Source: an uncultured Candidatus Saccharibacteria bacterium (GTDB taxonomy: Bacteria; Patescibacteriota; Doudnabacteria; UBA920). From it: a DNA stretch of 64,000 bases. This document shows, piece after piece, positions 1-64,000 of the stretch. The stretch covers positions 117,365-181,364 of the forward strand of contig CAZHIA010000003.1 in NCBI GenBank assembly GCA_964532425.1, given 5' to 3'. Both the position numbers and the translations under genes were made by a program. The notes beneath the pieces were generated by a model. The model worked only from the letters and a program-made list of their open reading frames with translations. It was not told the origin of the DNA and ran no database searches. How positions within the stretch are numbered: position 1 is the first letter of the stretch; each line of letters begins with the position of its first letter.

Positions 1-16
1 ATGTAAGATTTTCTCT

Positions 17-2044
17 ATGGAAGAACTCGAAAGCCAAGTCGCCAAAATCCAAATCGGCAATTTCAAGACCACGACCAGCTATGTGCATATCGTGACCGAA
101 AAGGCAGTTGCCTCGGACGCGGAGCTGTATCTCGTGGTGGAATTGCCGTTATTCAATCCCGCAGCCGAGAGTTCTTGTGAAAAGATCGCTCTGGCTATTG
201 CCGGCACGCTCCGCCGCGCCTACCGCCGGAACGTCGGCCAGGCTTCGTTCGAGAGCGCCATCGCCCAAGTCAACGACGAGCTCGGCAAACTGGCTTCCAT
301 GGGCCAGACCCACTGGATTGACAAGCTCAATTGCATTATCGGAGTTAAAGACGGCACCACCTTTACCGTTGCCACGTGCGGCAAAATAGCAGCCTACATT
401 TACCGCAACGGGGAATTTACCGACATCTCCACTCCCACCCAACCCTCCCACCCGCTGAAGACTTTCGAAAACTATGCTTCGGGCAGGCTCCGCCTTGGCG
501 ATATCCTGATTCTTTCCACGACCCAGCTTTATAACCATATTTCGGTTGACCGATTCAAAAACATCCTGTCCGGTTCGGGATCGAATTTTCTGATTGCCAC
601 CCAGACAATCATCGAATTACTCAAAGAAAATGCCGGGCCGGAAGTGGCGTTCGGCACCATCCTGAACATGCAGGTCATGCCCGGCCAAACTCCGGACGGC
701 GAGATTGATCTGGAAAACTATGTGGCAGAACAGCCACGCCGGTTTAACTTGCTCTATAAAGCCTGGGGTTCGATAAAGTCCGTACTAGTTTTCGACAAAG
801 ATGCCCGCAAGCCGCAGGTGAGCTTGCCGAAAATTTCCCTGCCGAAATTCAAAAACCTTGGCGGCAGCTCCAAACGATGGGCCGGCAAGACCAGGCATGC
901 CATGAGCAGCGCCTGGAGCAGCTTAAAATCCGGTTCAGACAATCTCGGCGCAGCCAAAATTGCCTCCTATTCTCGCGAAAAGAAGATATTTCTTGCCGCC
1001 TTGGTTCTCATGCTCATTATGATCGGCGTAACTATTACGCTAGCCAGCCGCCACAAAAACTCCCAACAAACGCAAGCTACTGCATCGAGTACACTCAAAG
1101 AGATTCAAACCCTGTTGTCCAAAGCCAGCGATTCCTATTTGTACAAGGACGAACAGAACACCAGAACGTTCCTGTCCCAGGCCAAGGAAAAATTGCCCAC
1201 CAAGGACAGCATCCCCTCTTCCCAACAGGCACTCTATACGCAAATTACCGCACAGATTACTGACCTTCAGCAAAAGATAGATAGAACAAGCGAGGCCAAA
1301 GTACAGAACCTCGGCACGCTCGGTAACGCCGATTCACTTTTGAAGTTGCCCCAGTTCCTGGCTGTCCAGATTGGCAAAACCGTTGTTAGTTACAACCTGG
1401 CTAGCGGCCAAGTGCAAGACGGCGCGCTCCTGTCATCTGAAACCATCACTCGCGCGGTACCGCTCGGCGCCCAAACCGCGGTGGTTTACAACGGACAAGC
1501 GCTCATGGTGTGGGACTACCAAAAACACCAGTTTAGCGCTCCGTTCACACTCTCGGTCCCGCAGCAAAATGACAGTGTTGGCTTGGCGCTCTACCCCGTC
1601 AATAACCGGGTATACATGGTCAACAAGGCCACGCGCCAAGTAGTCAGCTACCTGGCAGGTTCGTCGTTGTCCAAGCCGGTCGTCTCGGTCGCAAACGCGC
1701 AGGACGCAAGCAACGCCATTGACCTTGCGGTCGACGGCAGCATTTATGTCCTGTCGTCCTCCGGCGTGGCCAAGTACCAATCCGGCAAGCCGGCCGATTT
1801 CCAACTGCCGTTTATGTACACGCCATTTTCCGGTAAAGGTAGGATTGCTACTGCAAAGGATTATAAGAATATTTACATTTTAGATGCCGGCAATAACCGC
1901 ATCATTATCGTGGACAAAAAAGGCACGCTGGTGCAGACCCTTGTCAGCAAGGACTTCACCAAGCTAAAAGACTTCACCGTCGATGAAGCAAATAAGACCA
2001 TGTATATTTTAAATGACAGCAGCTTGTTGAAAGTCAGTTATTAG
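17..2044 (+). CDS. PP2C/SpoIIE-like Ser/Thr phosphatase domain, one TM helix, then a C-terminal beta-propeller (NHL/YVTN-like repeats). The ORF is open to the window edge, so it may be 5'-truncated.
   Basis: PP2C-like motifs GKIAAYIYRNGEF and GDILILSTTQL; TM segment KIFLAALVLMLIMIGVTITLA; repeated YVLSSSG / NIYILDAGNNRIIIVDKKG propeller-like blades. Confidence 0.55.
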   Translation: MEELESQVAKIQIGNFKTTTSYVHIVTEKAVASDAELYLVVELPLFNPAAESSCEKIALAIAGTLRRAYRRNVGQASFESAIAQVNDELGKLASMGQTHWIDKLNCIIGVKDGTTFTVATCGKIAAYIYRNGEFTDISTPTQPSHPLKTFENYASGRLRLGDILILSTTQLYNHISVDRFKNILSGSGSNFLIATQTIIELLKENAGPEVAFGTILNMQVMPGQTPDGEIDLENYVAEQPRRFNLLYKAWGSIKSVLVFDKDARKPQVSLPKISLPKFKNLGGSSKRWAGKTRHAMSSAWSSLKSGSDNLGAAKIASYSREKKIFLAALVLMLIMIGVTITLASRHKNSQQTQATASSTLKEIQTLLSKASDSYLYKDEQNTRTFLSQAKEKLPTKDSIPSSQQALYTQITAQITDLQQKIDRTSEAKVQNLGTLGNADSLLKLPQFLAVQIGKTVVSYNLASGQVQDGALLSSETITRAVPLGAQTAVVYNGQALMVWDYQKHQFSAPFTLSVPQQNDSVGLALYPVNNRVYMVNKATRQVVSYLAGSSLSKPVVSVANAQDASNAIDLAVDGSIYVLSSSGVAKYQSGKPADFQLPFMYTPFSGKGRIATAKDYKNIYILDAGNNRIIIVDKKGTLVQTLVSKDFTKLKDFTVDEANKTMYILNDSSLLKVSY

Positions 2045-2045
2045 G

Positions 2046-2091
2046 AGTAATCTCGAATATAACGAATCAAGCACAAATATACGTATGCAGC
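2046..2091. repeat. Left inverted-repeat arm flanking the GxxExxY gene (agtaatctcgaatata...aatatacgtatgcagc).
   Basis: Reverse complement of 2501-2526 (gctgcattcgtatattcgagattact) matches agtaatctcgaatata-cgaat-gcagc here. A second nested inverted repeat (aatatacgtatgcagc) is also present. Confidence 0.7.
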
Positions 2092-2483
2092 ACTCCGGCT
2101 ATCTTCTTTACCCGGAACTGAGCTATCAGATTGTAGGAGCTGCTTTTACTGTCTTTAACAAGTGCGGTTATGGGATGCCTGAGAAATATTACCAGCACTG
2201 CTTTTCAGAAGAACTGAAAAAACTTCATATATCTCACCAGAGAGAAAAGTATGTAATGCTTAAATACGGAGATGTCCCACTGAGTAAATATTTTCTGGAC
2301 TTTATAATAGACGGCAAAATCGTCGTTGAGATAAAGGTGAGACCCCATACCGGATATATCCATATAAAACAAGTTACCGCATACTTAAAAGCAACCCAGT
2401 GCCCATTGGCTATTTTAATTTACTTTACGAGAGACGGAGTTAAATACCGAAGAATAATCAATACACCTAACAAGCTTACTTAA
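2085..2483 (+). CDS. GxxExxY family protein (PD-(D/E)XK-like fold).
   Basis: Motif YPELSYQIVGAAFTVFNKCGYGMPEKYYQHCF (G-x-x-E-x-x-Y), 132 aa. The gene is bracketed by about 22-bp inverted repeats. Confidence 0.7.
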   Translation: MQHSGYLLYPELSYQIVGAAFTVFNKCGYGMPEKYYQHCFSEELKKLHISHQREKYVMLKYGDVPLSKYFLDFIIDGKIVVEIKVRPHTGYIHIKQVTAYLKATQCPLAILIYFTRDGVKYRRIINTPNKLT

Positions 2484-2485
2484 AG

Positions 2486-2526
2486 CATTTGCATATTTGC
2501 GCTGCATTCGTATATTCGAGATTACT
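2486..2526. repeat. Right inverted-repeat arm flanking the GxxExxY gene.
   Basis: gcatttgcatatttgcgctgcattcgtatattcgagattact is the inverted partner of 2046-2091. Confidence 0.7.
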
Positions 2527-2528
2527 AT

Positions 2529-3092
2529 ATGAACGACAAAGAAATAGAGGCCAAATTTTTAGATATTGATAAGCCGGTGCTTGTAGCCAAATTGACGGCT
2601 CTTGGCGCCCAAGATTTCGGCGAGGAAACGTTCCAGGAAGCGATTTTTTATGACAAAGATCTGACCTGGAACAAGGTCGGACGGCCATTCGTGCGCATGC
2701 GCAAAAAGCACGACGAGATTATTTTAAGCTATAAAGACCACCAAGTCGTTTCCGTGGACGGCACGGTGGAATTGGAGACCAAGGTTTCCGACTGGGACCA
2801 GACTGTAAAAATTCTTGAACACATCGGCTTGGTCAAATTTCGCGTGCAGGAAAAGCGCTGCCATGAATTTCAGCTCGGCGAAGTTACCGTGGGCATCGAT
2901 ACCTGGCCAAAAGTACCGACCTATGTAGAATTAGAAGGGCCTTCCGAAGACTCGATAAAAGAGGCTGCCGATCGCTTAGGTCTGGACTGGTCCAAAGCCG
3001 TCTTCCTGGACGCTCGCAGCGTGATCAAGCAGTATTTGGGCGATGACGTGGGAAATTATAAGGTGTATACGTTCGACCGGATTGAGTTGTAA
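2529..3092 (+). CDS. CYTH-domain protein (class IV adenylyl cyclase / triphosphate tunnel metalloenzyme family).
   Basis: N-terminal EIEAKF (ExExK) motif; C-terminal VTVGIDTWPKVPTYVELEG block typical of CYTH. Confidence 0.8.
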   Translation: MNDKEIEAKFLDIDKPVLVAKLTALGAQDFGEETFQEAIFYDKDLTWNKVGRPFVRMRKKHDEIILSYKDHQVVSVDGTVELETKVSDWDQTVKILEHIGLVKFRVQEKRCHEFQLGEVTVGIDTWPKVPTYVELEGPSEDSIKEAADRLGLDWSKAVFLDARSVIKQYLGDDVGNYKVYTFDRIEL

Positions 3093-3195
3093 CACAAATT
3101 GACCCTGTACCACTCATCTGTCTTGGGTAGATTCGGATGCAGGACACAGCACGAATTACCCCGGACGCCTATCATCGGTAAAATGATAGATTGCT

Positions 3196-3221
3196 GTAGG
3201 GGCGGATACCATCCGCCCTCC
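3196..3221. repeat. REP-like palindromic unit (gtaggggcggataccatccgccctcc) immediately upstream of the RAYT gene.
   Basis: GTAGGG + inner palindrome GGCGGATACCATCCGCC. Same family as 11528-11558, 50480-50514 and others. Confidence 0.7.
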
Positions 3222-3234
3222 AGTGTTTTGAAAA

Positions 3235-3759
3235 ATGTCTAATTCTCGAAAACAAAATCGTCTTCATTGCTATGATTACTCTCAACCGGGGTTCTATTTT
3301 GTAACTGTGTGCACACAAGGTAGGATTTGCTGTTTAGGAGAGATCATAAATGGAAAAATGAATTTGAGTGAAAACGGAAAAATTGTTGAGGAGTGCTGGC
3401 TCGGCATTCCACTTCATTACGAGAATGTGAGCATTGATTCGGCGCATATTGTCATGCCCAATCACTTGCATGGAATAATCATAATAGAACCTGTAGGGGC
3501 GGTTACTAACCGCCCTAGGAACCGGGCGGATGATATCCGCCCCTACAATAACACCAATCTTTCTGCAGTGGTGGGTTCATTCAAAAAAGCAGCATCCAAG
3601 CTGATCCATGCTGAATATACAGCATTTGATTGGCAAAAGTCTTTTTATGACCACGTCATCCGCAAAGATGAATCACTCGATAAAATTCGCGAATATATTC
3701 GCAACAACCCATTAAAATGGGAATTGGACAGAAACAATCCTTCCAATATCTGGATGTAG
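3235..3759 (+). CDS. REP-associated tyrosine transposase (RAYT), IS200/IS605-like Y1 transposase.
   Basis: HuH motif HIVMPNHLHGII and Tyr motif DWQKSFYDHVIRKDE. A REP-like pair lies in frame between the two motifs. Confidence 0.8.
   Translation: MSNSRKQNRLHCYDYSQPGFYFVTVCTQGRICCLGEIINGKMNLSENGKIVEECWLGIPLHYENVSIDSAHIVMPNHLHGIIIIEPVGAVTNRPRNRADDIRPYNNTNLSAVVGSFKKAASKLIHAEYTAFDWQKSFYDHVIRKDESLDKIREYIRNNPLKWELDRNNPSNIWM
3491..3546. repeat. Two REP-like units lying in frame inside the RAYT coding sequence.
   Basis: ctgtaggggcggttactaaccgccctag and gggcggatgatatccgcccctac are translated as ...EPVGAVTNRPRNRADDIRPY... Confidence 0.7.
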
Positions 3760-3842
3760 CGCAGGCCCGTGGCCTGCTATTTTATTATTCTAAAACAAAA
3801 TTAAAAAATGGACACGCGAATCAAATTCGCGTGCCCTGTTGC

Positions 3843-4160
3843 TTACTTGGGTGCCACCGTGTAGACGATGGCCAGTTTGCCGAGCGGCCGGCTGCCGGCG
3901 CAAATGCGCTGCTTCGGCTGCTGGGGGCGCTCCGCCCAGAAAGTCCGCACGACCGTCACCTGATCGTCCATGATGGCCGAGGCGAAAAACTTTTCCTCGG
4001 TCATGTCAGGCGTCAACAAATGTTCATTCAGGTTAACTGCCACGGCTACAGCCAAATCGCGGAAACGTTCGTCGCCGTCATAGGCATTAATGACCATGAC
4101 TTTCTGGTCACCTTGCAACTGCGCGGCTTTTTCCACCAACGGGTCTACTCGTAACGACAT
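3843..4160 (-). CDS. Hypothetical protein (105 aa) co-transcribed downstream of the DHH phosphoesterase gene.
   Basis: SD AAGGAGGG 8 nt before the ATG; terminator hairpin cacgcgaat-caa-attcgcgtg plus a T-run downstream. Confidence 0.5.
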   Translation of the reverse strand: MSLRVDPLVEKAAQLQGDQKVMVINAYDGDERFRDLAVAVAVNLNEHLLTPDMTEEKFFASAIMDDQVTVVRTFWAERPQQPKQRICAGSRPLGKLAIVYTVAPK

Positions 4161-4170
4161 ACTCCCTCCT

Positions 4171-5211
4171 TTACACCGTAAACATGCTGTCTTCCATCCA
4201 AGCCTTGACCATTTCGAGAACCAGTGGCTCGGTGACCTTCTTGAGCCAGACTCCTAAGTCCAGTTCCATCATGGCCCCGCCCTCACCCCGACCATCGGGG
4301 GTTAACTTGGCGCCGGAATGCTTGGTGAAGTGCTTTTTAAGAAAATCACCCAGCGGCTCGCTGAGGTTGGACGACCGCGCGCTAATGCGCACGCGATTGC
4401 CAATAATGCCCCAGACCACGACGAGCGAGACCCCGTCCATGCGCAGGAATTCATCGGCCACTTCCGCGAGCTGGTCGCTGTCCTGTTCGCTAATGAATCC
4501 CATACCCGTCACCAGCCTGCTCCCCTGCTGCTTGCGCAGCTCAAGAGCTTTTTGGAGGTACACGAAGTACATGGGTGAGAGCTTGTAGGAAAGTAGCGGT
4601 GCCAATTCTTCGGCACTCAAGCCTTCCACGAGCTTTTGATAGGCGCTGATGTCGCGCTTGTCGCACGCAATGAGGCCTTTGGTGTCGGTGTAAATACCGA
4701 GGGCCATCACTACTTTCAGATAGCGGAATTCGAACGGGATAGTATACTGACACGCTTCGATCAGTTCGTGAACCAGCGTCGTGCCTGCACCCACCTCATC
4801 GACAAGGACGAAATTGTCACCATTTTGGGCAAATTCCCCATCGCGGTGATGGTCAATGATGATCGACGGCGGATATTCCTCAATCAGGTTGAGCCGTGCA
4901 TCGGTGAGCAGCGATGAGTCGACCAGGGCGGTGGGCACATTCTTGGCAAGAGTGACCATGGACGCTTCCCGCAGAAACCGGCCGAGGTCGTAACGATTCA
5001 CGATGGCGCGGTTCTGAGCATGGCCGATAGGTCCTCCGTAGACAATCCGGGAAGCCACATGGTTCTCCCCGCGAATTTTGTACGAATGAAAGTCCAGGCC
5101 TAAAGCCATGGCCAAAGCATCGGGATCGAGCTGTGCGAGGAAGATGGTCAACTGCCCTTGCAGTTCAGCCATAACCCGCTTGAATTTTTCCGCTTGTGCT
5201 TGCGTTACCAT
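4171..5211 (-). CDS. DHH-family phosphoesterase (NrnA-like oligoribonuclease / pAp phosphatase).
   Basis: DHH motif IIIDHHRD and DHHA1-like C-terminus (GGGH-like GEGGAMM). SD AGGAGG before the MVTQAQ start. Confidence 0.8.
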   Translation of the reverse strand: MVTQAQAEKFKRVMAELQGQLTIFLAQLDPDALAMALGLDFHSYKIRGENHVASRIVYGGPIGHAQNRAIVNRYDLGRFLREASMVTLAKNVPTALVDSSLLTDARLNLIEEYPPSIIIDHHRDGEFAQNGDNFVLVDEVGAGTTLVHELIEACQYTIPFEFRYLKVVMALGIYTDTKGLIACDKRDISAYQKLVEGLSAEELAPLLSYKLSPMYFVYLQKALELRKQQGSRLVTGMGFISEQDSDQLAEVADEFLRMDGVSLVVVWGIIGNRVRISARSSNLSEPLGDFLKKHFTKHSGAKLTPDGRGEGGAMMELDLGVWLKKVTEPLVLEMVKAWMEDSMFTV

Positions 5212-5307
5212 ATTGTTCCTCCTGAAATACACCCTACTATACACCTTTTGAAACAGCTTTACAAGGGCAATTTTTGGCAGTATACTGGCGGTGTTAAGGA
5301 GGGAACA

Positions 5308-5445
5308 ATGACCAGAAAAATGATATCGCTGCTCTTGCTGTTGCTCGCATTCCGCATTGTGATAGTAGTCGGCGGCTTAGAACTCCGGCCGAACCCCCCG
5401 CCGCCGCAAGTCCCAAATTTCGACTGGCATTGGGCACCGTACTAA
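5308..5445 (+). CDS. Small hydrophobic peptide (45 aa), hypothetical.
   Basis: AAGGAGGG SD 6 nt upstream; MTRKMISLLLLLLAFRIVIVVGG. Confidence 0.35.
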   Translation: MTRKMISLLLLLLAFRIVIVVGGLELRPNPPPPQVPNFDWHWAPY

Positions 5446-5464
5446 AGGCCCTAAGGAGCCACTC

Positions 5465-5689
5465 ATGCATTACACTTACCTGGAACTGCACGGACTTAAA
5501 TATGCCGAGGTTAACTCGCTCAAACTGTCAGACGACGATCTGGATATGAAGCGCCATCTCGAGCACTGCGAACTCTGCCGCGGGCGGTATGAGAATTTAA
5601 GCCATGCCGATACCGAAGAGATGAAGCGTTTTCACCAGGATTTCATGAAACCGCTGAGTTACGACTCGTCCCACAATTCAGCGCAGTAG
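5465..5689 (+). CDS. Small hypothetical protein (74 aa) with an HCELCRG motif.
   Basis: SD AAGGAG 8 nt before the ATG; followed by a terminator. Confidence 0.5.
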   Translation: MHYTYLELHGLKYAEVNSLKLSDDDLDMKRHLEHCELCRGRYENLSHADTEEMKRFHQDFMKPLSYDSSHNSAQ

Positions 5690-5700
5690 CAGCCAAACCC

Positions 5701-5735
5701 GCCACCGGATTCTCGTCCCCGGTGGCTTTTTGTAT
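5701..5735 (+). terminator. Rho-independent terminator.
   Basis: gccaccgg-attctcgtc-cccggtggc hairpin followed by TTTTTGT. Confidence 0.7.
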
Positions 5736-5973
5736 TCGCCCTGAGTCATTGCTATAAAAACAAAAACCGTCCCCACAGAGCCCCGATAACCGATACCTTC
5801 CCCCATGCTGTAATACGTGACAGCAATGCAGTGCAAAGTTCTTACTGCAGTACGGTGCAGTATTGCAGTGACTATCGTCTGCCTTAATCCCAAATCTTAA
5901 ATCATAAATCAGACCCCACCCTTTGCAACAAAGGGCGGGGTCATCCGGTCGAATGGCCGGGTCAAATGAAAAA

Positions 5974-5991
5974 GCAGCCCCGAAGGACTGC
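5974..5991. terminator. Hairpin terminator (gcagcc-ccgaa-ggactgc) serving the minus-strand gene 6012-6332.
   Basis: Stem-loop flanked by an A-run on the plus strand, which is a T-run on the minus strand. Confidence 0.6.
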
Positions 5992-6011
5992 TTGTGGTTT
6001 GTCTCGCGCCG

Positions 6012-6332
6012 CTACCCTCCAACAGCGGTACCGAGCGCGATGCTCCGGCCCGGCAACGTGAAGTGTTGCGAACCGAAGTCCAGCGGCCTTATAGCGCTGA
6101 CAGCCTGTCCGCCAGACGGCAGATCTTTGAGCGTAAAGATGACGAGTACGCCAGGCCGCAAACCGCCAGGAGAGAATCGCTTTAAGTCGCTCAACTTCTC
6201 CCCATGGTACTTGGCATACGCGTCGCAGGTAAAGGAATAATCTCCCCCTCCCGGACCCTCTTCCTTGATATAACCAAGGCCAGAATCCCCCACCATTCTG
6301 ACAACGATGCCTAACCGCTCATTCTGTTGCAT
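6012..6332 (-). CDS. Hypothetical protein (106 aa).
   Basis: SD AAGGAGG 7 nt before the ATG (MQQNERL); terminator just downstream. Confidence 0.55.
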   Translation of the reverse strand: MQQNERLGIVVRMVGDSGLGYIKEEGPGGGDYSFTCDAYAKYHGEKLSDLKRFSPGGLRPGVLVIFTLKDLPSGGQAVSAIRPLDFGSQHFTLPGRSIALGTAVGG

Positions 6333-6460
6333 AGTATTGCCTCCTTGTTGGTATCGAGCCCAGTATAAGACTCTTTATGGTAGCATGGTCAAATATTTTG
6401 CGAAAGATCCAATGATCAAGCAAACAGTATATTACAAAATTCTTTAATTGATGTTTATAT

Positions 6461-6488
6461 ACAAAAAAAGCAGTCCCAAAGGACTGCC
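6461..6488 (-). terminator. Rho-independent terminator (gcagtcc-caaa-ggactgc + T-run on the minus strand).
   Basis: Perfect 7-bp stem; aaaaaaa on the plus strand. Confidence 0.7.
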
Positions 6489-6502
6489 GAGAGGCGGCTT
6501 GG

Positions 6503-6817
6503 TTATTCCAAACCGCTCATACTTATGCTCTTGAGTTCGCGGCACCGTGCTTCCCACAGCGCATAGGCAGGGCTATATGCCGGATCCGGGGCAGAGGCCC
6601 TGGTGAGGTTACACAGTTCCAGCTCGTCTTGCCTGGTTGCGTTCAGGTTCGCGTTGCCCTCAAACACCATACCTGGCTCCAATCCGTCTAGGGGTATTGA
6701 AAACAGATCCCGGGAAACCCAGACGATCTCCAACTGTTTCCACTGCGGGATGACCACGCCGACCACTCCAAATTTTTTCAATACATCCTGGACACGAACA
6801 AAAACGTTGTATTCCAT
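6503..6817 (-). CDS. Hypothetical protein (about 104 aa).
   Basis: SD GGAGGG before the MEYNVFVRV start. Confidence 0.5.
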   Translation of the reverse strand: MEYNVFVRVQDVLKKFGVVGVVIPQWKQLEIVWVSRDLFSIPLDGLEPGMVFEGNANLNATRQDELELCNLTRASAPDPAYSPAYALWEARCRELKSISMSGLE

Positions 6818-7149
6818 TTTCCCTCCAATTAAGCAAACATCATACAATAGCACCAACTGGCACCTATGTCAATTCGCCCATTACCTGCCCTGCCTGCACT
6901 TTTTCATGCGGGATGATTGTCATAGTGGAAATAATCGACCTGTCCGCCGTAGGGGCAAGCGACAGCTGCCCACTCCCTATCGTGTTAACAGTTTCAGCAG
7001 GATGGGCACATTCCACCTTCGTTAAAACCCTGGCGGGCTGCTAAAGCACGCCCCTACAAAGCACAGCGCCGCTGACAGCGTGGGACGAGATTTATCCACA
7101 CCATCTGATGGTGCATTAAACTCGGGGTAACCCACTATTAATTAAAAAC

Positions 7150-7172
7150 TCTCCCAAAGGGAGAGTTTTTTA
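7150..7172. terminator. Bidirectional terminator hairpin ctctccc-aaa-gggagag flanked by an A-run and a T-run.
   Basis: Seen directly in the sequence; lies downstream of rplL. Confidence 0.7.
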
Positions 7173-7335
7173 AACCTTATTGAACGGAAGATCCTTCGTT
7201 CGCCAGAGGCGAACTCAGGATGACTTTGAAAACTAACAGATGCCGTTTTATTAAGACTACCCGCAATAAAGACAGCATGGATCCCCGCATTCGCGGGGAT
7301 GACCCCCTATTGTTTAAAAATCTGCTCCCTTGGGA

Positions 7336-7361
7336 GCAGATTTTTAAACCTTATTTGAGGG
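7336..7361. terminator. Terminator hairpin atctgctccc-ttg-ggagcagat + TTTT. This is a second copy of the module at 7150; both are followed by taaaccttatt.
   Basis: Seen directly in the sequence. Confidence 0.65.
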
Positions 7362-7412
7362 TCACTTTCGCGCCAGCCCTGAACTACTTTGAGTACAGGA
7401 CTTCCGCGAAGG

Positions 7413-7811
7413 TTACTTTAAAGTAACCTTCGCGCCAGCTTCTTCCAGTTTCTTCTTGAGTTCTTCGGCATCGGCCTTGGAGGCGTTTTCCTTGACTACC
7501 TTCGGAGCGCCGTCGACAATGTCCTTGGCTTCCTTAAGACCCAAACCGGTCACTTCGCGGACAACCTTGATGACATTGATCTTGTTGGCACCAGCTTCGG
7601 TGAGTTCTACATTGAACTCGGTCTTCTCTTCGACAGGAGCGCCGGCGGCCGGACCACCCATCATCATCATGGGAGCGGCAGCGGAAACACCAAACTTCTC
7701 TTCGAGCACTTTTACCAGCTCGGCAAGCTCGATAACGGAAAGCTTTTCGACCTGGTCAACGAGAGTCTTAAACTTCTCGGGGACTTCTACAGTCTTTACT
7801 TCGTCGGACAT
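7413..7811 (-). CDS. rplL: 50S ribosomal protein L7/L12.
   Basis: [42 protein letters not shown]...KVTLK, the canonical L7/L12 sequence. Confidence 0.97.
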
Positions 7812-7952
7812 AATATTCCTTTAGATGGCGTCATTCTGAATCGCGAGTGCATCCGAGCGGTGAAGAATCTCTGTAATACGATGAGACCCTTCAGTCGTCT
7901 GACTCCCTCAGGATGACGCCGGTATATATCAATACTAATTGTTAAATGTAAT

Positions 7953-8564
7953 CTACGCTGCTGCTGGAGCTTCCGCGGGAGCGGAGGTCTCGGCAGGGGC
8001 AGCTTCGGCTGCTTCCGCAACCGGAGCTGTAGCCTCTTCAACGGGCTTTTCAGCTGTGCCGGTAGAGCCGGAGCTCTCTCCAAGCTTCTTCGCATATGCA
8101 TTGAGCAAGCGGGCGAAAGCGGAAATCGGACCATTGAAGACGGACAGCAACTGGGCGCGGAGTTGGTCTTTGCCCGGCAGATCGCCCAAAGCTTCTACCT
8201 GGGCCTTCTGCATAATCTTGCCTTCGACAATACCTTCCAGAATGGAAAGGGTCTTAATGTCTTTGGCGAGATTCTTGATAACGCGGGCCGGAGCGGTCTC
8301 TTCTTCGGGAGAGATGGCAATAATGACCGGCGTCTTGTACTCGACAGATGCCGTGTCCAAGCCATTGGCCTGCATTGCCTTCTTGACCAAGGTCATCTTA
8401 TAGACTTTGGAAAAGACATTTTCCTTGCGCAAGCCTTTACGGACCTTATCCAGATCCTTCACGGTCGTACCGCGGTAATCGGCAAACACCACAGACTTGG
8501 CATCCTTGAGCTTACCGGTTAATTCTGCCAAATCCTGTTCTTTCTGTGATTTTAGTTTAGCCAT
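7953..8564 (-). CDS. rplJ: 50S ribosomal protein L10, with an extended Ala/Glu/Pro-rich C-terminal tail.
   Basis: L10 N-terminal and core sequence (VFADYRGTTVKDLDKVRKGLR...). It lies immediately upstream of rplL on the same strand. Confidence 0.95.
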   Translation of the reverse strand: MAKLKSQKEQDLAELTGKLKDAKSVVFADYRGTTVKDLDKVRKGLRKENVFSKVYKMTLVKKAMQANGLDTASVEYKTPVIIAISPEEETAPARVIKNLAKDIKTLSILEGIVEGKIMQKAQVEALGDLPGKDQLRAQLLSVFNGPISAFARLLNAYAKKLGESSGSTGTAEKPVEEATAPVAEAAEAAPAETSAPAEAPAAA

Positions 8565-8726
8565 ACTAATATTGTTATTATTTCCCTTCTATGATAATCA
8601 TCGAGTTTCGACCTTATTTACTACCGCTGAATGGACGCTGATTATTACGCTGATTCAACGCTAAAGCTAATCAGCCACCTTTCAACGGTACAAAAAAACT
8701 CGGTTTCCCGAGTACATCGTGCTCTT

Positions 8727-8753
8727 GTAGGGAACGGTCGAGACCGTTCCTAG
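8727..8753. repeat. REP-like unit gtagggaacggtcgagaccgttcctag in the rplJ upstream region.
   Basis: GTAGGG + palindrome AACGGTCGAGACCGTT; same family as 50480, 54771 and 59290. Confidence 0.65.
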
Positions 8754-8966
8754 ATGGGTTTAGATCCATCCCTACAAACACATGTCCTCGGTGGGCGCCT
8801 GCGCGATCTCGCAGTCATTAATCCGCCTCAGGCGGAACCAACTGTCATAGGAGTATTAACCCAGGCACTTATCTGCCTGGTGATTTTATTCGCCTCAACA
8901 CTTAAGTAATAAGTGCCGGGGTGAACTTGCTGAAATTATAGTAAATCCTGAGAAAAACGTCAAGTA

Positions 8967-8995
8967 TTGACAAAAAACAACAATTCTGATATAAT
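8967..8995 (+). promoter_or_regulatory. Consensus sigma70-type promoter: TTGACA-17-TATAAT.
   Basis: TTGACA at 8967-8972, a 17-nt spacer, TATAAT at 8990-8995, then an AGGAGG SD and the ATG at 9023. Confidence 0.7.
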
Positions 8996-9022
8996 AAGGT
9001 TTAACACAGGAGGAATTATACC

Positions 9023-9439
9023 ATGAAAGCTAGCCACAAGCTGGCTCGGTTCGTTCAGGCGAACCTAATTTTCGGGATCAGCATGCTCATTGCTATGCTG
9101 ATGACCCTCACGCCTCTCGTCCTTATCCCAAAGGTCCAGCACGCCGCATTCGTGTCGATCGCGTTTGGAGCCACCGTCGCAGGTCTTTGCGTGTATGCAA
9201 AATCATTCATCCCCGCACACAAGCAAAGCACTAACACGGCCAAGTGGTTTATCTGCATCGCATCGATATCGTTTCGGTCGCTGCTCGGCGTGTATCCCTG
9301 CCTGGTCGTGTCGTTCATTCGGCCAGACCTGGATGCATTTTCACGAGTCTGTATCTGGCTCTTCGTGTATTGGGTGACGGATGATTATCTACCAAGCATC
9401 CGCGAACGCGTTACGGTAGCTGCAAGAACTCAGAACTAG
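9023..9439 (+). CDS. Hypothetical integral membrane protein.
   Basis: Multiple hydrophobic helices; AGGAGG SD. Confidence 0.55.
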   Translation: MKASHKLARFVQANLIFGISMLIAMLMTLTPLVLIPKVQHAAFVSIAFGATVAGLCVYAKSFIPAHKQSTNTAKWFICIASISFRSLLGVYPCLVVSFIRPDLDAFSRVCIWLFVYWVTDDYLPSIRERVTVAARTQN

Positions 9440-9448
9440 GAGAAAATC

Positions 9449-9847
9449 ATGCCGATCAAATTCAATTGGGCAAACAAGTACGACCAGACCTTGTTCTGGG
9501 TCTCGGTCGTCCTGGCGGTGTATGCCGCTGCAACGTGGTACTTCTGGTCTTTCAAGGCCATGATTTTTCTCGGTGCGGTTGTTTGCACCACGCATGCGAT
9601 CAGCTACTACCGTGACAGCGTGCGGGATGTCGATGTGCATCGCATGAAGATGCATCAGTTCCTATCCCGGCTGTTTAAGGCAGCGGCTATCGGCTTTCTG
9701 ATTAGCCTGGGCACCACTATGCTCTGCGTGGCCTTCATGAGCCCCGAGATCTCTGAATGTTGGGGCATGCTTGCCGGTGCAGTGTATGCCTCGAGCAAGT
9801 TCACCAAGGCGCACCAGCACGCCGTATTGCACAAGAACTTCCTGTAG
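9449..9847 (+). CDS. Hypothetical integral membrane protein.
   Basis: SD GGAGAA; four predicted TM segments. Confidence 0.55.
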   Translation: MPIKFNWANKYDQTLFWVSVVLAVYAAATWYFWSFKAMIFLGAVVCTTHAISYYRDSVRDVDVHRMKMHQFLSRLFKAAAIGFLISLGTTMLCVAFMSPEISECWGMLAGAVYASSKFTKAHQHAVLHKNFL

Positions 9848-10002
9848 GAGGCAACAGTGCACGGTCCACTCCCCGCCCTCGGATTGACCATCGTAATCTG
9901 CGTTGGTGCGTGCATGACGTTCGACCGCGACCGGTCTCTCGTGACCCGGCTGGCGGGCATCGCCGTCATGCTTGCCGCTGTGAAGTTTCTTTTCTCCACG
10001 TA

Positions 10003-10035
10003 ACAATCGTGGACATCCGCGAACCTTGCAGGTTC
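10003..10035 (+). terminator. Rho-independent terminator ccgcgaacc-ttgca-ggttcgcgg + TTTTTTT.
   Basis: Seen directly in the sequence. Confidence 0.75.
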
Positions 10036-10119
10036 GCGGATTTTTTTATAATTTGAAATTCGCAATTGTATAATTAATCAGTAAAAAACCGCCCCAAACT
10101 TCGGGACGGTCTATTTTAT

Positions 10120-10566
10120 CTACGCGGCCAAACGGCGCTTGGCGGCGGCTGCAACACGGGCCGGCCATTGTTGAAGCTCAATCAGGCCCATAACCAATTC
10201 GCAGAGTTCCGATTCCGCCAGGCGAAGCGCTTCCAGCTCGTACGCCCGGTCAGGATCCTCGGCCAGGCACTGCGGCATGGTCTTCCCCAGCGGCCAGTCG
10301 GCCTGCTCGCGGGCAAAGAACCAGTTTTCCAGTTCAACTGGAATCCAATCCTCGCTCTGAAACTCCGCCAGCCGGGCTTCGCTCATAGTCATGAGCAGCA
10401 CGCGGTACAGCATTAGCTGCCCATACCGATCGGGATTGCTCCGCAATAGCGGCGCTGCGGCTTCCACGCCTTTTTTCCGAGAATACCACTGCCTTAGCAG
10501 ATCATTCAGGGCAAACACCCTAGCCATCACTTCATCGGGCTCGGTCCAATCGCGCTCGTTTTCCAT
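10120..10566 (-). CDS. Hypothetical protein (148 aa).
   Basis: ORF with a GGGGGAAG SD-like stretch; no recognisable motifs. Confidence 0.5.
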   Translation of the reverse strand: MENERDWTEPDEVMARVFALNDLLRQWYSRKKGVEAAAPLLRSNPDRYGQLMLYRVLLMTMSEARLAEFQSEDWIPVELENWFFAREQADWPLGKTMPQCLAEDPDRAYELEALRLAESELCELVMGLIELQQWPARVAAAAKRRLAA

Positions 10567-10814
10567 TCACTTCCCCCTTTGCTCAACACAGAGATCTGTC
10601 CCTGTACAGGCGGGTCGCGCCTGTCCGCCGAAAGCGGGACCCGCCCGTACAGGACTTACGCGCTTGCCCTAGCGCAAGGCATTTTGTGAGGATTGGCCGA
10701 GCCGTACTGGAGGTACGGTGAGGTCAACCGGAGCAAAATAACGAAGCGATCGGGCAAGCCCTTGTGGTTTCGACTATTATGGTTCCTTTCCGAGTCGAAA
10801 CGCGTAAGTCCTCC

Positions 10815-11414
10815 TCAACCAAAAATAAACTTCGGAATATACGTCACCATCGCTGCCATCTCGCGGATATAATAAAAGGCCAATTCTGATTTTTTGTAAT
10901 ATGAAGGCTTGGGCGAGCTCCAGTACACGGTATCGAACCCTGCCCGCTTGGCAAGAACCACGGCCCGTGCTAGGTGGTACTGATCACTGACAATAATCAC
11001 GCTTTTAACCCCAGGCAAGAGCTCCTTAGAGTCTTTAAGGTTTTCGTATGTATTATGGGAATTGGAATCAAGCAAAGTCGGCACGGACGAGGAAGCGTTC
11101 TTGCGAATGACTTTCTGCATGTATTCAGCTTCGGAAATGTCCTTGTCCGAGACCCGGCCACCGGAACAAACAATCATGTCCGCTTTCCCCTGCTGGTACA
11201 GCTTGAGTCCTTGCAGGCTCCGGTTGTACAGAGCCGGGGTATTAATAGCCGCCCCAAGGACAATAATGGCGTCGGACTTTTGCGGTTCCGGCCGGTAAAA
11301 AGAAAAAAAGAGCACTATGGCCGCATCAATTATGGCAAGGGTAAACAGGGTAACTGCAATATACTTATACAGTTGCCACCAGAATTTCAGTTTTAACCCT
11401 TTTTTGAAAGCCAT
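10815..11414 (-). CDS. DUF218 (YdcF/SanA/ElyC-like) membrane-anchored protein.
   Basis: N-terminal TM helix plus the DUF218 core AIIVLGAAINTP...MIVCSGG...SNSHNTYENL...IIVSDQYHLARA. Confidence 0.75.
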   Translation of the reverse strand: MAFKKGLKLKFWWQLYKYIAVTLFTLAIIDAAIVLFFSFYRPEPQKSDAIIVLGAAINTPALYNRSLQGLKLYQQGKADMIVCSGGRVSDKDISEAEYMQKVIRKNASSSVPTLLDSNSHNTYENLKDSKELLPGVKSVIIVSDQYHLARAVVLAKRAGFDTVYWSSPKPSYYKKSELAFYYIREMAAMVTYIPKFIFG

Positions 11415-11474
11415 GGGATTATTATACCTTACTCTGAAAATAATTTACACTTGAGGGAACCGAACTCCTTATTC

Positions 11475-11558
11475 GGGCGGGTCACGACCCACCCCTACAG
11501 AATTATGCTCCCTATGGGATTCATGTTCCCTGTAGGGGCGGTTATCAACCGCCCTGCA
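11475..11558. repeat. Cluster of two REP-like units (gggcgggtcacgacccacccctacag ... cctgtaggggcggttatcaaccgccctgcac).
   Basis: Inverted GTAGGG/CCCTAC ends with inner palindromes. Further hairpins follow at 11566-11590 and 11615-11650 (cctgcctgccggcaggcagg). Confidence 0.7.
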
Positions 11559-11751
11559 CCCCCTTCGTCCGCTTCGGCGGACAAGTCGGCAGTTCATTGA
11601 ACCACCCAACATCCGCCTTCGCATAAACCTGCCTGCCGGCAGGCAGGGCTACGGCGGATTGTTCTCTATAATTCTTTAGCCTTCGGCTAAATTTATCTAA
11701 GGAGAACAAAAAAGAACCCGCCAACGTGGGCAGGTTATAAAAGGGCCATCC

Positions 11752-12270
11752 TTAGTTGATCAGTTTCCGCTCGCGCAGGTGCGCATACAGTCTTTCGTAC
11801 TCCTCAGGATGAGGTTGGATGGTTTTCGGTTTTGCTTTTCGACGATGGCGTACAGTGTCCCCTGCTGGTTTTGGTTGGCTGTCCGGCTCACGGGCGCCGG
11901 CTGCAGTCTGAACAACACTCGGAGAGACTGGCGGGTGGACCGGAATAAACTTCTGTTCGGACGGAACCACGGCTTGTTGCTGATCCTTGCCATTCCCGGC
12001 TTTGACCAGCTTAATTTGCAATTCAGGAAAATCCTGGATTTGCCACAGAGACTGGCGGATAAGCTTCCAACTGTTCTCATTCAGCCGAGTGAACCTGGTC
12101 TGTGACCCGCGGATAACACCGCCGGGGATACCGCACAACCGATGGACCTCGGCAAAAATACTGTCTAAGGTATACTGCTTTTGTAGCTGGTCTATGAGTT
12201 GCCAGGCCTCTTGCTCAACCTTAGACCGCTCAGTCATAGGGGGAGGGCTGTAATCATCGAAATTACTCAT
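11752..12270 (-). CDS. Hypothetical protein (about 172 aa).
   Basis: SD GAAGGAGG 5 nt before the ATG (MSNFDDY). Confidence 0.5.
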   Translation of the reverse strand: MSNFDDYSPPPMTERSKVEQEAWQLIDQLQKQYTLDSIFAEVHRLCGIPGGVIRGSQTRFTRLNENSWKLIRQSLWQIQDFPELQIKLVKAGNGKDQQQAVVPSEQKFIPVHPPVSPSVVQTAAGAREPDSQPKPAGDTVRHRRKAKPKTIQPHPEEYERLYAHLRERKLIN

Positions 12271-12408
12271 ATATCCTCCTTCATAACTACCATAGCCGGA
12301 CTTATGGCTGATTGTCAATCGTTCCCCTCCATGGTCCCCATGGAGGGAAATAAAAACGCCCGCTCGGTGTTGCCTTGAGCGGGCGTTCGTTGTACTCGAG
12401 TGAGCGAG

Positions 12409-13035
12409 CTAGTCCCAGTACGCTCCGGGATTGCGCCAGTCGGGATAGTGGGCATCCAGCCATTCCACGGCCAGCTGGTTTGTCACCTCGCTGGTTTCCC
12501 AGCTCCGTTCCTTGTTTGTGGGGATCGGTTCCGTGCTGAAAATCACTTGGCCACAATCCGTGACATTGGAGACGCCGACGCCCTCCTTTTCGCTGCGGTT
12601 GTAGTCGAATGCCACGCCGTAACGGGTGTCGAGCCGCATGTGTGCACTGCGATCGTAGAAGGCTGCCTTGTAAAAGATGGCTGCGCGGACGCGGCCTTTG
12701 TCATCCACAAGGTTGGACCACATGGAATGGTCGGTTGGAACCTTCTTCCACCCGGCGGGAAGTTCGACATACTGGAACATGGGGTCGCCTTTGACCACAC
12801 TGCCGAATTTTACTCCGGCCGCTTCGAGGATTGCCTTCGCGTTATATTTGGAAACGCGACCCATGTCCGTGGGAAGGGTTGTGCTATTCACCAATTCGCG
12901 CTGGCCTTGTGCCTCCTGAAACTCGAGAGCGTCATTTGTTCCGACTAATAAGGCGTCCATGACCACCCCCAAAGCATCATCAGGTGTGAGACGCGCTGTA
13001 TTTTTTGGAGCACGCTTACCACTCTTTTCTTCCAT
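12409..13035 (-). CDS. Hypothetical protein (208 aa).
   Basis: SD GGGAGG before the MEEKSGK start. Confidence 0.55.
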   Translation of the reverse strand: MEEKSGKRAPKNTARLTPDDALGVVMDALLVGTNDALEFQEAQGQRELVNSTTLPTDMGRVSKYNAKAILEAAGVKFGSVVKGDPMFQYVELPAGWKKVPTDHSMWSNLVDDKGRVRAAIFYKAAFYDRSAHMRLDTRYGVAFDYNRSEKEGVGVSNVTDCGQVIFSTEPIPTNKERSWETSEVTNQLAVEWLDAHYPDWRNPGAYWD

Positions 13036-13214
13036 TCTATTACCTCCCTTCGGTTGTACCGCACTCTACTACATCCGGGTTCGTTCATTCAGCAGTCCAT
13101 TTCCCGGCACCAACACTGACCATATATAATCATATATTCGAAAGTACTTGTCAACAGCCACGAAAATACCACCGTGCAGGTGGTATTATTTATGACTGAT
13201 ATTATCGAACAATA

Positions 13215-13670
13215 TTAGTAAGCCTTTTTCTCAAGAATCTTTTTGAGCTGGTCAATGACTGCCTTTTCCCAGTACTTCATGGAATACCAGCGTATGAGCG
13301 GCACGGCAATTATACGGAGCCATTTTTTGTGGATGGTGACCTGGTAGGTGTAGTTGATCAGAGTTCCCTGTTCGTGTGGAGAAAGCAGTAGCTCTTCATG
13401 CCCGGAAGTCCCAAATTGGTAACTGTCGTTGTCTGAAACGAAACCTTTCCCCGGAAGAATGTGAGTCTTCATTCTCACCTGAAAGTTTCTACCGAATGAC
13501 CGCACCGTCGCTTCCATCTCCAAATAATCCCCTTCCCGCTTATCAACCCGTATCGACTCAGCCACCTTAGGAAAATTCTCCGGAAACTTTTCGAAGTCGG
13601 TCATTATATTAAACACATCAGCTAGAGGAGCCCTCACAACCCATTGTTTACGAAGCGTTATGTCGTGCAT
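13215..13670 (-). CDS. SRPBCC (START/polyketide cyclase-like) family protein.
   Basis: About 150 aa; WVVRAPLADVFNIMTDFEKFPENFPKV N-terminus typical of SRPBCC proteins. Confidence 0.55.
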   Translation of the reverse strand: MHDITLRKQWVVRAPLADVFNIMTDFEKFPENFPKVAESIRVDKREGDYLEMEATVRSFGRNFQVRMKTHILPGKGFVSDNDSYQFGTSGHEELLLSPHEQGTLINYTYQVTIHKKWLRIIAVPLIRWYSMKYWEKAVIDQLKKILEKKAY

Positions 13671-13834
13671 GATTTTATTCGGTCACAATACTCTTTTATT
13701 TCGCCTCAAATATACCACATTCGGCTAAAAACTACCACAGTATAAGAAGATTATCTTTGTATGATTTAATGCAGACAGCATTGACAAAAAACAAAATTTT
13801 TGATACTTTGTCGTGTTAAGGAGGAATAGGTATC

Positions 13835-14287
13835 ATGCCGAATACGGTCCACGTGAGCACAAAGACTTCCTTTTTTGATAACCTGGGAGGATCTTCTATC
13901 GAAGGGAATCCTCAATATCCATTTCGGCTGCGAGTCCTCGTCGCCGGTTACCGGGTCACCCCTCGCCACTCAATGTTCGAGTACTTCCGCGAGCTCGGAA
14001 TGAACCAGATCCCCGACATTCTGTACCACAAGAGGTTAAAAGGCAAGGATCTGAACTTCGATTTTGTTTTCCCAGAGCGCTGGATGTCGGTTCACGAGCA
14101 GTCACTATTCATTCACCGGCTCGAGACCCACCCGGACGTCGCTAAGATCAAAAGCGTCAGCATCATCACCCAAAACGCTCTCATCGTTGGCAATATCAAG
14201 CAAGGAAGTCTGGCCATGTTTCAGCTCCCAGAAGGTGACCCCGAAGCTGGAATTATGCAGCAGGACATCCCTGTGCCGACTCGCTAG
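13835..14287 (+). CDS. Hypothetical protein (150 aa).
   Basis: Promoter TTGACA-17-TACTTT at 13781-13809; AAGGAGG SD. Confidence 0.5.
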   Translation: MPNTVHVSTKTSFFDNLGGSSIEGNPQYPFRLRVLVAGYRVTPRHSMFEYFRELGMNQIPDILYHKRLKGKDLNFDFVFPERWMSVHEQSLFIHRLETHPDVAKIKSVSIITQNALIVGNIKQGSLAMFQLPEGDPEAGIMQQDIPVPTR

Positions 14288-14542
14288 TCATACACCCGCA
14301 CCGCGGCACCTTTTCTGGTGCCGCGGTCTTCTTATACCAAGACCATCTCCGATAACGACAATAATCGCTTATTTAAAAATAGATATTGTAGTTAAACTTG
14401 ACATTATTTATAAAATATGCTATACTTAGAAATTACCATAAACATGGTAACTCGGTAAGCATGGAAAGCCAGACACGCACTTCTCTTCGGCAAGCCTCTG
14501 ATTCCAAGTGGCAAAGCAGTAGCTTGGAACAAGCAGGAAGAG

Positions 14543-15211
14543 ATGAGGTTGGTAATGTTCACAGTTTTTCATTTGACTTCCGGCCACCACTTCGCTTTTT
14601 CAGCGAAGGAACTGGACGAGCTGAGAGAAAAGCTTGACACGTATGGCATGATCAACGATGGCGACACTTATGCCATCATGCAAGATGGCAAGCCCTATCA
14701 GCTCTGGGTCAAAGCCAGCTACGTGTCCATCCGCGACGATTACAAAGGCATGGATGGGTACCAGGGTTGGTTCCCGATGAGCCGCCGGAAGTGGGACACG
14801 CGCAAAGGTGAATTCACCACGGAAACCTACAAGGTGCCCGTGGCGATGTTCACCGGCAGTGTCGGCCACATCTACGGCACGTTCGGCGACGGAACTCCAC
14901 GCGAAGTCGAAGTGGATGGCATCCGTTACCGCATCGAGAATGTCTGCGGTAATCGGCACGTGTTCACGCTCGACGGGACGTGGCTCGGCGACTTCATCAC
15001 CCTATCGGATTCGGAGGGGTGGTACAAAGAAATCCACTCCGTTCGAAAGCCCACGCCGGCAACCTACACGTCGCCTAAGATAGAATTCTACCCCATTAGC
15101 TGGCGATATGGCAATCGCAGCAGTGAGGTCAAGTGGGCAAGCTCCGAGAAGGGTGCCGTTCGTCTGATTGTCAAACTCGTTAAGGAGTTTGCACAAGCCG
15201 CTGCGAAGTAA
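14543..15211 (+). CDS. Hypothetical protein (about 220 aa).
   Basis: ORF with an SD (AGGAAGAG); terminator at 15291-15339. Confidence 0.5.
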   Translation: MRLVMFTVFHLTSGHHFAFSAKELDELREKLDTYGMINDGDTYAIMQDGKPYQLWVKASYVSIRDDYKGMDGYQGWFPMSRRKWDTRKGEFTTETYKVPVAMFTGSVGHIYGTFGDGTPREVEVDGIRYRIENVCGNRHVFTLDGTWLGDFITLSDSEGWYKEIHSVRKPTPATYTSPKIEFYPISWRYGNRSSEVKWASSEKGAVRLIVKLVKEFAQAAAK

Positions 15212-15290
15212 ACTATTTCCGTTAGTCAGGCCGAGATAAACTGGCACATACTGTCAAAATAGACAGGAGGAAGTTTGAACAAAAACCTGA

Positions 15291-15339
15291 AGAGCACGAT
15301 GACCCGCACATTTACTGCGGTCTCGTGCTCTTTCTTTTT
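15291..15339 (+). terminator. Rho-independent terminator (agagcacga...tcgtgctct + TTTCTTTTTA).
   Basis: Long hairpin followed by a T-run. Confidence 0.65.
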
Positions 15340-15467
15340 ATGAAAATTTGTTTTACAAAGATTATCTTTGTAAATATTATTTTCGTAAAGCTCATAATAT
15401 ATGAAGTGACTCCCCGGTTGAAAAATTTGGTTACTTGTGTTAGTCATGTACGAAGATGTACGAAGAT

Positions 15468-15527
15468 AATCTTTGCATGGGGACCTTTGTAAATACAAAA
15501 TCACCAACCGACCGGTTGGTGATTTTG
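15468..15527. repeat. Uninterrupted copy of the 60-bp sequence (segments A+B) that is split by the tRNA-Gln gene at 17174-17366.
   Basis: atctttgcatggggacctttgtaaatacaaaa + tcaccaaccgaccggttggtgattttgt. It is 30/32 identical to 17174-17205 and 33/34 identical to 17333-17366. Confidence 0.75.
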
Positions 15528-15913
15528 TGGCTGGCCTTATGGGACGATGTTCGAACAGCTTTAACTTTAAAAATTACAGCGAAGTAACTGCAAGAATACA
15601 GTTAAGCCACGGTAATTAGTTGATTAGAGAGTCTTGCGAACTAACTTTGATTTCTGTTTCGATATTGTTTTCAGGGTTTGTGTTTTCACCAGACAAGAAG
15701 GTTATTCCAAGGTCAAGAAACTTTTGGATAACCTCTTTGCTAGGAAGACGCAATTTTGACCATTCAGAACAGTGTATTATCATTCTGAGCGGCTCTCCTA
15801 TGAGTTCGAAGGCTTTTGTTTCTTGCAGTTACTTCTTAATAATATTATACACCGATTTACATTTGTAATAAAAAATTACATGCTTAAACAAAAGGAATAT
15901 TAGCTTAGAATAT

Positions 15914-16432
15914 ATGTTATATGCTTTTTTGATCGTTTTAGTAATATTATTGATTTATATAATATTTCGCTACGGCCCTCTAATTGAAAAGTTTGCAAAT
16001 AAAGTCCTCAATAATACAGAGCCGACATTGTATCCTCTATTCGAGAAATGGAGAATTATTCAAGTTCAGCAACACTTAAATGACTTACAGACTAAGTATA
16101 ATTACTATTCCCAGGAATTAACAACTAATGATAATTTTCGCCAAGATACTCCTTACACACCAACAAAAGAGGAATTGGGAATTATCATAGGCTTCTTTGA
16201 AACGAAAGCAGCCTATGAATATGAAAAAGAATTTTATAATTTTATGATCGAATCTAATGCTTCGATAATAAATTCAAAATCTAAAATTACTGAAATAGAA
16301 AAACAATGGACCGATCTTTCTATCCAAGGTTCCATCTCAAGAGCTGTTAAAATTGAAAAAGATATTACCACTTTCGTTGATATGCTAAAGAACCCTGAAA
16401 AGAAGAATCGTGTCGAAGATGCATCAGTATAA
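15914..16432 (+). CDS. Hypothetical membrane-anchored protein in a low-GC segment.
   Basis: N-terminal TM helix; AT-rich codon usage distinct from the surrounding DNA. Confidence 0.45.
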   Translation: MLYAFLIVLVILLIYIIFRYGPLIEKFANKVLNNTEPTLYPLFEKWRIIQVQQHLNDLQTKYNYYSQELTTNDNFRQDTPYTPTKEELGIIIGFFETKAAYEYEKEFYNFMIESNASIINSKSKITEIEKQWTDLSIQGSISRAVKIEKDITTFVDMLKNPEKKNRVEDASV

Positions 16433-16591
16433 TACAAAAATTTCTACAGAACCCGCACAATTTACACTGTACACAATTGCTTCCAACTAGAGAAATTAAC
16501 CATGTAGAATGATTTTTAAACGAAGGTGACCTTTGCATGGGGATGGCAAATAAAAAAGGGACACCTTTTACAGTGCCCCGGGGGGTTTTGC

Positions 16592-17080
16592 TTACTTGAA
16601 CTCCCAAGCTTGCAGTCGAGCCGGCAGGTCGTCGACGCCGGCCAGGACGATATCACGGAGTTGTCCGAGCATAAGACTCAACTTGTGATCGAGAGTATTC
16701 GGCAAACGAACACCGAACATGTTCTCCCGCCCGTAATGATCAACGGAATGAAAGCCGATGGTGAGGTCGTTGTTTGTATTTCCGTTGTACCAAATGTCGA
16801 CCATTAAACCGTGCTTCTTTTTGTCATCGTGAGTCATTACTTGCACACCGAATCGTCCGCCGGGATAGAGCATGAGCTTGACGGGGTTGATGTGACAGAT
16901 GATCGTGTCCTCGTCACTTTCCACCATGACCGGATTTTTCCGAACGAACTCGGGCAGGTCATCTGCCAAGCCTCGAACCAGCAGCATGCCTAGATATGAA
17001 GTATCGAACGTTCGCTCGATTTCTGCGTAAAATCCAGGGTACAAAGCACCTCGCAAGTTTGCTTCTTGAACCAAGTTCAC
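16592..17080 (-). CDS. Hypothetical protein (about 162 aa).
   Basis: AAGGAGG SD before a GTG start (VNLVQEANL). Confidence 0.45.
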   Translation of the reverse strand: MNLVQEANLRGALYPGFYAEIERTFDTSYLGMLLVRGLADDLPEFVRKNPVMVESDEDTIICHINPVKLMLYPGGRFGVQVMTHDDKKKHGLMVDIWYNGNTNNDLTIGFHSVDHYGRENMFGVRLPNTLDHKLSLMLGQLRDIVLAGVDDLPARLQAWEFK

Positions 17081-17173
17081 AGCTTGCCTCCTTTTGTCTT
17101 GGTAGACAGCGTATAATATCAAGAATTGATAAAGTTATCAAGGGGTTGTTTTGCAGGGGGGCATACGATGATG

Positions 17174-17205
17174 TCCTTTGCATGGGGACCTTTGTAAATA
17201 CAAAA
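17174..17205. repeat. Segment A copy (tcctttgcatggggacctttgtaaatacaaaa) upstream of the tRNA-Gln.
   Basis: Direct repeat of 15468-15499; a partial third copy (cctttgcatgggga) lies at 16528-16541. Confidence 0.75.
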
Positions 17206-17214
17206 CCATCCTTG

Positions 17215-17243
17215 TTGAAAGATTTTGCTGGTTATGTTAGAAT
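17215..17243 (+). promoter_or_regulatory. Putative tRNA-Gln promoter TTGAAA-17-TAGAAT.
   Basis: -35 at 17215-17220, a 17-nt spacer, -10 at 17238-17243, about 15 nt before the mature tRNA 5' end. Confidence 0.5.
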
Positions 17244-17258
17244 TATCCTGCTGTCCGT

Positions 17259-17333
17259 TGGGGTGTAGCCAAGCGGTAAGGCAAGCGGCTCTGAACCGCT
17301 CATTCCTAGGTTCGAATCCTAGCACCCCAGCCA
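17259..17333 (+). tRNA. tRNA-Gln (anticodon CUG), 75 nt, with an encoded CCA.
   Basis: Cloverleaf with a 7-bp acceptor stem UGGGGUG/CACCCCA and an anticodon loop CUCUGAA. It is near-identical in layout to E. coli tRNA-Gln (GCCAAGCGGUAAGGC D-arm, GGUUCGAAUCC T-arm). Confidence 0.9.
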
Positions 17334-17381
17334 CAAAATCACCAACCGATCGGTTGGTGATTTTGTATTTGCAAAGGTCCC
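17333..17381. repeat. Segment B copy (34-bp perfect palindrome acaaaatcaccaaccgatcggttggtgattttgt) followed by an inverted copy of the segment A core (atttgcaaaggtccc).
   Basis: Matches 15494-15527. It may act as the tRNA terminator hairpin. Confidence 0.75.
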
Positions 17382-17430
17382 GTATTACTATAACGCACTC
17401 AAAAAATAAAAACCCTGCCCTCAGGCAAGG

Positions 17431-17892
17431 TTAGGCGGCGCGGCGTAAGGGTGCCGGGGCGCGCGAATGTTTTTTCTTCATTAGTACCAGCTCGCAGCGG
17501 CCATAGTCTTCGTCGAAGTCGTCAAATGGCAGCGGACAACTCGGGAAATGTTTGAAACGGATTTCTATGGCGGTTCTCCGCTCCCAATATTCCCCTACTG
17601 GAACTAGCCAGGTTTCACGCTCATACTCTTCGCCCGAAAAAATGTACGACTCCTCATATCCTTCACAGTAGTAGCAGCGGCGGTCTACCTCGCTTGTGGA
17701 AATTCGATTCCCTAAAAGACGGGGGTAATGGCTGGTATGAAATCTGACCTCGTCCTCCCATACCAGCGGAGCCGGGGCACTCATGGCTTTTGCATGCTCG
17801 CAGTCCGGCAACAAGTGATACCGGCCCCGTGCAACTCTCCTGCTCTTTTGGCCAGGGTAAATGAGGTTGCCGCACCGAATGCAGAAATGCAT
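17431..17892 (-). CDS. Cys-rich (2x CxxC) hypothetical protein, the second gene of a two-gene operon.
   Basis: SD CAGGAGG 7 nt before the ATG (MHFCIRCGN...CYYCEGY). Confidence 0.55.
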   Translation of the reverse strand: MHFCIRCGNLIYPGQKSRRVARGRYHLLPDCEHAKAMSAPAPLVWEDEVRFHTSHYPRLLGNRISTSEVDRRCYYCEGYEESYIFSGEEYERETWLVPVGEYWERRTAIEIRFKHFPSCPLPFDDFDEDYGRCELVLMKKKHSRAPAPLRRAA

Positions 17893-17983
17893 GATACAGT
17901 CCTCCTGTACTGGCACAACGGTAACATAAATAAATATTTTTGCCAAACAAAATGCGCCAGGCGGACCTGGCGCATACAGGACT

Positions 17984-19198
17984 TTATAAGCCCCAAGGAA
18001 TGCGGAGAAAATCATCCCTCGTGGACAAAACTCCGGGCAGCAGCCCGTCCCCCATCACCGCGGCAAAAATCATACCAAGGTTGGACCAATCAGTGATGGG
18101 CTTTTGGAGAAGGTCGCGAAGCCGGTAGACCTCTACGTATGTTTGCTCGGTCTCGCTAGCGTTCCCTTGCGGCAGGCCATTCTGCTGTTCCGCAATCCGC
18201 ATCTCTTCGTGGGTAAGTTCAACCGAAAAACAGTGAGCCTTGTGAGCGGTAGTCGTACCGGCGAGCTGACGGACGGGCATTTCATTGAGACGGTCCGGAT
18301 CAATTTTGATGCTGGTTTCTTCGAAAAATTCTTTTGCCGCCGTTACCTTGGGCTGTTCCGGCTTGAAACCGGAGCCGCCGGGCACCTCGCGGATAAAACC
18401 GTCAGGGGTCGACGCTGTCGAGCGGAACTCCTTGACCAAAAGAACTTTGGTGGCTAGAAGATCATTCCCGTTCCGGCAGTAAGCCACTATGTGCTTGATG
18501 TCCGGCCGGCCGATGACGATCTCGTTGGTCTTATTCCGATTTTCCGCAGTGACATGAATGTTGGCGTGGATAGCCCAATAGAGCAAGAAGCCTTTCTTCG
18601 GACCCACGCCGAATGCAAGTTCCACCTTGGCGCCGTCGAGCCTGTTGCCGGCGTTCTTCTGTGCCTGCAGCCAGGATTGGAAATGTGCGAGACGCCAAAT
18701 GTGCAGTGGCACCTGACACTCGCCACCGACACGTTCCGCACCCTTGCCGATCTTGGCAAGCGCGGTCTGAATAACCTGACCCATGTCGTTTGACCACTCG
18801 ACAAAATTCCGTTCTGCGAGATAGCTGAGAAACCTGGTCTTCGGCGCGCCTTTCGGAAAACCGAGAACGATGTTTCGGCCGGCGACGCGCTGTCCGAATT
18901 CCACATTCGTCGTAAAGCCGGGTAACTTCTCGAGCTCGCGCGGCACCCAGAATACGATGATGTCGCTCTGATCTTGTGCTTGCTGTTCCCAATCCGCTTG
19001 CGCTTGGTAGCCGGGCGGAAATTTCCCGTCGCGAGGCAGAGGGACAAACACATGGCCTTCAAAACCCGCTTGTTCTAAAGCGGCAAGAAATTCATCGCGC
19101 CACGACGCTGTCTCACTGTCGCGAGGGCTTGGGCCGGCGAGAAATATGGCGGCAGTTACTTTTGTCGGCAACGGTTCCTGCGCATAAATGACTTCCAT
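17984..19198 (-). CDS. Fusion protein: N-terminal nucleoside 2-deoxyribosyltransferase-like (LOG/NDT superfamily) domain plus a C-terminal Nudix-like domain.
   Basis: N-terminus AIFLAGPSPRD (cf. KIYLAGP) and catalytic-Glu block TNVEFGQ. The C-terminus has a degenerate Nudix box GSGFKPEQPKVTAAKEFFEETSI (Gx5Ex7[K]EUxEEx[S]U). SD AGGAGG/AAGGAG before MEVIYAQ. Confidence 0.6.
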   Translation of the reverse strand: MEVIYAQEPLPTKVTAAIFLAGPSPRDSETASWRDEFLAALEQAGFEGHVFVPLPRDGKFPPGYQAQADWEQQAQDQSDIIVFWVPRELEKLPGFTTNVEFGQRVAGRNIVLGFPKGAPKTRFLSYLAERNFVEWSNDMGQVIQTALAKIGKGAERVGGECQVPLHIWRLAHFQSWLQAQKNAGNRLDGAKVELAFGVGPKKGFLLYWAIHANIHVTAENRNKTNEIVIGRPDIKHIVAYCRNGNDLLATKVLLVKEFRSTASTPDGFIREVPGGSGFKPEQPKVTAAKEFFEETSIKIDPDRLNEMPVRQLAGTTTAHKAHCFSVELTHEEMRIAEQQNGLPQGNASETEQTYVEVYRLRDLLQKPITDWSNLGMIFAAVMGDGLLPGVLSTRDDFLRIPWGL

Positions 19199-19342
19199 TG
19201 CAATTCTCCTTTTCTGTTCCTCCTGCTGAGTATAGCTCACGATAATACTATATAATGGCTGCCAGGTCAAACTGGAACAGCTCCCACTCTTGACAAATTA
19301 GCCAGAATATGCTACTGTATAAAGTATATTTTTATTGATAGG

Positions 19343-19370
19343 AAATTGATCATGCGAGAGAATGATCAAT
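19343..19370. promoter_or_regulatory. Inverted repeat aattgatcat-N8-atgatcaatt upstream of a small membrane-protein gene; candidate operator.
   Basis: 10-bp perfect arms. Confidence 0.45.
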
Positions 19371-19421
19371 TTTCTCTCAGTAAAACAACAAGAATTACTG
19401 AGAAAGGTTAAGGAGGATTCC

Positions 19422-19637
19422 ATGATTATCAGACTTGCGTTCATGTTGCAGTATTTCTTTCTCTTTTTCCCGGAAGCGATACTGCGCTTCTGGTTCGTAC
19501 ACCTGATCCCGGTCCTCGTACTGACCGGAACCGCGTTGTATACCCACTCCTGGACTCCGTACATCTGGATCGCCCCGCTCGCCGTTCTGGCGAGTGCAGC
19601 GGTCTGCACGATCGTCGGTATTTTCAGCCGGCCATAA
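19422..19637 (+). CDS. Small membrane protein (72 aa).
   Basis: AAGGAGG SD; two hydrophobic helices; terminator hairpins at 19651-19733. Confidence 0.45.
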   Translation: MIIRLAFMLQYFFLFFPEAILRFWFVHLIPVLVLTGTALYTHSWTPYIWIAPLAVLASAAVCTIVGIFSRP

Positions 19638-19650
19638 TAACGCCGCAAAC

Positions 19651-19733
19651 TCGACCGACTCCGCCCGTTCAAGGTTTAAACCTTGCGGGCGCTTTCTTTT
19701 ATCTATAAAAAAGAACCTCGAACGTACGTTCGA
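19651..19733. terminator. Two adjacent terminator hairpins (cgcccgttcaaggtttaaaccttgcgggcg + T-run; aacctcgaacgtacgttcgaggtt).
   Basis: Convergent gene ends on both sides. Confidence 0.7.
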
Positions 19734-19753
19734 GGTTTGTTGGTTATTTGCGG

Positions 19754-19993
19754 TCACCCCCGACAGCGAGCCGGGCAATCCTTGTCGTGGGTTTCCCATA
19801 CTTTTGCCAGATGCGGAAGGGCGCACCTTCTCAAGAAAGCGGCATACCGGCCGTCAACACCGCACTCACAGGGTGGCGGCATGGGTTCTGGCCTGACGTT
19901 CCTTTTTTGCAAACGCTCCCGTAGCGAGTCGAGTTGAGCCCTTCTCTGTTCTTCCATCCTCTCGACCAGCAGGGTCATACTAAAGCATCCCAT
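19754..19993 (-). CDS. Small Cys-containing hypothetical protein.
   Basis: SD GGGGGAAAAG before MGCFSMTLL. Confidence 0.4.
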   Translation of the reverse strand: MGCFSMTLLVERMEEQRRAQLDSLRERLQKRNVRPEPMPPPCECGVDGRYAAFLRRCALPHLAKVWETHDKDCPARCRG

Positions 19994-20025
19994 ACTTTTC
20001 CCCCTTGCCGTATCAGGCAAAAGTT

Positions 20026-20292
20026 CTATTCCACCAGCACGTCCCCGTCCACGACCGGCAGGGCGAGGCCATTATGGGTATTGAAGAACTCGGCGAAGGC
20101 TTGCGGGTCTTCGATGGTAGGGCTTTTCTCGATTATGAAGCCGTGCGTGCCCCATTTATCTTTGACGAACTTGAGTGCGTCTTGAGCACTCATTTTCACG
20201 CCAGGACCAAGCCTGCACTTTTCCTGTCCGAGAGAATACGGAATGCATGGATGGTTGCAGACGAAACCAACATACTGATCTGTTCTGGTCAT
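20026..20292 (-). CDS. Hypothetical protein (88 aa).
   Basis: SD AAGGAGGAG directly before the ATG. Confidence 0.5.
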   Translation of the reverse strand: MTRTDQYVGFVCNHPCIPYSLGQEKCRLGPGVKMSAQDALKFVKDKWGTHGFIIEKSPTIEDPQAFAEFFNTHNGLALPVVDGDVLVE

Positions 20293-20456
20293 TACTCCTC
20301 CTTGTGGACCTCATACTTTCGCATGTAATTCAGATTTTGTCAAGAGAGCTCCTATAATAAATAAACATGTATAGATGACTTCCCTGCCCCCAAACTCTTC
20401 GGAGTCCGGAGTTTTTTAAATTCCGAACCGCCACTTCCTGATGATATAATAGAGTT

Positions 20457-21008
20457 ATGGTTTTCTTACGGAAACAAAAAGGATTCACGCTCATCGAATT
20501 ACTGGTTGTGATCAGCATTATTGGGCTGCTGGCCAGTGTCGTTTTAGTTTCCCTCAATTCCGCGCGCAAAAAGTCGCGATTGGCGAAACGAGCCACGGAT
20601 CTGACCCAAATTCGAAAAGCGTTGGAGCTCTACTATAACGAAAACAACAGTTACCCAGTAGCTGGCCCTTACTACTGGAGCGAATGCGCAGGCACATCAT
20701 GGAGTTGGGTGCAGAAACCGAAGAACCAATGGATCCCCGGTTTAGTCCCCACGTATGTTTCCGGCTTGCCGACAGACCCGAACATGGACGCAGTAAACAG
20801 CACATCGTGTTATGCATACTATTCAAACGGTACCGACTATTCGCTTATTGACCATGCCGTATCCGAATTTTCTTCGGCAGATTATTTATCCCATCCCGAA
20901 TTGGTGGACCAGGCTAGAGACGGGGGCAGCAATTGCACGTCCATTGACGGAACAGCCCCCTGGTCTTGGAAGCTTGCCACGCCAGGGGCCATCACTAACT
21001 GCTGGTAA
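20457..21008 (+). CDS. Type IV pilin / pseudopilin with a prepilin-type N-terminal cleavage/methylation domain.
   Basis: KGFTLIELLVVISIIGLLASVVLVSL class-III signal sequence. Confidence 0.85.
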   Translation: MVFLRKQKGFTLIELLVVISIIGLLASVVLVSLNSARKKSRLAKRATDLTQIRKALELYYNENNSYPVAGPYYWSECAGTSWSWVQKPKNQWIPGLVPTYVSGLPTDPNMDAVNSTSCYAYYSNGTDYSLIDHAVSEFSSADYLSHPELVDQARDGGSNCTSIDGTAPWSWKLATPGAITNCW

Positions 21009-21040
21009 ATCCTCCCAAAATGGAATGGGAGGATTTTTTG
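21009..21040 (+). terminator. Rho-independent terminator atcctccc-aaaatggaat-gggaggat + TTTTTTG.
   Basis: Seen directly in the sequence. Confidence 0.75.
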
Positions 21041-21253
21041 TCATTGGTTTTTGACTATTGCATTTTCTACAAAAAAGAGTTATATTTAAAACCAAAATTG
21101 TTCCTTGCCATATTTAAAAGAGGATATTTGCTACCGGCTGAGAGGCATAGAATTTATGAGGAGGTTATGCCCCTCAGCCGGTATCCATGCGCATGTATGG
21201 TGCTGCTGGGGCTCTTTTCGCATGAAAAGGGAAATCCAACAAAGAGAGAGTGT

Positions 21254-22144
21254 ATGAACTACAACACCTTGTTGTCGCAAGCACGACAGCTGATTCTGGA
21301 CCATTATCTGGCACTGGAGCATCCTCCTGCTGCAGCCGAAGGCTCGGCGGATGAATTCATCCGCAAGCTCAAAGCTGCGGGCGGGACCTCAGCCGATGCC
21401 CTGAAGATGGTCTCTTGGGAAGACCTGCGCGATCTCGGCTTGCCGCCGCTGCTCGCCAAATCCGTTGCGAAAGTATTTCGCGGCGGAGATGGCAGCGAAG
21501 AAAAGCCGCAGCATACCAGCGAGAAAAAGGCGCGTCGCATGCCGTTTAAGCAGTTGCTGGAACTTTACGATCCGGCGGATGCGGACAACGAGATCGGCAA
21601 GCGCCTGCGCGAGGTTTCCAACGGGCAGAGATTCATCATCTTCCAAAACGGAAAGGTGCTGGTCGAACCCTCGGCTACCCTGCTTGATGAAATTCGCCAA
21701 GGGTTTCCGGACCGTGAAGTCTTCATGGTCGAAGGACAGCCCCTCAAGACCTATCGAGTGGGAGAACGCCCCGGCAACTATGCGGATGAAAATCCGCTCT
21801 ACCCCGGACGCGCACTCCGCCCCAACGGCGACTGCGACCAGACCAATCGCAATTGGACTGGCGTGGACGACGAGATCCGTACTCTCCTGTACCTGGCTGT
21901 GAAAGATACGGGCGAACTGAAGATCTCCCGCCTCAAAGATGCGCACGACGCTTTAGACCTGGTCATCGGTAAGTCCAAGGAAGAAGCGCGCCGCGCCATC
22001 TGCACCTACTACCCGCATGCCTGCCAGCAATACAACGAGCTCAAGGAGATCGGCCAGCTGCCGAGCTTGAAGCTTGCCCGTACTCAGGCAGGAAGCAACC
22101 GCAGGAATGATCCGTTCGGTGTAGGAACGAATCGCACCTTCTAA
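21254..22144 (+). CDS. Hypothetical protein (about 297 aa). The start is uncertain because the upstream in-frame ATG at 21020 lies inside the pilin terminator.
   Basis: Long ORF with no recognisable motifs. Confidence 0.5.
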   Translation: MNYNTLLSQARQLILDHYLALEHPPAAAEGSADEFIRKLKAAGGTSADALKMVSWEDLRDLGLPPLLAKSVAKVFRGGDGSEEKPQHTSEKKARRMPFKQLLELYDPADADNEIGKRLREVSNGQRFIIFQNGKVLVEPSATLLDEIRQGFPDREVFMVEGQPLKTYRVGERPGNYADENPLYPGRALRPNGDCDQTNRNWTGVDDEIRTLLYLAVKDTGELKISRLKDAHDALDLVIGKSKEEARRAICTYYPHACQQYNELKEIGQLPSLKLARTQAGSNRRNDPFGVGTNRTF

Positions 22145-22216
22145 ACAGGCCGGTGGCGCCTTGGAAGTTTTTATAATTCCGGGCGCCTCTTATTTCATTT
22201 TCACAAGGAGAATTGT

Positions 22217-23377
22217 ATGTACAACCACTACACTTGCAACACCGAGAACGCCCTCATGAAGGTGAATGGCCTGTTCGCTGAATTCAACATGCCTAAGGCT
22301 CGCCCGCAGAAATTCCGTAAGTCGGACGGCATTGTTATCATTCCCACTCCCGAAACAGACCCTCAAGAGCTTGTCGGTGCGGTTGAAATGGAACAATCGC
22401 TGCCGGAATACAACCAGCAGCCGGTCTACATGGTGGACAATTATCCGGCCTGCCCGGATTCGTGGATGCGAGGCTCGGCCACGGCCAGTTCGTACTTTGT
22501 CGGCGTAGAAGCCGAACACGGCATGTGGCTGGACTTCAACCGCAATCGCAGCCACACCCACCATGTTGCCGTGCTCATTTCTGTCCAGGGCGTAAGTCCT
22601 CTTACCGCCCAGCCGACCCGCGACAATAAGCTGGAACAGTACAAGACCAACTGTCCGGTACACAACATACCGTTCGAGGCGGAGCGGTACTGTCCGGCCT
22701 GCAAATATAAGTGGCCGCCGCAAAACTACTTGGCGTCCAATGCCACACCCGGAGGGCTACTGTGGCTGGACGGTTTTTTGACCAAGGAAGGCGTGGTGCG
22801 CCAGTACGTGTTCACCAAAGACCAGGCGCGCGGGGTTGCCGCGCAAATTATCGGCAATCAGAGGGTGTTCGCTATCGGCATCAGTTTCTATTTGTCGAAG
22901 CAACCAAAACCCCTTCCGCGATTCGAACGACCCCGATATCGGTCGATGAGCTTTTTGTCCGATGCAACACTCGGCGAAAAGAGCATCGGGTGTTTGGGCG
23001 GAGATGACAACTGGGACGACATCGCCGTTGCTGACGGCGTAGCTGTCGAACCCCAATCATACACTTCGTTTGAAACGCTCGGTGTGCACGAACCGGTAAC
23101 TCGCGGTGCACTCCGAAGCCGCGGAGCCAGGAAAAGCCTGGCATCCAGGGAACGGCTCGAAGTCGCCGCTGGCGCGAAGATCAGCCAGCGCGTCTACGAA
23201 GACCCGGAGAGCCTGGATTTCTGGCAGAGCGAACCTGCCGGAACGCTGTACATCAATTATGCACCGGTCGAACTGGTGCAGGAGATCCTGGCTGCCGGCA
23301 TGGCAGACCGGGACCAAGGAGGAGAAGGACCATTAGCCGGCCTCAAAGTCGGCCATCCGGCCCACTATAACGAATAA
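22217..23377 (+). CDS. Hypothetical protein (386 aa), Cys-containing.
   Basis: AAGGAG SD; terminator at 23386-23417. Confidence 0.6.
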   Translation: MYNHYTCNTENALMKVNGLFAEFNMPKARPQKFRKSDGIVIIPTPETDPQELVGAVEMEQSLPEYNQQPVYMVDNYPACPDSWMRGSATASSYFVGVEAEHGMWLDFNRNRSHTHHVAVLISVQGVSPLTAQPTRDNKLEQYKTNCPVHNIPFEAERYCPACKYKWPPQNYLASNATPGGLLWLDGFLTKEGVVRQYVFTKDQARGVAAQIIGNQRVFAIGISFYLSKQPKPLPRFERPRYRSMSFLSDATLGEKSIGCLGGDDNWDDIAVADGVAVEPQSYTSFETLGVHEPVTRGALRSRGARKSLASRERLEVAAGAKISQRVYEDPESLDFWQSEPAGTLYINYAPVELVQEILAAGMADRDQGGEGPLAGLKVGHPAHYNE

Positions 23378-23385
23378 CCCTCAAC

Positions 23386-23417
23386 GGGCGCCGCTTCATT
23401 GCGGCGCCCGTTTTTTT
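23386..23417 (+). terminator. Rho-independent terminator gggcgccgc-ttcatt-gcggcgccc + TTTTTTT.
   Basis: Seen directly in the sequence. Confidence 0.8.
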
Positions 23418-23583
23418 GTTGTTATTATTTTTTTGTTTTGTAAAAATCCAAATTGTTCTACATTTTACTGCATATGCAGTAAAATGTAGAATAATTTAAT
23501 AGATAAATTTCATCACTGTTATGCTTTTCAAAAATTTATATACAAGTTAGAAAAACAGGCAGCGCGGAGCGCTGCCTGTAGTG

Positions 23584-24546
23584 TTAGGTGAACCGCTTGG
23601 TAAATGCCCCACTGCGGTCGATATGGTCGAGGTCCGGCCGCTCGCTCGAGATGCCGACACGATGCCGGCCCGGCGCAACCTGGAGTGATCCTTCGAGGAT
23701 CTTCAGGCTGTGGGGCGTACCGAACTTTTTCCTGCGTGCGAACGCAGCCAAATGTTCGTTATGAAAGACTTTGAGGTCTCTGTACACTTCGCCGGTCAGG
23801 CGCATCATTTTTGATGCGCAGTCATAGTGAGCTTCCAAAAGTTCCCGGGCTTGCCGGGAGTTCTCGGGAAAGCACGCTGCGATCTCATCCAATCTCTGGC
23901 CAACACCCAGATCCCCCATTGGCTGCACCGCGACCGGAACTGTTATGGGGGTACGAGGATTTTGCAACTGCGTCAACTGTATCAACTTTTTCCCAGCCGC
24001 ATTGCCGGACCGACCCACCGAATGGACTTTGTCCAGCCAGATGCGGGAGCTGACAAGCATATCGGCAATTCCCCCAAAACCTTCAATCACCACAACAGAT
24101 ACCCGCTGTGCAGGGGAAGCAATCTTCAGTGCAGTAAACACCTCAACTCCGGCACCCGGGCCGCCGCCGATGACAACCATCGCATCGGAAGCTTTCACAA
24201 AAACCTGTGTTTCATCGCCGTACCGGCTCTCCCCCATTTGCGGCGGCACGACAATGGCTAAATCCAACTCCGGATGCTGGTGCTTTTTCCCACACTCGGG
24301 CAGCACACCTATAACGCAGAAGCCCGCCTTTTTGGCCAAGCTTGCAACCGCATCTGAAAGATTCCATTTGGTTCCGCCGGTCATAATGGCGATACGCGAA
24401 GCATATTCTTTCAACTCTTCGAATAATTCGGCAAGGATGTCAAGAACCTTCTGTTCATCGCCATCGAGATAACCGCCGGAAAACGAGACCACCCACTCCA
24501 GCCCGTGCTGTTTCTTAAACCCCTGAAGCAATGTACCGTAGTCCAT
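23584..24546 (-). CDS. LOG/SLOG-like (TIGR00725/DprA-LOG superfamily) Rossmann-fold protein with an uncharacterised C-terminal extension of about 130 aa.
   Basis: Motifs VVSFSGGYLDGDEQ, GTKWNLSDAVASLAKKAGFCVIGVLPE and VVIGGGPGAGVEVFTALKIA (cf. LOG PGGxGTxEE). SD GAAGGAGG before MDYGTLL. Confidence 0.55.
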   Translation of the reverse strand: MDYGTLLQGFKKQHGLEWVVSFSGGYLDGDEQKVLDILAELFEELKEYASRIAIMTGGTKWNLSDAVASLAKKAGFCVIGVLPECGKKHQHPELDLAIVVPPQMGESRYGDETQVFVKASDAMVVIGGGPGAGVEVFTALKIASPAQRVSVVVIEGFGGIADMLVSSRIWLDKVHSVGRSGNAAGKKLIQLTQLQNPRTPITVPVAVQPMGDLGVGQRLDEIAACFPENSRQARELLEAHYDCASKMMRLTGEVYRDLKVFHNEHLAAFARRKKFGTPHSLKILEGSLQVAPGRHRVGISSERPDLDHIDRSGAFTKRFT

Positions 24547-24649
24547 ATTCCTCCTTCGTATTCCTGGTATTGAAACACATATTTCAAAGCCGGTCAATAC
24601 AAAATACCGCAGGTCCTTTCGGAGCCTGCGGTGTTGAAATGCTCAGGTG

Positions 24650-25675
24650 CTATTTCTCCAAAGTTCTTGCCGTGGCCAGCTGCCTGACCCGGAGCAACTC
24701 GGTTGTCCTGAGTACGAAATCGATGGCAATGCGATGCTCCTCGCTGAACGGTTCTTCGCCGCTCAGCGCTTTTTCCATTTTGGCGCAGCAGGCTTGGTAG
24801 AGCTCGAAGCTCAGTGATGTCTTACTCTCAAGCAAGGCTCTGACCTGGTTCTCGCTGCCAGGCTGGAGCGCTTTCATCATTGTGCTCTGATTCCACAACC
24901 GGCGCAATCGCGCCCCGCGCACATCTTCCAGATCCTTGCGAACCTGGTCAAATCCTGCTCCGGCCGAAGCGAGCCAGTGCAGCGAATGCATAGCCGCGTA
25001 GTCGGAAAATTCCCTGTCACCGGAACGATCAGCTTCATCCAGGTAATGGTGCAGGTCATCAGCCAGAAACGGCCGGTTATGACACTCGGCGCAGACCACG
25101 CTGTCGATGCTGTAGAGATGAAAGTTAACCGACACCTGCTTGCCGCAGATGGAGCACTTCTTCCCCCACAGCATTTTGTCGAAGTCCCAGTCCCCTGCCG
25201 GAGCCACGCCGCGCGCAGCCAATGTCTGCAGCTTTTCCTCACTGATGCCGCTTAAAAGATCCCACTGGTCGAACCGGCCCATATCGAGCAAGTCCTCGCA
25301 CTCGCGGTCGGCGTACAATTCCCAACGGACCGAAGTGCACAGGCGGCCGGCGCGCCAATTGGCAATAAGAATTTTGGCCGCATCCGGATCATTGAGCGTT
25401 TTGCCCACCAGGCGCTGGTGCTTGCCGTTGAAATCGAGCAAAAAGCGGACTATGGCAGTCTCGCCTGTTTTGCCCTGCGGCTGCATCCAGAACAGGCAGC
25501 GATACGGAGCCCGTTCCGCGGAATGCAAGCTGCGCCAATAAGCCATGGCTTGTTCAGCTGTGTGGCAATGCGGGTAAATGGGTTCCAGCTCGGATTTTAC
25601 CAAGCCGGTGCCGACCAGCGGATGCATCTGGACCGGAAGCTGAGGAAGTGGAGGAATAACAACAAGTTCATTCAT
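24650..25675 (-). CDS. Uncharacterised Zn-ribbon protein, paralog B of 25691-26767.
   Basis: Shares the core ...TSVRWELYAD...GDWDFD...CSICGK...CAEC with the upstream gene; 15-bp gap to the upstream stop. Confidence 0.6.
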   Translation of the reverse strand: MNELVVIPPLPQLPVQMHPLVGTGLVKSELEPIYPHCHTAEQAMAYWRSLHSAERAPYRCLFWMQPQGKTGETAIVRFLLDFNGKHQRLVGKTLNDPDAAKILIANWRAGRLCTSVRWELYADRECEDLLDMGRFDQWDLLSGISEEKLQTLAARGVAPAGDWDFDKMLWGKKCSICGKQVSVNFHLYSIDSVVCAECHNRPFLADDLHHYLDEADRSGDREFSDYAAMHSLHWLASAGAGFDQVRKDLEDVRGARLRRLWNQSTMMKALQPGSENQVRALLESKTSLSFELYQACCAKMEKALSGEEPFSEEHRIAIDFVLRTTELLRVRQLATARTLEK

Positions 25676-25690
25676 AGAGGTCCATCCTTT

Positions 25691-26767
25691 CTAGTTCTGT
25701 ATGACAGCGGCCCGGTCTTGAAACCTGCACGCATGGTTGAGTATGACTTCGTTGATGAGTTGGGGCAGTGCTATTTGCACGTATTGCGGTGAACAGCCAA
25801 GAAGCGCTTCGCGAGTGCGCTGCAAGCTTCCGCTTTGGAGCAACTCGCCGAATTTCCACACCTGCCCAATAAACATTGTCCAATCCTCCGTGCTGGTTTC
25901 CATCAGGAATTTCTTGAACCCTTCCCGGAGATAATGGATGGTCATGAACTTGAACAAGCTCTGGCGCACAATCGCGTGCAGCATTTCCTGCTGACCGCCG
26001 TAGAATGCCGCCTTCTCGTCATCCATGGCCGCACCGGCCTGGACCGTAATCCACCAGTACGCTACGGAATTCGGGGCCGGATCGACGAACTGCTGAATAG
26101 AGAACGCCCCACTCTCTTCACCTGCCGGGTAAAGCGCAAGCCGTTCCTGGCGCTGCCGAAACTTCAGCAGCAAGCGGTTAATGATTCTGCCGCTTTGATC
26201 CCTGCCTGCCGGCTCGCCACACTGCTCGCACGGGAAATGTGGAACGTAAAGGACTGAGGTGCGGTTGCACACTCCCTTGCAGTTCGGACATTTATGGGTC
26301 AGGATGATGTTATCAAAATCCCAGTCCCCGTTTAAGGCCAAGCCTTTGCGGGTCAGGACCGAGAGATCATCGATTGTGGGCAAAAGATCACGCAGATCGA
26401 ACCGGCCGCGTTCAACGAGATTGGTCAGGGCAAAGTCCGCGTACAGTTCCCAGCGCACGGAAGTCAGACTACTCCCTGCCGCAAAGTTGCCGATCAGGAC
26501 CCGAATGGCATCCAAGTCGCATGTTATTTTGCCGACCAGCAAATCATCGCTCTTCCGCGTGCGTTTGCGGTTGACCACATGGCGCAAGAAGGCTTGCCCG
26601 CGGGATTCCTCTATCCAAAAAATAGCCCGTTCCGGCTGGTTTTCCGCTGAGAAGACATCGCGGAAGCTGGCGAACAACTGACGGGTAAAATCGCTTGATT
26701 GCCCAGCCGGCACCACCCTATGTAAGGAGGTACTAGCTGCAACCAGCGATTGGGCATCGTTTTCCAT
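25691..26767 (-). CDS. Uncharacterised Zn-ribbon protein, paralog A and first gene of the three-gene operon.
   Basis: SD CAGGAGG before MENDAQS; motifs TSVRWELYAD, GDWDFD and CPNCKG...CEQCG. Confidence 0.6.
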   Translation of the reverse strand: MENDAQSLVAASTSLHRVVPAGQSSDFTRQLFASFRDVFSAENQPERAIFWIEESRGQAFLRHVVNRKRTRKSDDLLVGKITCDLDAIRVLIGNFAAGSSLTSVRWELYADFALTNLVERGRFDLRDLLPTIDDLSVLTRKGLALNGDWDFDNIILTHKCPNCKGVCNRTSVLYVPHFPCEQCGEPAGRDQSGRIINRLLLKFRQRQERLALYPAGEESGAFSIQQFVDPAPNSVAYWWITVQAGAAMDDEKAAFYGGQQEMLHAIVRQSLFKFMTIHYLREGFKKFLMETSTEDWTMFIGQVWKFGELLQSGSLQRTREALLGCSPQYVQIALPQLINEVILNHACRFQDRAAVIQN

Positions 26768-26915
26768 GATTTCAAATTCCTCCTGTCATGTCTTTGATTA
26801 AGACGTTTGAAATCTGCCAGACCCGCAGCCTGAGGCTGTCAGGTTCCCTTAACAATTTCATAATCCTGACGTTCCGTCAAGCTCTAAAAAAAACTCATTG
26901 TGGTATAATAACCGC

Positions 26916-27593
26916 ATGAATGAACGCAATTACTTTATCCCAAAAAACCGCCCGGACTTGGAAGAATCAGAACCGTCGGTCGAAACCCGCGAAGTTAATG
27001 GCTTGGCCGAACTAGCCGAACTTGTGTATCAAGAGCGGCCAGCATACATCCACATTCCCGATGCACATTTCGTACCCGACCCCCAGCAGCTTTCCCTCGC
27101 CCTCCTAAAAGCCCTCAAAAGCAACCCCCGCTACCTGCCCGGCGAGGTCGGATTTTACGTGGAAGCCCTCTTTTCCGATGCCAACCCGCAGGAGGGCAAT
27201 TATTCCAGCGGGCTGATAGCATATGATGAAAACGGTCAGACCAAGTACCGCGAAACGCTGGAACAGGCAACTGCTCTGGACATTCCGCCGCACGGTATTG
27301 ATCTCAATAAGCGCATTGACCAGGAAGGCGAAGAACGCATGAGCCACTGGGTCCGGCAGATTGAGAAAGGGACGGAACCTATTAAAGTACTCCTCATAGG
27401 AGCTGGGCACATTTGGAACAACCCGAAAAAAACACCGGACCTTATGTACCGGCTTGATGGCAAACAGTGGGTTATCGAAAACACCAGAGCTTACAAAGCC
27501 CCCGGGTATTCCGGCGAGATGAGCCTGCATTTGAACGATCCAAGCATATCAAAAGCAGATTTCGTAGTGCTCACTTACGAAAAAGCCGAATAA
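26916..27593 (+). CDS. Hypothetical protein. The alternative start at 26898 would add 6 aa.
   Basis: A TATAAT box lies 6 nt before the ATG at 26916, so the transcript may be leaderless. Confidence 0.45.
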   Translation: MNERNYFIPKNRPDLEESEPSVETREVNGLAELAELVYQERPAYIHIPDAHFVPDPQQLSLALLKALKSNPRYLPGEVGFYVEALFSDANPQEGNYSSGLIAYDENGQTKYRETLEQATALDIPPHGIDLNKRIDQEGEERMSHWVRQIEKGTEPIKVLLIGAGHIWNNPKKTPDLMYRLDGKQWVIENTRAYKAPGYSGEMSLHLNDPSISKADFVVLTYEKAE

Positions 27594-27630
27594 AATACCC
27601 CTCGCACAGCCATTTACATATATCCCATTC

Positions 27631-28299
27631 ATGGAAAACCTGACCAACTTCTCCGCTTTTGCTGCCAGCCTCGGCGCGGCTCTTATCGCAATCTCTGCCC
27701 TTGGCTCTGTTAGCAACTGGATCAATGGCAGGTTTTTAAATTATAAGATCGTGTTCCTGCTCTACTACGTGGGCGCGTTAGTCCACGAAGCCTCTCACGC
27801 GATAGTGTGCTTGTTCACCGGCGCTAAAATACAGGAGTTCTCCGTGCTGGCCCGGCAACCGCACGTTACCTACCTCAAGCCAAAGCTGCCGATTGTCAGC
27901 AATATACTTATTTCGCTTGCTCCCATTGTGGGCGGCATCGGCTTTTTATATCTCGTCAACCGGTTCTGGCTAACAGGCGCATTTACCCTGCCTGAGCTTA
28001 ATTCAGTATCAGACCTGTGGCTTGCCCTCGGAAAACTCCTGGCACAGATCCGCATTTTCCATTGGCAAAGCTGGGTCATGATCCTGCTCTTTCTGAATGC
28101 CGGGGCTATGATCGGCCCTTCTGCGCGCGACCTCAAGAACATTTGGCCGGCACTCATTATACTACTCTTTGTCAGTCCGCCGTTCCTGGTTCACCTGGCC
28201 TTGCTCGCCATTCTGCTCATTCTGGCAAATATCGCAGTACAAATTATTCTAGGAACCGTTCTCGCGCTGCTCGGCCGTATGCACAGGGTACAGGCTTAA
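27631..28299 (+). CDS. Polytopic membrane protein with an intramembrane HExxH motif (M50/site-2-protease-like metalloprotease candidate).
   Basis: LVHEASHAIV within a TM helix; six or more hydrophobic segments. Confidence 0.45.
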   Translation: MENLTNFSAFAASLGAALIAISALGSVSNWINGRFLNYKIVFLLYYVGALVHEASHAIVCLFTGAKIQEFSVLARQPHVTYLKPKLPIVSNILISLAPIVGGIGFLYLVNRFWLTGAFTLPELNSVSDLWLALGKLLAQIRIFHWQSWVMILLFLNAGAMIGPSARDLKNIWPALIILLFVSPPFLVHLALLAILLILANIAVQIILGTVLALLGRMHRVQA

Positions 28300-28372
28300 C
28301 ATCGCAAGGCTCCCTGCATTCACAGGTTACACCAAAACTGCTACCATACCATTATGCAAAGGGGGATCTATA

Positions 28373-28822
28373 ATGAAACTGCACAGTTCGCTCGTGGCGA
28401 AAGGCATGCCGATAGAAATCGACCTGAACGATGTCAGTTTGAATGTTTGGAACAAGGTTACTGGGATCATTGCGGAATTCAACCTTGATACTGGTGATAA
28501 CTATCTGATCCTGCACCTGCCGGTAGCCAGACAATGCAAAATCCCAACCACCTCCCTTGAACCCGGCTCCTACACGCTCGTTTTGAACCTCAACGGTACT
28601 TCGCTTTGCTTTATCGAGGGAATCCTCATTGGAGTGTCGGACATGGAAAACCGCATCGATACATTTTCCGAGGCCATCCGCCTGCGCTCGCAGGCCGCTC
28701 ACTTGCCGCCGCACGAAAAAGCGGAAAAACTGCGCCAGGTCGAAACACTCTATCGATCGCTCGACCTCGAAGACCTCGCTGACATAGTCAGAGACGAGAT
28801 AGCAGAACTTGCCTGCAGCTAA
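28373..28822 (+). CDS. Hypothetical protein (149 aa).
   Basis: SD AAAGGGGGA; terminator at 28826-28856. Confidence 0.5.
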   Translation: MKLHSSLVAKGMPIEIDLNDVSLNVWNKVTGIIAEFNLDTGDNYLILHLPVARQCKIPTTSLEPGSYTLVLNLNGTSLCFIEGILIGVSDMENRIDTFSEAIRLRSQAAHLPPHEKAEKLRQVETLYRSLDLEDLADIVRDEIAELACS

Positions 28823-28825
28823 GCA

Positions 28826-28856
28826 GCGGCCCGGCTCATGCCCGGGCCGCTTTTTT
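28826..28856 (+). terminator. Rho-independent terminator gcggcccgg-ctcatgc-ccgggccgc + TTTTTTA.
   Basis: Seen directly in the sequence. Confidence 0.8.
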
Positions 28857-28863
28857 ATTTACT

Positions 28864-28908
28864 TGACAGCGGAAGTTAATTGATATATATTTGATATATC
28901 AATTAACT
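28864..28908 (+). promoter_or_regulatory. MarR promoter (TTGACA-17-TATATT) overlapped by a 15-bp-arm inverted repeat; putative autoregulatory operator.
   Basis: agttaattgatatat-atttg-atatatcaattaact. Confidence 0.6.
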
Positions 28909-28917
28909 ATCAAATTT

Positions 28918-29346
28918 ATGGAACCTTTCAGCCCCCAAGTAAAATTCTTTATTAACCTTGCCACGGTCCAATCGCAGGTTACCCGGCGCTTTGATCGCGG
29001 CCTGGGCGGTCTCGGCCTTTCGGAATTCATTATCCTACACGCAATCAGCTTGGCTCCAGCACAGCGGATGAGCCGGGTTGAATTGGCTGTAAAGGTCGGC
29101 CTGACGCCTTCCGGCGTTACCCGCCTGCTGCTGCCCATGGAAAAGATCGGACTCGTCAAGCGGGAAAATGACCCCCAAGACGCCCGCATTAGCCTGGTAG
29201 CAATGGCTCCGGGAGGACGGCGCAAACTCGAAGAATCTGCTGAGCGTGCCGAACTGCTGGCTGCAGAACTACTCCCCGCTTCCGCTATGAAGCAGCTGAA
29301 AGCTTTTTCATCCCTCCTGTCCGAAATGGGCGGCAAGATAGCATAA
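28918..29346 (+). CDS. MarR-family transcriptional regulator.
   Basis: Winged-helix block MSRVELAVKVGLTPSGVTRLLLPMEKIGLVKRENDPQDARISLVAM. Confidence 0.85.
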   Translation: MEPFSPQVKFFINLATVQSQVTRRFDRGLGGLGLSEFIILHAISLAPAQRMSRVELAVKVGLTPSGVTRLLLPMEKIGLVKRENDPQDARISLVAMAPGGRRKLEESAERAELLAAELLPASAMKQLKAFSSLLSEMGGKIA

Positions 29347-29399
29347 ATCCTTATACGTTTGAGGAAAAACTGCTATACTGGGAGCGCAAGGAGGATGCG

Positions 29400-29792
29400 G
29401 TGAGCAAAACTGCGCAAAAGACAATAGTCGATTTCGTCGTCGCAGTTCCGGAAAGCCAGGTCGGACAAAAATTGTACCCCGGCTACCGCTACACCCTCTT
29501 CATTCATGGACTGGACCAGGCTCCATTCCTCACACCGCCTTACCCCCGGCACAAAGACCCGGTCTGGATCAAAGATTTTGAGATCAGGCTGTGCTCTAGC
29601 CACATACAATTTGAATGCCAATCATTCACTTTAGCCCGGCAGCCCGACAGAAGGCCGCCGGTCATCAAAACATGGTTCGAGCTGCTCGACGGCAATGGCG
29701 AGACTGAGGTCCGCCTCTACGCTCTCCCTGAGCAGGAACTGACTCAGAAACTGCGAGTCGACTTTTCCCAGCCAGTACCGGTCCTTAACTGA
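29400..29792 (+). CDS. Hypothetical protein (copy 1 of a tandemly duplicated gene), GTG start.
   Basis: Shares the RBS context gcgcaaggaggatgcggtg and a cctgacagc...gctgtcagg terminator with copy 2. Paralogous over about 80 aa (YPGYRYTLFIHGLDQAPF vs LGRRYGLTIQGVDQTPF). Confidence 0.55.
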   Translation: MSKTAQKTIVDFVVAVPESQVGQKLYPGYRYTLFIHGLDQAPFLTPPYPRHKDPVWIKDFEIRLCSSHIQFECQSFTLARQPDRRPPVIKTWFELLDGNGETEVRLYALPEQELTQKLRVDFSQPVPVLN

Positions 29793-29863
29793 CAGCCACG
29801 GCTGTCAGTTTTTCTTTGCGCTGAGCTAGATAAGGTATATAATGGAGGCGCAAGGAGGATGCG

Positions 29864-30241
29864 GTGGAAGGGACTATCTTTGAACTTTTCCTGGATGTTC
29901 CCGATGACGAATCGGGTCAACCGCTTCAATTAGGACGAAGATACGGATTGACCATTCAAGGAGTGGATCAAACCCCGTTTTTCGACCAACCGTATCCAAA
30001 CGCAACACCTCCTGCCTGGATCAGAGACTATCAGATAAATTTTTTTTCGCCAGATATCATATTCGGTCTCCCAGCAGTCGTTCTCACCCGCCAGTCCGAT
30101 GGCGGCCTCCCCTTCATTGAAACGTGGTGTGAGCTCGTTAAACCTCGGGGCTTGGTTGAAATCCTTGTCTTCCAACTGCCGGAGTTCAAGCTCGTGCAAG
30201 TCCTCCGCTTCCATTTCAGGACCAACTGTGGTCCTGCCTGA
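29864..30241 (+). CDS. Hypothetical protein (copy 2 of the tandem duplication), GTG start.
   Basis: See copy 1. Terminator cctgacagc-gcaa-gctgtcagg at 30238-30262. Confidence 0.55.
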   Translation: MEGTIFELFLDVPDDESGQPLQLGRRYGLTIQGVDQTPFFDQPYPNATPPAWIRDYQINFFSPDIIFGLPAVVLTRQSDGGLPFIETWCELVKPRGLVEILVFQLPEFKLVQVLRFHFRTNCGPA

Positions 30242-30391
30242 CAGCGCAAGCTGTCAGGTTTATTAGTTTATTACTCCAGAATGCGTTCGTGCTACAATAG
30301 CATTAACGGCGTTCGCAAAATTCCGTTCAAGGATCCCGCTCCGGGATATTACGCTCACGGATAACGCCTACTCTATATTTGCGGAGGACGC

Positions 30392-31153
30392 ATGTACCGC
30401 TCTTATTTTTTTATACTCTGCCTCATGCCCGCTGCGGCAATGCAGGCGGATTCTGATAAGACCGAAGCAAAGGTTCGCACAGAGATCGATGTCGCACGCT
30501 ATCTCATCAACCATCCCAGACCGGAACATCTGTTCTCCAGCCCCTACCTGGTTTCCGCGCTGTATTATCGCGCAAACTTTGCGGCAGAGCACCGTACCTG
30601 CACGGCAACCGGTTCCACCTGCCGCATTATCCTGGCAATCAAGCAAATGATAACACCGGCATACCGGGACTGGTTCATGCAGACGCTCCGCTCCATGGCC
30701 ACAGCGCAAGAACAACAATTCCAGCTTACCCCGCCGCTCCAATCGATGTATTACAAAAAGAGCAGGCGGAGCCATCCGAATGCAGCTGATTTGTTCAGCC
30801 CCGAAGGTTCACCCGTAACCGCAGCGGCTGGCGGCATCATCGTACTGGCGGAAGACGGCTGGACGGAACAGGACCAGTTCTCAACCAGCTCTCCGAATGG
30901 CGGGAATACGGTCATCGAATTCGTGCCGCATAAAAATCTTTTTATCCGGTATGCGCATTTAGGCTCGGTTGCCGTACGCCCGGGAAGTTTTGTTTCCCGG
31001 GGAGATACTCTGGGTACTGTTGGTCACTCCGGACTCAACGCCTGCCGCCGCGGACACGGCGGCCACCTGCATCTGGAGATAAACCAATATAACCAGGTGC
31101 AGCGGTCAATCAGCGCCTTCAGCGCCGGACAAATCATCGCCGCGCTTCGATAA
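30392..31153 (+). CDS. M23-family (LytM-domain) metallopeptidase with a signal peptide.
   Basis: HPNAADLF...YAHLGSVAVRPGSFVSRGDTLGTVGHSG...HLHLEI (HxxxD / HxH). Confidence 0.85.
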   Translation: MYRSYFFILCLMPAAAMQADSDKTEAKVRTEIDVARYLINHPRPEHLFSSPYLVSALYYRANFAAEHRTCTATGSTCRIILAIKQMITPAYRDWFMQTLRSMATAQEQQFQLTPPLQSMYYKKSRRSHPNAADLFSPEGSPVTAAAGGIIVLAEDGWTEQDQFSTSSPNGGNTVIEFVPHKNLFIRYAHLGSVAVRPGSFVSRGDTLGTVGHSGLNACRRGHGGHLHLEINQYNQVQRSISAFSAGQIIAALR

Positions 31154-31171
31154 TTCTCTTGTCAGAACACA

Positions 31172-31199
31172 ACAGGCACCTTCGCGGTGCCTGTTTTTA
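31172..31199 (+). terminator. Rho-independent terminator acaggcacc-ttcgc-ggtgcctgt + TTTTT.
   Basis: Seen directly in the sequence. Confidence 0.8.
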
Positions 31200-31245
31200 G
31201 TATACTGCCCAGATCATGAAAAATCAGGTATACTCCCTATAGCAA

Positions 31246-31869
31246 ATGAAAACAGCGCCAAAACCAATCATCGATCGCATTTTTTCCTCCTCCACCGACG
31301 TCCTGCTGGTGTTTCTTTCGTTTTGGGTCACAGTCCTGGCTGTACGCGGAATAATCTTCTGGTCGGTCAGGCGCGGCACGATTCCCGCAATCTTCATCAA
31401 CGGCTGGCACGTGCACCACTTTATTACCGGGTTCGTACTGCTGATCATTGCCCTGGTTCTCTACTATAAAAAAATTTGGTCGCACCATATACCGTTGGTT
31501 CTGCTCGGATGCGGTCTGGCATTAGTCTTTGACGAATGCCTGTTCTGGACGAGAGGCCACTTCAATTATTGGAGCATGATCAACCTGTTTGCCGTAGCCC
31601 TTACCGGCCTGTTACTTGCTGGATCATACCAATATTCACGCCAGTCGCAGCTTCTCCACCCCCTACCCATCCGGTCAGAGGTCAAGCAGTGGTCAATAGT
31701 CCTCTTGCCCGTTGTTTTGGCCAGCCTGTTGCTGCTCAACTGGTTCTCTTTCCACAATTTGACCGCAGCCAGCGCCGCAAACCGTCTCATACCTCGCGTG
31801 CTGCGGGTCGCTCGACCCGCACAGCAATTCGCGCCGAACACCCAAGCGAGCGGGAACTATCCACGATAA
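31246..31869 (+). CDS. Hypothetical polytopic membrane protein.
   Basis: Five to six TM helices. Confidence 0.5.
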   Translation: MKTAPKPIIDRIFSSSTDVLLVFLSFWVTVLAVRGIIFWSVRRGTIPAIFINGWHVHHFITGFVLLIIALVLYYKKIWSHHIPLVLLGCGLALVFDECLFWTRGHFNYWSMINLFAVALTGLLLAGSYQYSRQSQLLHPLPIRSEVKQWSIVLLPVVLASLLLLNWFSFHNLTAASAANRLIPRVLRVARPAQQFAPNTQASGNYPR

Positions 31870-31938
31870 CTATCTGTCCGACTACCCAACCAAGCAACTG
31901 CGCAATGGTATACTAGTATTAAAGTAAGCCTCAAGACT

Positions 31939-32325
31939 ATGGACTCTTCTGGACAGAAACAACAAAACACGGGAGATCGTCCGTTTGCGGTCATCGTACT
32001 GCTCGCCATTGCCTGCATAGCTGCGCTGTGGTGGTTTTTGACTGACCTTCACCAAACCTACCGGATTGTCCGGCTGCACGAAACCATAGGCTCAAGGGCC
32101 CAACACCTCACTCCGTCTGACATCCAACCCTGGATGACCTTTGAATACGTCAATAGGGTCTTCAAACTGCCGCCTGAATACCTCAAGGCCCGCCTGAGCA
32201 TAAAAGACCGGCACTATCCCCGCCTACAGATCAACCATTACGCAAACACAAACCGGCTCGACGTACACCAGGCCATTCAAAGCGTACGCACCGCAGTCGA
32301 AGAGTACCAATCAATAAAAAAATAG
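31939..32325 (+). CDS. Hypothetical membrane-anchored protein.
   Basis: Single N-terminal TM helix. Confidence 0.5.
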   Translation: MDSSGQKQQNTGDRPFAVIVLLAIACIAALWWFLTDLHQTYRIVRLHETIGSRAQHLTPSDIQPWMTFEYVNRVFKLPPEYLKARLSIKDRHYPRLQINHYANTNRLDVHQAIQSVRTAVEEYQSIKK

Positions 32326-32339
32326 AAAATTTAGGCATG

Positions 32340-32415
32340 GTATCATAATCTTTTTATTTTTCTATTTTCTATTTTTTTATCTGGTTTCTATCTTTTTATC
32401 TTTCTATCATTATCG
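32340..32415. repeat. A/T-rich 7-bp-periodic tandem repeats (ttttcta ttttcta ttttttt atctggt ttctatc tttttat ctttcta).
   Basis: Seen in the sequence. Related in composition to 58505-58572. Confidence 0.55.
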
Positions 32416-32420
32416 TCTCC

Positions 32421-33056
32421 ATGGATTTCCTTCTCCAGCCGATCCTGGCTTACCTTCTCCTCTACAAATACTGGGCACTGTTCCTGGTCACGTTTCTGTC
32501 CGCTATCGCCCTCCCACTCCCTTCCGCTCCCAGCCTCATGGCTGCGGCGGCATTTGCCGGACAGGGCTACTTCAACATTGCCGCAGTCGTGCTGGTCGCA
32601 ACTGCAGGCAACATTGCAGGAGACCTGATCTGCTACCTCCTCGCCCGTAAGTACGGCCGGCCGGTTTTGGTTCGTCTGGGATTTAAGCGCTTCCTGGAGT
32701 CCCCCACCTACGACTGGATACAGGATGAATTTCGGGAGTACCGTTTTTGGGCGGTGTTTTTGAGCCGTATCAATGTCCTGACCACCATTACCGTCAATAT
32801 TGTTGCTGGATTGACCCGCATGCCGTTAAAGACGTTTTTTTATTACGCTTTGCTTGGCGAAACGGTTCAGGTGCTATTCTATACAGCTATCGGGTACGCC
32901 TTTGGCAGCAACTGGCAGGCCATTTACGGCATCTTCGGCCGGTTTACGGTAGTGCTGATATTAGCCATTCTGCTGCTCATGACCATGGCTTCCAACAAAA
33001 TCCAAAAACGGCTGGCTCGTCGAAGGCGGGCGCATATTGCAGCAAGACAACGATAA
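32421..33056 (+). CDS. DedA/TVP38-family membrane protein.
   Basis: LFLVTFLSAIALPLPS...GNIAGDLICYLLARKYGRP...FLSRINVLTTITVNIVAG. Confidence 0.75.
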   Translation: MDFLLQPILAYLLLYKYWALFLVTFLSAIALPLPSAPSLMAAAAFAGQGYFNIAAVVLVATAGNIAGDLICYLLARKYGRPVLVRLGFKRFLESPTYDWIQDEFREYRFWAVFLSRINVLTTITVNIVAGLTRMPLKTFFYYALLGETVQVLFYTAIGYAFGSNWQAIYGIFGRFTVVLILAILLLMTMASNKIQKRLARRRRAHIAARQR

Positions 33057-33160
33057 TCCTACACAAGCACGCCGCAATGTCCTTGCAGGCATCGCCAAAG
33101 AGCCTTTGAAAGTTTTTCATCTTTATTTTGTATTAATGTAAGCAGCCCCCGTTTTCCACT

Positions 33161-33733
33161 ATGCAAGACCTTAACCAAGACAAAACCGACGAAGAATTGG
33201 TCAGCCTTGTAAAGGAAGGTGACATTGACCGGTTCGGCGAGCTGGTGGAACGGTATGAAAAAAAGATCCAACGGTACGGCAACCGCTTTCTTTCCGGAAG
33301 CAACAGCCTCGAAGACATCGTCCAGGAAATCTTCCTAAAAGCCTACCGTAATATCCAGAGTTTTGATGTTTCGAGGAAATTCTCGTCCTGGCTCTACCGC
33401 ATCGCACACAATGAGTTCATCAATGAGTGGAAAAAGAACAGCAGGAGCCACTTCACTTTTATGGACCCCGAGCTGCTGGCAATACATCCGGCTCCAGAAA
33501 ATCCCCCCGGCGAATACGAGCGGCAAGAAATTGCCCGCATGCTCGAACACTCTCTCAGCCGCGTGGAAGAGAAGTACCGTGAAATTCTGATCCTGTATTT
33601 CCAAGAGGATTTTTCGTACAAGGAGATCGCCGATATTCTCCAGATTCCCGTCGCCACGGTCGGCGTGCGCCTGCAGCGCGGAAAAGTACGTCTCAAAAAA
33701 GCATTTGATTCATTCGATAATTCAAAAATTTAA
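33161..33733 (+). CDS. ECF-subfamily RNA polymerase sigma-70 factor.
   Basis: Region 2 (FGELVERYEKKIQRYGNRFL...EDIVQEIFLKAYRNIQSF...FSSWLYRIAHNEFIN) and region 4 (YKEIADILQIPVATVGVRLQRGKVRLK). Confidence 0.85.
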   Translation: MQDLNQDKTDEELVSLVKEGDIDRFGELVERYEKKIQRYGNRFLSGSNSLEDIVQEIFLKAYRNIQSFDVSRKFSSWLYRIAHNEFINEWKKNSRSHFTFMDPELLAIHPAPENPPGEYERQEIARMLEHSLSRVEEKYREILILYFQEDFSYKEIADILQIPVATVGVRLQRGKVRLKKAFDSFDNSKI

Positions 33734-33769
33734 TATTTAAATTTTTAATTTAAATTTTTAAATACTTTT

Positions 33770-34495
33770 ATGGCTTCAGAACCGGCCACCCAAAATTCGC
33801 TGAAAGACTCTATCTTAAGCAAGATCAAGCACGGGGACGTGAAAATGCACTCCCGCGGGTATTTTGCCGCGCAACTGGCCGCCATTGTTACAGTCGTCAG
33901 TTTAGTGCTCCTGCTGACCATCCTTGCTACCAGTTTTCTGGTGTTCACATTGCGGTCGAGCGGACGACTGTTCCTGCCGGGCTTTGGTTGGTCAGGCATA
34001 GGCATTTTCCTCACCACCTTCCCCTGGCTGATACTGTTTGCCGTCCTGGTATTTGCGGTTGCCACGGAATTGCTGATCAAGCGGTTTTCCTACCGCCGCC
34101 CGTTCGTCTATTCGTTCCTGGGCTTGCTGGCCGGAGCAGCAGTGTTCGGTACGCTCATTGCACTCACCTCTGTCCATCCGTACATCTCACGCCAGGCTCG
34201 TGAGCACCAGTTTCCCGTAGCTGGCGATCTCTATCGCAGGTACGAGCATGAGCCGCGGGCGGATTTCCACCATGGGATCATTAAAAAAATGGAAGCTGGG
34301 CAATTTGTCATTCACACCGACGAAGGAGAATGCATTGTCATCCCGAACCCCAAGCAGCAGACAGCCAACCTGGATGTGGGAGACGAGGTATTCGTCATGG
34401 GTCCGGAAAACGACCGGATCATCCGGGCTTCCGATATCCGCAATGTCAGCGACGATTCCTGGTTCCAAAAAGTCTTCCCGTTTGACCTGAAATAA
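33770..34495 (+). CDS. Membrane protein directly downstream of the ECF sigma factor; putative anti-sigma factor.
   Basis: Called by position plus TM helices; there is no diagnostic motif. Confidence 0.4.
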   Translation: MASEPATQNSLKDSILSKIKHGDVKMHSRGYFAAQLAAIVTVVSLVLLLTILATSFLVFTLRSSGRLFLPGFGWSGIGIFLTTFPWLILFAVLVFAVATELLIKRFSYRRPFVYSFLGLLAGAAVFGTLIALTSVHPYISRQAREHQFPVAGDLYRRYEHEPRADFHHGIIKKMEAGQFVIHTDEGECIVIPNPKQQTANLDVGDEVFVMGPENDRIIRASDIRNVSDDSWFQKVFPFDLK

Positions 34496-34613
34496 AAACC
34501 CAAAAACATTGTATTACTCAGTGAATCCCATATAATGCCGGATTTCCGGCATTTTTAAGCATTTACTTTCATTTAGCATTCTTACTGCCCTCGCGGACTT
34601 TGATACATAAAAC

Positions 34614-34655
34614 ACACATTCCATTTTTGTCCGGTCGGACAAAAATGGAATGTGT
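34614..34655. promoter_or_regulatory. 42-bp near-perfect palindrome (20-bp arms) acacattccatttttgtccg-gt-cggacaaaaatggaatgtgt upstream of the FMN-binding protein gene.
   Basis: Seen in the sequence; no T-run follows, so it is not a canonical terminator. Confidence 0.55.
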
Positions 34656-34680
34656 AACTCTCACCGCGTACATCTCACGT

Positions 34681-35235
34681 ATGAAAAAATATATTCTCTC
34701 CATTTCTATTACCGTGCTATTCATCGCCTATATATTCTGGCAGCGCCAGGCAGATTCGAACAGTCCAAGCCTGCCGCCAGCTGTTATTCCCGGCACGCAG
34801 TCTCCGATCTCGCAGTCGAACCAAGTGGCAAGCAGCAGAAGCAGCACTCCCAGTACCGACACCGGCGCACCAGCCCAGCAGCCAGCGGCCCAGCAAGCGC
34901 CAAGCCAGCAGCCGGCGGGCCAACCCGCCCAAGCACCAACCGCCACTTCCGGGGCATTTAAAGACGGCACGTATACCGGTCCGAGCGTGGATGCCTACTA
35001 CGGGTATGTCCAGGTTCAGGCCATCGTCTCCGGCGGCAAGCTGACCAACGTACAATTCCTCAGTTACCCGAATGACCGGCGGACTTCGCAGCAGATCAAC
35101 GGCCAGGCTATGCCGCTGTTGACCCAAGAAGCCATTTCCGCGCAAAGTGCCAATGTCGATGCAGTCTCCGGCGCCTCAGACACGAGCGCAGCCTTTGTCC
35201 AATCACTCGGCGCGGCGTTGGCACAAGCCAAGTAA
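34681..35235 (+). CDS. Extracytoplasmic FMN-binding domain protein (NqrC/RnfG-like), a likely flavinylation substrate.
   Basis: Signal/TM helix, a Pro/Gln/Ala-rich linker, then DGTYTG...YYGYVQVQAIVSGGKLTNVQFL...DAVSGASDTS (FMN_bind). Confidence 0.7.
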   Translation: MKKYILSISITVLFIAYIFWQRQADSNSPSLPPAVIPGTQSPISQSNQVASSRSSTPSTDTGAPAQQPAAQQAPSQQPAGQPAQAPTATSGAFKDGTYTGPSVDAYYGYVQVQAIVSGGKLTNVQFLSYPNDRRTSQQINGQAMPLLTQEAISAQSANVDAVSGASDTSAAFVQSLGAALAQAK

Positions 35236-35409
35236 ATGACAAAAAATAAGTAAAACCACTGCAAACGGTCAACGGTTTTCGGTAGCGCCGCGCGTATCGG
35301 CAATCGTTATTCGGCAAGCGGCCGCTCCTCACTTCGCATACCGAATACCGAAACGCGCCGCCCCGCCGAATAACGAGTTATGAGGTATTCTATTTTTATC
35401 ATTTCCCCT

Positions 35410-36156
35410 ATGAAGATTCTTCGCCTTACCATGGGCATGCCGGCGACGGTAGAAATTCGCGATACAGATGGAGCACGTGCAGACGCAGCCATCGGCAAAG
35501 TATTTGAATATTTCTCCGAAATAGACCAGCGGTTCAGCACTTACAAACCGGACAGCGAGATTAGCCGTATCAACCGCGGAGAACTCGAATGGGCAGACAT
35601 CAGTCCGGAAACGAAGGATATTCTTGCCCGGTCGCAGCAGACCAAGGAAGAAACGGCTGGTTACTTTAATATCCGGCGTCCGGACGGCTCTTTGGATCCT
35701 TCCGGCTTGGTAAAAGGCTGGGCTATTTGGCAAGCAGCCAAGCTGCTTGAGAATCTCGGGTTCCAACAGTTCATTGTCGACATCGGCGGAGACATTCAGG
35801 CCAAATCCCTTACCGCCGGTAGCTGGAAAATTGGCGTCCGCAATCCGTTCAATCGCGAACAAAACGTGAAGATTCTCACCCTCGGTAACGAAGGAATCGC
35901 TACGTCCGGCACTGCTATCCGCGGGCAACACATTTATAATCCTCACGAGCCAAAACAGCCCATTACCGACATTGCCAGCTTGACCGTAGTCGGCCCGAAC
36001 GTCTACGAGGCCGACCGATTTGCCACCGCCGCTTTTGCCATGGGCGCGGACGGAATCCGGTTTATCGAATCCGTTCCGGGCCTGGAAGCGTATATGATCG
36101 ACAAGGACGGCATAGCGACGATGACAACGGGGTTCGGGAAATACGTCCAAGAATAA
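35410..36156 (+). CDS. apbE: FAD:protein FMN transferase (ApbE family).
   Basis: ApbE signature blocks MPATVEI, SRINRGE, DPSGLVKGWA and IGGDI. The upstream in-frame ATG at 35380 is an alternative start. Confidence 0.85.
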   Translation: MKILRLTMGMPATVEIRDTDGARADAAIGKVFEYFSEIDQRFSTYKPDSEISRINRGELEWADISPETKDILARSQQTKEETAGYFNIRRPDGSLDPSGLVKGWAIWQAAKLLENLGFQQFIVDIGGDIQAKSLTAGSWKIGVRNPFNREQNVKILTLGNEGIATSGTAIRGQHIYNPHEPKQPITDIASLTVVGPNVYEADRFATAAFAMGADGIRFIESVPGLEAYMIDKDGIATMTTGFGKYVQE

Positions 36157-36268
36157 CAAATATCAAATCTCAAATAACCAATCAATAACAAATCTTTAAA
36201 TTTCAAATTCAGGGAATTGTCATTAAATATTCATTTGAAATTTGATATTTGATATTTGAAATTCATTT
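36157..36268. repeat. Inverted heptamer-array element: tatcaaa-type 7-mers (left) and tttgata/tttgaaa 7-mers (right) in the same 7-bp phase.
   Basis: caaatat caaatct caaataa ccaatca ... tttgaaa tttgata tttgata tttgaaa; the right units are the reverse complement of the left units. Confidence 0.65.
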
Positions 36269-36300
36269 CTAACCAAACTCCTGCGGGACAACATTGATAC

Positions 36301-37827
36301 ATGCTATTTTACGTTGATAATCTCTTAAACCGAATTACCATGTACCGCCTTGTGCTGTACTATCTCATATTCCTGCTGGCCGCTGCCATGGTCCTGGGTT
36401 TTTTTGGCATACTCCCCTACAACCCGATTTCCATTCTCTCTTCGACGCTCGTCCTCGTAGCAGCCGGCTGGATCAGCAACCGGATCATCGCCGCTATCTT
36501 GAACGTACCAACCAATATAGAATCCTCCTACATAACCGCTCTGATTCTCGCACTTATTATCACACCCCCGCAGACCCACCTTCCCGCTGTCTCGCTTCCA
36601 TTCCTGCTCTGGGCTTCGGTCTGGGCCAATGCTTCCAAATATATCATCAACTTCAAAAACAAGCACATCTTTAACCCGGCCGCGTTTGCGGTAGCACTGA
36701 CTGCCCTGACCTTGAACCAAAGCGCAAGCTGGTGGGTTGGCACCGCTGTCATGCTGCCGTTTACACTGATCGGCGGCATCCTCATGATCCGCAAAGTCAG
36801 GCGCTGGGATGCGGTCATAGGATTTATAGCTGCAGCCGTCTTGACTATGCTCGTTCTAACTATTGGTCACGGTAGTATTGTCGTCACTATGCAACGCGCC
36901 ATTCTCGCTTCACCACTGGTCTTCTTTGCCGCAGTTATGCTGACCGAGCCGCTGACCATGCCGCCAACACGCGACGGGCGCATTGCGTATGGTATTCTGG
37001 TCGGTTGGCTGTTTGCGCCGCAGACGCATATCGCCAGCCTGTCCTTTACACCGGAACTGGCTTTACTGGCCGGTAATATTTTTTCCTACGCCATTAGCCC
37101 GAAGGAGCGCTATACCCTCAAGCTGAAAGAAATACAACAGTCTGCGGCCGGCGTGCTCGACTTCGTCTTCTCAACTCCCCGCCAGCTGCAATTCGCGCCG
37201 GGCCAATATATGGAATGGACGCTTGGCCATAACCGGCCGGACAACCGCGGCAATAGGCGATACTTAACCATTGCCTCTTCCCCCACCGAGCAGGACGTAC
37301 GTATTGGCGTAAAATTCTACGAGAATCCCAGCAGCTTTAAACAGAGGCTGGCAAAGCTTAAACCCGGCGATGAGATCATTGCCTCCCAGCTAGCAGGCGA
37401 CTTTGTCCTTCCGGAAGACCAAAAGGAAAAGCTGGTCTTCATCGCAGGAGGCATTGGGGTCACCCCGTTCCGAAGCATGATCAAAGATTTGCTAGACAGA
37501 AAGGAGCAGCGGGACATTGTCGTCTTCTATTCCAACAGGACAGCTGACGAGATTGCGTATACCGATGTGTTCGATGAGGCCAGCCGGCAGCTTGGCATCA
37601 AGACCGTATATACCCTGACTGACCGGAACAGCATTCCTGCAGGCTGGCACGGCGATATTGGTTACTTTACTTCTGAAAAAATAATCCGCCATGTGCCTGA
37701 CTATACGGAACGCACCTTCTACATTTCCGGCTCGCACATTATGGTGGAAGCATTCAAAGAACAACTGCTCGCTATGGGAGTTGGCAGGACGAAAATAGTC
37801 ACTGACTTCTTCCCCGGACTGGCATAA
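36301..37827 (+). CDS. Fusion of an RnfD/NqrB-like polytopic membrane domain with a C-terminal ferredoxin-NADP-reductase-like FAD/NAD(P)-binding domain.
   Basis: HIFNPAAF and MLTEPLTMPPTR (RnfD/NqrB-like); RRYLTIASSP (RxYS FAD motif) and FIAGGIGVTPF (NAD motif). Confidence 0.6.
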   Translation: MLFYVDNLLNRITMYRLVLYYLIFLLAAAMVLGFFGILPYNPISILSSTLVLVAAGWISNRIIAAILNVPTNIESSYITALILALIITPPQTHLPAVSLPFLLWASVWANASKYIINFKNKHIFNPAAFAVALTALTLNQSASWWVGTAVMLPFTLIGGILMIRKVRRWDAVIGFIAAAVLTMLVLTIGHGSIVVTMQRAILASPLVFFAAVMLTEPLTMPPTRDGRIAYGILVGWLFAPQTHIASLSFTPELALLAGNIFSYAISPKERYTLKLKEIQQSAAGVLDFVFSTPRQLQFAPGQYMEWTLGHNRPDNRGNRRYLTIASSPTEQDVRIGVKFYENPSSFKQRLAKLKPGDEIIASQLAGDFVLPEDQKEKLVFIAGGIGVTPFRSMIKDLLDRKEQRDIVVFYSNRTADEIAYTDVFDEASRQLGIKTVYTLTDRNSIPAGWHGDIGYFTSEKIIRHVPDYTERTFYISGSHIMVEAFKEQLLAMGVGRTKIVTDFFPGLA

Positions 37828-37830
37828 CAA

Positions 37831-37958
37831 ACACAACATTTAACCATTAACAATTAACATTTGACTGTAGTCGCCTCATCGGCGACCGCCGATAGGGTGG
37901 GAGGAGACCCTTGGTCTTCCCTATCCGGTCAAATGTCACATGTCAAAGGTCAAAGGTA
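37831..37958. repeat. Inverted heptamer-array element: ttaacaa/ttaacat 7-mers, a 60-bp spacer with a hairpin, then gtcaaat gtcacat gtcaaag gtcaaag.
   Basis: Same architecture as 57771-57837 and 63495-63558. Confidence 0.6.
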
Positions 37959-37967
37959 TATTTATCT

Positions 37968-38210
37968 ATGTATCATTATGGTTTCCCCTGGTTTGGGTTC
38001 GGAGGATTATTAGGCATGATACTCTTCTGGGTGTTCGTCGTTATTCTTATCGCCTGGGTTGTCCGCAGGCCATATCATTACTCCGGTCCGTCTGCTGGGC
38101 CCAACCCGCAATCCAGCCGTAGCGCGCTGGACGTTTTGAACGAGCGCTACGCCAAAGGCGAGATCAACAAACAAGAATATGACCAAAAGAAAAAAGACAT
38201 TATGGCATAA
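37968..38210 (+). CDS. SHOCT-domain small membrane protein.
   Basis: TM helix plus the C-terminal ALDVLNERYAKGEINKQEYDQKKKDIMA (SHOCT). Confidence 0.6.
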   Translation: MYHYGFPWFGFGGLLGMILFWVFVVILIAWVVRRPYHYSGPSAGPNPQSSRSALDVLNERYAKGEINKQEYDQKKKDIMA

Positions 38211-38269
38211 GCCAAGATCAAAAACTTTGATATTTACTTTCGTGATATAATGGAAGTAATCAAACTTCC

Positions 38270-38452
38270 ATGATTCGACTTTTTAAATTGACTTTGTATC
38301 TGCTCTTAGCAGCCGCAGCCCTGTTTTTGTACTGGTTCCTGCCTAAGTACTCGTTTATCAGCAAAAATCCGGGATACTGCGTCAAACTCAGCCAACACTT
38401 GTTCTATTGCGGCAACGACAGCAGGCTGGACAAGATGTTCAACGCTAAATAG
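38270..38452 (+). CDS. Small hypothetical membrane protein (60 aa).
   Basis: ORF only. Confidence 0.3.
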   Translation: MIRLFKLTLYLLLAAAALFLYWFLPKYSFISKNPGYCVKLSQHLFYCGNDSRLDKMFNAK

Positions 38453-38517
38453 GCATGGGATTTGACATTCGGCGAGATGCTTCGTATAATAAAGTAAATC
38501 ATCTCATTTGAAACAAA

Positions 38518-39126
38518 ATGGATAGAAAAATATCTCCCCAATCGAAAAGTTTTATAGTGCTTTTCAGCGTGGCGGTGGTGGGAACTGTCGTGTGCGCCGG
38601 ACTGGCCAGATACCTGACCATCAGGTACCAGGACGATGGGTATACTTTGTATCCGTATCCTCCAAAGTACCTGGTAAACAAACCTATGGTTAAGCAGCCG
38701 CCCACCACCCCGCCTCCCCCACAAAGCGAACCGGTAGTGCCTACCGTAGATACTTCCGACTGGAAAGTGTACACCGCCTCCAAATACAATTTTCAATTCC
38801 GATACGATCCCAGCTGGAATATCAAAAACGGCGGAAAAAAGGATGGGTACGATATCTTAGAGGTCGACCCGGGCAAAAAGTACTACAATTTCAAAATCTA
38901 TGTCAGCCCCACGGATTACTATATTGTTGACGGGCTCCCGGCAACCGACCAGACCATCGGCGGCAAGCAAGCGAAAAACATCCAGAACATGCTGTATGCC
39001 ATCCAAGATGACAACCTTCGCCTGACCTTTGACCTCGGCATGTCGTTGAGCCTGCGGCCGCAGTTCAAAGCCATGGTGGAATCCTTGAAGTTCACAGACT
39101 CCGCTCAGGCAAAAGGCGTCCAGTAA
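38518..39126 (+). CDS. Hypothetical membrane-anchored, Pro-rich protein.
   Basis: N-terminal TM helix, PPTTPPPPQSEP linker; terminator at 39141-39166. Confidence 0.5.
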   Translation: MDRKISPQSKSFIVLFSVAVVGTVVCAGLARYLTIRYQDDGYTLYPYPPKYLVNKPMVKQPPTTPPPPQSEPVVPTVDTSDWKVYTASKYNFQFRYDPSWNIKNGGKKDGYDILEVDPGKKYYNFKIYVSPTDYYIVDGLPATDQTIGGKQAKNIQNMLYAIQDDNLRLTFDLGMSLSLRPQFKAMVESLKFTDSAQAKGVQ

Positions 39127-39140
39127 CCCCGACATCATAA

Positions 39141-39166
39141 AACCCCGCGTGTGCGGGGTTTTCTTA
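39141..39166 (+). terminator. Rho-independent terminator aaccccgcg-tg-tgcggggtt + TTCTTATT.
   Basis: Seen directly in the sequence. Confidence 0.75.
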
Positions 39167-39531
39167 TTGGCTGATTTATGTGCCGTGTGATCTGAACCCT
39201 ACAACGACTCCCCAAAAACCCAAAATCAGGCTGAGTACCAGGTATTTGTCGGCCAGATCGAAACTCTGGCGGAAAGCGAACCCAACGACACCGAACAAGA
39301 ACAAGACCGAACCGGTAACGAGCGCGTATGAGCGGTGGCTATTTAAAAACATGTAATTTTTACTGCTTTTTCGACCTAGGCCGAAAAAGGTTGAAAAAAT
39401 TGTTAAAACCCGTATAATTATAGCAGCTTAAACCTCCTAAGGAAAGCACCGGAAAAGCTTTCCGAGGGACAAAGAGATATCACTAAATCCTTAATTGGAT
39501 ACGGCTATTGTGCCGTTATCCACACCAACCT

Positions 39532-41541
39532 ATGACCGAAAACTCTTTGCTCGTTGCTGCCCTCGTGGCCAGCCTGATAGCCCTGCTCTATGGGGTCTTT
39601 TTAATTTTTAAAATCCTCCGCCAGCCGCAAGGTTCGGGCAAGATGCTCGAAATTGCCAAAGCCGTCCAAGACGGAGCCAAGGCCTACCTGAACCGCCAGT
39701 ACCGCACCGTCGGCATTGTCGCGGTCGTCATTGTCCTCCTGATGTGGATCGCGCACTTTTCCGGCCATACGATCGTCGGGTTCATTATTGGCGCCGTGCT
39801 CTCCGCGGTTGCCGGATTCATTGGCATGAATATTTCCGTACGCGCCAATGTCCGCACCGCTGAAGCGGCTAAAAAAGGATTATCCGCCGCATTGTCTTTG
39901 GCTTTTGAAGGCGGCACTGTCACCGGCTTGTTCGTTGCCGGGCTCGGACTGCTCTCTGTGACCGTCTTTTACATGACCACCCGTGACCTGCCCGCACTGG
40001 CAGGATTAGCCTTCGGTGCTTCTTTGATCTCCGTTTTTGCCAGACTCGGCGGTGGCATCTTCACTAAAGGTGCTGACGTCGGTACCGACATGGTTGGCAA
40101 GGTCGAAGCTTCCATTCCGGAAGACGATCCGCGCAATCCGGGCGTCATTGCCGATAACGTCGGCGATAACGTCGGTGACTGCGCCGGCATGGCCGCGGAC
40201 CTGTTTGAAACCTATGTTGTGTCCGCTGTCGCCGTTATTTTGCTCGGCAACGTAGTCTTCCCTGGTTTCCTGAATGCCATCTTGTTCCCACTGCTCATCG
40301 GCGCGGCTTCTATTATTACCACCATCATCGGCACCTGGTTTGTCCGCCTGGGCAAGAGCAAGAACATCATGGGCGCCATGTACAAAGGCTTTGCCGTGAC
40401 TGGCGTACTCTCTGCCATAGTCTTCTACCCCCTGACCCAGAAACTCATGGCCGACAACCCGGGCAACATCAGCTGGCAGAATCTCTTCTATTCCTCTTTG
40501 ATCGGTCTTGTCGTCACCGGCCTTATAGTTCTGATCACCGAATTCTACACTTCCAAGTCCTTTAAGCCGGTGCGCGATATTGCCGCAGCTTCCACCACCG
40601 GACATGGTACCAACATCATCAAAGGGCTCGCCGTGGGCATGCAGTCCACCGCCTTACCGGTCATTGTCATCGTCATTGCCATTCTGGCAGCATACAAGCT
40701 AGCCGGATTATATGGCATTGCTTTGTCGGTTATGAGCATGCTTTCCCTGACCGGCATTGTCGTGGCCATTGATGCTTTCGGTCCCATCACTGACAACGCG
40801 GGCGGGATTGCCGAAATGGCTGAACTGGATAAGAGCGTGCGCGATGTGACCGACCCGCTCGATGCGGTCGGCAACACCACCAAAGCCGTCACCAAGGGCT
40901 ATGCCATCGCTTCGGCAGGACTTGCTGCCATGGTACTGTTTGCAGCATACACTCAGGAACTTGCAGCCAATAATATTTCCACTGTCTTCGATCTTTCCAA
41001 TAGCAAAGTCCTGGTTGGATTGCTCATTGGCGGACTGCTCCCCTACTTATTCGCTTCGATTGCCATGTCCGCCGTCGGAAATGCAGCCAAGGCTGTCGTT
41101 GAAGAAGTCCGCCGCCAGTTCCGCGAAATAAAGGGTATTATGGAAGGCACTGCCAAACCGGATTACTCCCGTGCGGTTGACATTGTAACCAAAGCTGCCA
41201 TTAAAGAAATGATCATTCCGGCTCTCATTCCGGTCATCATTCCCATCCTGGTCGGCTGGCTGCTTGGCGCTGCTGCCTTGGGCGGTTTGCTCGTCGGTAC
41301 TATCGTCACCGGACTGTTCGTGGGTATTTCCATGACCACCGGCGGCGCAGCCTGGGACAATGCCAAGAAGTATATTGAAGAAGGCCAGTTTGGCGGCAAA
41401 GGTTCGGACGCTCACAAGGCAGCCGTGACCGGCGACACCGTCGGCGACCCGTACAAGGATACTGCCGGCCCCGCGATTAATCCTATGATTAAAATTATCA
41501 ATATAGTCGCTCTCTTGCTAGTCAAATTCTTAAAGGGCTAA
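39532..41541 (+). CDS. hppA: Membrane-bound proton/sodium-translocating pyrophosphatase (V-type H+-PPase).
   Basis: [40 protein letters not shown] and [11 protein letters not shown] signature blocks; about 16 TM helices. Confidence 0.92.
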
Positions 41542-41547
41542 ATCACT

Positions 41548-41636
41548 GTGCCCTGCACCGGAGTCCGCCTGAGGCGGATGACTGGTACAGGGTCAACATT
41601 GTAGCTCTGCTCCTCGTCAAATTCCTGAAAGGCTAA
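41548..41636. repeat. REP-like palindrome followed by a diverged duplicate of the last roughly 45 nt of hppA.
   Basis: ccctgcaccggagtccgcctgaggcggatgactggtacaggg, then aacattgtagctctgctcctcgtcaaattcctgaaaggctaa (compare the gene end aatatagtcgctctcttgctagtcaaattcttaaagggctaa). Confidence 0.65.
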
Positions 41637-41647
41637 TGAGAAAGTTA

Positions 41648-41680
41648 AAACGTCCGTGCGATATCGCACGGACGTTTTTG
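41648..41680. terminator. Terminator hairpin aacgtccgtgcgatatcgcacggacgtt + TTTTG.
   Basis: Seen directly in the sequence. Confidence 0.75.
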
Positions 41681-41694
41681 ATTATCTCCCTGTC

Positions 41695-42228
41695 TTACAT
41701 ATGGGAATGAAGTGTCAGGCGGTCCAGCTCCCAACCGGTGTCAAATCCCTGTTGGTTCTCCACGCGCGGAAACAGGTCCCGCGCGGTGGCGTGCCGATAC
41801 AACAGCTCCTCCACGCCCAGCGGCTTGGCAATGCCGTACTGCCGCAGATCGTAACCTGACCTGCGCTGCGCATAAAAGAATCTTTTGTACGCCACCTGTG
41901 CTGCTTCGAATGGTAATTTCGGATCGCGTAGCAGTTCCAGCTGCCTGCCTGCTTCACGATGGTATGCATTACGGATCAACTGCGCATTCCCAGGCTCGTT
42001 TGCGGTGCAAACCGGGAACAAGCTTCCCAGCCTGTCACAAATTCGCAGCAACTGCTTATAACAGTCTTCCGCCTCGCTGCCGCTTTGCTGCCATTGCAGT
42101 TCGGCTTGCTTTACCAACGCTTCATTGAGCTGCTGATTTTCCGCCACCAGCCATCGTTCGTCTTGTGACGCACTGCAGGCTGCAAGCAGCAGTATAGAAA
42201 CCGCAACAAGCAACACCCCATATTTCAT
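41695..42228 (-). CDS. Hypothetical lipoprotein.
   Basis: Signal peptide with lipobox LLAAC; SD GGGAGGAAC. Confidence 0.55.
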   Translation of the reverse strand: MKYGVLLVAVSILLLAACSASQDERWLVAENQQLNEALVKQAELQWQQSGSEAEDCYKQLLRICDRLGSLFPVCTANEPGNAQLIRNAYHREAGRQLELLRDPKLPFEAAQVAYKRFFYAQRRSGYDLRQYGIAKPLGVEELLYRHATARDLFPRVENQQGFDTGWELDRLTLHSHM

Positions 42229-42320
42229 ATTGTTCCTCCCTTACCAACTTCGGCCGATTTCGCTTTCACAGTAAAGTAAAACACCTGCTTCGTCAACAAC
42301 CTCGTACGAGTTGTTTAAAG

Positions 42321-42354
42321 ACGTTAATCGTTCGCGGCCGCGAACGATTAACGT
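42321..42354. promoter_or_regulatory. Perfect 34-bp palindrome acgttaatcgttcgcggccgcgaacgattaacgt.
   Basis: Seen in the sequence; lies in the promoter region of the lipoprotein gene. Confidence 0.5.
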
Positions 42355-42384
42355 TAACTGGCTCTGCTAGCAATACTACAAAAA

Positions 42385-42412
42385 TAGTCCAATAGTTTAG
42401 ACTATTGGACTA
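42385..42412. promoter_or_regulatory. Palindrome tagtccaatagt-ttag-actattggacta (12-bp arms).
   Basis: Seen directly in the sequence. Confidence 0.5.
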
Positions 42413-42482
42413 TTCGCGAATTAAAAAATTCCGGAACTACAAGCAGTTCCGGAGGGCGACGAATCGCCAAGGCACTCTCATA

Positions 42483-43236
42483 CTACACGGCCATGGCCTT
42501 TTCTATACCGGTAATCTCCCGGTATTTCTCAGGCATCCACTCCGGCAACGTTTTCATGCCAGGGCCATAGACATATTCGAGCTGTTCGGGCCAGCTCGAA
42601 CCGAGTCGGCGCACCGCGTCCTCGCCTTCGAAGAACCGGTCAAGATGCGGGACGAAAAGATCTTCCCGCTTTACAGGTGAGCAGAACTTCACAAGCTCAT
42701 CGAACCCCGAATACGAACCCGAAGTGTTTTGTTCACTAAGCTTGGTTCCCTTGCGGGTGTACACGCCTCCCCGTACCGGTTTAATGAGCGAGCCCTGTTT
42801 TAAGAGACCATCCCTCACTTTCCTTTTGTGAAGTTCTACGGCTTGTTTCATCCCCTCTTCATTGAGCATGACGATGACGCTCTTGTACTCGTTCCAGAAT
42901 ACGATAGGAGGTGTCCAGGACTCACGAAGCCTTCGCGATTCTTCCGCATGCTGCTCAAGCCGTCTCTGATTCTCGCGGCGTTGTCGTCTCCGACGAACAG
43001 CCTTTACCGGCATCCCAACGAACAGATCCAAAAGCATCAGACCGCACAGTGACACCAACAAGGTGATGGCGAATTCCCGTTTGTGGTACCAGGTCGCCTT
43101 GAAAAAATTTACAGGCCGGCGAATTCCAGTGAGAACGCAGCTGGCATAGAAATAGGCAGAGCCCAAGTAAACGATCATCCCCACAATAGAGATGACTAAG
43201 TGGTTGACTACAAACGCCCACAGAGTGTGGAGCATA
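42483..43236 (-). CDS. Hypothetical membrane protein with an Arg-rich juxtamembrane segment.
   Basis: SD AAGGAGG before MLHTLWAF; two TM helices. Confidence 0.5.
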
Positions 43237-43472
43237 CCACCATCCTCCTTAAGGATAAATTTCCTCCCGCTCCCGCAAGCCGTCCCCGCCGAAAAGGTCA
43301 CGGTCAGGCTTTATTGGGTTTGGGTAGGAACAAATTAGCGACGTGCCAATTTGCCCTATATTAAAGCAGTTTTACCGGCATTTGTCCATACCCCGTAAAC
43401 TGACCTGGTAAATTCGAATAATCCACAAATAAGAAGAGACGGTCCGACAATGTCGGACCGTCTCATGATTGT

Positions 43473-44801
43473 TTACTGCTGCTTAACCGGCGTCAGCAGC
43501 TGCATACGCTTGGCCGCGTCGGCCTTGCCGAGTTTGGCGTAGAGTTTGGCGGCTTCGGCGTATTCTTTGCCCTGCTTTGCCCGCTCCGCCGCTTTCTCAA
43601 CCGCTTGGCGAATGCGCAGTTCGACTGCCTGCTTACCCAGTCCCTGCGCCTCGAGCCACCGCTGTGCCCCGTCCAAAATTTCCTGCTGGTACGCTGGGAA
43701 AACGGTTTTACCCGAGGCTTCGGAAAACTCGCCATAGTGATAGATCTGCAGATAGTGCCCGGCGGCCCTGCGGCTGCACGCTTGCATACCGGCTGGATCG
43801 TTCATGGCCTTGTACACCGCGTATGCTTTGTCATACGCCTCATCCATGAGACCGACCAGGGATGGCCCCTCGCTTTCATCACAGTGGTGATGGGTGATGG
43901 TTTGGTCCACTGACCGTAGCGTCCAAAAGCGGGTTTCTTCCCGGTTCCCGAGCGCCTGGTACAATTTGACCAAATTATTGACCCGGCCGTAAATGTCACT
44001 CGCACAATAATACGGACTCGGGTAATCATCATTCTGCAGGTACCGTTTTGTAAGGTCAAGCTTGTCGTCATGCACCACACGGTACTTGAGCTTGGAGATG
44101 AGACCTTCTAGCAGTGGCTGATAGATTGGGTCATGATTGCTCTTTTCCCAAAGATCTATCGTATGGTTGACCGCAGCGTTTTCCTGATGGTCATACGAAC
44201 CACGACGCATCAGAATAGCCAACCCAGTCTTTACATCCTCGAGGATCTCAGGGTGCTTGACCGCGAAATCACATAGTGTGTCGTATGCGGCAGCAACGTC
44301 CGGCTCCTGGCGATAGGCAACCTGATGGCCACGCCTGGAGTCTTCCTGCTCCCGTTGATACTCGGCCCAGTCTTCCAATGTTTCGTGGGCCCTTTGATAG
44401 AGAGCCTTTTCCTCAGCAGCTTCCCGCTCGGCTTGACGGACCTTTTCCCGTGCTTCGATCTCCGCAGTTGAAGGTGCCTCCACCTCGGCAGTAACCGGGA
44501 AAGTTTGGGCAGTTGGCTCCTGCTTATGACACGCTGACAGCAAGACAACGGCGGCAAGCAGACACGTTGTGAATACGCTGCGCAACCACCCCTTCAGCGA
44601 AGCCTTCAACAGATCATAGGCCATTCCGCCAAAAAAGGATTTGCACATCTGCATGAAAGCCCGTCGGCGCGTAGTATGATCAGCACTGGCAAGGAATTTC
44701 GGCCAGTCCCAATGATCATATCCAAGCTTCACCGCGATATGCGTGTAGACGCAAAAAAGGTATGCCGCAACAAACACCAAAAACCAAACATTATTAACCA
44801 C
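43473..44801 (-). CDS. Hypothetical membrane/lipoprotein-like protein (about 440 aa) with an acidic coiled-coil region.
   Basis: SD AGGAGG before a GTG start; TM helix plus an LLSAC lipobox-like segment. Confidence 0.45.
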   Translation of the reverse strand: MVNNVWFLVFVAAYLFCVYTHIAVKLGYDHWDWPKFLASADHTTRRRAFMQMCKSFFGGMAYDLLKASLKGWLRSVFTTCLLAAVVLLSACHKQEPTAQTFPVTAEVEAPSTAEIEAREKVRQAEREAAEEKALYQRAHETLEDWAEYQREQEDSRRGHQVAYRQEPDVAAAYDTLCDFAVKHPEILEDVKTGLAILMRRGSYDHQENAAVNHTIDLWEKSNHDPIYQPLLEGLISKLKYRVVHDDKLDLTKRYLQNDDYPSPYYCASDIYGRVNNLVKLYQALGNREETRFWTLRSVDQTITHHHCDESEGPSLVGLMDEAYDKAYAVYKAMNDPAGMQACSRRAAGHYLQIYHYGEFSEASGKTVFPAYQQEILDGAQRWLEAQGLGKQAVELRIRQAVEKAAERAKQGKEYAEAAKLYAKLGKADAAKRMQLLTPVKQQ

Positions 44802-44989
44802 AGTATCCTCCTGAGGGTTGTGATAAGCCGTATCTCGCGCGCAAACCAAAGATAGATGGTATGCGCAATTTCACGAACGGTTCACCAAACGATTTTTTTG
44901 AATCACTTGGCGGATGATTCACAAAATACCTCTTATTAAAGCACAATTTATACAATTTGTCAACAGCTAAAAATATGCATATAAAAAGG

Positions 44990-45012
44990 GACGGGCGGAT
45001 TGCCCGTCCCTG
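44990..45012 (-). terminator. Terminator hairpin gggacgggc-ggatt-gcccgtccc.
   Basis: Directly downstream of ppa. Confidence 0.7.
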
Positions 45013-45017
45013 AAATA

Positions 45018-45524
45018 TTATTTGCCGAATTCCAACGTCCTGAGGAGTTCTTTTACGGCTGCGGATTTGTCCTGAATGCCGGTCAAGGTGATATCACGGC
45101 TCCAGGCAACAGGCAGCTCTTTATAAAAAGCTTTGAGCTGCTCCATGTCCGCTTCCGGGATATCCCCCACGTCCTGCAAGTGTTCATACTTCTCCTCATG
45201 GAGAGGTACGGCTAGGATTTTGTGGTCGCTCCGGCCGCGATCAACCACCTCCAGCATGCCAATAGCCCGGCACTCTACCACTGTTCCGGTTGTAATCGGA
45301 TACGTGCTGAACACAAAGGCATCAAGCGGCGCGCCGTCATCTGCCACCGTCTTGGCAACATGGCCGTAGTTAAACGGAAAACGAAGCTCGCCATACAGGA
45401 CTTTATCTAATTTGATAGCATCCAGCTCGACATCATATTCGTATTTTTTCTGGCCACCCGCCGGTACTTCCACGATGACATTGAAGGCTTTCGGGTCACC
45501 AAACGGAACTTTTGCAAAAGGCAT
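45018..45524 (-). CDS. ppa: Family I inorganic pyrophosphatase.
   Basis: VIVEVPAGGQKKYEYD, DGAPLDAFV and HKILAVP blocks. Confidence 0.9.
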   Translation of the reverse strand: MPFAKVPFGDPKAFNVIVEVPAGGQKKYEYDVELDAIKLDKVLYGELRFPFNYGHVAKTVADDGAPLDAFVFSTYPITTGTVVECRAIGMLEVVDRGRSDHKILAVPLHEEKYEHLQDVGDIPEADMEQLKAFYKELPVAWSRDITLTGIQDKSAAVKELLRTLEFGK

Positions 45525-45632
45525 ACGGTAAGAATAATAATCTGAACAATTAAAAAGACGTCTGCTGCAGATGTCTATTATGGATTGTTCCGTAAATAAT
45601 TATAGCAAAAAACCGGTTATTTTTCAACCGGT

Positions 45633-46784
45633 TTAAGCTATGATTCCCCCGCCCACGCATATCTTGCCATCGTATAAGACCAAGCTCTGGCCGGACGCGA
45701 TAGACTTTTGGGGAGTTTTGAAATGAACCAGGTACGTACCGCCATCTTTTTGTTCGATCGTGAGCGGGACTAAATCACCCTGATGACGGAAGCGGCCTGC
45801 CAGCTGCCAGCTTTTAGCTTCTAGCTTATAGGCTATAGCTTCAGGCTGCGCAATCCAGTTCAAAGAATGTAAGGTAATATCCAGGACTTGCAGCGCTTTG
45901 TCGTCCGGGTCATTGGTCACGTACAGGGTGTTGTCATTCAGGTCCTTGCGCACGACAAAATACGGCCCGCTGGCACCAACCTTAATACCCTGACGTTGGC
46001 CAATGGTATAGTTATGAAGGCCTTCATGCTGACCGATGGCATTACCATGCTGGTCGATAATCGGCCCCGGCTTGGGTTTGAGCTTTTGTTCCAAAAAATC
46101 CTTCAGGCGAATCTTACCGACAAAGCACAGCCCCATGCTTTCCTGGCGACTTGCGTTCGGCAATCCGATCTTTGCCGCCAGCTTTTTCACTTCGGCTTTC
46201 TTCATCTCGCCAATCGGAAACAGCAGATGCGGTAACTGTTCGGGCTTGATGTTGTAAATGAAATAGGTCTGATCTTTGAATTCGTCAACGCTACGCTCAA
46301 GTTGAAAATGCAAAGTTAAAAATTCAAAATTACGTGGTGTGTTATCACTTTTAACTTTTAACTTTTCACTTTTCACTATCCTTGCATAATGCCCGGTCGC
46401 CAAATAGTCAAACCCATGCTCCATGGCCCAGTTATAGAGCAGCTTGAACTTGATCTCCTTATTGCACATGACATCCGGATTCGGCGTACGCCCGGCTTCG
46501 TACTCGCGAAAAAAATACTCCATCACCGTGTCCTGGTACTGCCTTTCGAAATCGAGCGTGTAGAGCGGAATCTTCAAAAACGCGGCTACGCGCAGCGCTT
46601 CCTGCCGGTCAGCCAGCCAAGGGCACTCACTCTTTAAAAGACCTTCGGTCAAAGACCAGTTTTTCATAAAAGCTGCTTCAACTTCGTATCCAGCCCGAAT
46701 GAGCAGGTATGCCGAAACAGCAGAATCAATTCCGCCGGAAAGGGCGACGAGCACCTTATTTTTTTGGCCGCTCTTGCGTTTCAT
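45633..46784 (-). CDS. mnmA: tRNA-specific 2-thiouridylase MnmA.
   Basis: PP-loop VLVALSGGIDSAV, ATGHYAR, and C-terminal GKICVGGGII. Contains an in-frame insert of about 16 aa that coincides with the heptamer-array element at 46301-46377. Confidence 0.9.
   Translation of the reverse strand: MKRKSGQKNKVLVALSGGIDSAVSAYLLIRAGYEVEAAFMKNWSLTEGLLKSECPWLADRQEALRVAAFLKIPLYTLDFERQYQDTVMEYFFREYEAGRTPNPDVMCNKEIKFKLLYNWAMEHGFDYLATGHYARIVKSEKLKVKSDNTPRNFEFLTLHFQLERSVDEFKDQTYFIYNIKPEQLPHLLFPIGEMKKAEVKKLAAKIGLPNASRQESMGLCFVGKIRLKDFLEQKLKPKPGPIIDQHGNAIGQHEGLHNYTIGQRQGIKVGASGPYFVVRKDLNDNTLYVTNDPDDKALQVLDITLHSLNWIAQPEAIAYKLEAKSWQLAGRFRHQGDLVPLTIEQKDGGTYLVHFKTPQKSIASGQSLVLYDGKICVGGGIIA
46301..46377. repeat. 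Inverted heptamer-array element lying in frame inside mnmA (gttgaaa atgcaaa gttaaaa attcaaa ... actttta actttta acttttc acttttc).
   Basis: 4x perfect/near-perfect 7-mers. Encodes the extra segment ...KSEKLKVKSDNTPRNFEFLTLHFQ... which is absent from E. coli MnmA at this position. Confidence 0.65.
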
Positions 46785-46842
46785 GGTATTATATTTTACC
46801 AGAATTTGATATAATTGAAAAGTCCAATAATTATTTCAACAT

Positions 46843-47403
46843 ATGAGAGATCGCCTTACATTCAGTTTTGACACGCATGCTGAAATGCCAAAACAGCGCG
46901 AAGTCGAGACATTTATAACTCCGGACATGCAGCCGCGGGAGTTTAAACAAATCAGCGAGGCAGACTTAGAAGCTGGAAATGAAATGATGGTATCAGAAAT
47001 CGCTACCCGGCAGGTAGAAAAAGGGGTGGATGCTCATGGCGAAACACTTATCGACATGGTACCCGAATTTAACCATGCAAAAAAAATCCGAGTAAAAATC
47101 CTCAACCCTCACCACAATACGGACGGGATGGATGTTGTTCTTTACGAAGAATCCCACCCAATTTTCAAGCAAAAACCCGGCTCAAAAGCAGATAAGCCTG
47201 AATACGAACTCGGTCAAGACGGTTATCCGGTCCCAGAGATAGATGCCGCTACGAAAAATTTTAAATATACCGCTCCCCGAACAGTATGGGGAAGCCGTTC
47301 ACGTTTTACCACCTATGTCCAAAATACTGGTGAGATTACAGCTGAAAAGCGACGAGCTGCGGAACAGGCAGCGGAAGCCGAGTCGCGGAAAAAGGCAGCA
47401 TAG
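46843..47403 (+). CDS. Hypothetical protein (186 aa).
   Basis: ORF plus the terminator at 47407-47435. Confidence 0.5.
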   Translation: MRDRLTFSFDTHAEMPKQREVETFITPDMQPREFKQISEADLEAGNEMMVSEIATRQVEKGVDAHGETLIDMVPEFNHAKKIRVKILNPHHNTDGMDVVLYEESHPIFKQKPGSKADKPEYELGQDGYPVPEIDAATKNFKYTAPRTVWGSRSRFTTYVQNTGEITAEKRRAAEQAAEAESRKKAA

Positions 47404-47406
47404 CAA

Positions 47407-47435
47407 AATCCCGGGATACCCCGGGATTTTCATTT
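47407..47435. terminator. Bidirectional terminator aatcccggg-atac-cccgggatt.
   Basis: Seen directly in the sequence. Confidence 0.75.
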
Positions 47436-47852
47436 TACCAGTACTGTTATTAAAATTCCTGCCGTGACCAACACTCCGCCAAGCACATTGCCTAATGTCG
47501 GACGCTCGCCCAGGAACAAGAAGGCCAAGACGATAGTTAAAGCTACAGAGAGCTTATCGATGGGCGCTACACGGCTGGCTTGACCAAGTTGCAAGGCTTT
47601 GTAATAGAACAGCCAGGAAAGGCCGGTGGCCAGGGCAGACAAGACGATGAACAACATTGAGTGCCGCGAAATGAATTTCACCTGCCCTGCTGTCCCCTCC
47701 AGCCAGACTATTCCCCAGGCAAAGAACACGATAATCAGAGTTCGGATTGCCACTGCCAGATTACTGTTGACACCTTTAATGCCGATCTTGCCGAATATCG
47801 CCACTAATGAAGCAAAGAAAGCGGACAATACGGCATATATCACCCAATTCAT
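47430..47852 (-). CDS. EamA-like (DMT superfamily) small transporter.
   Basis: 4-TM EamA domain: FGKIGIKG, LGQASRVAPIDKLSVALTIVLAFLFLGE. Confidence 0.7.
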   Translation of the reverse strand: MNWVIYAVLSAFFASLVAIFGKIGIKGVNSNLAVAIRTLIIVFFAWGIVWLEGTAGQVKFISRHSMLFIVLSALATGLSWLFYYKALQLGQASRVAPIDKLSVALTIVLAFLFLGERPTLGNVLGGVLVTAGILITVLVK

Positions 47853-48346
47853 TTCTTAGTTAGATAATGTTTATAAAACAAGAAAAGCAGTTCTGGATGG
47901 AATTTCTCCCCATTCTCTATCATAGTTTGGATTTCAGGTACAGTAAAATACACGGCTTCGGCCACTTCGTTCGGATCCAGCCGCAATGTACCACTGTACG
48001 AACCTTCGAAAGTTTCCAATATTTTTGGTATCTGCTGTTCAACGCTTATGTACTGGTCTTTGAACTTCATCTCAAGGGGAATTGAAACTCCAATCTCTTC
48101 TGACATCTCACGCAATGCGGCTTGCTCAAACGATTCTCCGCTACGAACATGCCCCCCAGCAGAAGTAACCCAATGACCGGGTTTAAAAGATACCTCCCCG
48201 CTTCGCTTTTGCAATAAAAGCTTGCCATTGGAATCTCGCAACATAACATGAACAATCCGGTGGCGAAGCTTCTGAGCGTACACCTCGTCCCGTGTCGCAC
48301 TCCCGACAACCTCATCATTTTCATTAATGATATCGAGAGATTCCAT
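47849..48346 (-). CDS. Nudix hydrolase.
   Basis: Canonical Nudix box GGHVRSGESFEQAALREMSEEIGV. Confidence 0.85.
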   Translation of the reverse strand: MESLDIINENDEVVGSATRDEVYAQKLRHRIVHVMLRDSNGKLLLQKRSGEVSFKPGHWVTSAGGHVRSGESFEQAALREMSEEIGVSIPLEMKFKDQYISVEQQIPKILETFEGSYSGTLRLDPNEVAEAVYFTVPEIQTMIENGEKFHPELLFLFYKHYLTKK

Positions 48347-48394
48347 GGTTTTCTGATTCCAATTTTATTTAATTTTAATTAATCTTACTTAATT

Positions 48395-49072
48395 TTACTT
48401 ATTCAAGTATTGTTCTATCTGCTTCTTCATCCCGTCCAGCGCCTGATTCTGCAGTTCGTGACCATTAAAGTAGAAGGTCGGTGTACCGCGGACACCTAAG
48501 GCTATGGACTGGTTATACTGTTGCTGGAGGTACGGCTTGTACTTGTCGGAGTTCATGTCCTGTTCGAATTTTGCAATATTCGAAACACCGACGGTCTGGG
48601 CATACTGGATAAACGCCTGGCGCGGATCGATCATGTTCTCCCAAGCTTGCTGGTTGGAGAACAATTGATCATGCATTTCCCAAAACTTACCCTGCTCCCC
48701 TGCCGCTTCAGCCGCATAAGAAGCAATGACGGAATTCTTATGAATCTGGAATATTGGGTAGTAACGGAATACTAGCACCGTATCCGGCTCCTGGTCGACA
48801 AGCTGCTTAATTACCGGATTGAATGCCGCGCAGGCTGGACACTGAAAGTCCTCGTAGGTAACCAGAACATTCTTAGCCTGGGGATTACCGAGCACATGAT
48901 CGGCCTTTGCATCAACCGGCGGCACGGTTTGGATAGGCTGCAGGTCTTTCGGATCATCCAGCTTGGTCGTAAAACTGACCTGCTGATTGTTTTGCGGAGA
49001 CAGGCTATAGAGATAGTATCCCAAACCTACGGCCACAAGGACGATCACGATTATAGTGATGGTTTTTTTCAT
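48395..49072 (-). CDS. DsbA-like thioredoxin-fold thiol:disulfide oxidoreductase, membrane-anchored.
   Basis: N-terminal TM helix; FQCPACAAF CxxC active site. Confidence 0.7.
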   Translation of the reverse strand: MKKTITIIVIVLVAVGLGYYLYSLSPQNNQQVSFTTKLDDPKDLQPIQTVPPVDAKADHVLGNPQAKNVLVTYEDFQCPACAAFNPVIKQLVDQEPDTVLVFRYYPIFQIHKNSVIASYAAEAAGEQGKFWEMHDQLFSNQQAWENMIDPRQAFIQYAQTVGVSNIAKFEQDMNSDKYKPYLQQQYNQSIALGVRGTPTFYFNGHELQNQALDGMKKQIEQYLNK

Positions 49073-49090
49073 ACTGGTCTATAATGATTA

Positions 49091-50008
49091 TTAAGGTAAA
49101 GATAGTACAGTTGAGGTACCGAGCACAGAACCGACCGGACCAAAGGCCTTGGCCAGGCTCCCGAGCATGGTCAGCTGCTTTGTCTCGGAGAATTGTGTGC
49201 TCGAGCTGCGGCTGCCAAATACGACGACAATGAACCGGTTGTCATACCGGTCAGCAAGCACGCTCGCAAAATTATACTGGGACTCTTCCAAGTATCCAGT
49301 CTTGCCGCCGATGACGGTCACATCCCCATCAGCCAACAATTTGTCGGTATTCTTAACGTTATGCGAGTACTTCTTGCTATTGGTCGCACGGAACGAGTAC
49401 GCGGGAGTCGTTGCGATTTTATGAATGAGATCATTGCCGAAGGCGGCGCTTGCCACCTTGGCGTAATCGGATGCGGTAGTTACGTTGTCAGGAGACATGC
49501 CGGTCGGTTCAACAAAATGGGTATCCGTCGCACCGAGCGCTTTAGCTTTGGCATTCATGCGCCGGACGAACTCATCTTGAGAAAGCCCTGTCGACCGTGC
49601 GACGGCCATGGTCGCATTGTTGGCTGAGGCAATCAGAGAAGCATGGAACAGGTCATCAAGGCGGTAGGAAATGCCAGGCTTAGTAGCGATGCATGCACCG
49701 CCTGAACTGCAGCCGCCGCCTGTCTGGTCAGAGGCCTTCATCACTACGGACTTTTTCAGATTCGGCTTGGTATCCAAAAAGACCAAAGCAGTCACCAGCT
49801 TGGTCAAGCTGGCTGGTGTCCAGGCCTGGGAGGCATTCTTTTCCAAAAGTACGCTGCCCGAAATCCGGTCAACAACAATATACGAATTGGCCGTAACATT
49901 CGCCTGCTCGACCATGTTGATCACCGGAGGCATTTCCAAAGCTGAAGCTGCCAGCGGAGCCAGCACCATTCCCGCAGCAAGTACTATCAGTTGTATTTTT
50001 CTGTTCAT
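49091..50008 (-). CDS. Serine-type D-Ala-D-Ala carboxypeptidase (PBP5/S11 family). The start is uncertain; the ORF extends in frame to 50119.
   Basis: SxxK (ASLTK), SxN (ASANN) and KTG (GGKTGY) motifs; signal peptide. Confidence 0.85.
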   Translation of the reverse strand: MNRKIQLIVLAAGMVLAPLAASALEMPPVINMVEQANVTANSYIVVDRISGSVLLEKNASQAWTPASLTKLVTALVFLDTKPNLKKSVVMKASDQTGGGCSSGGACIATKPGISYRLDDLFHASLIASANNATMAVARSTGLSQDEFVRRMNAKAKALGATDTHFVEPTGMSPDNVTTASDYAKVASAAFGNDLIHKIATTPAYSFRATNSKKYSHNVKNTDKLLADGDVTVIGGKTGYLEESQYNFASVLADRYDNRFIVVVFGSRSSSTQFSETKQLTMLGSLAKAFGPVGSVLGTSTVLSLP

Positions 50009-50160
50009 CAATACTATTTGAATTACGGTTATTCTAAGAAGATAATGAATCCCTTTAGCACCCTCTGCTTCAGCGTAATATCCGCGTTCCGCCTCCGCCA
50101 GCAGGCGGATGGCGGACATCAGCGCCTGCCCCGTCGGATGACGGGGACAGATCAGCGGTA

Positions 50161-50442
50161 TTATTGCTGCATCATATTCCCGAACTTCGACTGCAACATT
50201 TTCTTATGCTGCTTATTAAGGTCCTCGAGAGCCGCGCGAATATGGCGCGCAATCTCGCTTTTGTCGCCGACTACTGCCGCATCAACCTCAACGCTTTTAA
50301 CATTCTGGTTGCCATCCATCGTGATCTTAATCAGACCACCACTGCTCGAACCGGTGACTGTTTCCTGGGCTAGCATTAACTCGATCTGCTTAGCCTGCTT
50401 GCGCATCTCATTGATATCTTTGAGCTTGTCTAAAAATCCCAT
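50161..50442 (-). CDS. ybaB: Nucleoid-associated protein YbaB/EbfC.
   Basis: GSSSGGLIKITMDGNQNVKSVEVD, typical of the YbaB family. Confidence 0.9.
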   Translation of the reverse strand: MGFLDKLKDINEMRKQAKQIELMLAQETVTGSSSGGLIKITMDGNQNVKSVEVDAAVVGDKSEIARHIRAALEDLNKQHKKMLQSKFGNMMQQ

Positions 50443-50479
50443 AGTAGTTTCTTCCTTTCTCGAGGCTTGTTTGAAATAT

Positions 50480-50514
50480 CCCCGTAGGGGACGGTCGCGA
50501 CCGTCCCCTACAAG
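50480..50514. repeat. REP-like unit cccgtaggggacggtcgcgaccgtcccctacaagg.
   Basis: GTAGGG-GACGGTCGCGACCGTC-CCCTAC. Confidence 0.75.
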
Positions 50515-50597
50515 GACAGGGAACGTTGCATATCAATCCAAGCACCACATCCGATTCACACCGGACATCAATAATAATTTTTTGATTAATATGTATC

Positions 50598-51731
50598 TTA
50601 CTGAGGGTTCTGTCTCATTCGCTGCCAGATGACCAACCACCACGCGCCAAGTGTCATTAGGAAGACCACAAATACTACAAGCCAACCGATGACCGGAATG
50701 AGCCGTAAAATGGTCCACGCCAGCACCCCAACCAGCACAATCTGCCAGTCCCGGGGCTGGGGCCGCTTGCCCACCCGTTTCATCAGCCAGCTGCCGGCCA
50801 GCAAAGCACTCTGTAATCCCGCTATGAGCAGCATAAGGATATACGCAAGCAGCACGACTGCGGCAACATAATACCCAATTAAGGTAGCAAACAGTATGAC
50901 AATCGCAATCGGGACCGCAACAAGCAGCAGTAGTCCCGTCCCAAGGGCAACCCACGGCCTGCGCCAAACAGTTTCCTCAAGTTCCTGGAAGCTGCCGCGG
51001 CGCAGTCTAAGCAGTAAGAACGAGGCGATCAGCCATGCCAACAAGGTAATGAAGAATGAAGCCGTGGTAAGCCCTGCCCGCTTATGCCAGGAGCGCGGCT
51101 GCTGCTGGGTGAAATTGATGGATGAAATTTTAGCAGACGGATCAACGCTGGCTGGACGAGGGCCTTTGTACGTTATAGTTCCCGAAGCCGCTGCTTTCGG
51201 TCCGAAGACCAGGTCTTGGGAAGCTTGCACATCTATTCTGCCTCCCACCGTGCTATTGATGGCAATCCTTCCGCCCGCGGCTTTGATATTGCCGGTCACT
51301 GGACCGTTCAACTCTACCATGCCACCACCGATAACAAGATCGCCCCCAACCGTAGCAGTATCAGAAATAACCACCGTACCCCCGGCTACCACCAGATCGC
51401 CTGCCACCGGGCCGTTGATCGTAATATTGCCGCCGGCGATGCGAGCATTGGAACCAACCTTGCCGGACGCGACAATGGTGCCACCGGCTGCCAGCAAATC
51501 CTGATCAACCGTACCAGTAACCGTGATGGTCCCACCTGCCACGGTGAGATCGCTTTGTACCGGCCCGTTAATGACCACGGTATTTCCTGCTGTATACAAA
51601 TTTTTATGGGTCTCGCCGGCCGCGGTAGTTATCTGGCCGGATTGGCCGGGCATCACAAACTCGGCCGCTTGGGCGCTGGGAGCCAGAACAAACATGGACA
51701 CCAGCCCCGCAACCCAAAATAGTTTTTTCAT
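50598..51731 (-). CDS. Secreted protein with bactofilin-like (polymer-forming cytoskeletal / DUF583) beta-helical repeats and a C-terminal multi-TM anchor.
   Basis: Signal peptide; repeats GDLVVAGGTVVISDTATVGGDLVIGGGMVELNGPVTGNIKAAGGRIAIN; C-terminal hydrophobic helices. Confidence 0.55.
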   Translation of the reverse strand: MKKLFWVAGLVSMFVLAPSAQAAEFVMPGQSGQITTAAGETHKNLYTAGNTVVINGPVQSDLTVAGGTITVTGTVDQDLLAAGGTIVASGKVGSNARIAGGNITINGPVAGDLVVAGGTVVISDTATVGGDLVIGGGMVELNGPVTGNIKAAGGRIAINSTVGGRIDVQASQDLVFGPKAAASGTITYKGPRPASVDPSAKISSINFTQQQPRSWHKRAGLTTASFFITLLAWLIASFLLLRLRRGSFQELEETVWRRPWVALGTGLLLLVAVPIAIVILFATLIGYYVAAVVLLAYILMLLIAGLQSALLAGSWLMKRVGKRPQPRDWQIVLVGVLAWTILRLIPVIGWLVVFVVFLMTLGAWWLVIWQRMRQNPQ

Positions 51732-51823
51732 ACATGTATGGCTTAATATATGTCACATTATACCATTTTTAAAAGATTTTCGCACGTTCTGTGCGAAAAT
51801 CAACCGTGACACTTCCTCATAAC

Positions 51824-52549
51824 CTAGGAGGCAGGTGTCGCGGGTTGCGGCGGTGTAAAAATTTCCAGCTTGACCTTGTCCTGGGGATGACCCTTGCGCG
51901 CCAGAAGTGACCGCAGGTCTTTGACCGCTTCAATACCGCCGCACAGAAAGAACGTATGATCGGTGTAATACTCGTAGGCCACGTCTAAGTATGTGGTCAC
52001 GCGACCCATTTCACCAGGCCAGTGGCTTTTTGGCCGGCTGAGTATGGGAATGAATTTGAAATTCTTATAGAGATTGGCCAGATGACTGAAACGATCAAAG
52101 TAAAACACATCTTCTTCTGACCTGACGCCGAACAGCAGATGCAGGTCATGTTCATAGCCGCGCGCAAGCGCATCCGGGATCATTGACGCGAACGGCGCCA
52201 CGCCCACGCCAGTGGCGACCATAAAATAATTTTGCGATAGATCTCGAATGGTAAAATTACCGCTCGGTCCCACCATGTCGACCACCGCACCCGGCTCTGC
52301 CGCTCGAAAAAATTCAGAAGCCACGCCGTGGTTCAAGAGTTCGGCGCAAAACTTCAGATGTCGAGCGTCAACTCCTGGACCCGGCACGGAAACGATGGAA
52401 TACGACCGCAGGACCTTTCCGAACTTGAATTGCATGAACTGACCGGCTGCAAATTGCACCGGCTTATCCGAAACAATCTCCACGTCCAATTCAACGACGT
52501 TTTGGGTTAAAAACTTTTTTGCAGTAATGCGGCCGGAATATTCGGACAT
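51824..52549 (-). CDS. Ferredoxin-NADP reductase-like FAD/NAD(P)-binding oxidoreductase.
   Basis: RSYSI (RxYS) and GVGVAPF motifs. Confidence 0.75.
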   Translation of the reverse strand: MSEYSGRITAKKFLTQNVVELDVEIVSDKPVQFAAGQFMQFKFGKVLRSYSIVSVPGPGVDARHLKFCAELLNHGVASEFFRAAEPGAVVDMVGPSGNFTIRDLSQNYFMVATGVGVAPFASMIPDALARGYEHDLHLLFGVRSEEDVFYFDRFSHLANLYKNFKFIPILSRPKSHWPGEMGRVTTYLDVAYEYYTDHTFFLCGGIEAVKDLRSLLARKGHPQDKVKLEIFTPPQPATPAS

Positions 52550-52768
52550 AAATCACCAGTTAATACACCATGCTTTATAAAAGTATATCACTTCTTGAAA
52601 TCTATTGACAAAAAATGATTTTTATGATAAAATCCTGTCCATGGTGCGGCTGGGAGATTCTGCTCAGTCTGCCATGACGCCAAAGGCGTGAACGACCATT
52701 ATCACTTTCTTATTTCTAAGTGGCATTGATCGCACGTAAACCTTCTGGCGGACAACCAGGAGGAATGT

Positions 52769-52999
52769 GTGAGCGACTGCTACTACTGCAAGTGGAGAAA
52801 CGGGCACCATGACCCGGATTGCCCCAACCTGACCCCGGCCAACTCACCCGAGCGCAAGCTCTATGAGAAAGGTTGGGAGGATGGGCGGCAGGCCAAACCC
52901 GAAACCTCGGATCATCCGGCGTACAAACTGGGCTACGGCAACGGAATGTGCGCTTTGGAAGAATACGAGAACGGATTCGATCCGCGGTTCATGGAATAG
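52769..52999 (+). CDS. Small Cys-containing hypothetical protein, GTG start.
   Basis: AGGAGG SD; terminator at 53018-53048. Confidence 0.4.
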   Translation: MSDCYYCKWRNGHHDPDCPNLTPANSPERKLYEKGWEDGRQAKPETSDHPAYKLGYGNGMCALEEYENGFDPRFME

Positions 53000-53017
53000 C
53001 CAGGCAGATACAACAAC

Positions 53018-53048
53018 CCGGAGAGGAGCAATCCTCTCCGGTTTTTTT
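53018..53048 (+). terminator. Rho-independent terminator ccggagagga-gcaat-cctctccgg + TTTTTTT.
   Basis: Seen directly in the sequence. Confidence 0.8.
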
Positions 53049-53055
53049 ATTTCCT

Positions 53056-53925
53056 TTATTTATTCGCGCAGGCATCGAAGTTTTCAACCTGCTGGTTGTA
53101 GGCTGCGATGAGCGACTGGAGCTGGCCGAGGCGGGTATCGTAGGAAATAACCAAATCATTGAACTGCCGCACCTGCTCATTGTATGCATCAGCTTCCTGC
53201 TTGGTCGTCGGCGTCTGACTGCTGAGCCAGGCTTTCCATTCCTCAATTTTCTTGAGCGTGGTCTGCAGCTCGGTCCGCTGGCTATCAATGCTCGCTTTCG
53301 CTGACTGGTCCACAGTAGGACAATCCGAAAGCGGCCTGCCGAACTCCTGGACTGCCAGCCAGACCGTCTGGCCCTCATACTGGCCTTTCCCGACCGCTAC
53401 CCCAATTTCCGTATACCGATCATTTAAAATATTGGCCCTATGGCCCGGGCTGTTCATCCAAGCATCTACGAGCGCTGCGTCATTTTTAAAGTCGCCTAAA
53501 GCCAGATTTTCGCCTTCTACAATGAATTGATACCCGACCTGGGTAGCCAAGCCATCCGGACCGACCCCCTGGGGGGAAACATGCTCGAAGTACTGTTTGG
53601 CGAACATGTCTTTAACTTTCAGTTGGGCGGCTTGGTCCAGCTTGCTGTTTTCTTTCAGCGCCGGCAAGTTACCATTAGCCCGGCGTTGCTGATTCGTCGC
53701 CGCAACCGTTCCAGTCACAGTCAATTTACCTACTGCGGAAGGTGTAGAAGGGGGTGCCTTGAGCGGCGGCGGGGTCGAGATATCTTTTTGAACATCCTTA
53801 ACCAGCTGCCCTACGGTCTGGATCTGGCGCGTGCTGGGAAGACGGTGCAAATATTTCTCTATTGCAAACCGGTAATTCCAGGCAACAGCAGCAAGGAGTA
53901 TGACAATGATGACGGATTTTTTCAT
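53056..53925 (-). CDS. CAP-domain (SCP/YkwD-like) secreted protein with an N-terminal anchor and a C-terminal coiled-coil.
   Basis: HVSPQG...WMNSPGHRANIL...YTEIGVAV (CAP motifs). Confidence 0.8.
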   Translation of the reverse strand: MKKSVIIVILLAAVAWNYRFAIEKYLHRLPSTRQIQTVGQLVKDVQKDISTPPPLKAPPSTPSAVGKLTVTGTVAATNQQRRANGNLPALKENSKLDQAAQLKVKDMFAKQYFEHVSPQGVGPDGLATQVGYQFIVEGENLALGDFKNDAALVDAWMNSPGHRANILNDRYTEIGVAVGKGQYEGQTVWLAVQEFGRPLSDCPTVDQSAKASIDSQRTELQTTLKKIEEWKAWLSSQTPTTKQEADAYNEQVRQFNDLVISYDTRLGQLQSLIAAYNQQVENFDACANK

Positions 53926-54000
53926 ATTTATAAATTTCTTTCAACCTCAGTTCTAACTAAATTTCGCGGGGTGGCCCGCCGAGGGAATAACTGCGGATAA

Positions 54001-54140
54001 AATTCGAATATCGAAATACTAAATCCGAAACAAACTCTAAATTATAAACTCTAAATAACAAACTTTCTGCTTCGAATTTGAAATATTAGAATTTGGAATT
54101 TGTTTCGAATTTCGGGATTCGAATTTAGAATTTATTTTCG
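54001..54140. repeat. A/T-rich 7-bp-periodic repeat region (aattcga atatcga ... aacaaac tctaaat ... cgaattt cgggatt cgaattt agaattt).
   Basis: 7-bp phase is maintained over about 140 bp; the left units (aattcga) are inverted relative to the right units (cgaattt). Confidence 0.5.
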
Positions 54141-54177
54141 GACACCAAAAAATGCCATTAACAATATCAAAACCGCA

Positions 54178-54744
54178 TCATAACCCCAATATCCCCGAGA
54201 TAGGCCGCAATGCCCCAATAACAAAATTAATATGTTCGTCCTTATCGACGCCTAACTCCGCTATCCCCTGCTCAATGTCATCGCGGCTGACTTTGGCGGC
54301 AAAACTTTTATCTTTGAGCTTCTTTTTTACCGACGGCGCTTCCAGAGTCAACAAATGGTCGGGCCGCATGTAAGCACAGGCAGTAATAAAGCCGCACAGC
54401 TCATCCACGGCAAACAGAACTTTGGCCATTTGCAATTTCCGCGGCACGCCGCTGTAGGTGGCGTGACCTAAAATTGCCTCGATCATTTCCGCGGGGTAGC
54501 CCAAATGTTCCAGCTCTTTGACTCCTTCGAACGGGTGGCCAGTCTTTGCAACAGGATCCACCGTTGGAAACCGCTCGTAATCAAAGTCATGCAGCAAGCC
54601 GGTAATCCCCCACAGCTCTTCGTCCTCACCAAACTTTTTAGCATACGCCCGCATAGCTGCCTCAACTGCATACATATGCCGGCGCAGGCTTTCGGACTGT
54701 ACCCAGTCATGCAATAGAAGGTTGGATTGTTCTCTGGTGATCAT
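54178..54744 (-). CDS. HD-domain phosphohydrolase.
   Basis: H...HD motif (LLHDWVQ ... GLLHDFDYE). Confidence 0.75.
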   Translation of the reverse strand: MITREQSNLLLHDWVQSESLRRHMYAVEAAMRAYAKKFGEDEELWGITGLLHDFDYERFPTVDPVAKTGHPFEGVKELEHLGYPAEMIEAILGHATYSGVPRKLQMAKVLFAVDELCGFITACAYMRPDHLLTLEAPSVKKKLKDKSFAAKVSRDDIEQGIAELGVDKDEHINFVIGALRPISGILGL

Positions 54745-54770
54745 AGTACGATTGGCTTGGTACGGGCCGG

Positions 54771-54799
54771 TCGCGACCGGCCCCTACGACACTAAATTT
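54771..54799. repeat. REP-like unit gtacgggccggtcgcgaccggcccctacg.
   Basis: Same family as 50480-50514. Confidence 0.7.
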
Positions 54800-54816
54800 T
54801 TCTATATTTAAATTTT

Positions 54817-56328
54817 TTACCCCAAACTCCGGCGGAGCTTGCCGGTTTCAGTGATCAGTTCAGTGGCAGCCTTTTGGTCTTCCATAAGCAAGAGCAGGTT
54901 CGATGACAAATTCTTGTGCAAATAGTCGTCTTTGGACTGCGGACCAAGGGTGATCCCCAAATGCTTTTCTGTCAGCGCGATATCTTCCTGGATGCTGTGC
55001 CAAGCCGGATGGCTCACTGCCAGACGTTCAAGGTTCTCGCGGTTCACGTACCGGCCGGCACGAACCAGATCGGAGTGCAAATTATGGTAATAGGTCTGAA
55101 CCACGTCCATCTCGGCATTGGACAGCTGCTTAAACGCGCGTCCGAGTCCGATAAATTCCGGCGGCAGGCCGATGGAATACAGGGCCGCGGTAAAATTAAT
55201 GGCGCGCGGCAGCTGCAGCTTGCCGGCACTGCGCTGATACGCTAAAAAGCCGATATGCTGGCGGCGTTCGCGCCTTCTGGGTACGGCGGCAAACAGCGGT
55301 TGAACATCTTTCAAAATTTTGCCGAGCGCCTGCTGGTAACTCTTCTCACACTTGGCGATTGCTGACTTGACCGCTCCCCGATCGCGCGCCGACACCGGCT
55401 GCACTTGGGTCTTAGGCAACTCTTCTTGTAGGCGCAGAATGGCTTTTTTGACTTTTACCAAAGGATAGTCGTACCGGAAGGCGGACTGGATAGTGACCGT
55501 ACGTACGCCGCCGTATTCGGCCAAAAAGCCGTCCACATTCTCGGGACTCAAACCGCCGCGGAAGATCAGGCTCCCGACGCCGATAATCGGATGCGCCGAG
55601 ATGCCACTCTGTTCCGAAAATTGCGCAATGTCCGAAAGCGCGACTTTATTGGCAAGCATGGTGGCAAGAAGCCCCGAAACCAGTGCCGGATCACTGCGGG
55701 CCAAAAAGGGACGGATGTAGTCCGGCTTGCCGCGGAATTGCTTCTTGTGCATATCCAAATATTCGCGTAGCAGCTTTCCGATGCCCAACTGGCTTTCCAC
55801 GCCTTCCACCAGCGGAATAATCTCCATGTAATCGGTATTGGCCACCGTACGATGGTCGAACGTCTTGCTCTTAAAGCGCGCCAGCTGGCGGAACGAGCGC
55901 TGAATGTACATGAGCTGCTCAGCTTTTTCCGTCATGGGTAAAATAGCTTCAAACAGAGGCGGGCTGTGGAATTTCAGATCTACGGCAAAATCCTCGCTCG
56001 TTAAAATGACCATAAGCGCGCGAATGAGACTATACCCCTGCTCCTTCCAGATGTTTGGCAGCCGGAACGTCAAAAAATGCTCTTTGCCGATATGGAAGTC
56101 TTTAAAGAATTCGTAGTGATTGGAGAACAGTTTGTCGATGACCGCTTCGTCTGCGTACTTTCCTTCCCAGTCCCACATAAACTCTTCCACACCAAGGTCT
56201 TTGTAACAGGCCATGCACTCGCGCAGTTCTTCATAAATATTTACAAAACCGTTCCCGTCCGTTTCCCAGAACGGCGCACAGGCATTGTCCGGGTGCTGAG
56301 TAGCCATTGTAGAAGGAATTTTTCGCAT
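54817..56328 (-). CDS. Archaeal-type phosphoenolpyruvate carboxylase (PepcA-like).
   Basis: N-terminal IPSTMATQHPDNA signature; about 500 aa, much shorter than bacterial Ppc. Confidence 0.85.
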   Translation of the reverse strand: MRKIPSTMATQHPDNACAPFWETDGNGFVNIYEELRECMACYKDLGVEEFMWDWEGKYADEAVIDKLFSNHYEFFKDFHIGKEHFLTFRLPNIWKEQGYSLIRALMVILTSEDFAVDLKFHSPPLFEAILPMTEKAEQLMYIQRSFRQLARFKSKTFDHRTVANTDYMEIIPLVEGVESQLGIGKLLREYLDMHKKQFRGKPDYIRPFLARSDPALVSGLLATMLANKVALSDIAQFSEQSGISAHPIIGVGSLIFRGGLSPENVDGFLAEYGGVRTVTIQSAFRYDYPLVKVKKAILRLQEELPKTQVQPVSARDRGAVKSAIAKCEKSYQQALGKILKDVQPLFAAVPRRRERRQHIGFLAYQRSAGKLQLPRAINFTAALYSIGLPPEFIGLGRAFKQLSNAEMDVVQTYYHNLHSDLVRAGRYVNRENLERLAVSHPAWHSIQEDIALTEKHLGITLGPQSKDDYLHKNLSSNLLLLMEDQKAATELITETGKLRRSLG

Positions 56329-56379
56329 AAAAAGTGACGGGCTTACACGTTTAAAATTTAGACTTTTCCCATACGGGAC

Positions 56380-56560
56380 GACTCGCCTCGCTTTCGCTTT
56401 GACCTGCCTCGCTTGACGCGAGTCAAGGCGGGCGAAGCGGGTCGCGACCCGTTCGATTGACTCAGGGCCGTCCCGAGCCTGTCGAGGGGCGACCGTCCCC
56501 TACATAAAATTACATCAAAGCTCAGGTGAGCCTGCCTGCCGACAGGCAAGCGCGTAAGTC
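56380..56560. repeat. Cluster of REP-like palindromes (cttgac-gcga-gtcaag; gggtcgcgaccc; gaggggcgaccgtcccctac; gcctgcctgccgacaggcaagc).
   Basis: Several hairpins of the same families as 11475-11650 and 50480. Confidence 0.65.
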
Positions 56561-56598
56561 CTTTTCGTTAAAAATAGATGTACATACCTACTATCTGA

Positions 56599-57744
56599 TC
56601 ATCGAAAGCCCTTACAAAAATCCACAAACTCTCCATACCCTTCCTTCAACGTCTTCGTGTCCGCAGCAAAAGACAGTCGGACGAATCCCGGGCTGCCAAA
56701 CGCCTCGCCCGGTACCGCAGCGACCCCCGCTTCAAGCAGCAAGCGCCGGCAAAAATTCGCCGAGTCCTTGGTAATTTTCCTGATATCGATAAAAAAGTAA
56801 AATGCACCCTGCGGTTCTGTAAAAGAAATTTTTCTCGATTTTTTCAAGATCACCGTACACAGTTTGCGCCGCTTTTTCAGTTCAGTCACGAAACCCGCGG
56901 TCACTGTTCCGTCCTTTAAGCTCGCCAAAGCTGCGTACTGGCTTGGGACCGCCGCATTACCGCTCGTGTGGCTAACGAACTTGTTGAGGGCGCCAATTAT
57001 ATTTTTGTTTGCGGCCACATACCCAATACGCCAGCCGGTCAACGCATGACTCTTGGAAAACCCGTTCACAATCGCGACGAAGTCCAAGCTCTTGGCAAAC
57101 TTCGTGGCTGGCGCAGGCTTGGTCCCGTAGACGAGCTGGTTGTAAATATCATCCGCAATGACCATTATGCCCCGCTGCTCGCAGAGCTTTACAACCTTCT
57201 CTGTCTCATCATCGGAAAATACCGCTCCAGTCGGATTATGTGGCGAATTAATAATAACGGCTTTGGTCCGCCCGGTCACTGCGCTGGCAATCCTGGCCGC
57301 ATCAAGGTCAAAGTTCTTTTTCAGAGGCACATGAACCGGCACGCCGCCTGCTAATTTGATCTGAAAATCATAACTCACCCATCCTGGAAGCGGAACAATA
57401 ACCTCGTCACCCGGATCCAGCAGGACCTGAAACAAGCAATACAATACTTGTTTCGCACCGGCCATTACCGCAATATTCTGCTGGGAGACCTGAATACGGT
57501 ATTGTTTCTGTACAGAGACGGCCAATTCTTCGCGCAATTCCCCCATACCAAGCGCCGGGGTATACCGGTTTTTATCCAATACACGAGAAACCGCTTTGCG
57601 TACCGGCGCTGGAGTTTCGAAATCGAGCTCGCCGGCGGTCAAATTCCAAACCCGCTCTCCCTGGGCTTGCAGCGCTTCCGCTTCGGCGTTCAGCTGAAGC
57701 GTCAGGCTTTCTGAAATGGAATCGAGACGAGAACTTAATTGCAT
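56599..57744 (-). CDS. Class I/II pyridoxal-phosphate-dependent aminotransferase (aspartate aminotransferase-like).
   Basis: PLP-lysine block FSKSHALTGWRIGY; the upstream in-frame Met at 57792 lies inside the repeat element. Confidence 0.85.
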   Translation of the reverse strand: MQLSSRLDSISESLTLQLNAEAEALQAQGERVWNLTAGELDFETPAPVRKAVSRVLDKNRYTPALGMGELREELAVSVQKQYRIQVSQQNIAVMAGAKQVLYCLFQVLLDPGDEVIVPLPGWVSYDFQIKLAGGVPVHVPLKKNFDLDAARIASAVTGRTKAVIINSPHNPTGAVFSDDETEKVVKLCEQRGIMVIADDIYNQLVYGTKPAPATKFAKSLDFVAIVNGFSKSHALTGWRIGYVAANKNIIGALNKFVSHTSGNAAVPSQYAALASLKDGTVTAGFVTELKKRRKLCTVILKKSRKISFTEPQGAFYFFIDIRKITKDSANFCRRLLLEAGVAAVPGEAFGSPGFVRLSFAADTKTLKEGYGEFVDFCKGFR

Positions 57745-57770
57745 AATTTGAATCTTAATGCACAAGAACA

Positions 57771-57837
57771 TTTGACATTTGACCTGTGACATGTGACCGA
57801 ATGCAGTCGGTCAATTGTTAAATGTCAATTGTCAATT
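57771..57837. repeat. Inverted heptamer-array element: tttgaca tttgacc tgtgaca tgtgacc, an 11-bp spacer, then gtcaatt gttaaat gtcaatt gtcaatt.
   Basis: Seen in the sequence; the left block is 29/33 identical to 63495-63527. Confidence 0.7.
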
Positions 57838-57839
57838 GT

Positions 57840-58493
57840 TTATTTCACCCCTTCCCACTCGCTAAAAAATTCTTCTAAAAATTTTTCCATATATGCATGC
57901 CGGTTGCGGGCAAGCTGTTTGGCGGTTTTTGTGTTCAGCCGATCCTTGATGAGCAGCAGCTTTTCGTGGAAATGATGGATAGCTGCGGCTTCATGCTGCC
58001 TAAACTGTTCGACAGAAGAGATCTTTCTCGGCTTTGCTCCGGGAATGTACGGCGGTATGCCGTGAGCGCCTGCATATGTAAAACAGCGGACAACTCCCAT
58101 AGCCCCAATGGCATCGAGCCGGTCAGCATCCTGCACCACCTTCCCTTCTAATGATATCTTCTGCGCCTGTATGACATTCTTGCTAAAAGACATACGAGCA
58201 ACTATATGCAGAATCCGCTCCCGATCACCGGGCGCTACCCGCATCCGATTAAGCCATGCCCCCGCCTTTTCTTCCAGCCGATCCACTCGATCCGGTTCCA
58301 GCTTATAATCACCAAGATCATGCAGCAACGCCGCCATTTCGACTACGAACATGTCCGCGTGCTCAGCCTTGCCGATCCGCTTGGCCAATTGCCAGACGCG
58401 CCAAATATGCCACCAGTCGTGGCCGCTGCGGTCACCGGAAAACTCCTTTTTGATAAAATCTTCCGTTTGTTTAATAATCTGGCGCTTGGTCAT
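57840..58493 (-). CDS. HD-domain phosphohydrolase.
   Basis: HDWWHIWRV ... AALLHDLGD ... DADRLDAIG. Confidence 0.75.
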   Translation of the reverse strand: MTKRQIIKQTEDFIKKEFSGDRSGHDWWHIWRVWQLAKRIGKAEHADMFVVEMAALLHDLGDYKLEPDRVDRLEEKAGAWLNRMRVAPGDRERILHIVARMSFSKNVIQAQKISLEGKVVQDADRLDAIGAMGVVRCFTYAGAHGIPPYIPGAKPRKISSVEQFRQHEAAAIHHFHEKLLLIKDRLNTKTAKQLARNRHAYMEKFLEEFFSEWEGVK

Positions 58494-58504
58494 ATAAAAT
58501 TTAA

Positions 58505-58572
58505 AAATAGAAAGATAGAAAAATAGAAAATTAATTGCACTTAATTTTTAAATCTTTTTATTTTCTATTTTT
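58505..58572. repeat. Inverted heptamer-array element: agaaaga tagaaaa atagaaa, a spacer, then cttttta ttttcta ttttttt.
   Basis: Seen directly in the sequence. Confidence 0.6.
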
Positions 58573-59778
58573 TTATTGCGTCCCCCTGCCTACCGCTTCG
58601 CTGATATTCTTATATCCGTCTTGCTCGAGTAATCTGACCAGTCCGCGATTGATATCACTGATCGCTTCGGGACCTTCGAAGATCATGCCGGTGATCAACT
58701 GAATCAGACTCGCGCCGAGCTTGATCTTTCTATAGGCATCCTCAGCCGTAAACACGCCGCCGCACCCGATGATCACGAATTCTCCGCGCGTCTTTTGATA
58801 CAGATAGGCAATTTGCCGGTCAGACAACGCCTGTACTACCTTGCCCGACATGCTGCCACTTTGAGGCAAATCGGATTCCTTAATGTTCGGGTTAGACCGG
58901 TCTTTGGCCAGATTGGTACTGATAAACCCCGTGATTTTATGCTTGCGCGCAACTTCGATCATGCCATCCAAAACTTGTTCAGGCATCTCGGCCGGCATTT
59001 TGATGAAGACTGGTTTTTGGTTCGGTACCTGGCGTAAAGCTGTCATAAGGCGGTCGAACTTCTCCGGGGTAGTGAACGGCTCGCCGCCAAAGGCATTCGG
59101 ACAGGAAATATTGACCGTAAAATAATCGCCGGTGTTCGCATCCACGAAGGTCTTGTACGCCTTCACGTAATCCGCAATACCAGCTTGTTCCTCGACCGTG
59201 TCGGCACTGTTAGTCTTGGCAATAGATATCCCGATCGGTATTCGACTGACGGTGTAAGGACGGGCCTGCGCCTTACCGGCGGGCAGGTCGACCCGTTCAG
59301 AAGCGGAACGGTCTCGACCGTTCCCTACAGACTGTAGTCTCTTCACGATTGCTTTACATCCGTCATTTTTAAGTCCGTAATACACGACCAGGCTCCCCGA
59401 CCGCTTCAACCGCCACAGTCGCGGCTTGGGATTGCCCGCACACGGGTTGCCAGTAACCGAGCCAATCTCTTCAAATCCAAATCCCACTTCGGGCAGGATC
59501 TGCGTCAAATGCGCGTCCTTGTCAAATCCGGCCGCAAGGCCTATGGGATTTTCAAAACGGATGCCGGCAACGGTTTGGGCCAACATAGGACTATCATAAC
59601 CGAACATGACTCTCGTCAATCCGCGGGTTGCTGCCGTTTTGCCGAGCATGGAGCCGACGAATGTCATACGGTCATGCACCGCTTCCGGATCGGCAAGAAA
59701 AAACAACGGCTTCAGCACGCCTTTATACGCAACCCGGATAACTGCATTGCGCGCAATAATAAGAGAATCTTTAAGCAT
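58573..59778 (-). CDS. pyrD: Dihydroorotate dehydrogenase (quinone), class 2.
   Basis: N-terminal membrane-association helix; GNPKPRLWRL, IGSVT and GGV blocks; contains an in-frame REP-like insert. Confidence 0.85.
   Translation of the reverse strand: MLKDSLIIARNAVIRVAYKGVLKPLFFLADPEAVHDRMTFVGSMLGKTAATRGLTRVMFGYDSPMLAQTVAGIRFENPIGLAAGFDKDAHLTQILPEVGFGFEEIGSVTGNPCAGNPKPRLWRLKRSGSLVVYYGLKNDGCKAIVKRLQSVGNGRDRSASERVDLPAGKAQARPYTVSRIPIGISIAKTNSADTVEEQAGIADYVKAYKTFVDANTGDYFTVNISCPNAFGGEPFTTPEKFDRLMTALRQVPNQKPVFIKMPAEMPEQVLDGMIEVARKHKITGFISTNLAKDRSNPNIKESDLPQSGSMSGKVVQALSDRQIAYLYQKTRGEFVIIGCGGVFTAEDAYRKIKLGASLIQLITGMIFEGPEAISDINRGLVRLLEQDGYKNISEAVGRGTQ
59290..59330. repeat. REP-like unit (ggaacggtctcgaccgttccctacag) lying in frame inside pyrD.
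   Basis: Translated on the minus strand as ...QSVGNGRDRSASERVDLP... Confidence 0.65.
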
Positions 59779-60688
59779 TGGCTCGTTTGGATTTAATAAA
59801 GAAGAAAGCGACGATAACGAATGTGATGACCGGAGAAGTCCACTCCGGTATTTCGGCACCGAAACTGTCGGCGAGCATAATAAGACCGAGCGCGAGAATG
59901 GAATACATGGCCCCGTTCTTCAAAAATATGTACTGTTTGATGCGGTCGACATTATGCACGGTCAGCTGCCGGACCACGAGCGCCCCCAGGCTGTTCCCCA
60001 CCAAAATGAGTGGTACCGACAATGTAAAAGCAAACGCGCCGAGCACGCCATCAACAGAAAAGGTCGTGTCAATTATTTCAAGATACAAGATTTTGCTCAA
60101 ATCAGACAAACTACCGCTTTTGTCACGCAGCAAGGTCTCTTCGCTCTTGGCAGCGTTCTCTTTAAAACCGTGGGTAATAAAAAATGCGGTCGAGCCGGCT
60201 ACGGCTGCCAGGGCCATGTACGGATTCACGGCAAGCGCCTTCCAGACAATGCCGAGCAACAGGACAGAGATGACCGCAAAAAACCACACGCCTTGCCGTG
60301 CGATAAAACGTTCGCCTGGCAAGCCAAATTCCTTTTCTTCCAAAAATAACCAGTGAAAAAACAGAAAGATCAAAAAGACTCCGCCGGCCAGCAGAAGCAG
60401 CGGGGCCGAACGGTGCACCGCCTCCAGTACTTTCGGGTCGGAACTGAAGGTGGCGGTCAGTGCCCCAATAGGACCGAGAGACGGCGTTGCCAGCCAGACA
60501 ATGAGCCACGGCAGCAGACCTCTGACCACGAACACGGCAAACAGCATTCCCCACAGCAAAAACCACTTGCGGGCTTTCTGGCCCATGCCGGACAGGACTT
60601 CCGCGTTAATGATCGCGTTATCGATGCTGGACACCGTTTCAAACAGGCAAAGCCCGGCAACGGTAATGGCAATGGTAATGAAAGACAT
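59771..60688 (-). CDS. TerC-family / DUF475 integral membrane protein.
   Basis: ETVSSIDNAII and DTTFSVDGVLGAFA blocks; multiple TM helices. Confidence 0.7.
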   Translation of the reverse strand: MSFITIAITVAGLCLFETVSSIDNAIINAEVLSGMGQKARKWFLLWGMLFAVFVVRGLLPWLIVWLATPSLGPIGALTATFSSDPKVLEAVHRSAPLLLLAGGVFLIFLFFHWLFLEEKEFGLPGERFIARQGVWFFAVISVLLLGIVWKALAVNPYMALAAVAGSTAFFITHGFKENAAKSEETLLRDKSGSLSDLSKILYLEIIDTTFSVDGVLGAFAFTLSVPLILVGNSLGALVVRQLTVHNVDRIKQYIFLKNGAMYSILALGLIMLADSFGAEIPEWTSPVITFVIVAFFFIKSKRANA

Positions 60689-60738
60689 AGAGGGATCGTC
60701 TCCCCTCACTTTTCCAAAGAGAGGGGTCGGGGGTGAGT

Positions 60739-61107
60739 TCAAGGGGTGAACTTCACCGATGCAACCTGATAAATTTTCAAATATACACCTTCGATACTGC
60801 AGTTAACTTCGTTATTCCAAAAACGTAGTATGGTAACCCCCAACGAGCCTAGATAGTTGGCCCTATTTTCATCGTGCGATCGATCTGCAGGCCGGTTATA
60901 CTGACCACCATCTATTTCAAGGCATAATTTTATTTGGGGACAATAGAAATCCAAAATATATTTCCCGATGCTGTATTGCCTAAAGAACTTAAGGTTAAGA
61001 ATATTTCTATTGCGAACAATATTCCAGATTTTTCTTTCTTCTTTAGTCGATTCTTTTCTCAATTTCCTGCGAAATTGTTTGGTTCGGAGGGTATTGTAAA
61101 GTTTCAT
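60739..61107 (-). CDS. DUF559 (Vsr-like endonuclease domain) protein.
   Basis: ERKIWNIVRNR...YILDFYCPQIKLCLEIDGGQY...GVTILRFWNNEV. Confidence 0.75.
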   Translation of the reverse strand: MKLYNTLRTKQFRRKLRKESTKEERKIWNIVRNRNILNLKFFRQYSIGKYILDFYCPQIKLCLEIDGGQYNRPADRSHDENRANYLGSLGVTILRFWNNEVNCSIEGVYLKIYQVASVKFTP

Positions 61108-61179
61108 GGATTCTCTATTAACTTTCCCCTAGCCCCTCCCTTTGAAAAAGGGAGGGGGAACTGCATACCCACCCTTTCA

Positions 61180-61605
61180 TCAACTCATCAACCCTTTCTC
61201 CAACAGCTCTTGAAAAAATGCATCAATTTCGCCTGAAGCGGACATGGCTTTTATCTCTTCCATGGTAAACCACTGCGCCTCTGTGTGGTCTTGATCAATA
61301 ACGGGTTCACCTTCAATTTCACCGACATACGTGAGCCGAACCACATGTTTGTCAGGCCGCATGATATCTTGGGCCGCAATCAGTTTCGGTACTTTGATGA
61401 GCTCAAGACTAACCTCTTCTTTAATTTCCCGTTTAAGATTTTCGATCAGTGGAAAATCCGTATCAATCCTGCCGCCAACAATGTCCCAAGCTTGCGGCAC
61501 GTCTGGGTACTTGGCAGGATTTCTCCGCACTAATAAAAATTTCCCTTCCGGATTTTTTAGAAATGCCTTGACCCCCACTTGAAGCGGAAAATTTGAAGAA
61601 TCCAT
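61180..61605 (-). CDS. Nudix-family hydrolase with a variant Nudix box.
   Basis: GGRIDTDFPLIENLKREIKEEVSL (Gx5[D]x7[K]EIxEEx[S]L). Confidence 0.6.
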   Translation of the reverse strand: MDSSNFPLQVGVKAFLKNPEGKFLLVRRNPAKYPDVPQAWDIVGGRIDTDFPLIENLKREIKEEVSLELIKVPKLIAAQDIMRPDKHVVRLTYVGEIEGEPVIDQDHTEAQWFTMEEIKAMSASGEIDAFFQELLEKGLMS

Positions 61606-61609
61606 ACCT

Positions 61610-62911
61610 CTACATCCTATTAATCAACGCCTCTATTTCGCTGCTTTTTACTTCGTATTCTTTGCTTTCTTTTAAGTGCTTAACCTTGTAGGAATCCGTG
61701 TCCAATTCCTGCTGGCCAATGACCACAACCCAGGGGATCTGTTCGCGGTCTGCGGTTTTGACCTTGGCGGCGATTTTTCGATCGGTCAAATCCACCGCCA
61801 CATTCAGCCCCTGCAAGCGCAAATCGCGCGCGAGTTTATTGGCAGGCTCCACGAACGAAATATCGAATGGACAAATATATAGGTCGGTCGCCGGACGGTA
61901 CGGTGGAAGCAGATTGTAGGTTTCCAGGAAATCGCGAATGGTCACATCGCCCATACCAAACCCGACACCGGGAACTTTGTCCACGCCGAAAATGCCGACC
62001 AGATCGTCATACCTGCCGCCGCCGAACAAGGCGCGGGGGTTGACCGGAGACGTATCGTTCACTTCAAAAACAATGCCGGTATAATAGTCGAACCCGCGGA
62101 CCAGGCTGATATCGAATTCCGCATTTTCCACGCCGAGATTCTTGAGGCGGTCCAAGAAGACCTGCAATTCAAACACACTCTCATGCGTTTTCAGCTCATC
62201 AGGAAGCTGGTCAATATTCCCGGCGCGGACCACCTCGAGAATTTTTCGTTCCTGGTCTTCCTTTTCAACAATCCCGTGCAATTGCACAGCGAACTCCTCG
62301 CCGCTAATCTTGTGCATGCGATCGATCAACTTTGATAGCTTGTAAGCCTGCTCGCCGGTCAGCATTAAATACTCGTGCATGAGGTAGTTAAGCAGCTTGC
62401 GGCTGTTCAGCTTGATCTTGAACTGGTCGTCAGTGGCGCCAAAGGCTTTCATGATGTCAGATGAAACCCGAACCACTTCCAAATCCGCCTCAGTCGATTC
62501 CACTCCGAACATGTCCACATTCAACTGCCAATGCTCGCGCAGGCGGCCGCGCTGGGGCCGCTCGTACCGGAACAGATTGGGTATGGAAAACCAGCGCAAG
62601 GGGAACGAAAGCTCTTTGCGCTTCTGCGCGACCATGCGCGCTACAGTAGGCGTCATTTCCGGCCGGATGGTCACTTCCCTGCCCCCACGATCCGTAAAGC
62701 TGTAGGTCTGCTCGTTAACAATCTCTTCACCGGATTTAGCTTTGTACAACTCAGTCTCCTCAAGAATAGAGGCGTTATATTCCAAATAGCCATACTTCTG
62801 CGCTACGGAGCGCCAAACGGAAAAAATATAGTTCTGGATAAACTGGTCGTGGGGATAAAAATCCCGCGTACCCTTATACGGTTCTACGGAAAGTTTTTTG
62901 CTTTCAGGCAT
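61610..62911 (-). CDS. hisS: Histidine--tRNA ligase.
   Basis: Class II motifs, including FRYERPQRGRLREHWQLNVDMFG. Confidence 0.9.
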   Translation of the reverse strand: MPESKKLSVEPYKGTRDFYPHDQFIQNYIFSVWRSVAQKYGYLEYNASILEETELYKAKSGEEIVNEQTYSFTDRGGREVTIRPEMTPTVARMVAQKRKELSFPLRWFSIPNLFRYERPQRGRLREHWQLNVDMFGVESTEADLEVVRVSSDIMKAFGATDDQFKIKLNSRKLLNYLMHEYLMLTGEQAYKLSKLIDRMHKISGEEFAVQLHGIVEKEDQERKILEVVRAGNIDQLPDELKTHESVFELQVFLDRLKNLGVENAEFDISLVRGFDYYTGIVFEVNDTSPVNPRALFGGGRYDDLVGIFGVDKVPGVGFGMGDVTIRDFLETYNLLPPYRPATDLYICPFDISFVEPANKLARDLRLQGLNVAVDLTDRKIAAKVKTADREQIPWVVVIGQQELDTDSYKVKHLKESKEYEVKSSEIEALINRM

Positions 62912-62989
62912 GTAATTGGTGATAATATCCTTTTTATTATACAGAAAAATCACGTTTTTTACAAAAATACCAAGCCGGCAGGCTTGGCA

Positions 62990-63484
62990 TCAGGAATTCC
63001 TAGTTTCATTCGTTTTCCACGTTCGCGTCTTGTTGTATTCCATCTTCTTTTCCGCCTCGGCAGCCAGATCGAACTGATATGCGTGAGACAGGCCGACCAC
63101 CGCGAAAGCAATGTCAGCAAGCGCCAGCTTGAACTCCTCTTCCCTGTGCTGCCGATAATGTTCGTACGCTATCGAAGCCAGCTTATGCAGTCCGGCGATC
63201 TGCGCATCGATGGAGGCCGCTGGTTCAGGCGCGGAAAACTCCGCAGGAAACACCACGCCGTATGCGCCGGCCAAATGCAAAGTCCTCAGCAGGACGTCGG
63301 CCAATTCCTCATAAAAACCGTCTTTGCCCGTCAGGTTCTGCTTTTGATGCGCATCATATGCTTCGGAAATTTCGGAATGAATGAGTGCGATCTTTTCCGC
63401 CACGACCAGCTGGTCCGGCGCTATGCCGAAGCCTTTGCTGGCTGCTATCTCTAGGTTTTTTTGTTTGATGAGTTCGAGATTCAT
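62990..63484 (-). CDS. MazG-like all-alpha nucleotide pyrophosphohydrolase.
   Basis: EELADVLLRTLHLA motif; the upstream in-frame Met at 63517 lies inside the repeat element. Confidence 0.55.
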   Translation of the reverse strand: MNLELIKQKNLEIAASKGFGIAPDQLVVAEKIALIHSEISEAYDAHQKQNLTGKDGFYEELADVLLRTLHLAGAYGVVFPAEFSAPEPAASIDAQIAGLHKLASIAYEHYRQHREEEFKLALADIAFAVVGLSHAYQFDLAAEAEKKMEYNKTRTWKTNETRNS

Positions 63485-63494
63485 AATTAGGAAC

Positions 63495-63558
63495 ATTTGA
63501 CAATTGACCTTTAACATGGGACCGGTTGCAGAAAGTCAAAAGTCAAATGTTACATGTT
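63495..63558. repeat. Inverted heptamer-array element: tttgaca attgacc tttaaca tgggacc, an 8-bp spacer, then aaagtca aaagtca aatgtta catgtta.
   Basis: Seen in the sequence; homologous to 57771-57837. Confidence 0.7.
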
Positions 63559-63976
63559 AATTGTTGTTCTGTGATATCAAATCCTTCCAATGTTCAATAT
63601 ACTGTCGCTCTTTATTTTCGTATTCTTCCCGAGAACTGAGCGGGATATGCAACATCTGCATCCGCTGTTTCAGCTCTGCCATAGCCAGTTGTCGGTCGCG
63701 TTCATCCGCCATTTTTTCCAGTTGGACAATATAGCCGCAACCTTTGAGGAAATCCAGAGTGACCCCAATCCCATTCCAAATAAAAACATTCCTGACCCTG
63801 TGCCATTTGACGCGGACCGGATACCCCAGAGACACAAACAACTCGATCATTTTGTTGAAATCAGCCAATCCGAATTTTATTTCAGCGCCATCGGTAACCA
63901 ACAGTGCTTGCGAAGTATTGCGCTGTATGGATATCCGGCTCGGCGCCTCAAGCTGCACAATCTCCTGCCGGTCCAC
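63557..63976 (-). CDS. CYTH-like domain protein. The start is uncertain because the ORF is open toward the window edge.
   Basis: C-terminal block GIGVTLDFLKGCGYIVQLEKM resembles the CYTH C-terminus (cf. VTVGIDTWPKVPTYVELE in 2529-3092). Confidence 0.45.
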   Translation of the reverse strand: MDRQEIVQLEAPSRISIQRNTSQALLVTDGAEIKFGLADFNKMIELFVSLGYPVRVKWHRVRNVFIWNGIGVTLDFLKGCGYIVQLEKMADERDRQLAMAELKQRMQMLHIPLSSREEYENKERQYIEHWKDLISQNNN

Positions 63977-64000
63977 GCTTAAAAATTTGGCATATCGCTT

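What the first reader, a model, noticed from the sequence alone, without database searches (positions are those of the whole stretch)
2046..2526. GxxExxY-family gene bracketed by about 22-bp inverted repeats between two unrelated genes
Seen in the sequence: agtaatctcgaatata(a)cgaat...aatatacgtatgcagc upstream and its reverse complement gctgcattcgtatattcgagattact downstream enclose a 399-bp ORF with the GxxExxY signature. The stop of the upstream gene overlaps the left arm, and the CYTH gene starts 3 bp after the right arm. Established knowledge: GxxExxY proteins (PD-(D/E)XK-like) are often found as self-contained insertions, for example inside 23S rRNA intervening sequences. Inference: this is a compact mobile or selfish cassette inserted into an intergenic spacer.
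Basis: partly seen in the sequence, partly recalled or inferred. Interest (0 to 1): 0.5.

Follow-up and report, generated by a model that had tools for sequence, protein, structure and literature searches.

The report
Repeat-armed nuclease cassette wedged between genes
A 481-base self-contained insert, a small nuclease gene held between two mirror-image repeat arms, sits exactly where two host genes abut in related bacteria, and it belongs to a widespread, apparently undescribed class of such inserts that resembles the long-puzzling intervening sequences of ribosomal RNA genes.

Summary
The arms are about 42 nt each (2046-2088 and 2485-2526; outer 16 nt perfect) and enclose an intact GxxExxY / PD-(D/E)XK gene (2085-2483).

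There the 675-aa gene and the CYTH gene abut as TAATG or TAA-CC-ATG. So the 484 bases between the two genes in the window are an insertion.

The architecture is family-wide. In 51 of 65 non-redundant metagenomic loci a GxxExxY gene is bracketed by comparable arms. It is always co-oriented with its neighbours and sits between their stop and start codons, in at least 39 different contexts.

Each arm is modular: a terminal AGTAATC followed by four C-N-AAT boxes. Arm pairs without a gene and a cargo-carrying version also exist.

Genes of the 23S-rRNA-IVS protein family (PF05635) and a DUF559 gene elsewhere in this window show the same layout.

My reading is an old, vertically persisting, IVS-like selfish cassette. 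Its arms probably pair in the operon transcript, and its Cas4-like nuclease probably recognises the arm boxes. How it moves is not shown. I found no published description of this arrangement.

The parts
2046..2088 (+). Left arm of the cassette. It has the terminal heptamer AGTAATC (2046-2052) and four direct C-N-AAT boxes: CGAAT 2054-2058, CGAAT 2063-2067, CAAAT 2074-2078, and a degenerate CGTAT 2082-2086. The inner end overlaps the cassette's ATG.
   Evidence: Aligned with 41 other arms to the consensus AGTAATC[G/A]C-N-AATATAC-N-AAT / 7-10 nt spacer / N-AATATAC-N-AAT. nhmmer with the arm model gives E 8e-5.
2085..2483 (+). GxxExxY gene, 132 aa: a minimal PD-(D/E)XK nuclease. It has the G30-x-x-E33-x-x-Y36 motif, the catalytic D72, E82 and K84, and Q96/Y100.
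2485..2526 (-). Right arm, the reverse complement of the left arm. On the + strand its boxes read ATTTG 2487-2491, ATTTG 2495-2499, ATTCG 2506-2510, ATTCG 2514-2518, then GATTACT 2520-2526. It starts 1 nt after the cassette's stop codon and ends 2 nt before the CYTH ATG.
   Evidence: nhmmer E 1.9e-8. It contains a promoter-like TTTGCA-17-TATATT at 2488-2516, but such hits are no more frequent here than in shuffled sequence.
2042..2531 (+). The interrupted gene junction: stop TAG 2042-2044 of the upstream gene, 484 inserted bases (2045-2528), and ATG 2529-2531 of the CYTH gene.
   Evidence: Empty sites in relatives: L085 2062-2066 TAATG and L094 TAA-CC-ATG.
17..2044 (+). Upstream host gene (675 aa, no Pfam hit), co-oriented with the cassette. 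It is conserved in Patescibacteria at up to about 55% identity.
2529..3092 (+). Downstream host gene (187 aa, CYTH domain), co-oriented with the cassette.

Best explanation
Window 2046-2526 is an inserted, self-contained selfish cassette. It belongs to a large family found mainly in CPR/Patescibacteria. The layout is a 42-nt arm, a GxxExxY (Cas4-like PD-(D/E)XK) nuclease gene, and the inverted arm.

Shown:
- It occupies what is a 0-2 nt stop/start junction of the same two genes in relatives.
- It is AT-richer than its host.
- Its nuclease active site is intact.
- The same architecture recurs in dozens of unrelated junctions. It is always co-oriented with both neighbours and abuts their stop and start codons.
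- The arms are arrays of four C-N-AAT boxes behind a conserved AGTAATC end.
- Versions without the gene, with duplicated arms, and with cargo genes exist.
- At shared sites the cassette has diverged about as much as its flanking genes, so it persists for long periods with the ORF and arms conserved.

Inferred:
1. The cassette has no promoter or terminator of its own and is transcribed as part of the host operon.
2. In that transcript the arms pair and loop the ORF out. This places the upstream stop codon and the downstream start codon a few nucleotides apart at the base of a helix of about 22 bp or more. The helix could be cut by RNase III, as in rRNA intervening sequences. Alternatively its outer turns could be melted by ribosomes terminating on the upstream gene, unmasking the CYTH start. 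Either way the insertion stays harmless to a formerly coupled gene pair. I put this step at about 0.45-0.5.
3. The nuclease is the element's own gene. It most likely recognises the repeated arm boxes, to copy the cassette into cassette-free alleles or arm-only sites or to prevent its loss. I put this step at about 0.3-0.4.

I put the general statement, an old inserted IVS-like selfish cassette, at about 0.85.
For: - Insertion: empty sites in L085 and L094.
- Inverted repeat far above chance, and the top score of 261 window ORFs.
- Family-wide architecture: 51 of 65 non-redundant GxxExxY loci score at least 26, against 9 of 178 control ORFs. Eight of those nine are themselves repeat-bracketed cassettes.
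- At least 39 distinct flank contexts.
- Co-orientation: the upstream flank codes on the same strand only in 36 loci and on the opposite strand only in 0. Downstream the counts are 39 and 1.
- Neighbour stop and start codons mostly lie within about 12 nt of the arm ends.
- ORF G+C is below that of the flanks in 63 of 63 loci, on average by 10 points.
- Modular arm consensus.
- Arms of one element are more alike than arms of different elements: 52.6% against 40.3% identity at variable columns, permutation p < 0.0005.
- Arm pairs without an ORF at L016 1438-1566 and L014 2318-2378; duplicated arms; cargo unit in L008.
- Co-divergence with flanks at shared sites.
- The predicted RNA fold closes the whole cassette through the arms: -128.9 kcal/mol, z -4.8, in both the minimum-energy and centroid structures.
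- PF05635 (rRNA-IVS protein) genes have the same layout, with arms of tandem 7-8-mers.
- The Coxiella 23S IVS has tandem GACAGAT heptamers at its 5' end just upstream of the S23p ORF, with the RNase III cut at the first repeat, and RNase III excises the IVS (PMC4990558). GxxExxY loci L059 and L063 use ACAGAT boxes.
- Fold closest to Cas4, with D-E-K intact.
Against: - No experiment or transcript data bear on pairing, RNase III cleavage or translational coupling.
- Mismatches between arms are mostly transversions (157 of 269). The degenerate N of box 1 shows no within-element matching. So base pairing is not the constraint at those positions, and the bias towards G:U-compatible changes is weak (70 against 42, p 0.01, confounded by arm asymmetry).
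- The tight abutment to stop and start codons would also follow simply from insertion into a near-zero spacer.
- No target-site duplication was seen, and there is no second copy in the window.
- Almost no viral copies and no close homologue (best 64%). Recent mobility is therefore not demonstrated.
- PF05635 cassettes have the same layout without encoding a nuclease. This weakens the idea that the encoded protein drives mobility.
Confidence: 0.6

Rival explanations
1. It is a DNA transposon in the classical sense. The arms are terminal inverted repeats with subterminal binding boxes (an IR/DR-like layout). The GxxExxY nuclease is the enzyme that excises or copies the element. Any RNA pairing is incidental.
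For: - The end sequence AGTAATC plus four repeated boxes per arm is conserved across proteins that are only 45-60% identical.
- Internal direct repetition of the boxes is not needed for a simple stem. The degenerate N positions do not co-vary between arms.
- Arm pairs without an ORF resemble MITEs, duplicated arms occur, and one arm pair brackets three genes.
- There are at least 39 contexts.
Against: - No target-site duplication.
- No known transposase chemistry: a 125-aa PD-(D/E)XK nuclease alone cannot join DNA.
- Orientation relative to neighbours is 36:0 and 39:1 rather than random.
- Co-divergence with flanks points to very rare movement.
- There is one copy in the 64-kb window.
- PF05635 cassettes share the layout but encode no nuclease.
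Confidence: 0.25
2. It is a homing-type element. The palindromic arm pair, left arm joined directly to right arm as in L016, is a pre-existing intergenic hairpin element. The nuclease gene inserts into the centre of that hairpin. The arms are then target-derived rather than part of the moving unit.
For: - Arm pairs without an ORF sit at the same kind of stop/start junction.
- Nucleases with this fold commonly act as dimers or tetramers on symmetric sites (my own knowledge, not tested here).
- Empty alleles exist in relatives.
Against: - The empty sites of this very locus (TAATG, TAA-CC-ATG) carry no arm sequence at all. Arms and gene therefore arrived together here, or the arms arrived first and left no trace in relatives.
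- The arms co-vary with the cassette subgroup.
Confidence: 0.1
3. It is an ordinary host gene, for instance a defence or repair nuclease, with a palindromic operator or an invertible switch. It is not an insertion.
For: - ORF and arms are conserved over long vertical descent.
- The active site is intact.
Against: - Empty sites in two relatives.
- At least 39 unrelated contexts.
- G+C is lower than the host in 63 of 63 loci.
- No PADLOC hit.
- Orientation never flips, which argues against an invertible switch.
- No T-run follows the arms, so they are not a terminator.
Confidence: 0.03

Closest known systems
Intervening sequences (IVS) of bacterial 23S rRNA genes that carry an S23p / 23S_rRNA_IVP (PF05635) ORF, for example in Coxiella burnetii and Leptospira
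   Same: - An ORF of about 120-130 aa is enclosed by inverted repeats that form a long stem.
- In Coxiella, tandem GACAGAT heptamers lie at the IVS 5' end next to the RNase III cut site (PMC4990558). These compare with the C-N-AAT and ACAGAT boxes here.
- G+C is lower than in the host.
- Distribution is sporadic, and the elements have long been suspected to be of mobile origin.
- PF05635 genes in these same CPR contigs have exactly the cassette layout seen here.
   Different: - It sits between two protein-coding genes, not in an rRNA helix.
- The ORF is PF13366, a nuclease, and not PF05635, a four-helix bundle.
- RNase III excision is demonstrated for the rRNA IVS but untested here.
- No GxxExxY gene in my sample lies in rRNA.
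REPIN-RAYT systems (REP-associated tyrosine transposases flanked by inverted REP sequences)
   Same: - A single small gene is bracketed by inverted copies of a short repeat.
- Inheritance is vertical over long periods.
- Palindromic repeat doublets without a gene occur in intergenic DNA (from my own knowledge of the REPIN-RAYT literature).
   Different: - The enzyme here is a PD-(D/E)XK nuclease, not an HUH Y1 transposase.
- Each arm is an array of direct pentamer boxes, not a hairpin.
- Gene-less copies are rare: none in this window and a handful in 435 kb.
Free-standing homing endonuclease genes (for example the seg and mob genes of T-even phages; PD-(D/E)XK homing enzyme I-Ssp6803I)
   Same: - A small nuclease gene is wedged between conserved co-oriented genes.
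- Related genomes show the uninterrupted junction.
- The catalytic site is intact.
   Different: - From my own knowledge, such genes are not described with conserved 40-nt inverted arms.
- Here there are at least 39 unrelated insertion contexts rather than one cognate target.
- Divergence tracks the host.
[quoted passage not shown]
   Same: - Inverted ends have a conserved tip and repeated internal boxes.
- Gene-less derivatives exist.
- One pair of arms brackets cargo genes (L008).
   Different: - No DDE, HUH, serine or tyrosine transposase is present.
- No target-site duplication is seen.
- Co-orientation with host genes is strict.
- Copy number is low.
Cas4 / RecB-like nucleases
   Same: - Conserved E in helix 1, the D...ExK core, and a Q-x-x-x-Y pattern (Q96...Y100 read from the alignment; calling it a RecB/Cas4-type motif is my own knowledge).
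   Different: - Only about 125 aa.
- No Fe-S cluster cysteines and no CRISPR context.

Membership tests
GxxExxY protein (TIGR04256) / PDDEXK_3 (PF13366) | Profile score above the curated cut-off | tested here: met
   TIGR04256 99.9 bits (cut-off 35). PF13366 96.6 bits (cut-off 22)..
GxxExxY protein (TIGR04256) / PDDEXK_3 (PF13366) | GxxExxY motif and PD-(D/E)XK catalytic residues | tested here: met
   [not shown]
Inserted or mobile genetic element (general criteria) | Empty site in related genomes | tested here: met
   L085 TAATG and L094 TAA-CC-ATG between orthologues of the same two genes.
Inserted or mobile genetic element (general criteria) | Same element type in many unrelated genomic contexts | tested here: met
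   72 loci fall into 39 flank contexts.
Inserted or mobile genetic element (general criteria) | Several copies, or recent copies, in one genome | tested here: not met
   Only one cassette and no solo arm in the 64-kb window. The nearest homologue anywhere is 64% identical. The rest of the source genome was not available.
TIR transposon / insertion sequence | Terminal inverted repeats | tested here: met
   Arms of 42-43 nt, conserved end AGTAATC.
TIR transposon / insertion sequence | Target-site duplication | tested here: not met
   No direct repeat flanks the arms in the window (gg | at) or in the other loci that I inspected by eye.
TIR transposon / insertion sequence | A recognised transposase (DDE, HUH, serine or tyrosine) | tested here: not met
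   The only ORF is a 132-aa PD-(D/E)XK nuclease.
rRNA intervening sequence (IVS) | Located within a helix of an rRNA gene | tested here: not met
   It is flanked by protein-coding genes. The only Rfam hit in the window is a tRNA at 17259-17330. There are no Rfam hits in 20 ambiguous loci.
rRNA intervening sequence (IVS) | The ends form a long stem that encloses the element | tested here: met
   In silico only. The minimum-energy and centroid folds both close the cassette through the arms, z -4.8.
rRNA intervening sequence (IVS) | Excision from the transcript by RNase III | not testable with these tools
   Needs transcript-end mapping or an in vitro cleavage assay.
Homing endonuclease gene | The nuclease cuts the cassette-free allele | not testable with these tools
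   A biochemical assay is required.
Homing endonuclease gene | Cassette phylogeny incongruent with host phylogeny at shared sites | tested here: inconclusive
   GxxExxY identity is roughly equal to flank identity at shared sites. For example, L006/L007/L015 give 60-68% against 62-73%. A few pairs have a more conserved cassette (L053/L050: 78% against 43% and 61%).
REPIN-RAYT | HUH Y1 (RAYT) transposase flanked by REP hairpins | tested here: not met
   The protein is PD-(D/E)XK and the arms are not hairpins. A separate RAYT-like gene lies at 3235-3759.

The most novel reading that the evidence does not exclude
GxxExxY (PF13366), 23S_rRNA_IVP/Avd-like (PF05635) and possibly DUF559 genes may be payloads of one general class of repeat-armed mini-cassettes. 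On this reading the cassettes colonise stop/start junctions of operons, and rRNA helices as well. They stay phenotypically silent because their arms, built of tandem 5-8-nt boxes, pair in the host transcript. The pairing either leads to excision or preserves translational coupling. The classical rRNA intervening sequences would then be the rRNA-resident subset of this class. The oligomeric payload proteins would recognise the repeated boxes.
Probability: 0.35. Interest if true: 0.8.

Novelty: new variant of a known kind. Interest (0 to 1): 0.62.

Why it matters
GxxExxY proteins form thousands of sequence clusters (4196 representatives at E <= 1e-3). Yet they have no known function and almost no literature.

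This work shows that in CPR bacteria they come as precisely built cassettes. The cassettes have conserved, modular inverted arms and strict co-orientation, and they sit exactly at gene junctions. That gives the family a concrete, testable biology.

The same layout holds for the protein family that names the rRNA intervening sequences. The origin and function of those sequences 'remain unclear' about 25 years after their discovery (PMC4990558).

If the arms act in the transcript, this would be a way for selfish genes to live inside the tightly packed operons of minimal genomes without breaking them. It would also give a route to explaining where rRNA IVSs come from.

For annotation, the arm model finds cassette boundaries, gene-less remnants and cargo units.

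Tried and rejected
- The genome-contig scan with the 675-aa protein gave one relative at 50% identity. Its downstream gene is a convergent Dus gene, so it was uninformative for the empty-site test. The empty sites came instead from the protein search plus contig look-ups.
- I considered that the window's gene A C-terminus (SY*, against the common LP*) was insertion damage. I rejected this because ...TY...SY and ...NF endings occur in other orthologues.
- The 14/16 match to the arm at 13133-13148 is not recovered by the arm model. I treat it as chance in AT-rich promoter-like DNA.
- Target-site duplications: none seen.
- Wobble bias as a test of RNA pairing gave only a weak signal, confounded by left/right arm asymmetry.
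- A promoter in the right arm scores 9 of 12, but such hits are no more common here than in shuffles.
- Terminator reading: no T-run follows the arms.
- Invertible switch: the orientation never differs.
- No homologue of solved structure was found by sequence.
- There is no PADLOC hit and only a marginal PHROG hit.
- Essentially absent from viral contigs.
- No Rfam family is found in the cassette or in the sampled loci.
- The two 453-aa ORFs next to arms in L008 and L016 are unrelated.

Full report
**What is in the window.**
Reading 1-4200 and the ORF list gives this order, all on the + strand:
- a 675-aa gene (17-2044, stop TAG 2042-2044);
- one base;
- a 481-base unit (2046-2526);
- two bases;
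- a 187-aa CYTH-domain gene (ATG 2529).

The unit holds one ORF, 2085-2483 (132 aa). It is a clear member of TIGR04256 GxxExxY (E 1.1e-28) and PF13366 PDDEXK_3 (E 1.6e-27).

The inverted repeat is real. The outer 16 nt are perfect (2046-2061 against 2511-2526). A colinear alignment extends the arms to 2046-2088 and 2485-2526. By my count from the alignment that is 36 of 42 matches plus one bulged A. The left arm therefore runs into the cassette's own ATG, and the right arm begins one base after its stop.

The inverted-repeat score is 48 against 15.1 +/- 1.7 for shuffled flanks. Among all 261 ORFs of 70-400 aa in the window it ranks first (mean 15.1, sd 3.3). The unit is 37.6% G+C in a 50.5% window, and its flanks are 52.0% and 48.6%. 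No second GxxExxY gene and no further arm copy exist in the 64 kb.

**Is it an insertion?**
The exact proteins occur only on contigs of the same organism. The one relative in the species-representative genome set has no conserved downstream synteny.

A protein search with the 675-aa gene found orthologues at up to 55% identity in Patescibacteria. Their contigs gave the decisive result:
- In L085 the orthologue is followed at once by the CYTH orthologue (46% identity). The two genes overlap as TAATG.
- In L094 they are separated by two bases, TAA-CC-ATG.
- Other relatives lack CYTH altogether.

The window thus has 484 extra bases at a junction that is 0-2 nt long elsewhere. I checked whether the window's C-terminus (SY*) shows insertion damage. 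It does not, because that ending occurs in other orthologues.

**The architecture is a property of the family.**
The nearest GxxExxY homologues are only about 62-64% identical. I therefore fetched 80 metagenomic loci with an alignment of 48 homologues and scored each for an inverted repeat bracketing the ORF.
- Fifty-five of 71 loci with complete flanks score far above shuffles and above a direct-repeat control. That is 51 of 65 non-redundant loci.
- Of 178 control ORFs of 100-200 aa in the same DNA, only 9 reach the threshold. Eight of those nine are themselves small repeat-bracketed cassettes.

The arms are 35-43 nt and modular. In the largest subgroup (42 arms) the consensus is AGTAATC[G/A]C-N-AATATAC-N-AAT, then a 7-10 nt AT-rich spacer, then N-AATATAC-N-AAT. 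That is a conserved tip followed by four direct C-N-AAT boxes in two 12-nt units about two helical turns apart.

The window's arms fit this model:
- Left-arm boxes: 2054-2058, 2063-2067, 2074-2078, and a degenerate box at 2082-2086.
- Right-arm mirror boxes: 2487-2491, 2495-2499, 2506-2510, 2514-2518.

Other subgroups keep the plan with other tips and boxes (TAC-N-AAT, CAC-N-AAT, ACAGAT), matched between the two arms of each element.

**Where the cassettes sit.**
- The 72 loci fall into 39 different flank contexts.
- Nearly everywhere the upstream neighbour is on the same strand and stops within a few bases of the left arm's outer end. The downstream neighbour is on the same strand and starts within a few bases of the right arm's outer end.
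- By a frame-openness test, the upstream flank codes on the same strand only in 36 loci and on the opposite strand only in 0. Downstream the counts are 39 and 1.
- No target-site duplication is visible.
- The ORF is AT-richer than its flanks in 63 of 63 loci, 30.7% against 40.7% on average.

**Age and variants.**
Where several loci share both flanks, GxxExxY identity is about the same as flank identity. For L006/L007/L015 it is 60-68% against 62-73%, and for L029/L030 it is 81% against 74-82%. A left-arm/right-arm difference (GTAGTC against GTAATC) is inherited across three such loci. The cassettes therefore persist for long times with ORF, catalytic residues and arms intact. The two arms do not homogenise.

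An nhmmer model of the arms run over 435 kb also found:
- arm pairs with no gene between them, again exactly between a stop and an ATG (L016 1438-1566, L014 2318-2378);
- duplicated arms (L010/L011, L037);
- a solo arm after rplL in L087;
- one unit, L008, in which a left arm, GxxExxY, two further ORFs and a right arm span 2.3 kb.

The subfamily is nearly absent from 2.9 million viral contigs.

Among five non-CPR plasmid examples:
- A Bacteroidota one (Bernardetia) has inverted arms made of ACAGAGA repeats (score 36, z 8.9).
- A Fusobacteria one has 22-nt direct repeats instead.
- A Gemmatimonadota one has tandem CGCGGAT repeats downstream.

**The link to rRNA intervening sequences.**
The control outliers are six PF05635 (23S_rRNA_IVP, Avd-like four-helix bundle) genes, one more PF13366 gene and, in this window, a DUF559 gene. 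The PF05635 genes have the same layout: neighbour's stop, arm, ORF of about 120 aa, inverted arm, neighbour's ATG. Their arms are made of tandem 7-8-mers (GTAGnnn, ACTAGnn, TCTAAAn, ATTAGTTn). For L088 the relative L087 lacks the cassette.

PF05635 is the family encoded in classical 23S rRNA IVSs. The Coxiella IVS is a 428-nt element excised by RNase III. Its 5' end carries tandem GACAGAT heptamers just upstream of the S23p ORF, with the RNase III cut at the first repeat, and its G+C is below that of the host (PMC4990558). Boxes of the ACAGAT type also occur in GxxExxY cassettes L059 and L063.

A survey of CPR rRNA insertions reports LAGLIDADG, GIY-YIG and 23S_rRNA_IVP ORFs. A search of its one held supplementary file found no PDDEXK_3 (PMC11270868). 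None of my GxxExxY loci is in rRNA.

**The protein.**

**How it most likely works.**
Shown: it is an old insertion of a family with conserved modular ends, strictly co-oriented and junction-bound.

Inferred:
- It is transcribed with the host operon. There is no room and no significant signal for its own promoter or terminator.
- As RNA, the arms are predicted to pair and close the whole cassette (-128.9 kcal/mol, z -4.8; both minimum-energy and centroid structures). The outer helix is 16 bp, a bulge, then 5 bp, and the CYTH start lies at its base.
- The helix could be cut by RNase III as in rRNA IVSs. Alternatively, ribosomes terminating at 2042-2044 could melt the outer turns and unmask the CYTH start. 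Either would mimic the ancestral TAATG coupling.

Against pairing as the only constraint:
- 157 of 269 arm mismatches are transversions.
- The degenerate box position shows no within-element matching.
- The G:U-compatible excess is weak.
- The boxes are repeated within each arm, which a stem does not require.

These points favour the boxes being recognition sites for an oligomeric protein. The encoded nuclease is the obvious candidate. That in turn supports a DNA-level role for the arms, as ends for copying or homing. The two roles are not exclusive.

I give about 0.85 to 'inserted IVS-like selfish cassette'. I give about 0.45-0.5 to a functional transcript-level stem, and about 0.3-0.4 to nuclease-arm recognition driving spread or retention.

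**Novelty.**
Full-text searches for GxxExxY, PDDEXK_3, PF13366/TIGR04256, PF05635 and related terms found no description of this architecture. The idea that IVSs are relics of mobile elements is old (cited in PMC4990558). Finding the same design at operon junctions with a nuclease payload is, as far as I can tell, new. I class it as a new variant of a known kind.

Noticed in passing
window 60702-61157 (- strand): This is a second repeat-bracketed nuclease cassette in the window. It is a 122-aa DUF559 (PF04480, E 7e-33; Vsr-like PD-(D/E)XK by my own knowledge) ORF at 60739-61107. It is flanked by inverted copies of a hairpin-type repeat, CCCCTCCCTTTTTCAAAGGGAGGGG (61133-57) and 60702-26. It is co-oriented between the stop of the gene at 61180-61605 and an ATG about 13 nt after the arm. 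Its inverted-repeat score is the second highest of 261 ORFs.
   Followed up: partly
window 3194-3778: A RAYT-like (REP-associated tyrosine transposase) ORF lies at 3235-3759. It scores below the NCBIfam cut-off (47.6 against 80 bits). A REP-like hairpin GGGGCGGAT..ATCCGCCC lies just upstream (3199-3219). An inverted doublet of the same motif lies inside the ORF (3491-3517 and 3524-3546), as if a REPIN had been inserted into the gene.
   Followed up: no
L088 1270-1741; also L096 60-416: A PF05635 (23S_rRNA_IVP) gene lies between lexA and a 63-aa gene. It is bracketed by 31-nt inverted arms made of GTAG heptamers. The right arm ends 2 nt before the next ATG. The relative L087 has only 139 nt at that place.
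   Followed up: partly
L012 935-1421; L068 1233-1705; L070 4738-5160; L039 1716-2139; L042 1541-1984: Five more PF05635 genes lie on the GxxExxY contigs. Each is bracketed by inverted arms of tandem 7-8-nt boxes (TCTAAAn, CGTAGnn, ACTAGnn, ATTAGTTn).
   Followed up: partly
L008 194-2527: One arm pair brackets three genes: GxxExxY (239-625), a 150-aa ORF containing an R-x4-H (HEPN-like) pattern seen by eye, and a 453-aa repeat protein. Neither of the last two has a Pfam or PADLOC hit.
   Followed up: partly
L016 1438-1566; L014 2318-2378; L087 5892-5930: These are arm sequences without a GxxExxY gene. L016 has left + right + right arms forming an ~80-nt palindrome (left + first right arm, 1438-1520) exactly between a stop and an ATG. 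L014 has a shorter version. L087 has a solo arm right after the rplL stop.
   Followed up: partly
L090 1451-1901; L091 about 1440-1920; L093 downstream of 1881: Non-CPR GxxExxY genes on plasmids vary. Bernardetia has inverted arms of ACAGAGA repeats. The Fusobacteria example is flanked by a 22-nt direct repeat AGATTTAATCCGTGTACCTAT instead. Gemmatirosa has three tandem CGCGGAT-containing 9-mers downstream.
   Followed up: partly
L087 about 5680-5830: A long inverted repeat, GTGTCATTCCGAGCGA ... TCGCTCGGAATGACAC, encloses about 120 nt in the spacer after the 676-aa gene. It looks like a different MITE-like element.
   Followed up: no
window 13133-13148 (- strand): A 14/16 match to the arm tip (AGTACTTTCGAATATA) lies in a promoter-like spacer next to TTGACA. 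The arm model does not recover it, so it is probably chance.
   Followed up: partly
proteins P0215, P0242, P0252, P0255 and others: Some GxxExxY representatives are about 250-390 aa long with two matched stretches, suggesting tandem duplicated or fused copies. Others are fused to longer proteins, or are read-through gene calls.
   Followed up: no

What the first reader, a model, noticed from the sequence alone, without database searches (positions are those of the whole stretch)
3196..3759. RAYT (IS200-like Y1 transposase) with its REP family; REP units lie in frame inside the RAYT gene itself
Seen in the sequence: a REP-like family with GTAGGG...CCCTAC ends and two inner-palindrome subtypes (GGCGGTTAnnAACCGCC and GACGGTCGCGACCGTC). 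Copies occur at 3196, 3491-3546, 8727, 11475-11558, 41548, 50480, 54771, 56380-56560 and 59290. A second, looser hairpin family, cctgcctgccggcaggcagg / cctgacagc...gctgtcagg, occurs at 11615, 29793, 30238 and 56536. The only transposase-like gene, 3235-3759, has the HuH (HLHGII) and Tyr (YDHVIR) motifs of REP-associated tyrosine transposases. Two REP units sit between those motifs and are translated (EPVGAVTNRPRNRADDIRPY). Established knowledge: RAYTs mobilise or maintain REPs. Inference: the RAYT has been hit by its own REPs yet keeps an open frame. Activity is uncertain, so it may be a pseudogene in waiting.
Basis: partly seen in the sequence, partly recalled or inferred. Interest (0 to 1): 0.55.

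Follow-up and report, generated by a model that had tools for sequence, protein, structure and literature searches.

The report
RAYT gene carrying in-frame REP hairpins
This is an intact REP-associated tyrosine transposase gene with two of its own palindromic repeat units translated as a surface loop, which is the published hallmark of one RAYT subclass and not a sign of gene decay.

Summary
ORF 3235-3759 (174 aa) is a RAYT/TnpA_REP. An inverted pair of GTAG-footed REP hairpins (3493-3546, 54 nt, 18 codons, VGAVTNRPRNRADDIRPY) lies in frame between the HuH motif and the catalytic region. Near-identical REPs lie at 3196 and 11532, and a second REP subtype occurs at five other sites.

This is not a chance self-hit or a "pseudogene in waiting". 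In 69 of 76 homologous genes from more than 20 phyla, a GT[AG]G-footed hairpin sits at the same place, between strand beta3 and helix alphaC. Quentin et al. 2018 (PMC6006769) already describe this as the unique feature of TnpA_Y1 subclass 2.4 (RAYT group 4).

All catalytic and GTAG-recognition residues are present here. The AlphaFold model is confident, the insert is a low-confidence loop, and the best structural match is E. coli TnpA_REP (4ER8). That residue is Y154 in YIRNNP.

Two additions: the same 28-nt hairpins recur, in different reading frames, in genes whose third codon positions are saturated. Also, pyrD in this window carries an in-frame REP insert.

Verdict: a new member, probably from Patescibacteria, of a known kind. 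Interest is low to moderate.

The parts
3196..3219 (+). REP unit (subtype 1, GTAGGGGCGGATACCATCCGCCCT), 16 nt upstream of the RAYT start codon. It forms the 5' flank of the REPtron.
   Evidence: It matches intragenic unit B at 22 of 24 positions.
3235..3759 (+). RAYT / TnpA_REP gene, 174 aa, subclass 2.4-like
3463..3471 (+). HuH motif codons (H77-L-H79, within MPNHLHGIIII), on strand beta3
3493..3515 (+). Intragenic REP unit A (GTAGGGGCGGTTACTAACCGCCC). The GTA-GGG foot is read as Val-Gly.
   Evidence: It matches the extragenic unit at 11532 at 22 of 24 positions.
3524..3546 (-). Intragenic REP unit B (GTAGGGGCGGATATCATCCGCCC on the minus strand). The 3' foot CCC-TAC is read as Pro-Tyr.
3493..3546 (+). 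Inverted REP dimer (REPIN-like), 54 nt = 18 codons, aa 87-104. It forms the beta3-alphaC loop.
   Evidence: (I11)
3631..3663 (+). WQKSFYDHVIR: residues equivalent to the GTAG-recognition residues of E. coli (W94, Q95, E100, H101, R104).
3694..3711 (+). Y motif YIRNNP. Y154 is the catalytic Tyr and N158 the third metal ligand.
3761..3787 (+). Terminator-like hairpin GCAGGCCcgtGGCCTGC plus a T tract, directly after the stop codon
8727..8775 (.). Intergenic inverted REP pair (subtype 2 unit plus a degenerate unit), with feet pointing outward
11475..11554 (.). Intergenic REP pair: 11475-11498 (-) and 11532-11554 (+, subtype 1, twin of intragenic unit A)
50484..50511 (.). Intergenic 'double-foot' REP GTAGGGGACGGTCGCGACCGTCCCCTAC
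   Evidence: (I23)
54762..54787 (-). Intergenic REP unit (subtype 2) in the 72-nt gap between two minus-strand genes
59254..59328 (-). REP-derived in-frame insert in pyrD (VGNGRDRSASERVDLPAGKAQARPY), subtype 2 unit plus a degenerate unit

Best explanation
The locus is a REPtron. It holds a single-copy, domesticated HUH/Y1 nuclease gene (RAYT/TnpA_REP, subclass 2.4 of Quentin et al. 2018, group 4 of Bertels et al. 2017) with its cognate GTAG-footed REP hairpins. The host is probably a Patescibacteria genome.

Shown here:
- The gene is intact and has the TnpA_REP fold.
- One REP lies 16 nt upstream of the start codon.
- An inverted REP dimer lies inside the ORF, in frame, and encodes an 18-residue disordered loop between strand beta3 (HuH) and helix alphaC.
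- Almost all homologues carry one to three such hairpins at the same place.

From established knowledge of E. coli TnpA_REP (Messing et al. 2012, PDB 4ER8; Ton-Hoang et al. 2012): the enzyme binds the REP hairpin in single-stranded DNA. It reads the GTAG foot with the W/Q/E/H/R residues, which are conserved here, and cuts and rejoins DNA through the catalytic Tyr, here Y154.

Inferred: REP units are gained, lost and replaced at this site by the same RAYT-dependent or REP-REP recombination processes that spread REPs elsewhere. Only variants that keep the frame open and free of stops survive. The peptide is tolerated because the loop points away from the active site. What is conserved is the DNA palindrome, not the peptide.
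For: Identity of the gene:
- NCBIfam REP_Tyr_transpos E = 1.5e-12.
- The family profile aligns to 4ER8 with HuH on HuH and Y154 on Y115.
- The AlphaFold model has pLDDT 85.9. The insert is the only long low-confidence segment (aa 85-108) and lies between E77-84 and H109-124.
- The best Foldseek match is 4ER8 (TM 0.59/0.62), followed by the ISDra2 and IS608 TnpA structures.

Subclass:
- Motifs NHLH, WQ and YIRNNP, a variable beta3:alphaC insert and no C-terminal tail.
- REPs with three G-C pairs at the foot, and double-foot REPs.
- These match Table 1 and the text of PMC6006769.

Clade-wide trait:
- 69 of 76 homologous genes have a GT[AG]G-footed hairpin in the 135-234 nt after the HuH motif. 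The background is roughly one per 1.6-1.8 kb.
- Hairpin count per gene is one in 42 genes, two in 25 and three in 2. The median offset is 7 codons after the HuH motif.

Conservation at DNA level rather than peptide level:
- The 5' foot lies in frame 0 (44 cases) or frame 1 (17 cases) and never in frame 2, which would give a TAG stop. The 3' foot occurs in all three frames.
- Identical 28-nt REPs sit in genes that are only 53-65% identical in nucleotides (one closely related pair 74%), with 30-45% identity at third codon positions (that pair 55%). They are read in two frames and at different offsets.
- Hairpin arm sequence co-varies with RAYT core divergence (Mantel r 0.37, 0 of 2000 permutations reaching it).

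Link between intragenic and extragenic copies:
- In the window, unit A matches 11532 at 22/24 positions and unit B matches 3196 at 22/24.
- 30 of 69 homologous loci have the same foot-plus-arm 14-mer outside the gene within 10 kb, often directly at the gene flanks.
Against: - Curated thresholds are not reached: Pfam Y1_Tnp 22.9 bits against 23, with only the C-terminal half matched, and NCBIfam 47.6 bits against 80.
- The HuH motif is NHLH, while the published 2.4 consensus is NH[IFV]H.
- The subclass was assigned from motifs and architecture, not with the authors' profiles.
- REP copy number in the whole genome is unknown, because only 64 kb is available.
- Nothing here shows expression or nuclease activity.
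- 39 of 69 homologous loci show no same-type REP outside the gene within 10 kb. Ongoing exchange with extragenic copies is therefore not demonstrated for them.
- Whether the intragenic REP is neutral or functional remains open.
Confidence: 0.85

Rival explanations
1. The intragenic REP is a selected cis-element and not a tolerated passenger. It could be a 'seed' or master copy that keeps the RAYT and its cognate hairpin genetically linked, including during horizontal transfer. It could also be an autoregulatory site where the RAYT protein (on single-stranded DNA) or the mRNA hairpin limits RAYT expression.
For: - The hairpin is near-universal at one site (69/76).
- The palindromes are perfect or near-perfect, although the genes are saturated at third codon positions.
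- The peptide is not conserved, because different frames are used.
- Hairpin type tracks RAYT phylogeny across phyla.
- 39 of 69 loci keep the intragenic hairpin without any same-type copy within 10 kb.
- The hairpin would be very stable in mRNA, at -37 kcal/mol.
Against: - There is no direct evidence of regulation.
- The number of units (1-3), the offset (1-16 codons) and the frame vary. This fits repeated insertion and turnover as well as selection.
- 7 of 76 genes lack a detectable hairpin.
- In this window an unrelated gene, pyrD, also carries an in-frame REP in a variable loop. Intragenic GTAG REPs are also known in many genes (PMC3733652). Tolerance alone can therefore produce such inserts.
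Confidence: 0.2
2. One reading: a recent, accidental insertion of the element's own REPs into its transposase gene. The gene happens to stay in frame and is on its way to becoming a pseudogene.
For: - The intragenic units are nearly identical to extragenic units nearby (22/24 positions), which is compatible with a recent origin for these particular units.
- The first unit (VGAVTNRP) has no counterpart in the closest homologues, which carry only the ADxIRPY-type unit.
Against: - The same site is occupied in 69 of 76 homologues across phyla, and this is described as the subclass hallmark.
- All catalytic and recognition residues are intact.
- The insert is a loop in a confident model.
- The stop-creating frame is never observed, which indicates purifying selection on the ORF.
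Confidence: 0.05
3. The gene is an autonomous IS200/IS605-type transposase, and the hairpins are its subterminal IS ends rather than REPs.
For: It has the same fold and HuH/Y1 chemistry. The ISDra2 and IS608 TnpA structures are the next-best structural matches.
Against: - The Y motif is YIRNNP, of the class 2 type Y---NP. It is not the Y---Q of TnpA_IS200.
- There is only one copy in 64 kb, and no TnpB-like ORF adjoins it.
- The hairpins occur as short solitary units scattered in intergenic regions and are not paired around the gene.
Confidence: 0.03

Closest known systems
TnpA_Y1 subclass 2.4 (Quentin, Siguier, Chandler, Fichant 2018, BMC Genomics 19:475, PMC6006769), equal to RAYT group 4 (Bertels, Gallie, Rainey 2017, PMC5581495)
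   Same: - WQ and YIxNNP motifs, and an NHxH HuH motif.
- A variable-length, variable-sequence insert between beta3 and alphaC.
- No C-terminal extension.
- Flanking REPs with a GT[AG]G foot and three G-C pairs at the stem base, and 'double-foot' REPs.
[quoted passage not shown]
- The insert is predicted to be peripheral.
   Different: - The hydrophobic residue of the HuH motif is L, while the published consensus is I/F/V.
- The length is 174 aa against a median of 194.
- The host is probably Patescibacteria. The subclass was described as abundant in Cyanobacteria and Bacteroidetes and scattered elsewhere.
- Assignment rests on motifs and architecture, not on the authors' profile.
E. coli TnpA_REP / RayT (YafM), PDB 4ER8, subclass 2.2 / RAYT group 2
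   Same: - It has the same fold (Foldseek TM 0.59/0.62).
- HuH, Y115/N119 and the GTAG-recognition residues W94, Q95, H101 and R104 align with conserved residues here, and E100 aligns with D139.
- It is associated with GTAG-footed REPs.
   Different: - Identity is only 22%.
- The E. coli protein has DHLH and YIHYNP-type motifs and a C-terminal tail, with no beta3-alphaC insert and no REP inside its gene.
- Its REPs have longer, bulged stems.
Intragenic GTAG/CGTC REPs in housekeeping genes (Di Nocera et al. 2013, PMC3733652) and Rickettsia palindromic elements (RPEs)
   Same: Short palindromic repeats are inserted in frame into loops of functional proteins and encode roughly 10-30 extra residues. 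The pyrD insert in this window is of this kind.
   Different: Those inserts are sporadic and gene-specific. In RAYT subclass 2.4 the insert occupies the same structural site in nearly every member across phyla.
REPINs (Bertels and Rainey 2011, PMC3116915)
   Same: There are two inverted REPs with a short spacer, able to fold into one long hairpin.
   Different: - Here the doublet is inside the RAYT coding sequence.
- The spacer is very short, at 8 nt between the arms.
- REPIN populations were defined for group 2 and 3 RAYTs, not for group 4.

Membership tests
RAYT / TnpA_REP (class 2 TnpA_Y1) | HuH motif plus a single catalytic Tyr in a Y---NP motif | tested here: met
   H77-L-H79 and Y154-IRN-N158-P159. 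They align to the HuH motif and to Y115/N119/P120 of 4ER8 (definition).
RAYT / TnpA_REP (class 2 TnpA_Y1) | HUH/Y1 transposase fold | tested here: met
   The AlphaFold model has pLDDT 85.9 and pTM 0.80. The best PDB match is 4ER8, followed by the ISDra2, IS608 and IS200 TnpA structures.
RAYT / TnpA_REP (class 2 TnpA_Y1) | Passes the curated sequence models (Pfam PF01797 gathering score; NCBIfam NF047646 cut-off) | tested here: not met
   Pfam gives 22.9 bits against 23, with only residues 104-158 matched because the insert splits the domain. NCBIfam gives 47.6 bits against 80. Most homologues are precomputed as PF01797.
RAYT / TnpA_REP (class 2 TnpA_Y1) | Gene flanked by REPs with a 5' GT[AG]G foot (REPtron), and low gene copy number | tested here: met
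   A REP lies at 3196-3219, 16 nt upstream of the start codon. There is one RAYT copy in 64 kb. The 3' flank has a GTAG-preceded terminator-like hairpin, not a family REP.
RAYT / TnpA_REP (class 2 TnpA_Y1) | Sequence-specific binding and cleavage of single-stranded REP DNA | not testable with these tools
   This needs biochemistry. The residues equivalent to the E. coli GTAG-recognition residues are present.
TnpA_Y1 subclass 2.4 / RAYT group 4 | Key motifs NH[IFV]H, WQ and YIxNNP | tested here: met
   The protein has NHLH, W133-Q134 and YIRNNP (Table 1). L is outside the printed consensus but is listed as an allowed hydrophobic residue for class 2. Homologues show L, F, I, V and M.
TnpA_Y1 subclass 2.4 / RAYT group 4 | Insert of variable length and sequence between beta3 and alphaC, made of REP sequence and in frame | tested here: met
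   aa 87-104 correspond to 3493-3546.
TnpA_Y1 subclass 2.4 / RAYT group 4 | Cognate REPs are 'long' with three G-C pairs at the stem base, or 'double foot' (GT[AG]G ... C[TC]AC) | tested here: met
   All units have a GTAG-GGG/CCC stem base. Double-foot forms are found at 50484-50511, and the intragenic dimer has feet at both ends.
TnpA_Y1 subclass 2.4 / RAYT group 4 | No conserved C-terminal extension after the core, and an 8-aa insertion at the end of alphaB | tested here: inconclusive
   The protein ends 15 residues after the YIRNNP motif, so it has no tail. The alphaB insertion was not examined against the authors' alignment.
TnpA_Y1 subclass 2.4 / RAYT group 4 | Assignment by the authors' MCL clusters, HMM profiles or tree | not testable with these tools
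   The profiles are not available here. Homologues named by their sources are 'REP element-mobilizing transposase RayT'.
REP (repetitive extragenic palindrome), GTAG type | Short imperfect palindrome with a conserved GTAG tetranucleotide at the foot, repeated and mostly intergenic | tested here: met
   About 12 units at 8 sites. They exceed shuffle expectation. All are intergenic except those in the RAYT gene and in pyrD.
REP (repetitive extragenic palindrome), GTAG type | High copy number genome-wide (tens to hundreds) | not testable with these tools
   Only the 64-kb window is available. The source contig of 285,837 bases is on record but could not be fetched.

The most novel reading that the evidence does not exclude
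In subclass 2.4 RAYTs the hairpin inside the ORF may not be a tolerated passenger. It may be a conserved DNA-level element that the gene carries on purpose: its own cognate REP. It could serve as a linked seed or master copy, so that nuclease specificity and substrate are inherited and transferred together. It could also act as an autoregulatory site. This would explain four observations: 91% of genes from more than 20 phyla keep a near-perfect palindrome at one structural site; identical 28-mers persist in genes saturated at synonymous sites; the peptide frame is free to vary; and hairpin type tracks RAYT phylogeny.
Probability: 0.2. Interest if true: 0.6.

Novelty: new member of a known kind. 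Interest (0 to 1): 0.27.

Why it matters
The case shows that a reader without tools can recover the hallmark of a RAYT subclass from raw sequence. It also corrects the natural mis-reading that a repeat inside a gene means decay.

For annotation, the insert splits the Y1_Tnp domain, so both curated models fall below threshold. In addition, a gene caller started this gene at codon 44. Subclass 2.4 RAYTs in candidate-phyla genomes will therefore be under-annotated.

For biology, the cross-phylum survey sharpens an open question that the 2018 description left as 'may have little impact'. The question is why nearly every member keeps a perfect copy of its own target hairpin inside its coding sequence.

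Tried and rejected
1. A relaxed census of any GT[AG]G-footed hairpin (stem of at least 7, up to 1 mismatch) in the window gave 40 hits against 34.6 in shuffles. It is uninformative. Only the strict GTAGGG family is enriched.

2. I looked for a natural length polymorphism at the site in the only other contig that carries the gene (L081, Logan SRR11567520). It is 100% identical to window 1-7593, so it adds nothing.

3. I looked for a conserved insertion target next to the intragenic REPs in 56-59 genes. There is only a weak preference for T/C before GTAG and for A/G after CTAC, which extends the palindrome by one pair. No target motif emerged.

4. The 'second hairpin family' is rejected as a family. 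The hairpins at 29800 and 30245 are terminator-like and sit directly after stop codons. The hairpins at 11628 and 56533 are only two similar copies. The CCTGTACAGG-ended palindromes are not enriched: 3 hits against 1.0 expected, with 7 of 100 shuffles reaching that count.

Placement in Patescibacteria rests only on HisRS neighbours at 60-70% identity.

6. I considered that the insert is a protein-level linker repeat. This is rejected because the same DNA is read in different frames and also occurs outside genes.

7. The claim that this is the only transposase-like gene in the window was tested only for further RAYT copies. Other transposase families were not screened.
Full report
**1. What is in the sequence**

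The ORF 3235..3759 (+, 174 aa, ATG start) is present as described. Between codons 87 and 104 the DNA reads GTAGGGGCGGTTACTAACCGCCCTAGGAACCGGGCGGATGATATCCGCCCCTAC (3493-3546). This is two hairpins, each with an 8-bp stem and a 3-nt loop, in inverted orientation. A GTAG foot sits at the 5' end and its complement CTAC at the 3' end. The 54 nt are 18 codons, read as VGAVTNRPRNRADDIRPY. As one strand the doublet folds into a single long hairpin. The energy is -20 kcal/mol as DNA (z -5.5) and -37 kcal/mol as RNA (z -6.3), and no shuffle out of 200 does as well.

A third unit, GTAGGGGCGGATACCATCCGCCCT, lies at 3196-3219, 16 nt before the start codon. A terminator-like hairpin with a T tract follows the stop codon.

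**2. The REP family in the window**

- Strict patterns are enriched. GTAGGGGCGGWT with up to 1 mismatch gives 4 hits against 0.39 expected. GTAGGGRCGG with up to 1 mismatch gives 15 against 5.6. No shuffle out of 100 reached either count.
- A relaxed search for any GTRG-footed hairpin is not above background, with 40 found against 34.6. I therefore count only GTAGGG-footed units.
- Two subtypes exist.
  - Subtype 1, GGGCGG[AT]TA..., comprises the two intragenic units plus 3196 and 11532. Unit A matches 11532 at 22 of 24 positions, and unit B matches 3196 at 22 of 24.
  - Subtype 2, GG..CGGTCG.GACCG..., comprises 8727, 11498(-), 50484/50511 (a 'double-foot' palindrome), 54787(-) and 59328(-).
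- The sites are intergenic by the ORF map, with two exceptions: the RAYT gene and pyrD (section 8).
Only 11628 and 56533 resemble each other.

**3. The protein**

- NCBIfam REP_Tyr_transpos matches residues 18-164 (E = 1.5e-12), but at 47.6 bits it is below the 80-bit cut-off. Pfam Y1_Tnp matches only the C-terminal half, at 22.9 bits against a cut-off of 23. The insert splits the domain.
- A profile of 40 homologues finds E. coli TnpA_REP (4ER8). In that alignment PNHLHGI lies on PEHMHCI and REYIRNNP lies on DYIYINP.
- By residue count, Y154 therefore aligns with Y115 and N158 with N119, the third metal ligand.
- WQKSFYDHVIR aligns with WQPRFWEHAIR. The residues reported to read the GTAG foot (W94, Q95, E100, H101, R104) correspond to W133, Q134, D139, H140 and R143 here, and all are present.
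Its Y aligns with W99, so it is not the nucleophile.
- AlphaFold2 with the 40-sequence alignment gives pLDDT 85.9 and pTM 0.80. The order of elements is beta (19-27, 35-38, 41-44), helix 46-56, beta 65-73, beta 77-84 (HuH), a low-confidence coil at 85-108, helix 109-124, beta 138-142 and helices 145-167.
- Foldseek ranks 4ER8 first (TM 0.59/0.62), followed by the ISDra2, IS608 and IS200 transposases.
- The insert is therefore a surface loop in an otherwise intact fold.

**4. Homologues**

A search found 1020 proteins with E up to 0.001. Many come from Patescibacteria, Zixibacteria and Bacteroidota MAGs, and several are named RayT. In the alignment the region after MPNHxHGIIII varies in length. 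It is filled with peptides such as VGTGRDLSLQ, VGNGLDRSLQ, VGAQNFVPLQ, VGADIIRPY and RADEIRPY. These peptides are what GTAGGG...CCCTAC gives in different frames.

At the DNA level I located the gene in 76 of 80 loci drawn from one genome per species, spanning more than 20 phyla.

- 69 of the 76 genes have at least one GT[AG]G-footed hairpin in the 135-234 nt between the HuH and WQ motifs. Most are perfect 10-bp 'double-foot' palindromes. The background rate in the window is about one per 1.6-1.8 kb.
- 42 genes have one hairpin, 25 have two (like this one) and 2 have three. The first foot lies a median of 7 codons after the HuH motif, with a range of 1-16.
The result also removes the idea of a one-off hit.

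**5. It is already described**

Quentin, Siguier, Chandler and Fichant (2018, PMC6006769) define TnpA_Y1 subclass 2.4, which equals RAYT group 4 of Bertels et al. 2017.

- The defining features are NH[IFV]H, WQ and YIxNNP motifs, a median length of 194 aa and a beta3:alphaC insertion of variable length and sequence.
- The cognate REPs are 'long' (three G-C pairs at the stem base) or 'double foot'.
- The paper states that 'a unique feature of subclass 2.4 is that ... [quoted passage not shown] - Group 4 is described as common in Cyanobacteria, Chlorobia and Caldilineae.
- The window's gene fits every feature I could test, except that its HuH hydrophobic residue is L.
- Full-text searches found no other paper that treats the point, and none on RAYTs in Patescibacteria.

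**6. What the survey adds**

- (a) The 5' foot is in frame 0 (GTA-GGG, Val-Gly; 44 cases) or frame 1 (17 cases). It is never in frame 2, which would give a TAG stop. The 3' foot occurs in all three frames: 30, 31 and 4 cases. The ORF is under selection, but the peptide is not.
- (b) Identical 28-nt REPs occur in genes from different phyla. GTAGGGGCGGTTCGCGAACCGCCCCTAC occurs in four genes (a fifth, L034, has a one-mismatch variant) and GTAGGGGCACGGCATGCCGTGCCCCTAC in four. The core coding DNA of these genes is only 53-65% identical (one Chloroflexota pair 74%), with 30-45% identity at third positions (that pair 55%). The second 28-mer is read as VGARHAVPL in two genes and as RGTACRAPT in two others, at different offsets.
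- (c) Hairpin arm sequence co-varies with RAYT core divergence (Mantel r 0.37; 0 of 2000 permutations reached it).
- (d) 30 of 69 loci have the same foot-plus-arm 14-mer outside the gene within 10 kb, often directly at the gene flanks. The other 39 do not.
- (e) No insertion target is conserved beyond one extra palindromic pair.

Together these results show that the DNA palindrome is either constantly renewed or strongly constrained. A single ancient neutral insertion left to drift is excluded.

**7. Mechanism**

- Shown: the anatomy described above.
- From established knowledge of E. coli TnpA_REP (4ER8; Messing et al. 2012; Ton-Hoang et al. 2012; as summarised): the enzyme binds the folded REP in single-stranded DNA, reads the GTAG foot, and cuts and rejoins the DNA through its Tyr.
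- Inferred: REP units are added, lost or replaced at the loop site by the same process or by recombination between REPs. An existing unit makes the site a hotspot. Selection removes every variant that breaks the frame.
- Open: whether the intragenic copy also has a role of its own, as a linked seed copy or an autoregulatory site. I give this about 0.2.

**8. Context and side observations**

- The window overlaps, at 100% identity, a Logan contig from SRR11567520. In that contig the gene was called from a TTG at codon 44.
- HisRS has a 100% match on a 285,837-base NCBI contig. Its nearest named relatives are Patescibacteria and Doudnabacteria at 60-67% identity. The host is probably a candidate-phyla-radiation bacterium.
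- The closest RAYT homologues carry the same ADxIRPY-type hairpin as unit B. Among them is L001 from a Patescibacteria MAG, with GTAGGGGCGGATATTATCCGCCCCTAC encoding VGADIIRPY.
- pyrD (58573-59778 on the minus strand, DHO_dh domain) contains an in-frame REP-derived insert, VGNGRDRSASERVDLPAGKAQARPY (59254-59328). Compared with the best PDB homologue (8ofw) it has about 25 extra residues in a variable loop. This fits the sporadic intragenic REPs reported by Di Nocera et al. 2013. It shows that tolerance alone can fix in-frame REPs in this genome.

**9. Verdict**

The locus is a new member, probably from Patescibacteria, of a known and published kind. The gene shows no sign of decay. Interest is low to moderate. 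The open question is why nearly every member of the subclass keeps its own target hairpin inside its ORF.

Noticed in passing
window 59254-59328 (inside pyrD, 58573-59778, minus strand): The dihydroorotate dehydrogenase gene carries an in-frame REP-derived insert (VGNGRDRSASERVDLPAGKAQARPY; a subtype 2 unit plus a degenerate unit). It has about 25 extra residues in a variable loop compared with PDB 8ofw.
   Followed up: yes
window 37836-37957, 57768-57839, 63493-63550; also 46300-46377, 54000-54133, 58498-58577, 32314-32380, 36152-36256: AT-rich intergenic regions contain inverted arrays of tandem repeats of about 7 nt around a short spacer. Three sites share the unit ACATTTG/ACAATTG (32 hits with up to 1 mismatch against 14.8 expected; 0 of 100 shuffles reached this). 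Other sites have their own units (AGTGAAA/AGTTAAA, ATAGAAA, AAATTCG-like). Their function is unknown. They could be protein-binding arrays or bidirectional terminators.
   Followed up: partly
window 10601-10653 and 41548-41594: These are longer imperfect palindromes with GTAC/CAGG-type ends (CCTGTACAGG...CCCGTACAGG) rather than GTAG feet, lying in intergenic regions. As a pattern they are not enriched (3 hits against 1.0 expected).
   Followed up: partly
window 3364 (TTG, codon 44 of the RAYT); locus L081 8001-8396: A public gene call for the identical sequence starts the RAYT at an internal TTG and loses 43 conserved N-terminal residues. Both curated family models also fall below threshold because the REP insert splits the domain. 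This subclass is likely to be under-annotated.
   Followed up: yes
loci L056 (10241-10330), L033, L045, L077; protein P0106: Some homologous RAYT genes carry tandem arrays of the hairpin-derived unit in frame, for example GPCAVPK x4, SGSAP x3, GQAQGL x3 and VGTGRDAAS x3. The intragenic site can therefore expand by tandem duplication as well as by inverted pairing.
   Followed up: no
window 54817-56328 and 39508-41541: The window encodes an archaeal-type phosphoenolpyruvate carboxylase (PF14010) and a membrane H+-pyrophosphatase. The HisRS of this genome is closest to those of Patescibacteria/Doudnabacteria.
   Followed up: no
window 2085-2483 and 2529-3092: The genes directly upstream of the RAYT encode a PDDEXK_3-family protein and a CYTH-domain protein (precomputed Pfam hits on the identical Logan contig). 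No link to the REPtron was examined.
   Followed up: no

What the first reader, a model, noticed from the sequence alone, without database searches (positions are those of the whole stretch)
15447..17385. tRNA-Gln sits inside a split copy of a 60-bp sequence that is intact 1.7 kb upstream; the flanked 1.6-kb segment is low-GC
Seen in the sequence: 15468-15527 reads A (atctttgcatggggacctttgtaaatacaaaa) fused to B (tcaccaaccgaccggttggtgattttgt, a 34-bp palindrome). At the tRNA locus, A occurs at 17174-17205 (30/32 identical) and B at 17333-17366 (33/34 identical). They are separated by exactly a 53-bp leader (with a TTGAAA-17-TAGAAT promoter) plus the 75-nt tRNA-Gln. An inverted copy of the A core (atttgcaaaggtccc) follows B at 17367-17381, and a partial A (cctttgcatgggga) lies at 16528. 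The A-related word agat(t/a)atctttg(t/c)a also occurs at 13749, 15359 and 15467. A tandem gtacgaagat x2 lies at 15447-15466. The DNA between the copies (15530-17170) is markedly AT-rich and encodes only two hypothetical proteins. Inference: either a direct-repeat-bounded insertion or recombination event at the tRNA locus (island or att-like scar; no integrase is present in the window), or a duplicated promoter-terminator cassette from which the tRNA was deleted. Either way the copies look recently duplicated.
Basis: seen in the sequence. Interest (0 to 1): 0.65.

Follow-up and report, generated by a model that had tools for sequence, protein, structure and literature searches.

The report
Rearranged flank repeats beside tRNA-Gln
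The repeat is real, but it is a small local rearrangement scar built from the two flanks of a tRNA-Gln gene, with a separate 1-kb piece of foreign low-GC DNA inserted next to it; this is ordinary genome plasticity, not an integrase-borne island.

Summary
The repeats exist and are far beyond chance. They were partly misread. The upstream 76-nt element X1 (15459-15534) is a composite. Its left 45 nt are a direct repeat (89%) of the sequence just upstream of the tRNA-Gln promoter. Its right 55 nt are the reverse complement (96%) of the tRNA's last 7 nt, its 34-nt palindromic terminator and the next 15 nt. The two parts overlap in a 24-nt sequence that also brackets the tRNA cassette as an inverted repeat. 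X1 therefore looks like a joint formed across that inverted repeat. It is neither an empty site nor an att scar.

A close relative (735-bp ENA contig, about 8% diverged) keeps the hairpin-plus-stub and the upstream copy in place. In that contig, 17 nt stand where this genome has 990 nt (15553-16542, GC 32%). So only the AT-rich kilobase is variably present. Its right end is a third copy of a 19-nt palindrome.

The 30-nt core of A is identical within this genome but 26% diverged between the orthologues. That implies recent gene conversion.

No recombinase gene lies in the window apart from an unrelated RAYT-like ORF. No further copies were found in the public collections searched. Interest is modest.

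The parts
13743..13761 (.). Palindromic site 1 (TAAGAAGAT-T-ATCTTTGTA), upstream of the promoter of the 150-aa gene. It contains the exact 15-mer AAGATTATCTTTGTA shared with site 2.
15354..15372 (.). Palindromic site 2, a perfect 9-1-9 palindrome (TACAAAGAT-T-ATCTTTGTA), just after the terminator of the 222-aa gene.
15448..15467 (+). Tandem GTACGAAGAT x2. The second unit is the start of element 'a' of X1.
15459..15534 (.). X1, the composite 76-nt element: a (15459-15477, palindrome TACGAAGAT-A-ATCTTTGCA) + c (15480-15503) + hairpin p (15495-15528) + stub TGGCTGG (15528-15534, complement of the tRNA 3' end CCAGCCA).
15459..15503 (+). Direct-repeat part of X1 (a.c), 40/45 identical to 17164-17208. 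The stretch 15471-15500 is 30/30 identical to 17176-17205.
15480..15534 (-). Inverted-repeat part of X1, 53/55 complementary to 17327-17381. Read on the minus strand it is the last 7 nt of the tRNA, the terminator hairpin and a T-rich tail.
15553..16542 (.). Lineage-specific 990-bp low-GC segment (32% GC). In relative L017, 17 nt stand in its place. It carries a 55-aa ORF (15616-15783, minus strand), a 172-aa ORF (15914-16432, plus strand) and the third 'a' copy at its right end.
   Evidence: no informative homologues
16519..16542 (+). a'', the third copy of the palindrome plus TGGGG (AACGAAGGTGACCTTTGCATGGGG), 20/24 identical to either other copy. It forms the right terminus of the variable segment.
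16558..16579 (-). Intrinsic terminator h2 of the 162-aa gene, conserved in L017.
16592..17080 (-). 162-aa ORFan gene (GTG start, GC 50%). It is a real gene: against L017, 29 of 41 nucleotide changes are at third codon positions and only 8 residues differ.
17113..17141 (-). Promoter-like site TTGATA-17-TATTAT of the 162-aa gene, divergent from the tRNA promoter. The region is 67/68 identical in L017.
17164..17208 (+). X2a: a' (17164-17182) + c' (17185-17208), lying between the two divergent promoters. Against L017, a' is 19/19 identical but c' is only 17/23.
17215..17243 (+). tRNA promoter-like site TTGAAA-17-TAGAAT.
17259..17333 (+). tRNA-Gln (anticodon CTG) with encoded CCA.
17333..17366 (+). 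Perfect 34-nt palindrome, the intrinsic terminator of the tRNA. Its GC-rich core stem is flanked by A and T tracts.
17358..17381 (-). Inverted copy of c (22/24 to 17185-17208). It supplies the T tract of the tRNA terminator. Together with c' it brackets the promoter-tRNA-hairpin cassette.
   Evidence: (I2)

Best explanation
There are two separate events, not one bounded insertion.

(1) The 34-nt palindrome is the intrinsic terminator of tRNA-Gln. The promoter-tRNA-hairpin cassette is bracketed by a 24-nt inverted repeat, c (GGGACCTTTGTAAATACAAAAYCA). On the downstream side c provides the terminator's T tract.

X1 is a composite of both cassette flanks, joined inside c. It consists of the upstream flank (a.c), followed by the reverse complement of the hairpin and the last 7 nt of the tRNA. 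A crossover or a replication template switch between c' and its inverted partner would create exactly this joint. That is, it is the joint expected from an inversion or an inverted partial duplication of the cassette.

X1 is thus a fossil 3' stub of the tRNA transcription unit in the opposite orientation. No tRNA body is left beside it. It probably survives because it still works as a terminator for minus-strand transcription. This arrangement predates the split from a close relative.

(2) Later, in this lineage only, about 990 bp of foreign low-GC DNA (15553-16542) came to lie between two convergent terminators, X1's hairpin and the 162-aa gene's terminator. One terminus of that DNA is a third copy of the 19-nt palindrome 'a'.

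(3) The 30-nt core shared by X1 and X2a was recently homogenised by gene conversion between the direct repeats.

Shown: the repeat geometry, the indel, the conservation pattern and the absence of a recombinase gene in the window.
Inferred: the inversion or template-switch origin, terminator function, foreign origin and gene conversion.
For: Geometry:
- 45-nt direct repeat and 55-nt inverted repeat with sharp edges.
- No further homology in any flank.
- The direct and inverted parts overlap in the 24-nt c. X1 matches X2a at the GTAAAT position and X2b at the AAAATCA position.
- The 6-nt GGCTGG/CCAGCC extension has a chance probability of about 1/4096 and is conserved in L017.

Terminator reading:
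- Hairpins fold with z = -4.3 to -5.2 and are followed by T tracts. The tRNA is called by ARAGORN and scores 65 bits against Rfam's tRNA model.
- No tRNA remnant lies beside X1.

Independent assemblies of two samples contain X1 through X2a at 100% identity.

Relative L017:
- Window 15497-15552 and 16543-17205 are collinear with it, and 17 nt stand in place of 990 nt.
- The insert has 32% GC against 50.5% for the window.
- a' is 19/19 identical, c' 17/23, and the hairpin plus stub 53/56. Third codon positions of the adjacent gene differ at about 18%.
- Within this genome, 15471-15500 equals 17176-17205 exactly.

No integrase, invertase or transposase was found in ORFs of 120 aa or more.
Against: - Only one short relative contig (735 bp) covers the locus. 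It ends inside the hairpin and at the inner edge of c'. The relative's tRNA, its X2b and the a.c part of its X1 are therefore unseen.
- The order of events (X1 derived from the tRNA flanks or the reverse) rests on just two informative positions in c. Both orders are equally parsimonious.
- The origin of the bracketing 24-nt inverted repeat itself is unexplained.
- Whether the 990 bp is an insertion here or a deletion in the relative is inferred from GC content alone.
- The rest of the 285-kb source contig could not be searched for further copies.
Confidence: 0.5

Rival explanations
1. Cassette array with a recombination site. The 19-nt palindrome 'a' (5 copies between 13743 and 17182) would be the site of an unidentified recombinase acting in trans. 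It would delimit small ORFan cassettes upstream of tRNA-Gln. The tRNA cassette itself could flip between its 24-nt, or the 55-nt, inverted repeats and stay intact in either orientation.
For: - All 10 exact TRCRAAGRT sites of the 64-kb window lie in 13753-17378.
- Four of the five exact AAGRTNAYCTT palindromes in the window lie between 13747 and 16533 (the fifth is at 8389), and a degenerate copy lies at 17164-17182.
- Several sites lie after terminators or between convergent genes, where an operator makes little sense.
- The right edge of the 990-bp indel coincides with the outer edge of a''.
- a' is 19/19 conserved between lineages while the flanking c' is 17/23.
- The 55-nt inverted repeat includes the tRNA's last 7 nt, so an inversion would regenerate the tRNA.
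- The 222-aa gene sits in a different context in relative L013.
Against: - No recombinase lies in the window.
- The left edge of the indel is not at an 'a' copy.
- Only one indel has been observed.
- A 9-1-9 palindrome is atypical for tyrosine-recombinase cores.
- Both Logan assemblies run through X1 in the reference orientation only.
- No copies were found in the GTDB representatives, JGI metagenomes or IMG/VR.
Confidence: 0.15
2. Cis-regulatory reading. a.c would be an operator or upstream-activating module for a local DNA-binding protein. Its copies would resemble each other because of selection for binding, and the palindrome B would simply be a terminator.
For: - a'.c' fills the 73 bp between the divergent -35 boxes of the tRNA gene and the 162-aa gene.
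- Site 1 lies about 28 nt upstream of a -35 box.
- a' is invariant between lineages.
- The motif is clustered.
Against: - Exact 30-nt identity extends beyond the palindrome into c, which evolves at the neutral rate between lineages.
- Copies at 15354, 15459 and 16519 follow terminators or lie between convergent genes.
- The 55-nt inverted copy includes 7 nt of the tRNA, which no binding-site model explains.
- No DNA-binding domain was found in the adjacent ORFs.
Confidence: 0.15
3. X1 would be a duplicated copy of the tRNA cassette from which the promoter and tRNA were deleted by recombination between the 9-nt repeats ACAAAAYCA.
For: - 9-nt direct repeats (8/9) flank the 124-bp promoter-plus-tRNA stretch.
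- A and B abut in X1 exactly at that repeat.
Against: - The model predicts ATTTGCAAAGGTCCC to the right of the hairpin in X1. GGCTGG, the complement of the tRNA end, is found instead and is conserved in L017.
- No homology extends beyond the hairpin on that side in the direct orientation.
Confidence: 0.08
4. An integrase-mediated island or att scar at the tRNA, or an integrase-free 'insertion with long target duplication' of the whole 15504-17163 interval.
For: - A 45-nt direct repeat flanks 1.66 kb that contains low-GC DNA and no mobility gene. This resembles the 46-bp target duplications around low-GC inserts described in PMC2853133.
Against: - The relative shows that the variable unit is 15553-16542, not the repeat-to-repeat interval.
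- The 162-aa gene and both repeat copies are conserved in place.
- The repeat lies upstream of the tRNA promoter.
- The tRNA 3' fragment is inverted.
- No integrase was found.
Confidence: 0.07

Closest known systems
Inverted-repeat-mediated inversion or inverted duplication by homologous recombination or replication template switching (for example the ODIRA / DUP-TRP/INV-DUP models, PMC10766186)
   Same: A short inverted repeat brackets a segment. A novel joint has one flank in direct and the other in inverted orientation, with the switch point inside the repeat. The second breakpoint is sharp and lacks homology.
   Different: The scale here is tiny (24-nt repeat, about 150-bp segment). The event is bacterial and fossil, and was not observed happening. 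Only one of the two expected joints is present.
tRNA-targeting integrative elements, and integrase-driven inversions between inverted tRNA fragments (Thermococcus pTN3 integrase, PMC5495485)
   Same: A displaced copy of the tRNA 3' end lies at a distance from the intact gene, with variable DNA nearby. Recombination between the inverted copies would leave the tRNA intact.
   Different: Only 7 nt of the tRNA are duplicated, and most of the repeat is terminator and downstream tail. No integrase is present. The direct repeat lies upstream of the promoter. The variable DNA is not bounded by the tRNA-derived repeat.
Insertion with long target duplication (Furuta et al. 2010, PMC2853133)
   Same: A low-GC insert without mobility genes lies near roughly 45-nt direct repeats that are unique to the locus.
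   Different: The comparison with L017 shows that the indel edges do not coincide with the 45-nt repeats. One edge is a 24-nt partial copy only.
Small intergenic palindromic repeats (REP/BIME, Correia-like MITEs)
   Same: Palindromic, intergenic, adjacent to or acting as terminators, and carrying terminal inverted repeats.
   Different: The repeat is not dispersed: it occurs only at this locus in 64 kb and nowhere else in the collections searched. There is no target-site duplication. It is distinct from the GTAG-headed REPs this genome has elsewhere.

Membership tests
Integrase-mediated tRNA-associated genomic island | Tyrosine or serine integrase gene at one end of the element | tested here: not met
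   Pfam scans of the ORFs of 120 aa or more across the window (and three shorter ones beside the locus) found no integrase or recombinase. PHROGs, PADLOC and NCBIfam found nothing for the local ORFs.
Integrase-mediated tRNA-associated genomic island | Direct repeats (attL/attR) that contain the 3' part of the tRNA and bound the variable DNA | tested here: not met
   The tRNA-derived copy is inverted and holds only 7 nt of the tRNA. The direct repeat lies upstream of the promoter. The indel against L017 spans 15553-16542, not the repeat-to-repeat interval.
Integrase-mediated tRNA-associated genomic island | Variable presence between close relatives and deviant base composition | tested here: met
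   This holds for 15553-16542 only: 17 nt stand in its place in L017, and its GC is 32% against 50.5% for the window.
MITE / REP-like dispersed repeat | Many copies dispersed over the genome | tested here: not met
   Only this locus matches in the 64-kb window. The GTDB representatives gave 1 chance hit, the JGI metagenomes 2 unrelated 22-mers and IMG/VR none. The rest of the source genome could not be searched.
MITE / REP-like dispersed repeat | Terminal inverted repeats plus a target-site duplication | tested here: inconclusive
   A 24-nt inverted repeat brackets the tRNA cassette (I2), but the flanking bases (GCATG and GTATT) show no duplication.
Invertible DNA segment (inverton) | Inverted repeats flanking the segment | tested here: met
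   A 55-nt inverted repeat (53/55) flanks 1792 nt, and a 24-nt inverted repeat flanks 149 nt.
Invertible DNA segment (inverton) | Both orientations present in a population | tested here: inconclusive
   Two Logan assemblies cross X1 in the reference orientation only. No contig crosses the second repeat, and raw reads were not available.
Invertible DNA segment (inverton) | Cognate invertase nearby | tested here: not met
   None in the window.
Insertion with long target duplication | Direct repeats of 30 bp or more at both edges of an insert that is absent, with a single repeat copy, in a relative | tested here: not met
   L017 retains sequence on both sides of the 990-bp indel, and those edges are not the 45-nt repeats.
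Rho-independent (intrinsic) terminator | GC-rich hairpin followed by a T tract at the 3' end of a transcription unit | tested here: met
   17333-17366 starts at the last base of the tRNA (its CCA end) and is followed by ATTTTGTATTTG. 15495-15528 shows the same on the minus strand. Folding gives z = -4.3 to -5.2. Function in vivo was not tested.

The most novel reading that the evidence does not exclude
The 19-nt palindrome 'a' is the recombination site of an unknown trans-acting recombinase. That enzyme assembles and exchanges small ORFan cassettes next to tRNA-Gln. The tRNA cassette is itself a flippable module: its bracketing inverted repeats double as the A and T tracts of its terminator, so the gene stays functional in either orientation. 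X1 would be the record of the other orientation.
Probability: 0.1. Interest if true: 0.65.

Novelty: new member of a known kind. Interest (0 to 1): 0.3.

Why it matters
The finding gives a worked example, at nucleotide resolution, of how a tRNA locus in a poorly sampled uncultivated bacterium accumulates rearrangement scars and foreign DNA without any recognisable mobility gene. It also shows how a short inverted repeat around a gene can leave a composite joint that mimics an 'empty site'. It would matter more if the 19-nt palindrome proved to be a cassette recombination site. As it stands, this is local genome plasticity of limited general consequence.

Tried and rejected
Searches that led nowhere:
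- The exact-pattern scan of GTDB representative genomes for the c core gave only a chance hit in a Halobacteriovoraceae MAG. The source genome is not in that collection.
- The same pattern in the JGI metagenomes gave two unrelated contigs sharing just a 22-mer. IMG/VR gave none.
- Megablast of 13-19 kb against the phage collection gave no match. A blastn of 15440-17400 against plasmids matched the tRNA only.
- Loci of relatives of the neighbouring NDT/NUDIX gene (74-60% identity; L006, L007, L014-L016) share no synteny and carry no tRNA.
- The 162-aa gene has no homologue beyond its own cluster. The 172-aa ORF has 5 remote, unnamed relatives.
- Relative L013 (222-aa gene, 68% identity) aligns only over 14456-15272 and differs on both sides. 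It is too diverged to inform on X1.
- The AlphaFold model of the 162-aa protein reached pLDDT 53 and was unusable, so no fold search was run.
- Pfam (one sub-threshold DUF3573 match for the 172-aa ORF), PHROGs, PADLOC and NCBIfam gave no usable match for the local ORFans.

Ideas rejected:
- A decayed tRNA to the right of X1. A GTTCGAA word occurs there, but the alignment to the tRNA is not better than shuffles, and ARAGORN and Rfam find nothing.
- A Tn3-like or MITE element. There is no target duplication and no second copy.
- An assembly artefact. X1 is present in two independent Logan assemblies and in L017.
Full report
**Context**

The window is chromosomal DNA of an uncultivated bacterium. 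It carries rplJ and rplL (7.4-8.6 kb), an H+-pyrophosphatase, an archaeal-type PEP carboxylase, DHODH and HisRS. Overall GC is 50.5%, and tRNA-Gln(CTG) at 17259-17333 is the only tRNA. The stretch from 12 to 20 kb is almost entirely ORFans.

The source is a 285,837-bp NCBI contig. It is not among the GTDB representative genomes that could be scanned.

**Observation**

None of it is expected by chance: the A and B cores gave 0 matches in 100 shuffles.

Two corrections matter.

First, the upstream palindrome is followed by GGCTGG (15529-15534). This is the complement of the CCAGCC that precedes the palindrome at the tRNA. The strongest relation is therefore a 55-nt INVERTED repeat, 15480-15534 against 17327-17381, at 53/55. 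That repeat spans the last 7 nt of the tRNA, the 34-nt hairpin and the next 15 nt.

Second, the direct repeat is 45 nt (15459-15503 and 17164-17208, 40/45) and lies upstream of the tRNA promoter.

The two repeats overlap in a 24-nt sequence, c. This c also brackets the promoter-tRNA-hairpin cassette as an inverted repeat (17185-17208 and 17358-17381, 22/24). No homology extends beyond these edges in either orientation.

Low GC applies only to 15535-16518 (32%). The 162-aa gene has 50% GC.

**What the pieces are**

The hairpin at 17333-17366 starts at the last base of the tRNA's CCA end and is followed by ATTTTGTATTTG. It folds strongly and is the tRNA's intrinsic terminator.

Read on the minus strand, X1 is the same module: CCAGCCA, hairpin, T-rich tail. 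It then continues into the 19-nt palindrome 'a' (TACGAAGAT-A-ATCTTTGCA).

X1 is real. Two independent Logan assemblies contain 14656-17330 and 14820-17247 at 100% identity. Their contigs stop at the perfect palindrome at 17333.

**Origin of X1**

X1 equals the upstream flank of the cassette (a.c) joined, inside c, to the reverse complement of the cassette's downstream inner end (hairpin plus tRNA stub). A crossover or a replication template switch between the two inverted c copies would create this joint. At the two positions where the c copies differ, X1 agrees with X2a on the left and with X2b on the right.

The insertion-into-an-empty-site model predicts GGCTGG to the right of the hairpin at the tRNA, where ATTTGC is found instead. 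It would also leave the GGCTGG/CCAGCC match to chance, at about 1/4096.

No tRNA remnant lies beside X1. I therefore read X1 as a fossil joint, or 3' stub, of the tRNA unit in the opposite orientation. It has probably been retained because it is a working terminator. Comparable mechanisms are described for inverted-repeat-mediated template switching (PMC10766186) and for inversions between inverted tRNA fragments (PMC5495485).

**Comparative evidence**

The 162-aa ORFan has one cluster mate, from an ENA assembly. Its 735-bp contig, L017, is a close relative. The gene is 8.4% diverged at the nucleotide level, 29 of the 41 changes are at third codon positions, and 8 residues differ.

L017 is collinear with window 15497-15552 (hairpin, GGCTGG and 18 nt; 53/56) and with 16543-17205. 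It has 17 nt where the window has the 990 nt of 15553-16542. Three conclusions follow:

- (a) Only the AT-rich kilobase, with its 55-aa and 172-aa ORFs, is variably present.
- (b) The hairpin-plus-stub of X1, the 162-aa gene and X2a are older than the split of the two lineages.
- (c) The right edge of the indel coincides with the outer edge of a third copy of 'a' plus TGGGG (16519-16542). That copy is 20/24 identical to either of the others.

Between the two lineages, a' is 19/19 identical but c' only 17/23. The latter is about the neutral rate, judged from third codon positions. Within the window, 15471-15500 and 17176-17205 are identical over 30 nt. Paralogues that are more alike than orthologues imply recent gene conversion between the direct repeats in this lineage.

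**Motif**

All 10 exact matches to the 9-mer TRCRAAGRT lie in 13753-17378. About 4 would be expected over the whole 64 kb. The motif forms palindromes at 13743, 15354, 15459, 16519 and 17164.

Some copies sit between divergent promoters, where an operator would be plausible. Others follow terminators or lie between convergent genes, where an operator is not plausible. Conservation of a', and its position at an indel edge, keep open the reading that it is a recombination or cassette-boundary site. That reading is unproven.

**Mobility genes**

Pfam scans of the ORFs of 120 aa or more across the window found no integrase, invertase or transposase. The one exception is a RAYT-like ORF at 3235-3759 (NCBIfam REP_Tyr_transpos, E = 1.5e-12, below the curated cut-off). 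It goes with GTAG-headed REP palindromes elsewhere in the window, and these are unrelated to A/B.

The A/B core was not found elsewhere in the GTDB representatives, JGI metagenomes or IMG/VR. The AT-rich ORFs have no relatives in phage or plasmid collections.

**Verdict**

The island/att interpretation and the 'tRNA deleted' interpretation are not supported. A recombination scar, a separate lineage-specific 1-kb insertion and recent gene conversion together fit the data best (confidence about 0.5). The limits are that a single short relative contig covers the locus and that the rest of the genome could not be reached.

This is ordinary small-scale genome plasticity with one open thread: the 19-nt palindrome as a possible cassette boundary. 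Interest 0.3.

Noticed in passing
window 14456-14542 (compare L013 421-507): The non-coding leader of the 222-aa ORFan gene is about 85% identical to that of a relative whose coding sequence is only 72% identical. A hairpin, TTCCAAG-N14-CTTGGAA against CTTCAAG-N14-CTTGAAG, shows two compensatory pairs. There is no Rfam match. This is a candidate cis-regulatory leader.
   Followed up: partly
window 3194-3547, 8727, 11471, 11530, 50484, 54760, 59301; ORF 3235-3759: GTAG-headed REP-like palindromes occur in two families (GTAGGGGACGGTCGCGACCGTCCCCTAC and CTGTAGGGGCGG..CCGCCC). An ORF flanked by them matches REP-associated tyrosine transposase (NCBIfam E = 1.5e-12, below the cut-off; Pfam Y1_Tnp E = 1e-4).
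   Followed up: partly
L013 1-130 and 1177-2173: In the relative from SRR11567533, the 222-aa gene is preceded by a tRNA 3' end and a tRNA-like 78-mer that ARAGORN rejects. It is followed by an AT-rich membrane-protein gene that is absent from the window. The gene therefore sits in a different, again tRNA-adjacent, context.
   Followed up: partly
L011 6452-6473; L012 2302-2323: The exact 22-mer TTTTGTATTTGCAAAGGTCCCG (window 17361-17382) occurs in two otherwise unrelated metagenome contigs with 34% and 45% GC. In L012 it lies directly after a GGGAGCC..GGCTCCC hairpin. The number of hits fits chance, but both extend 3 positions beyond the search pattern.
   Followed up: partly
window 15570-15596 / 15820-15846: A 27-nt inverted repeat with a 16-bp perfect core (GAAGTAACTGCAAGAA / TTCTTGCAGTTACTTC) brackets the 55-aa ORF inside the AT-rich insert. 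It could pair the 5' and 3' ends of that ORF's transcript.
   Followed up: no
window 57761-57840 / 63491-63571: A 75-80-nt repeat made of TGACA/TTGTCAA-like words occurs in two intergenic regions 5.7 kb apart. It reads as both a direct (79%) and an inverted (74%) match.
   Followed up: no
window 23450-23497: A 48-nt near-perfect palindrome (24-nt arms, 96%) lies where the Logan contig L010 ends and folds back on itself.
   Followed up: no
window 8963-8991, 13777-13805, 52601-52629: A recurrent promoter-like 29-mer, ATTGACAAAAAAC..TTTTGATA, may be a lineage-typical promoter architecture (family D7).
   Followed up: no
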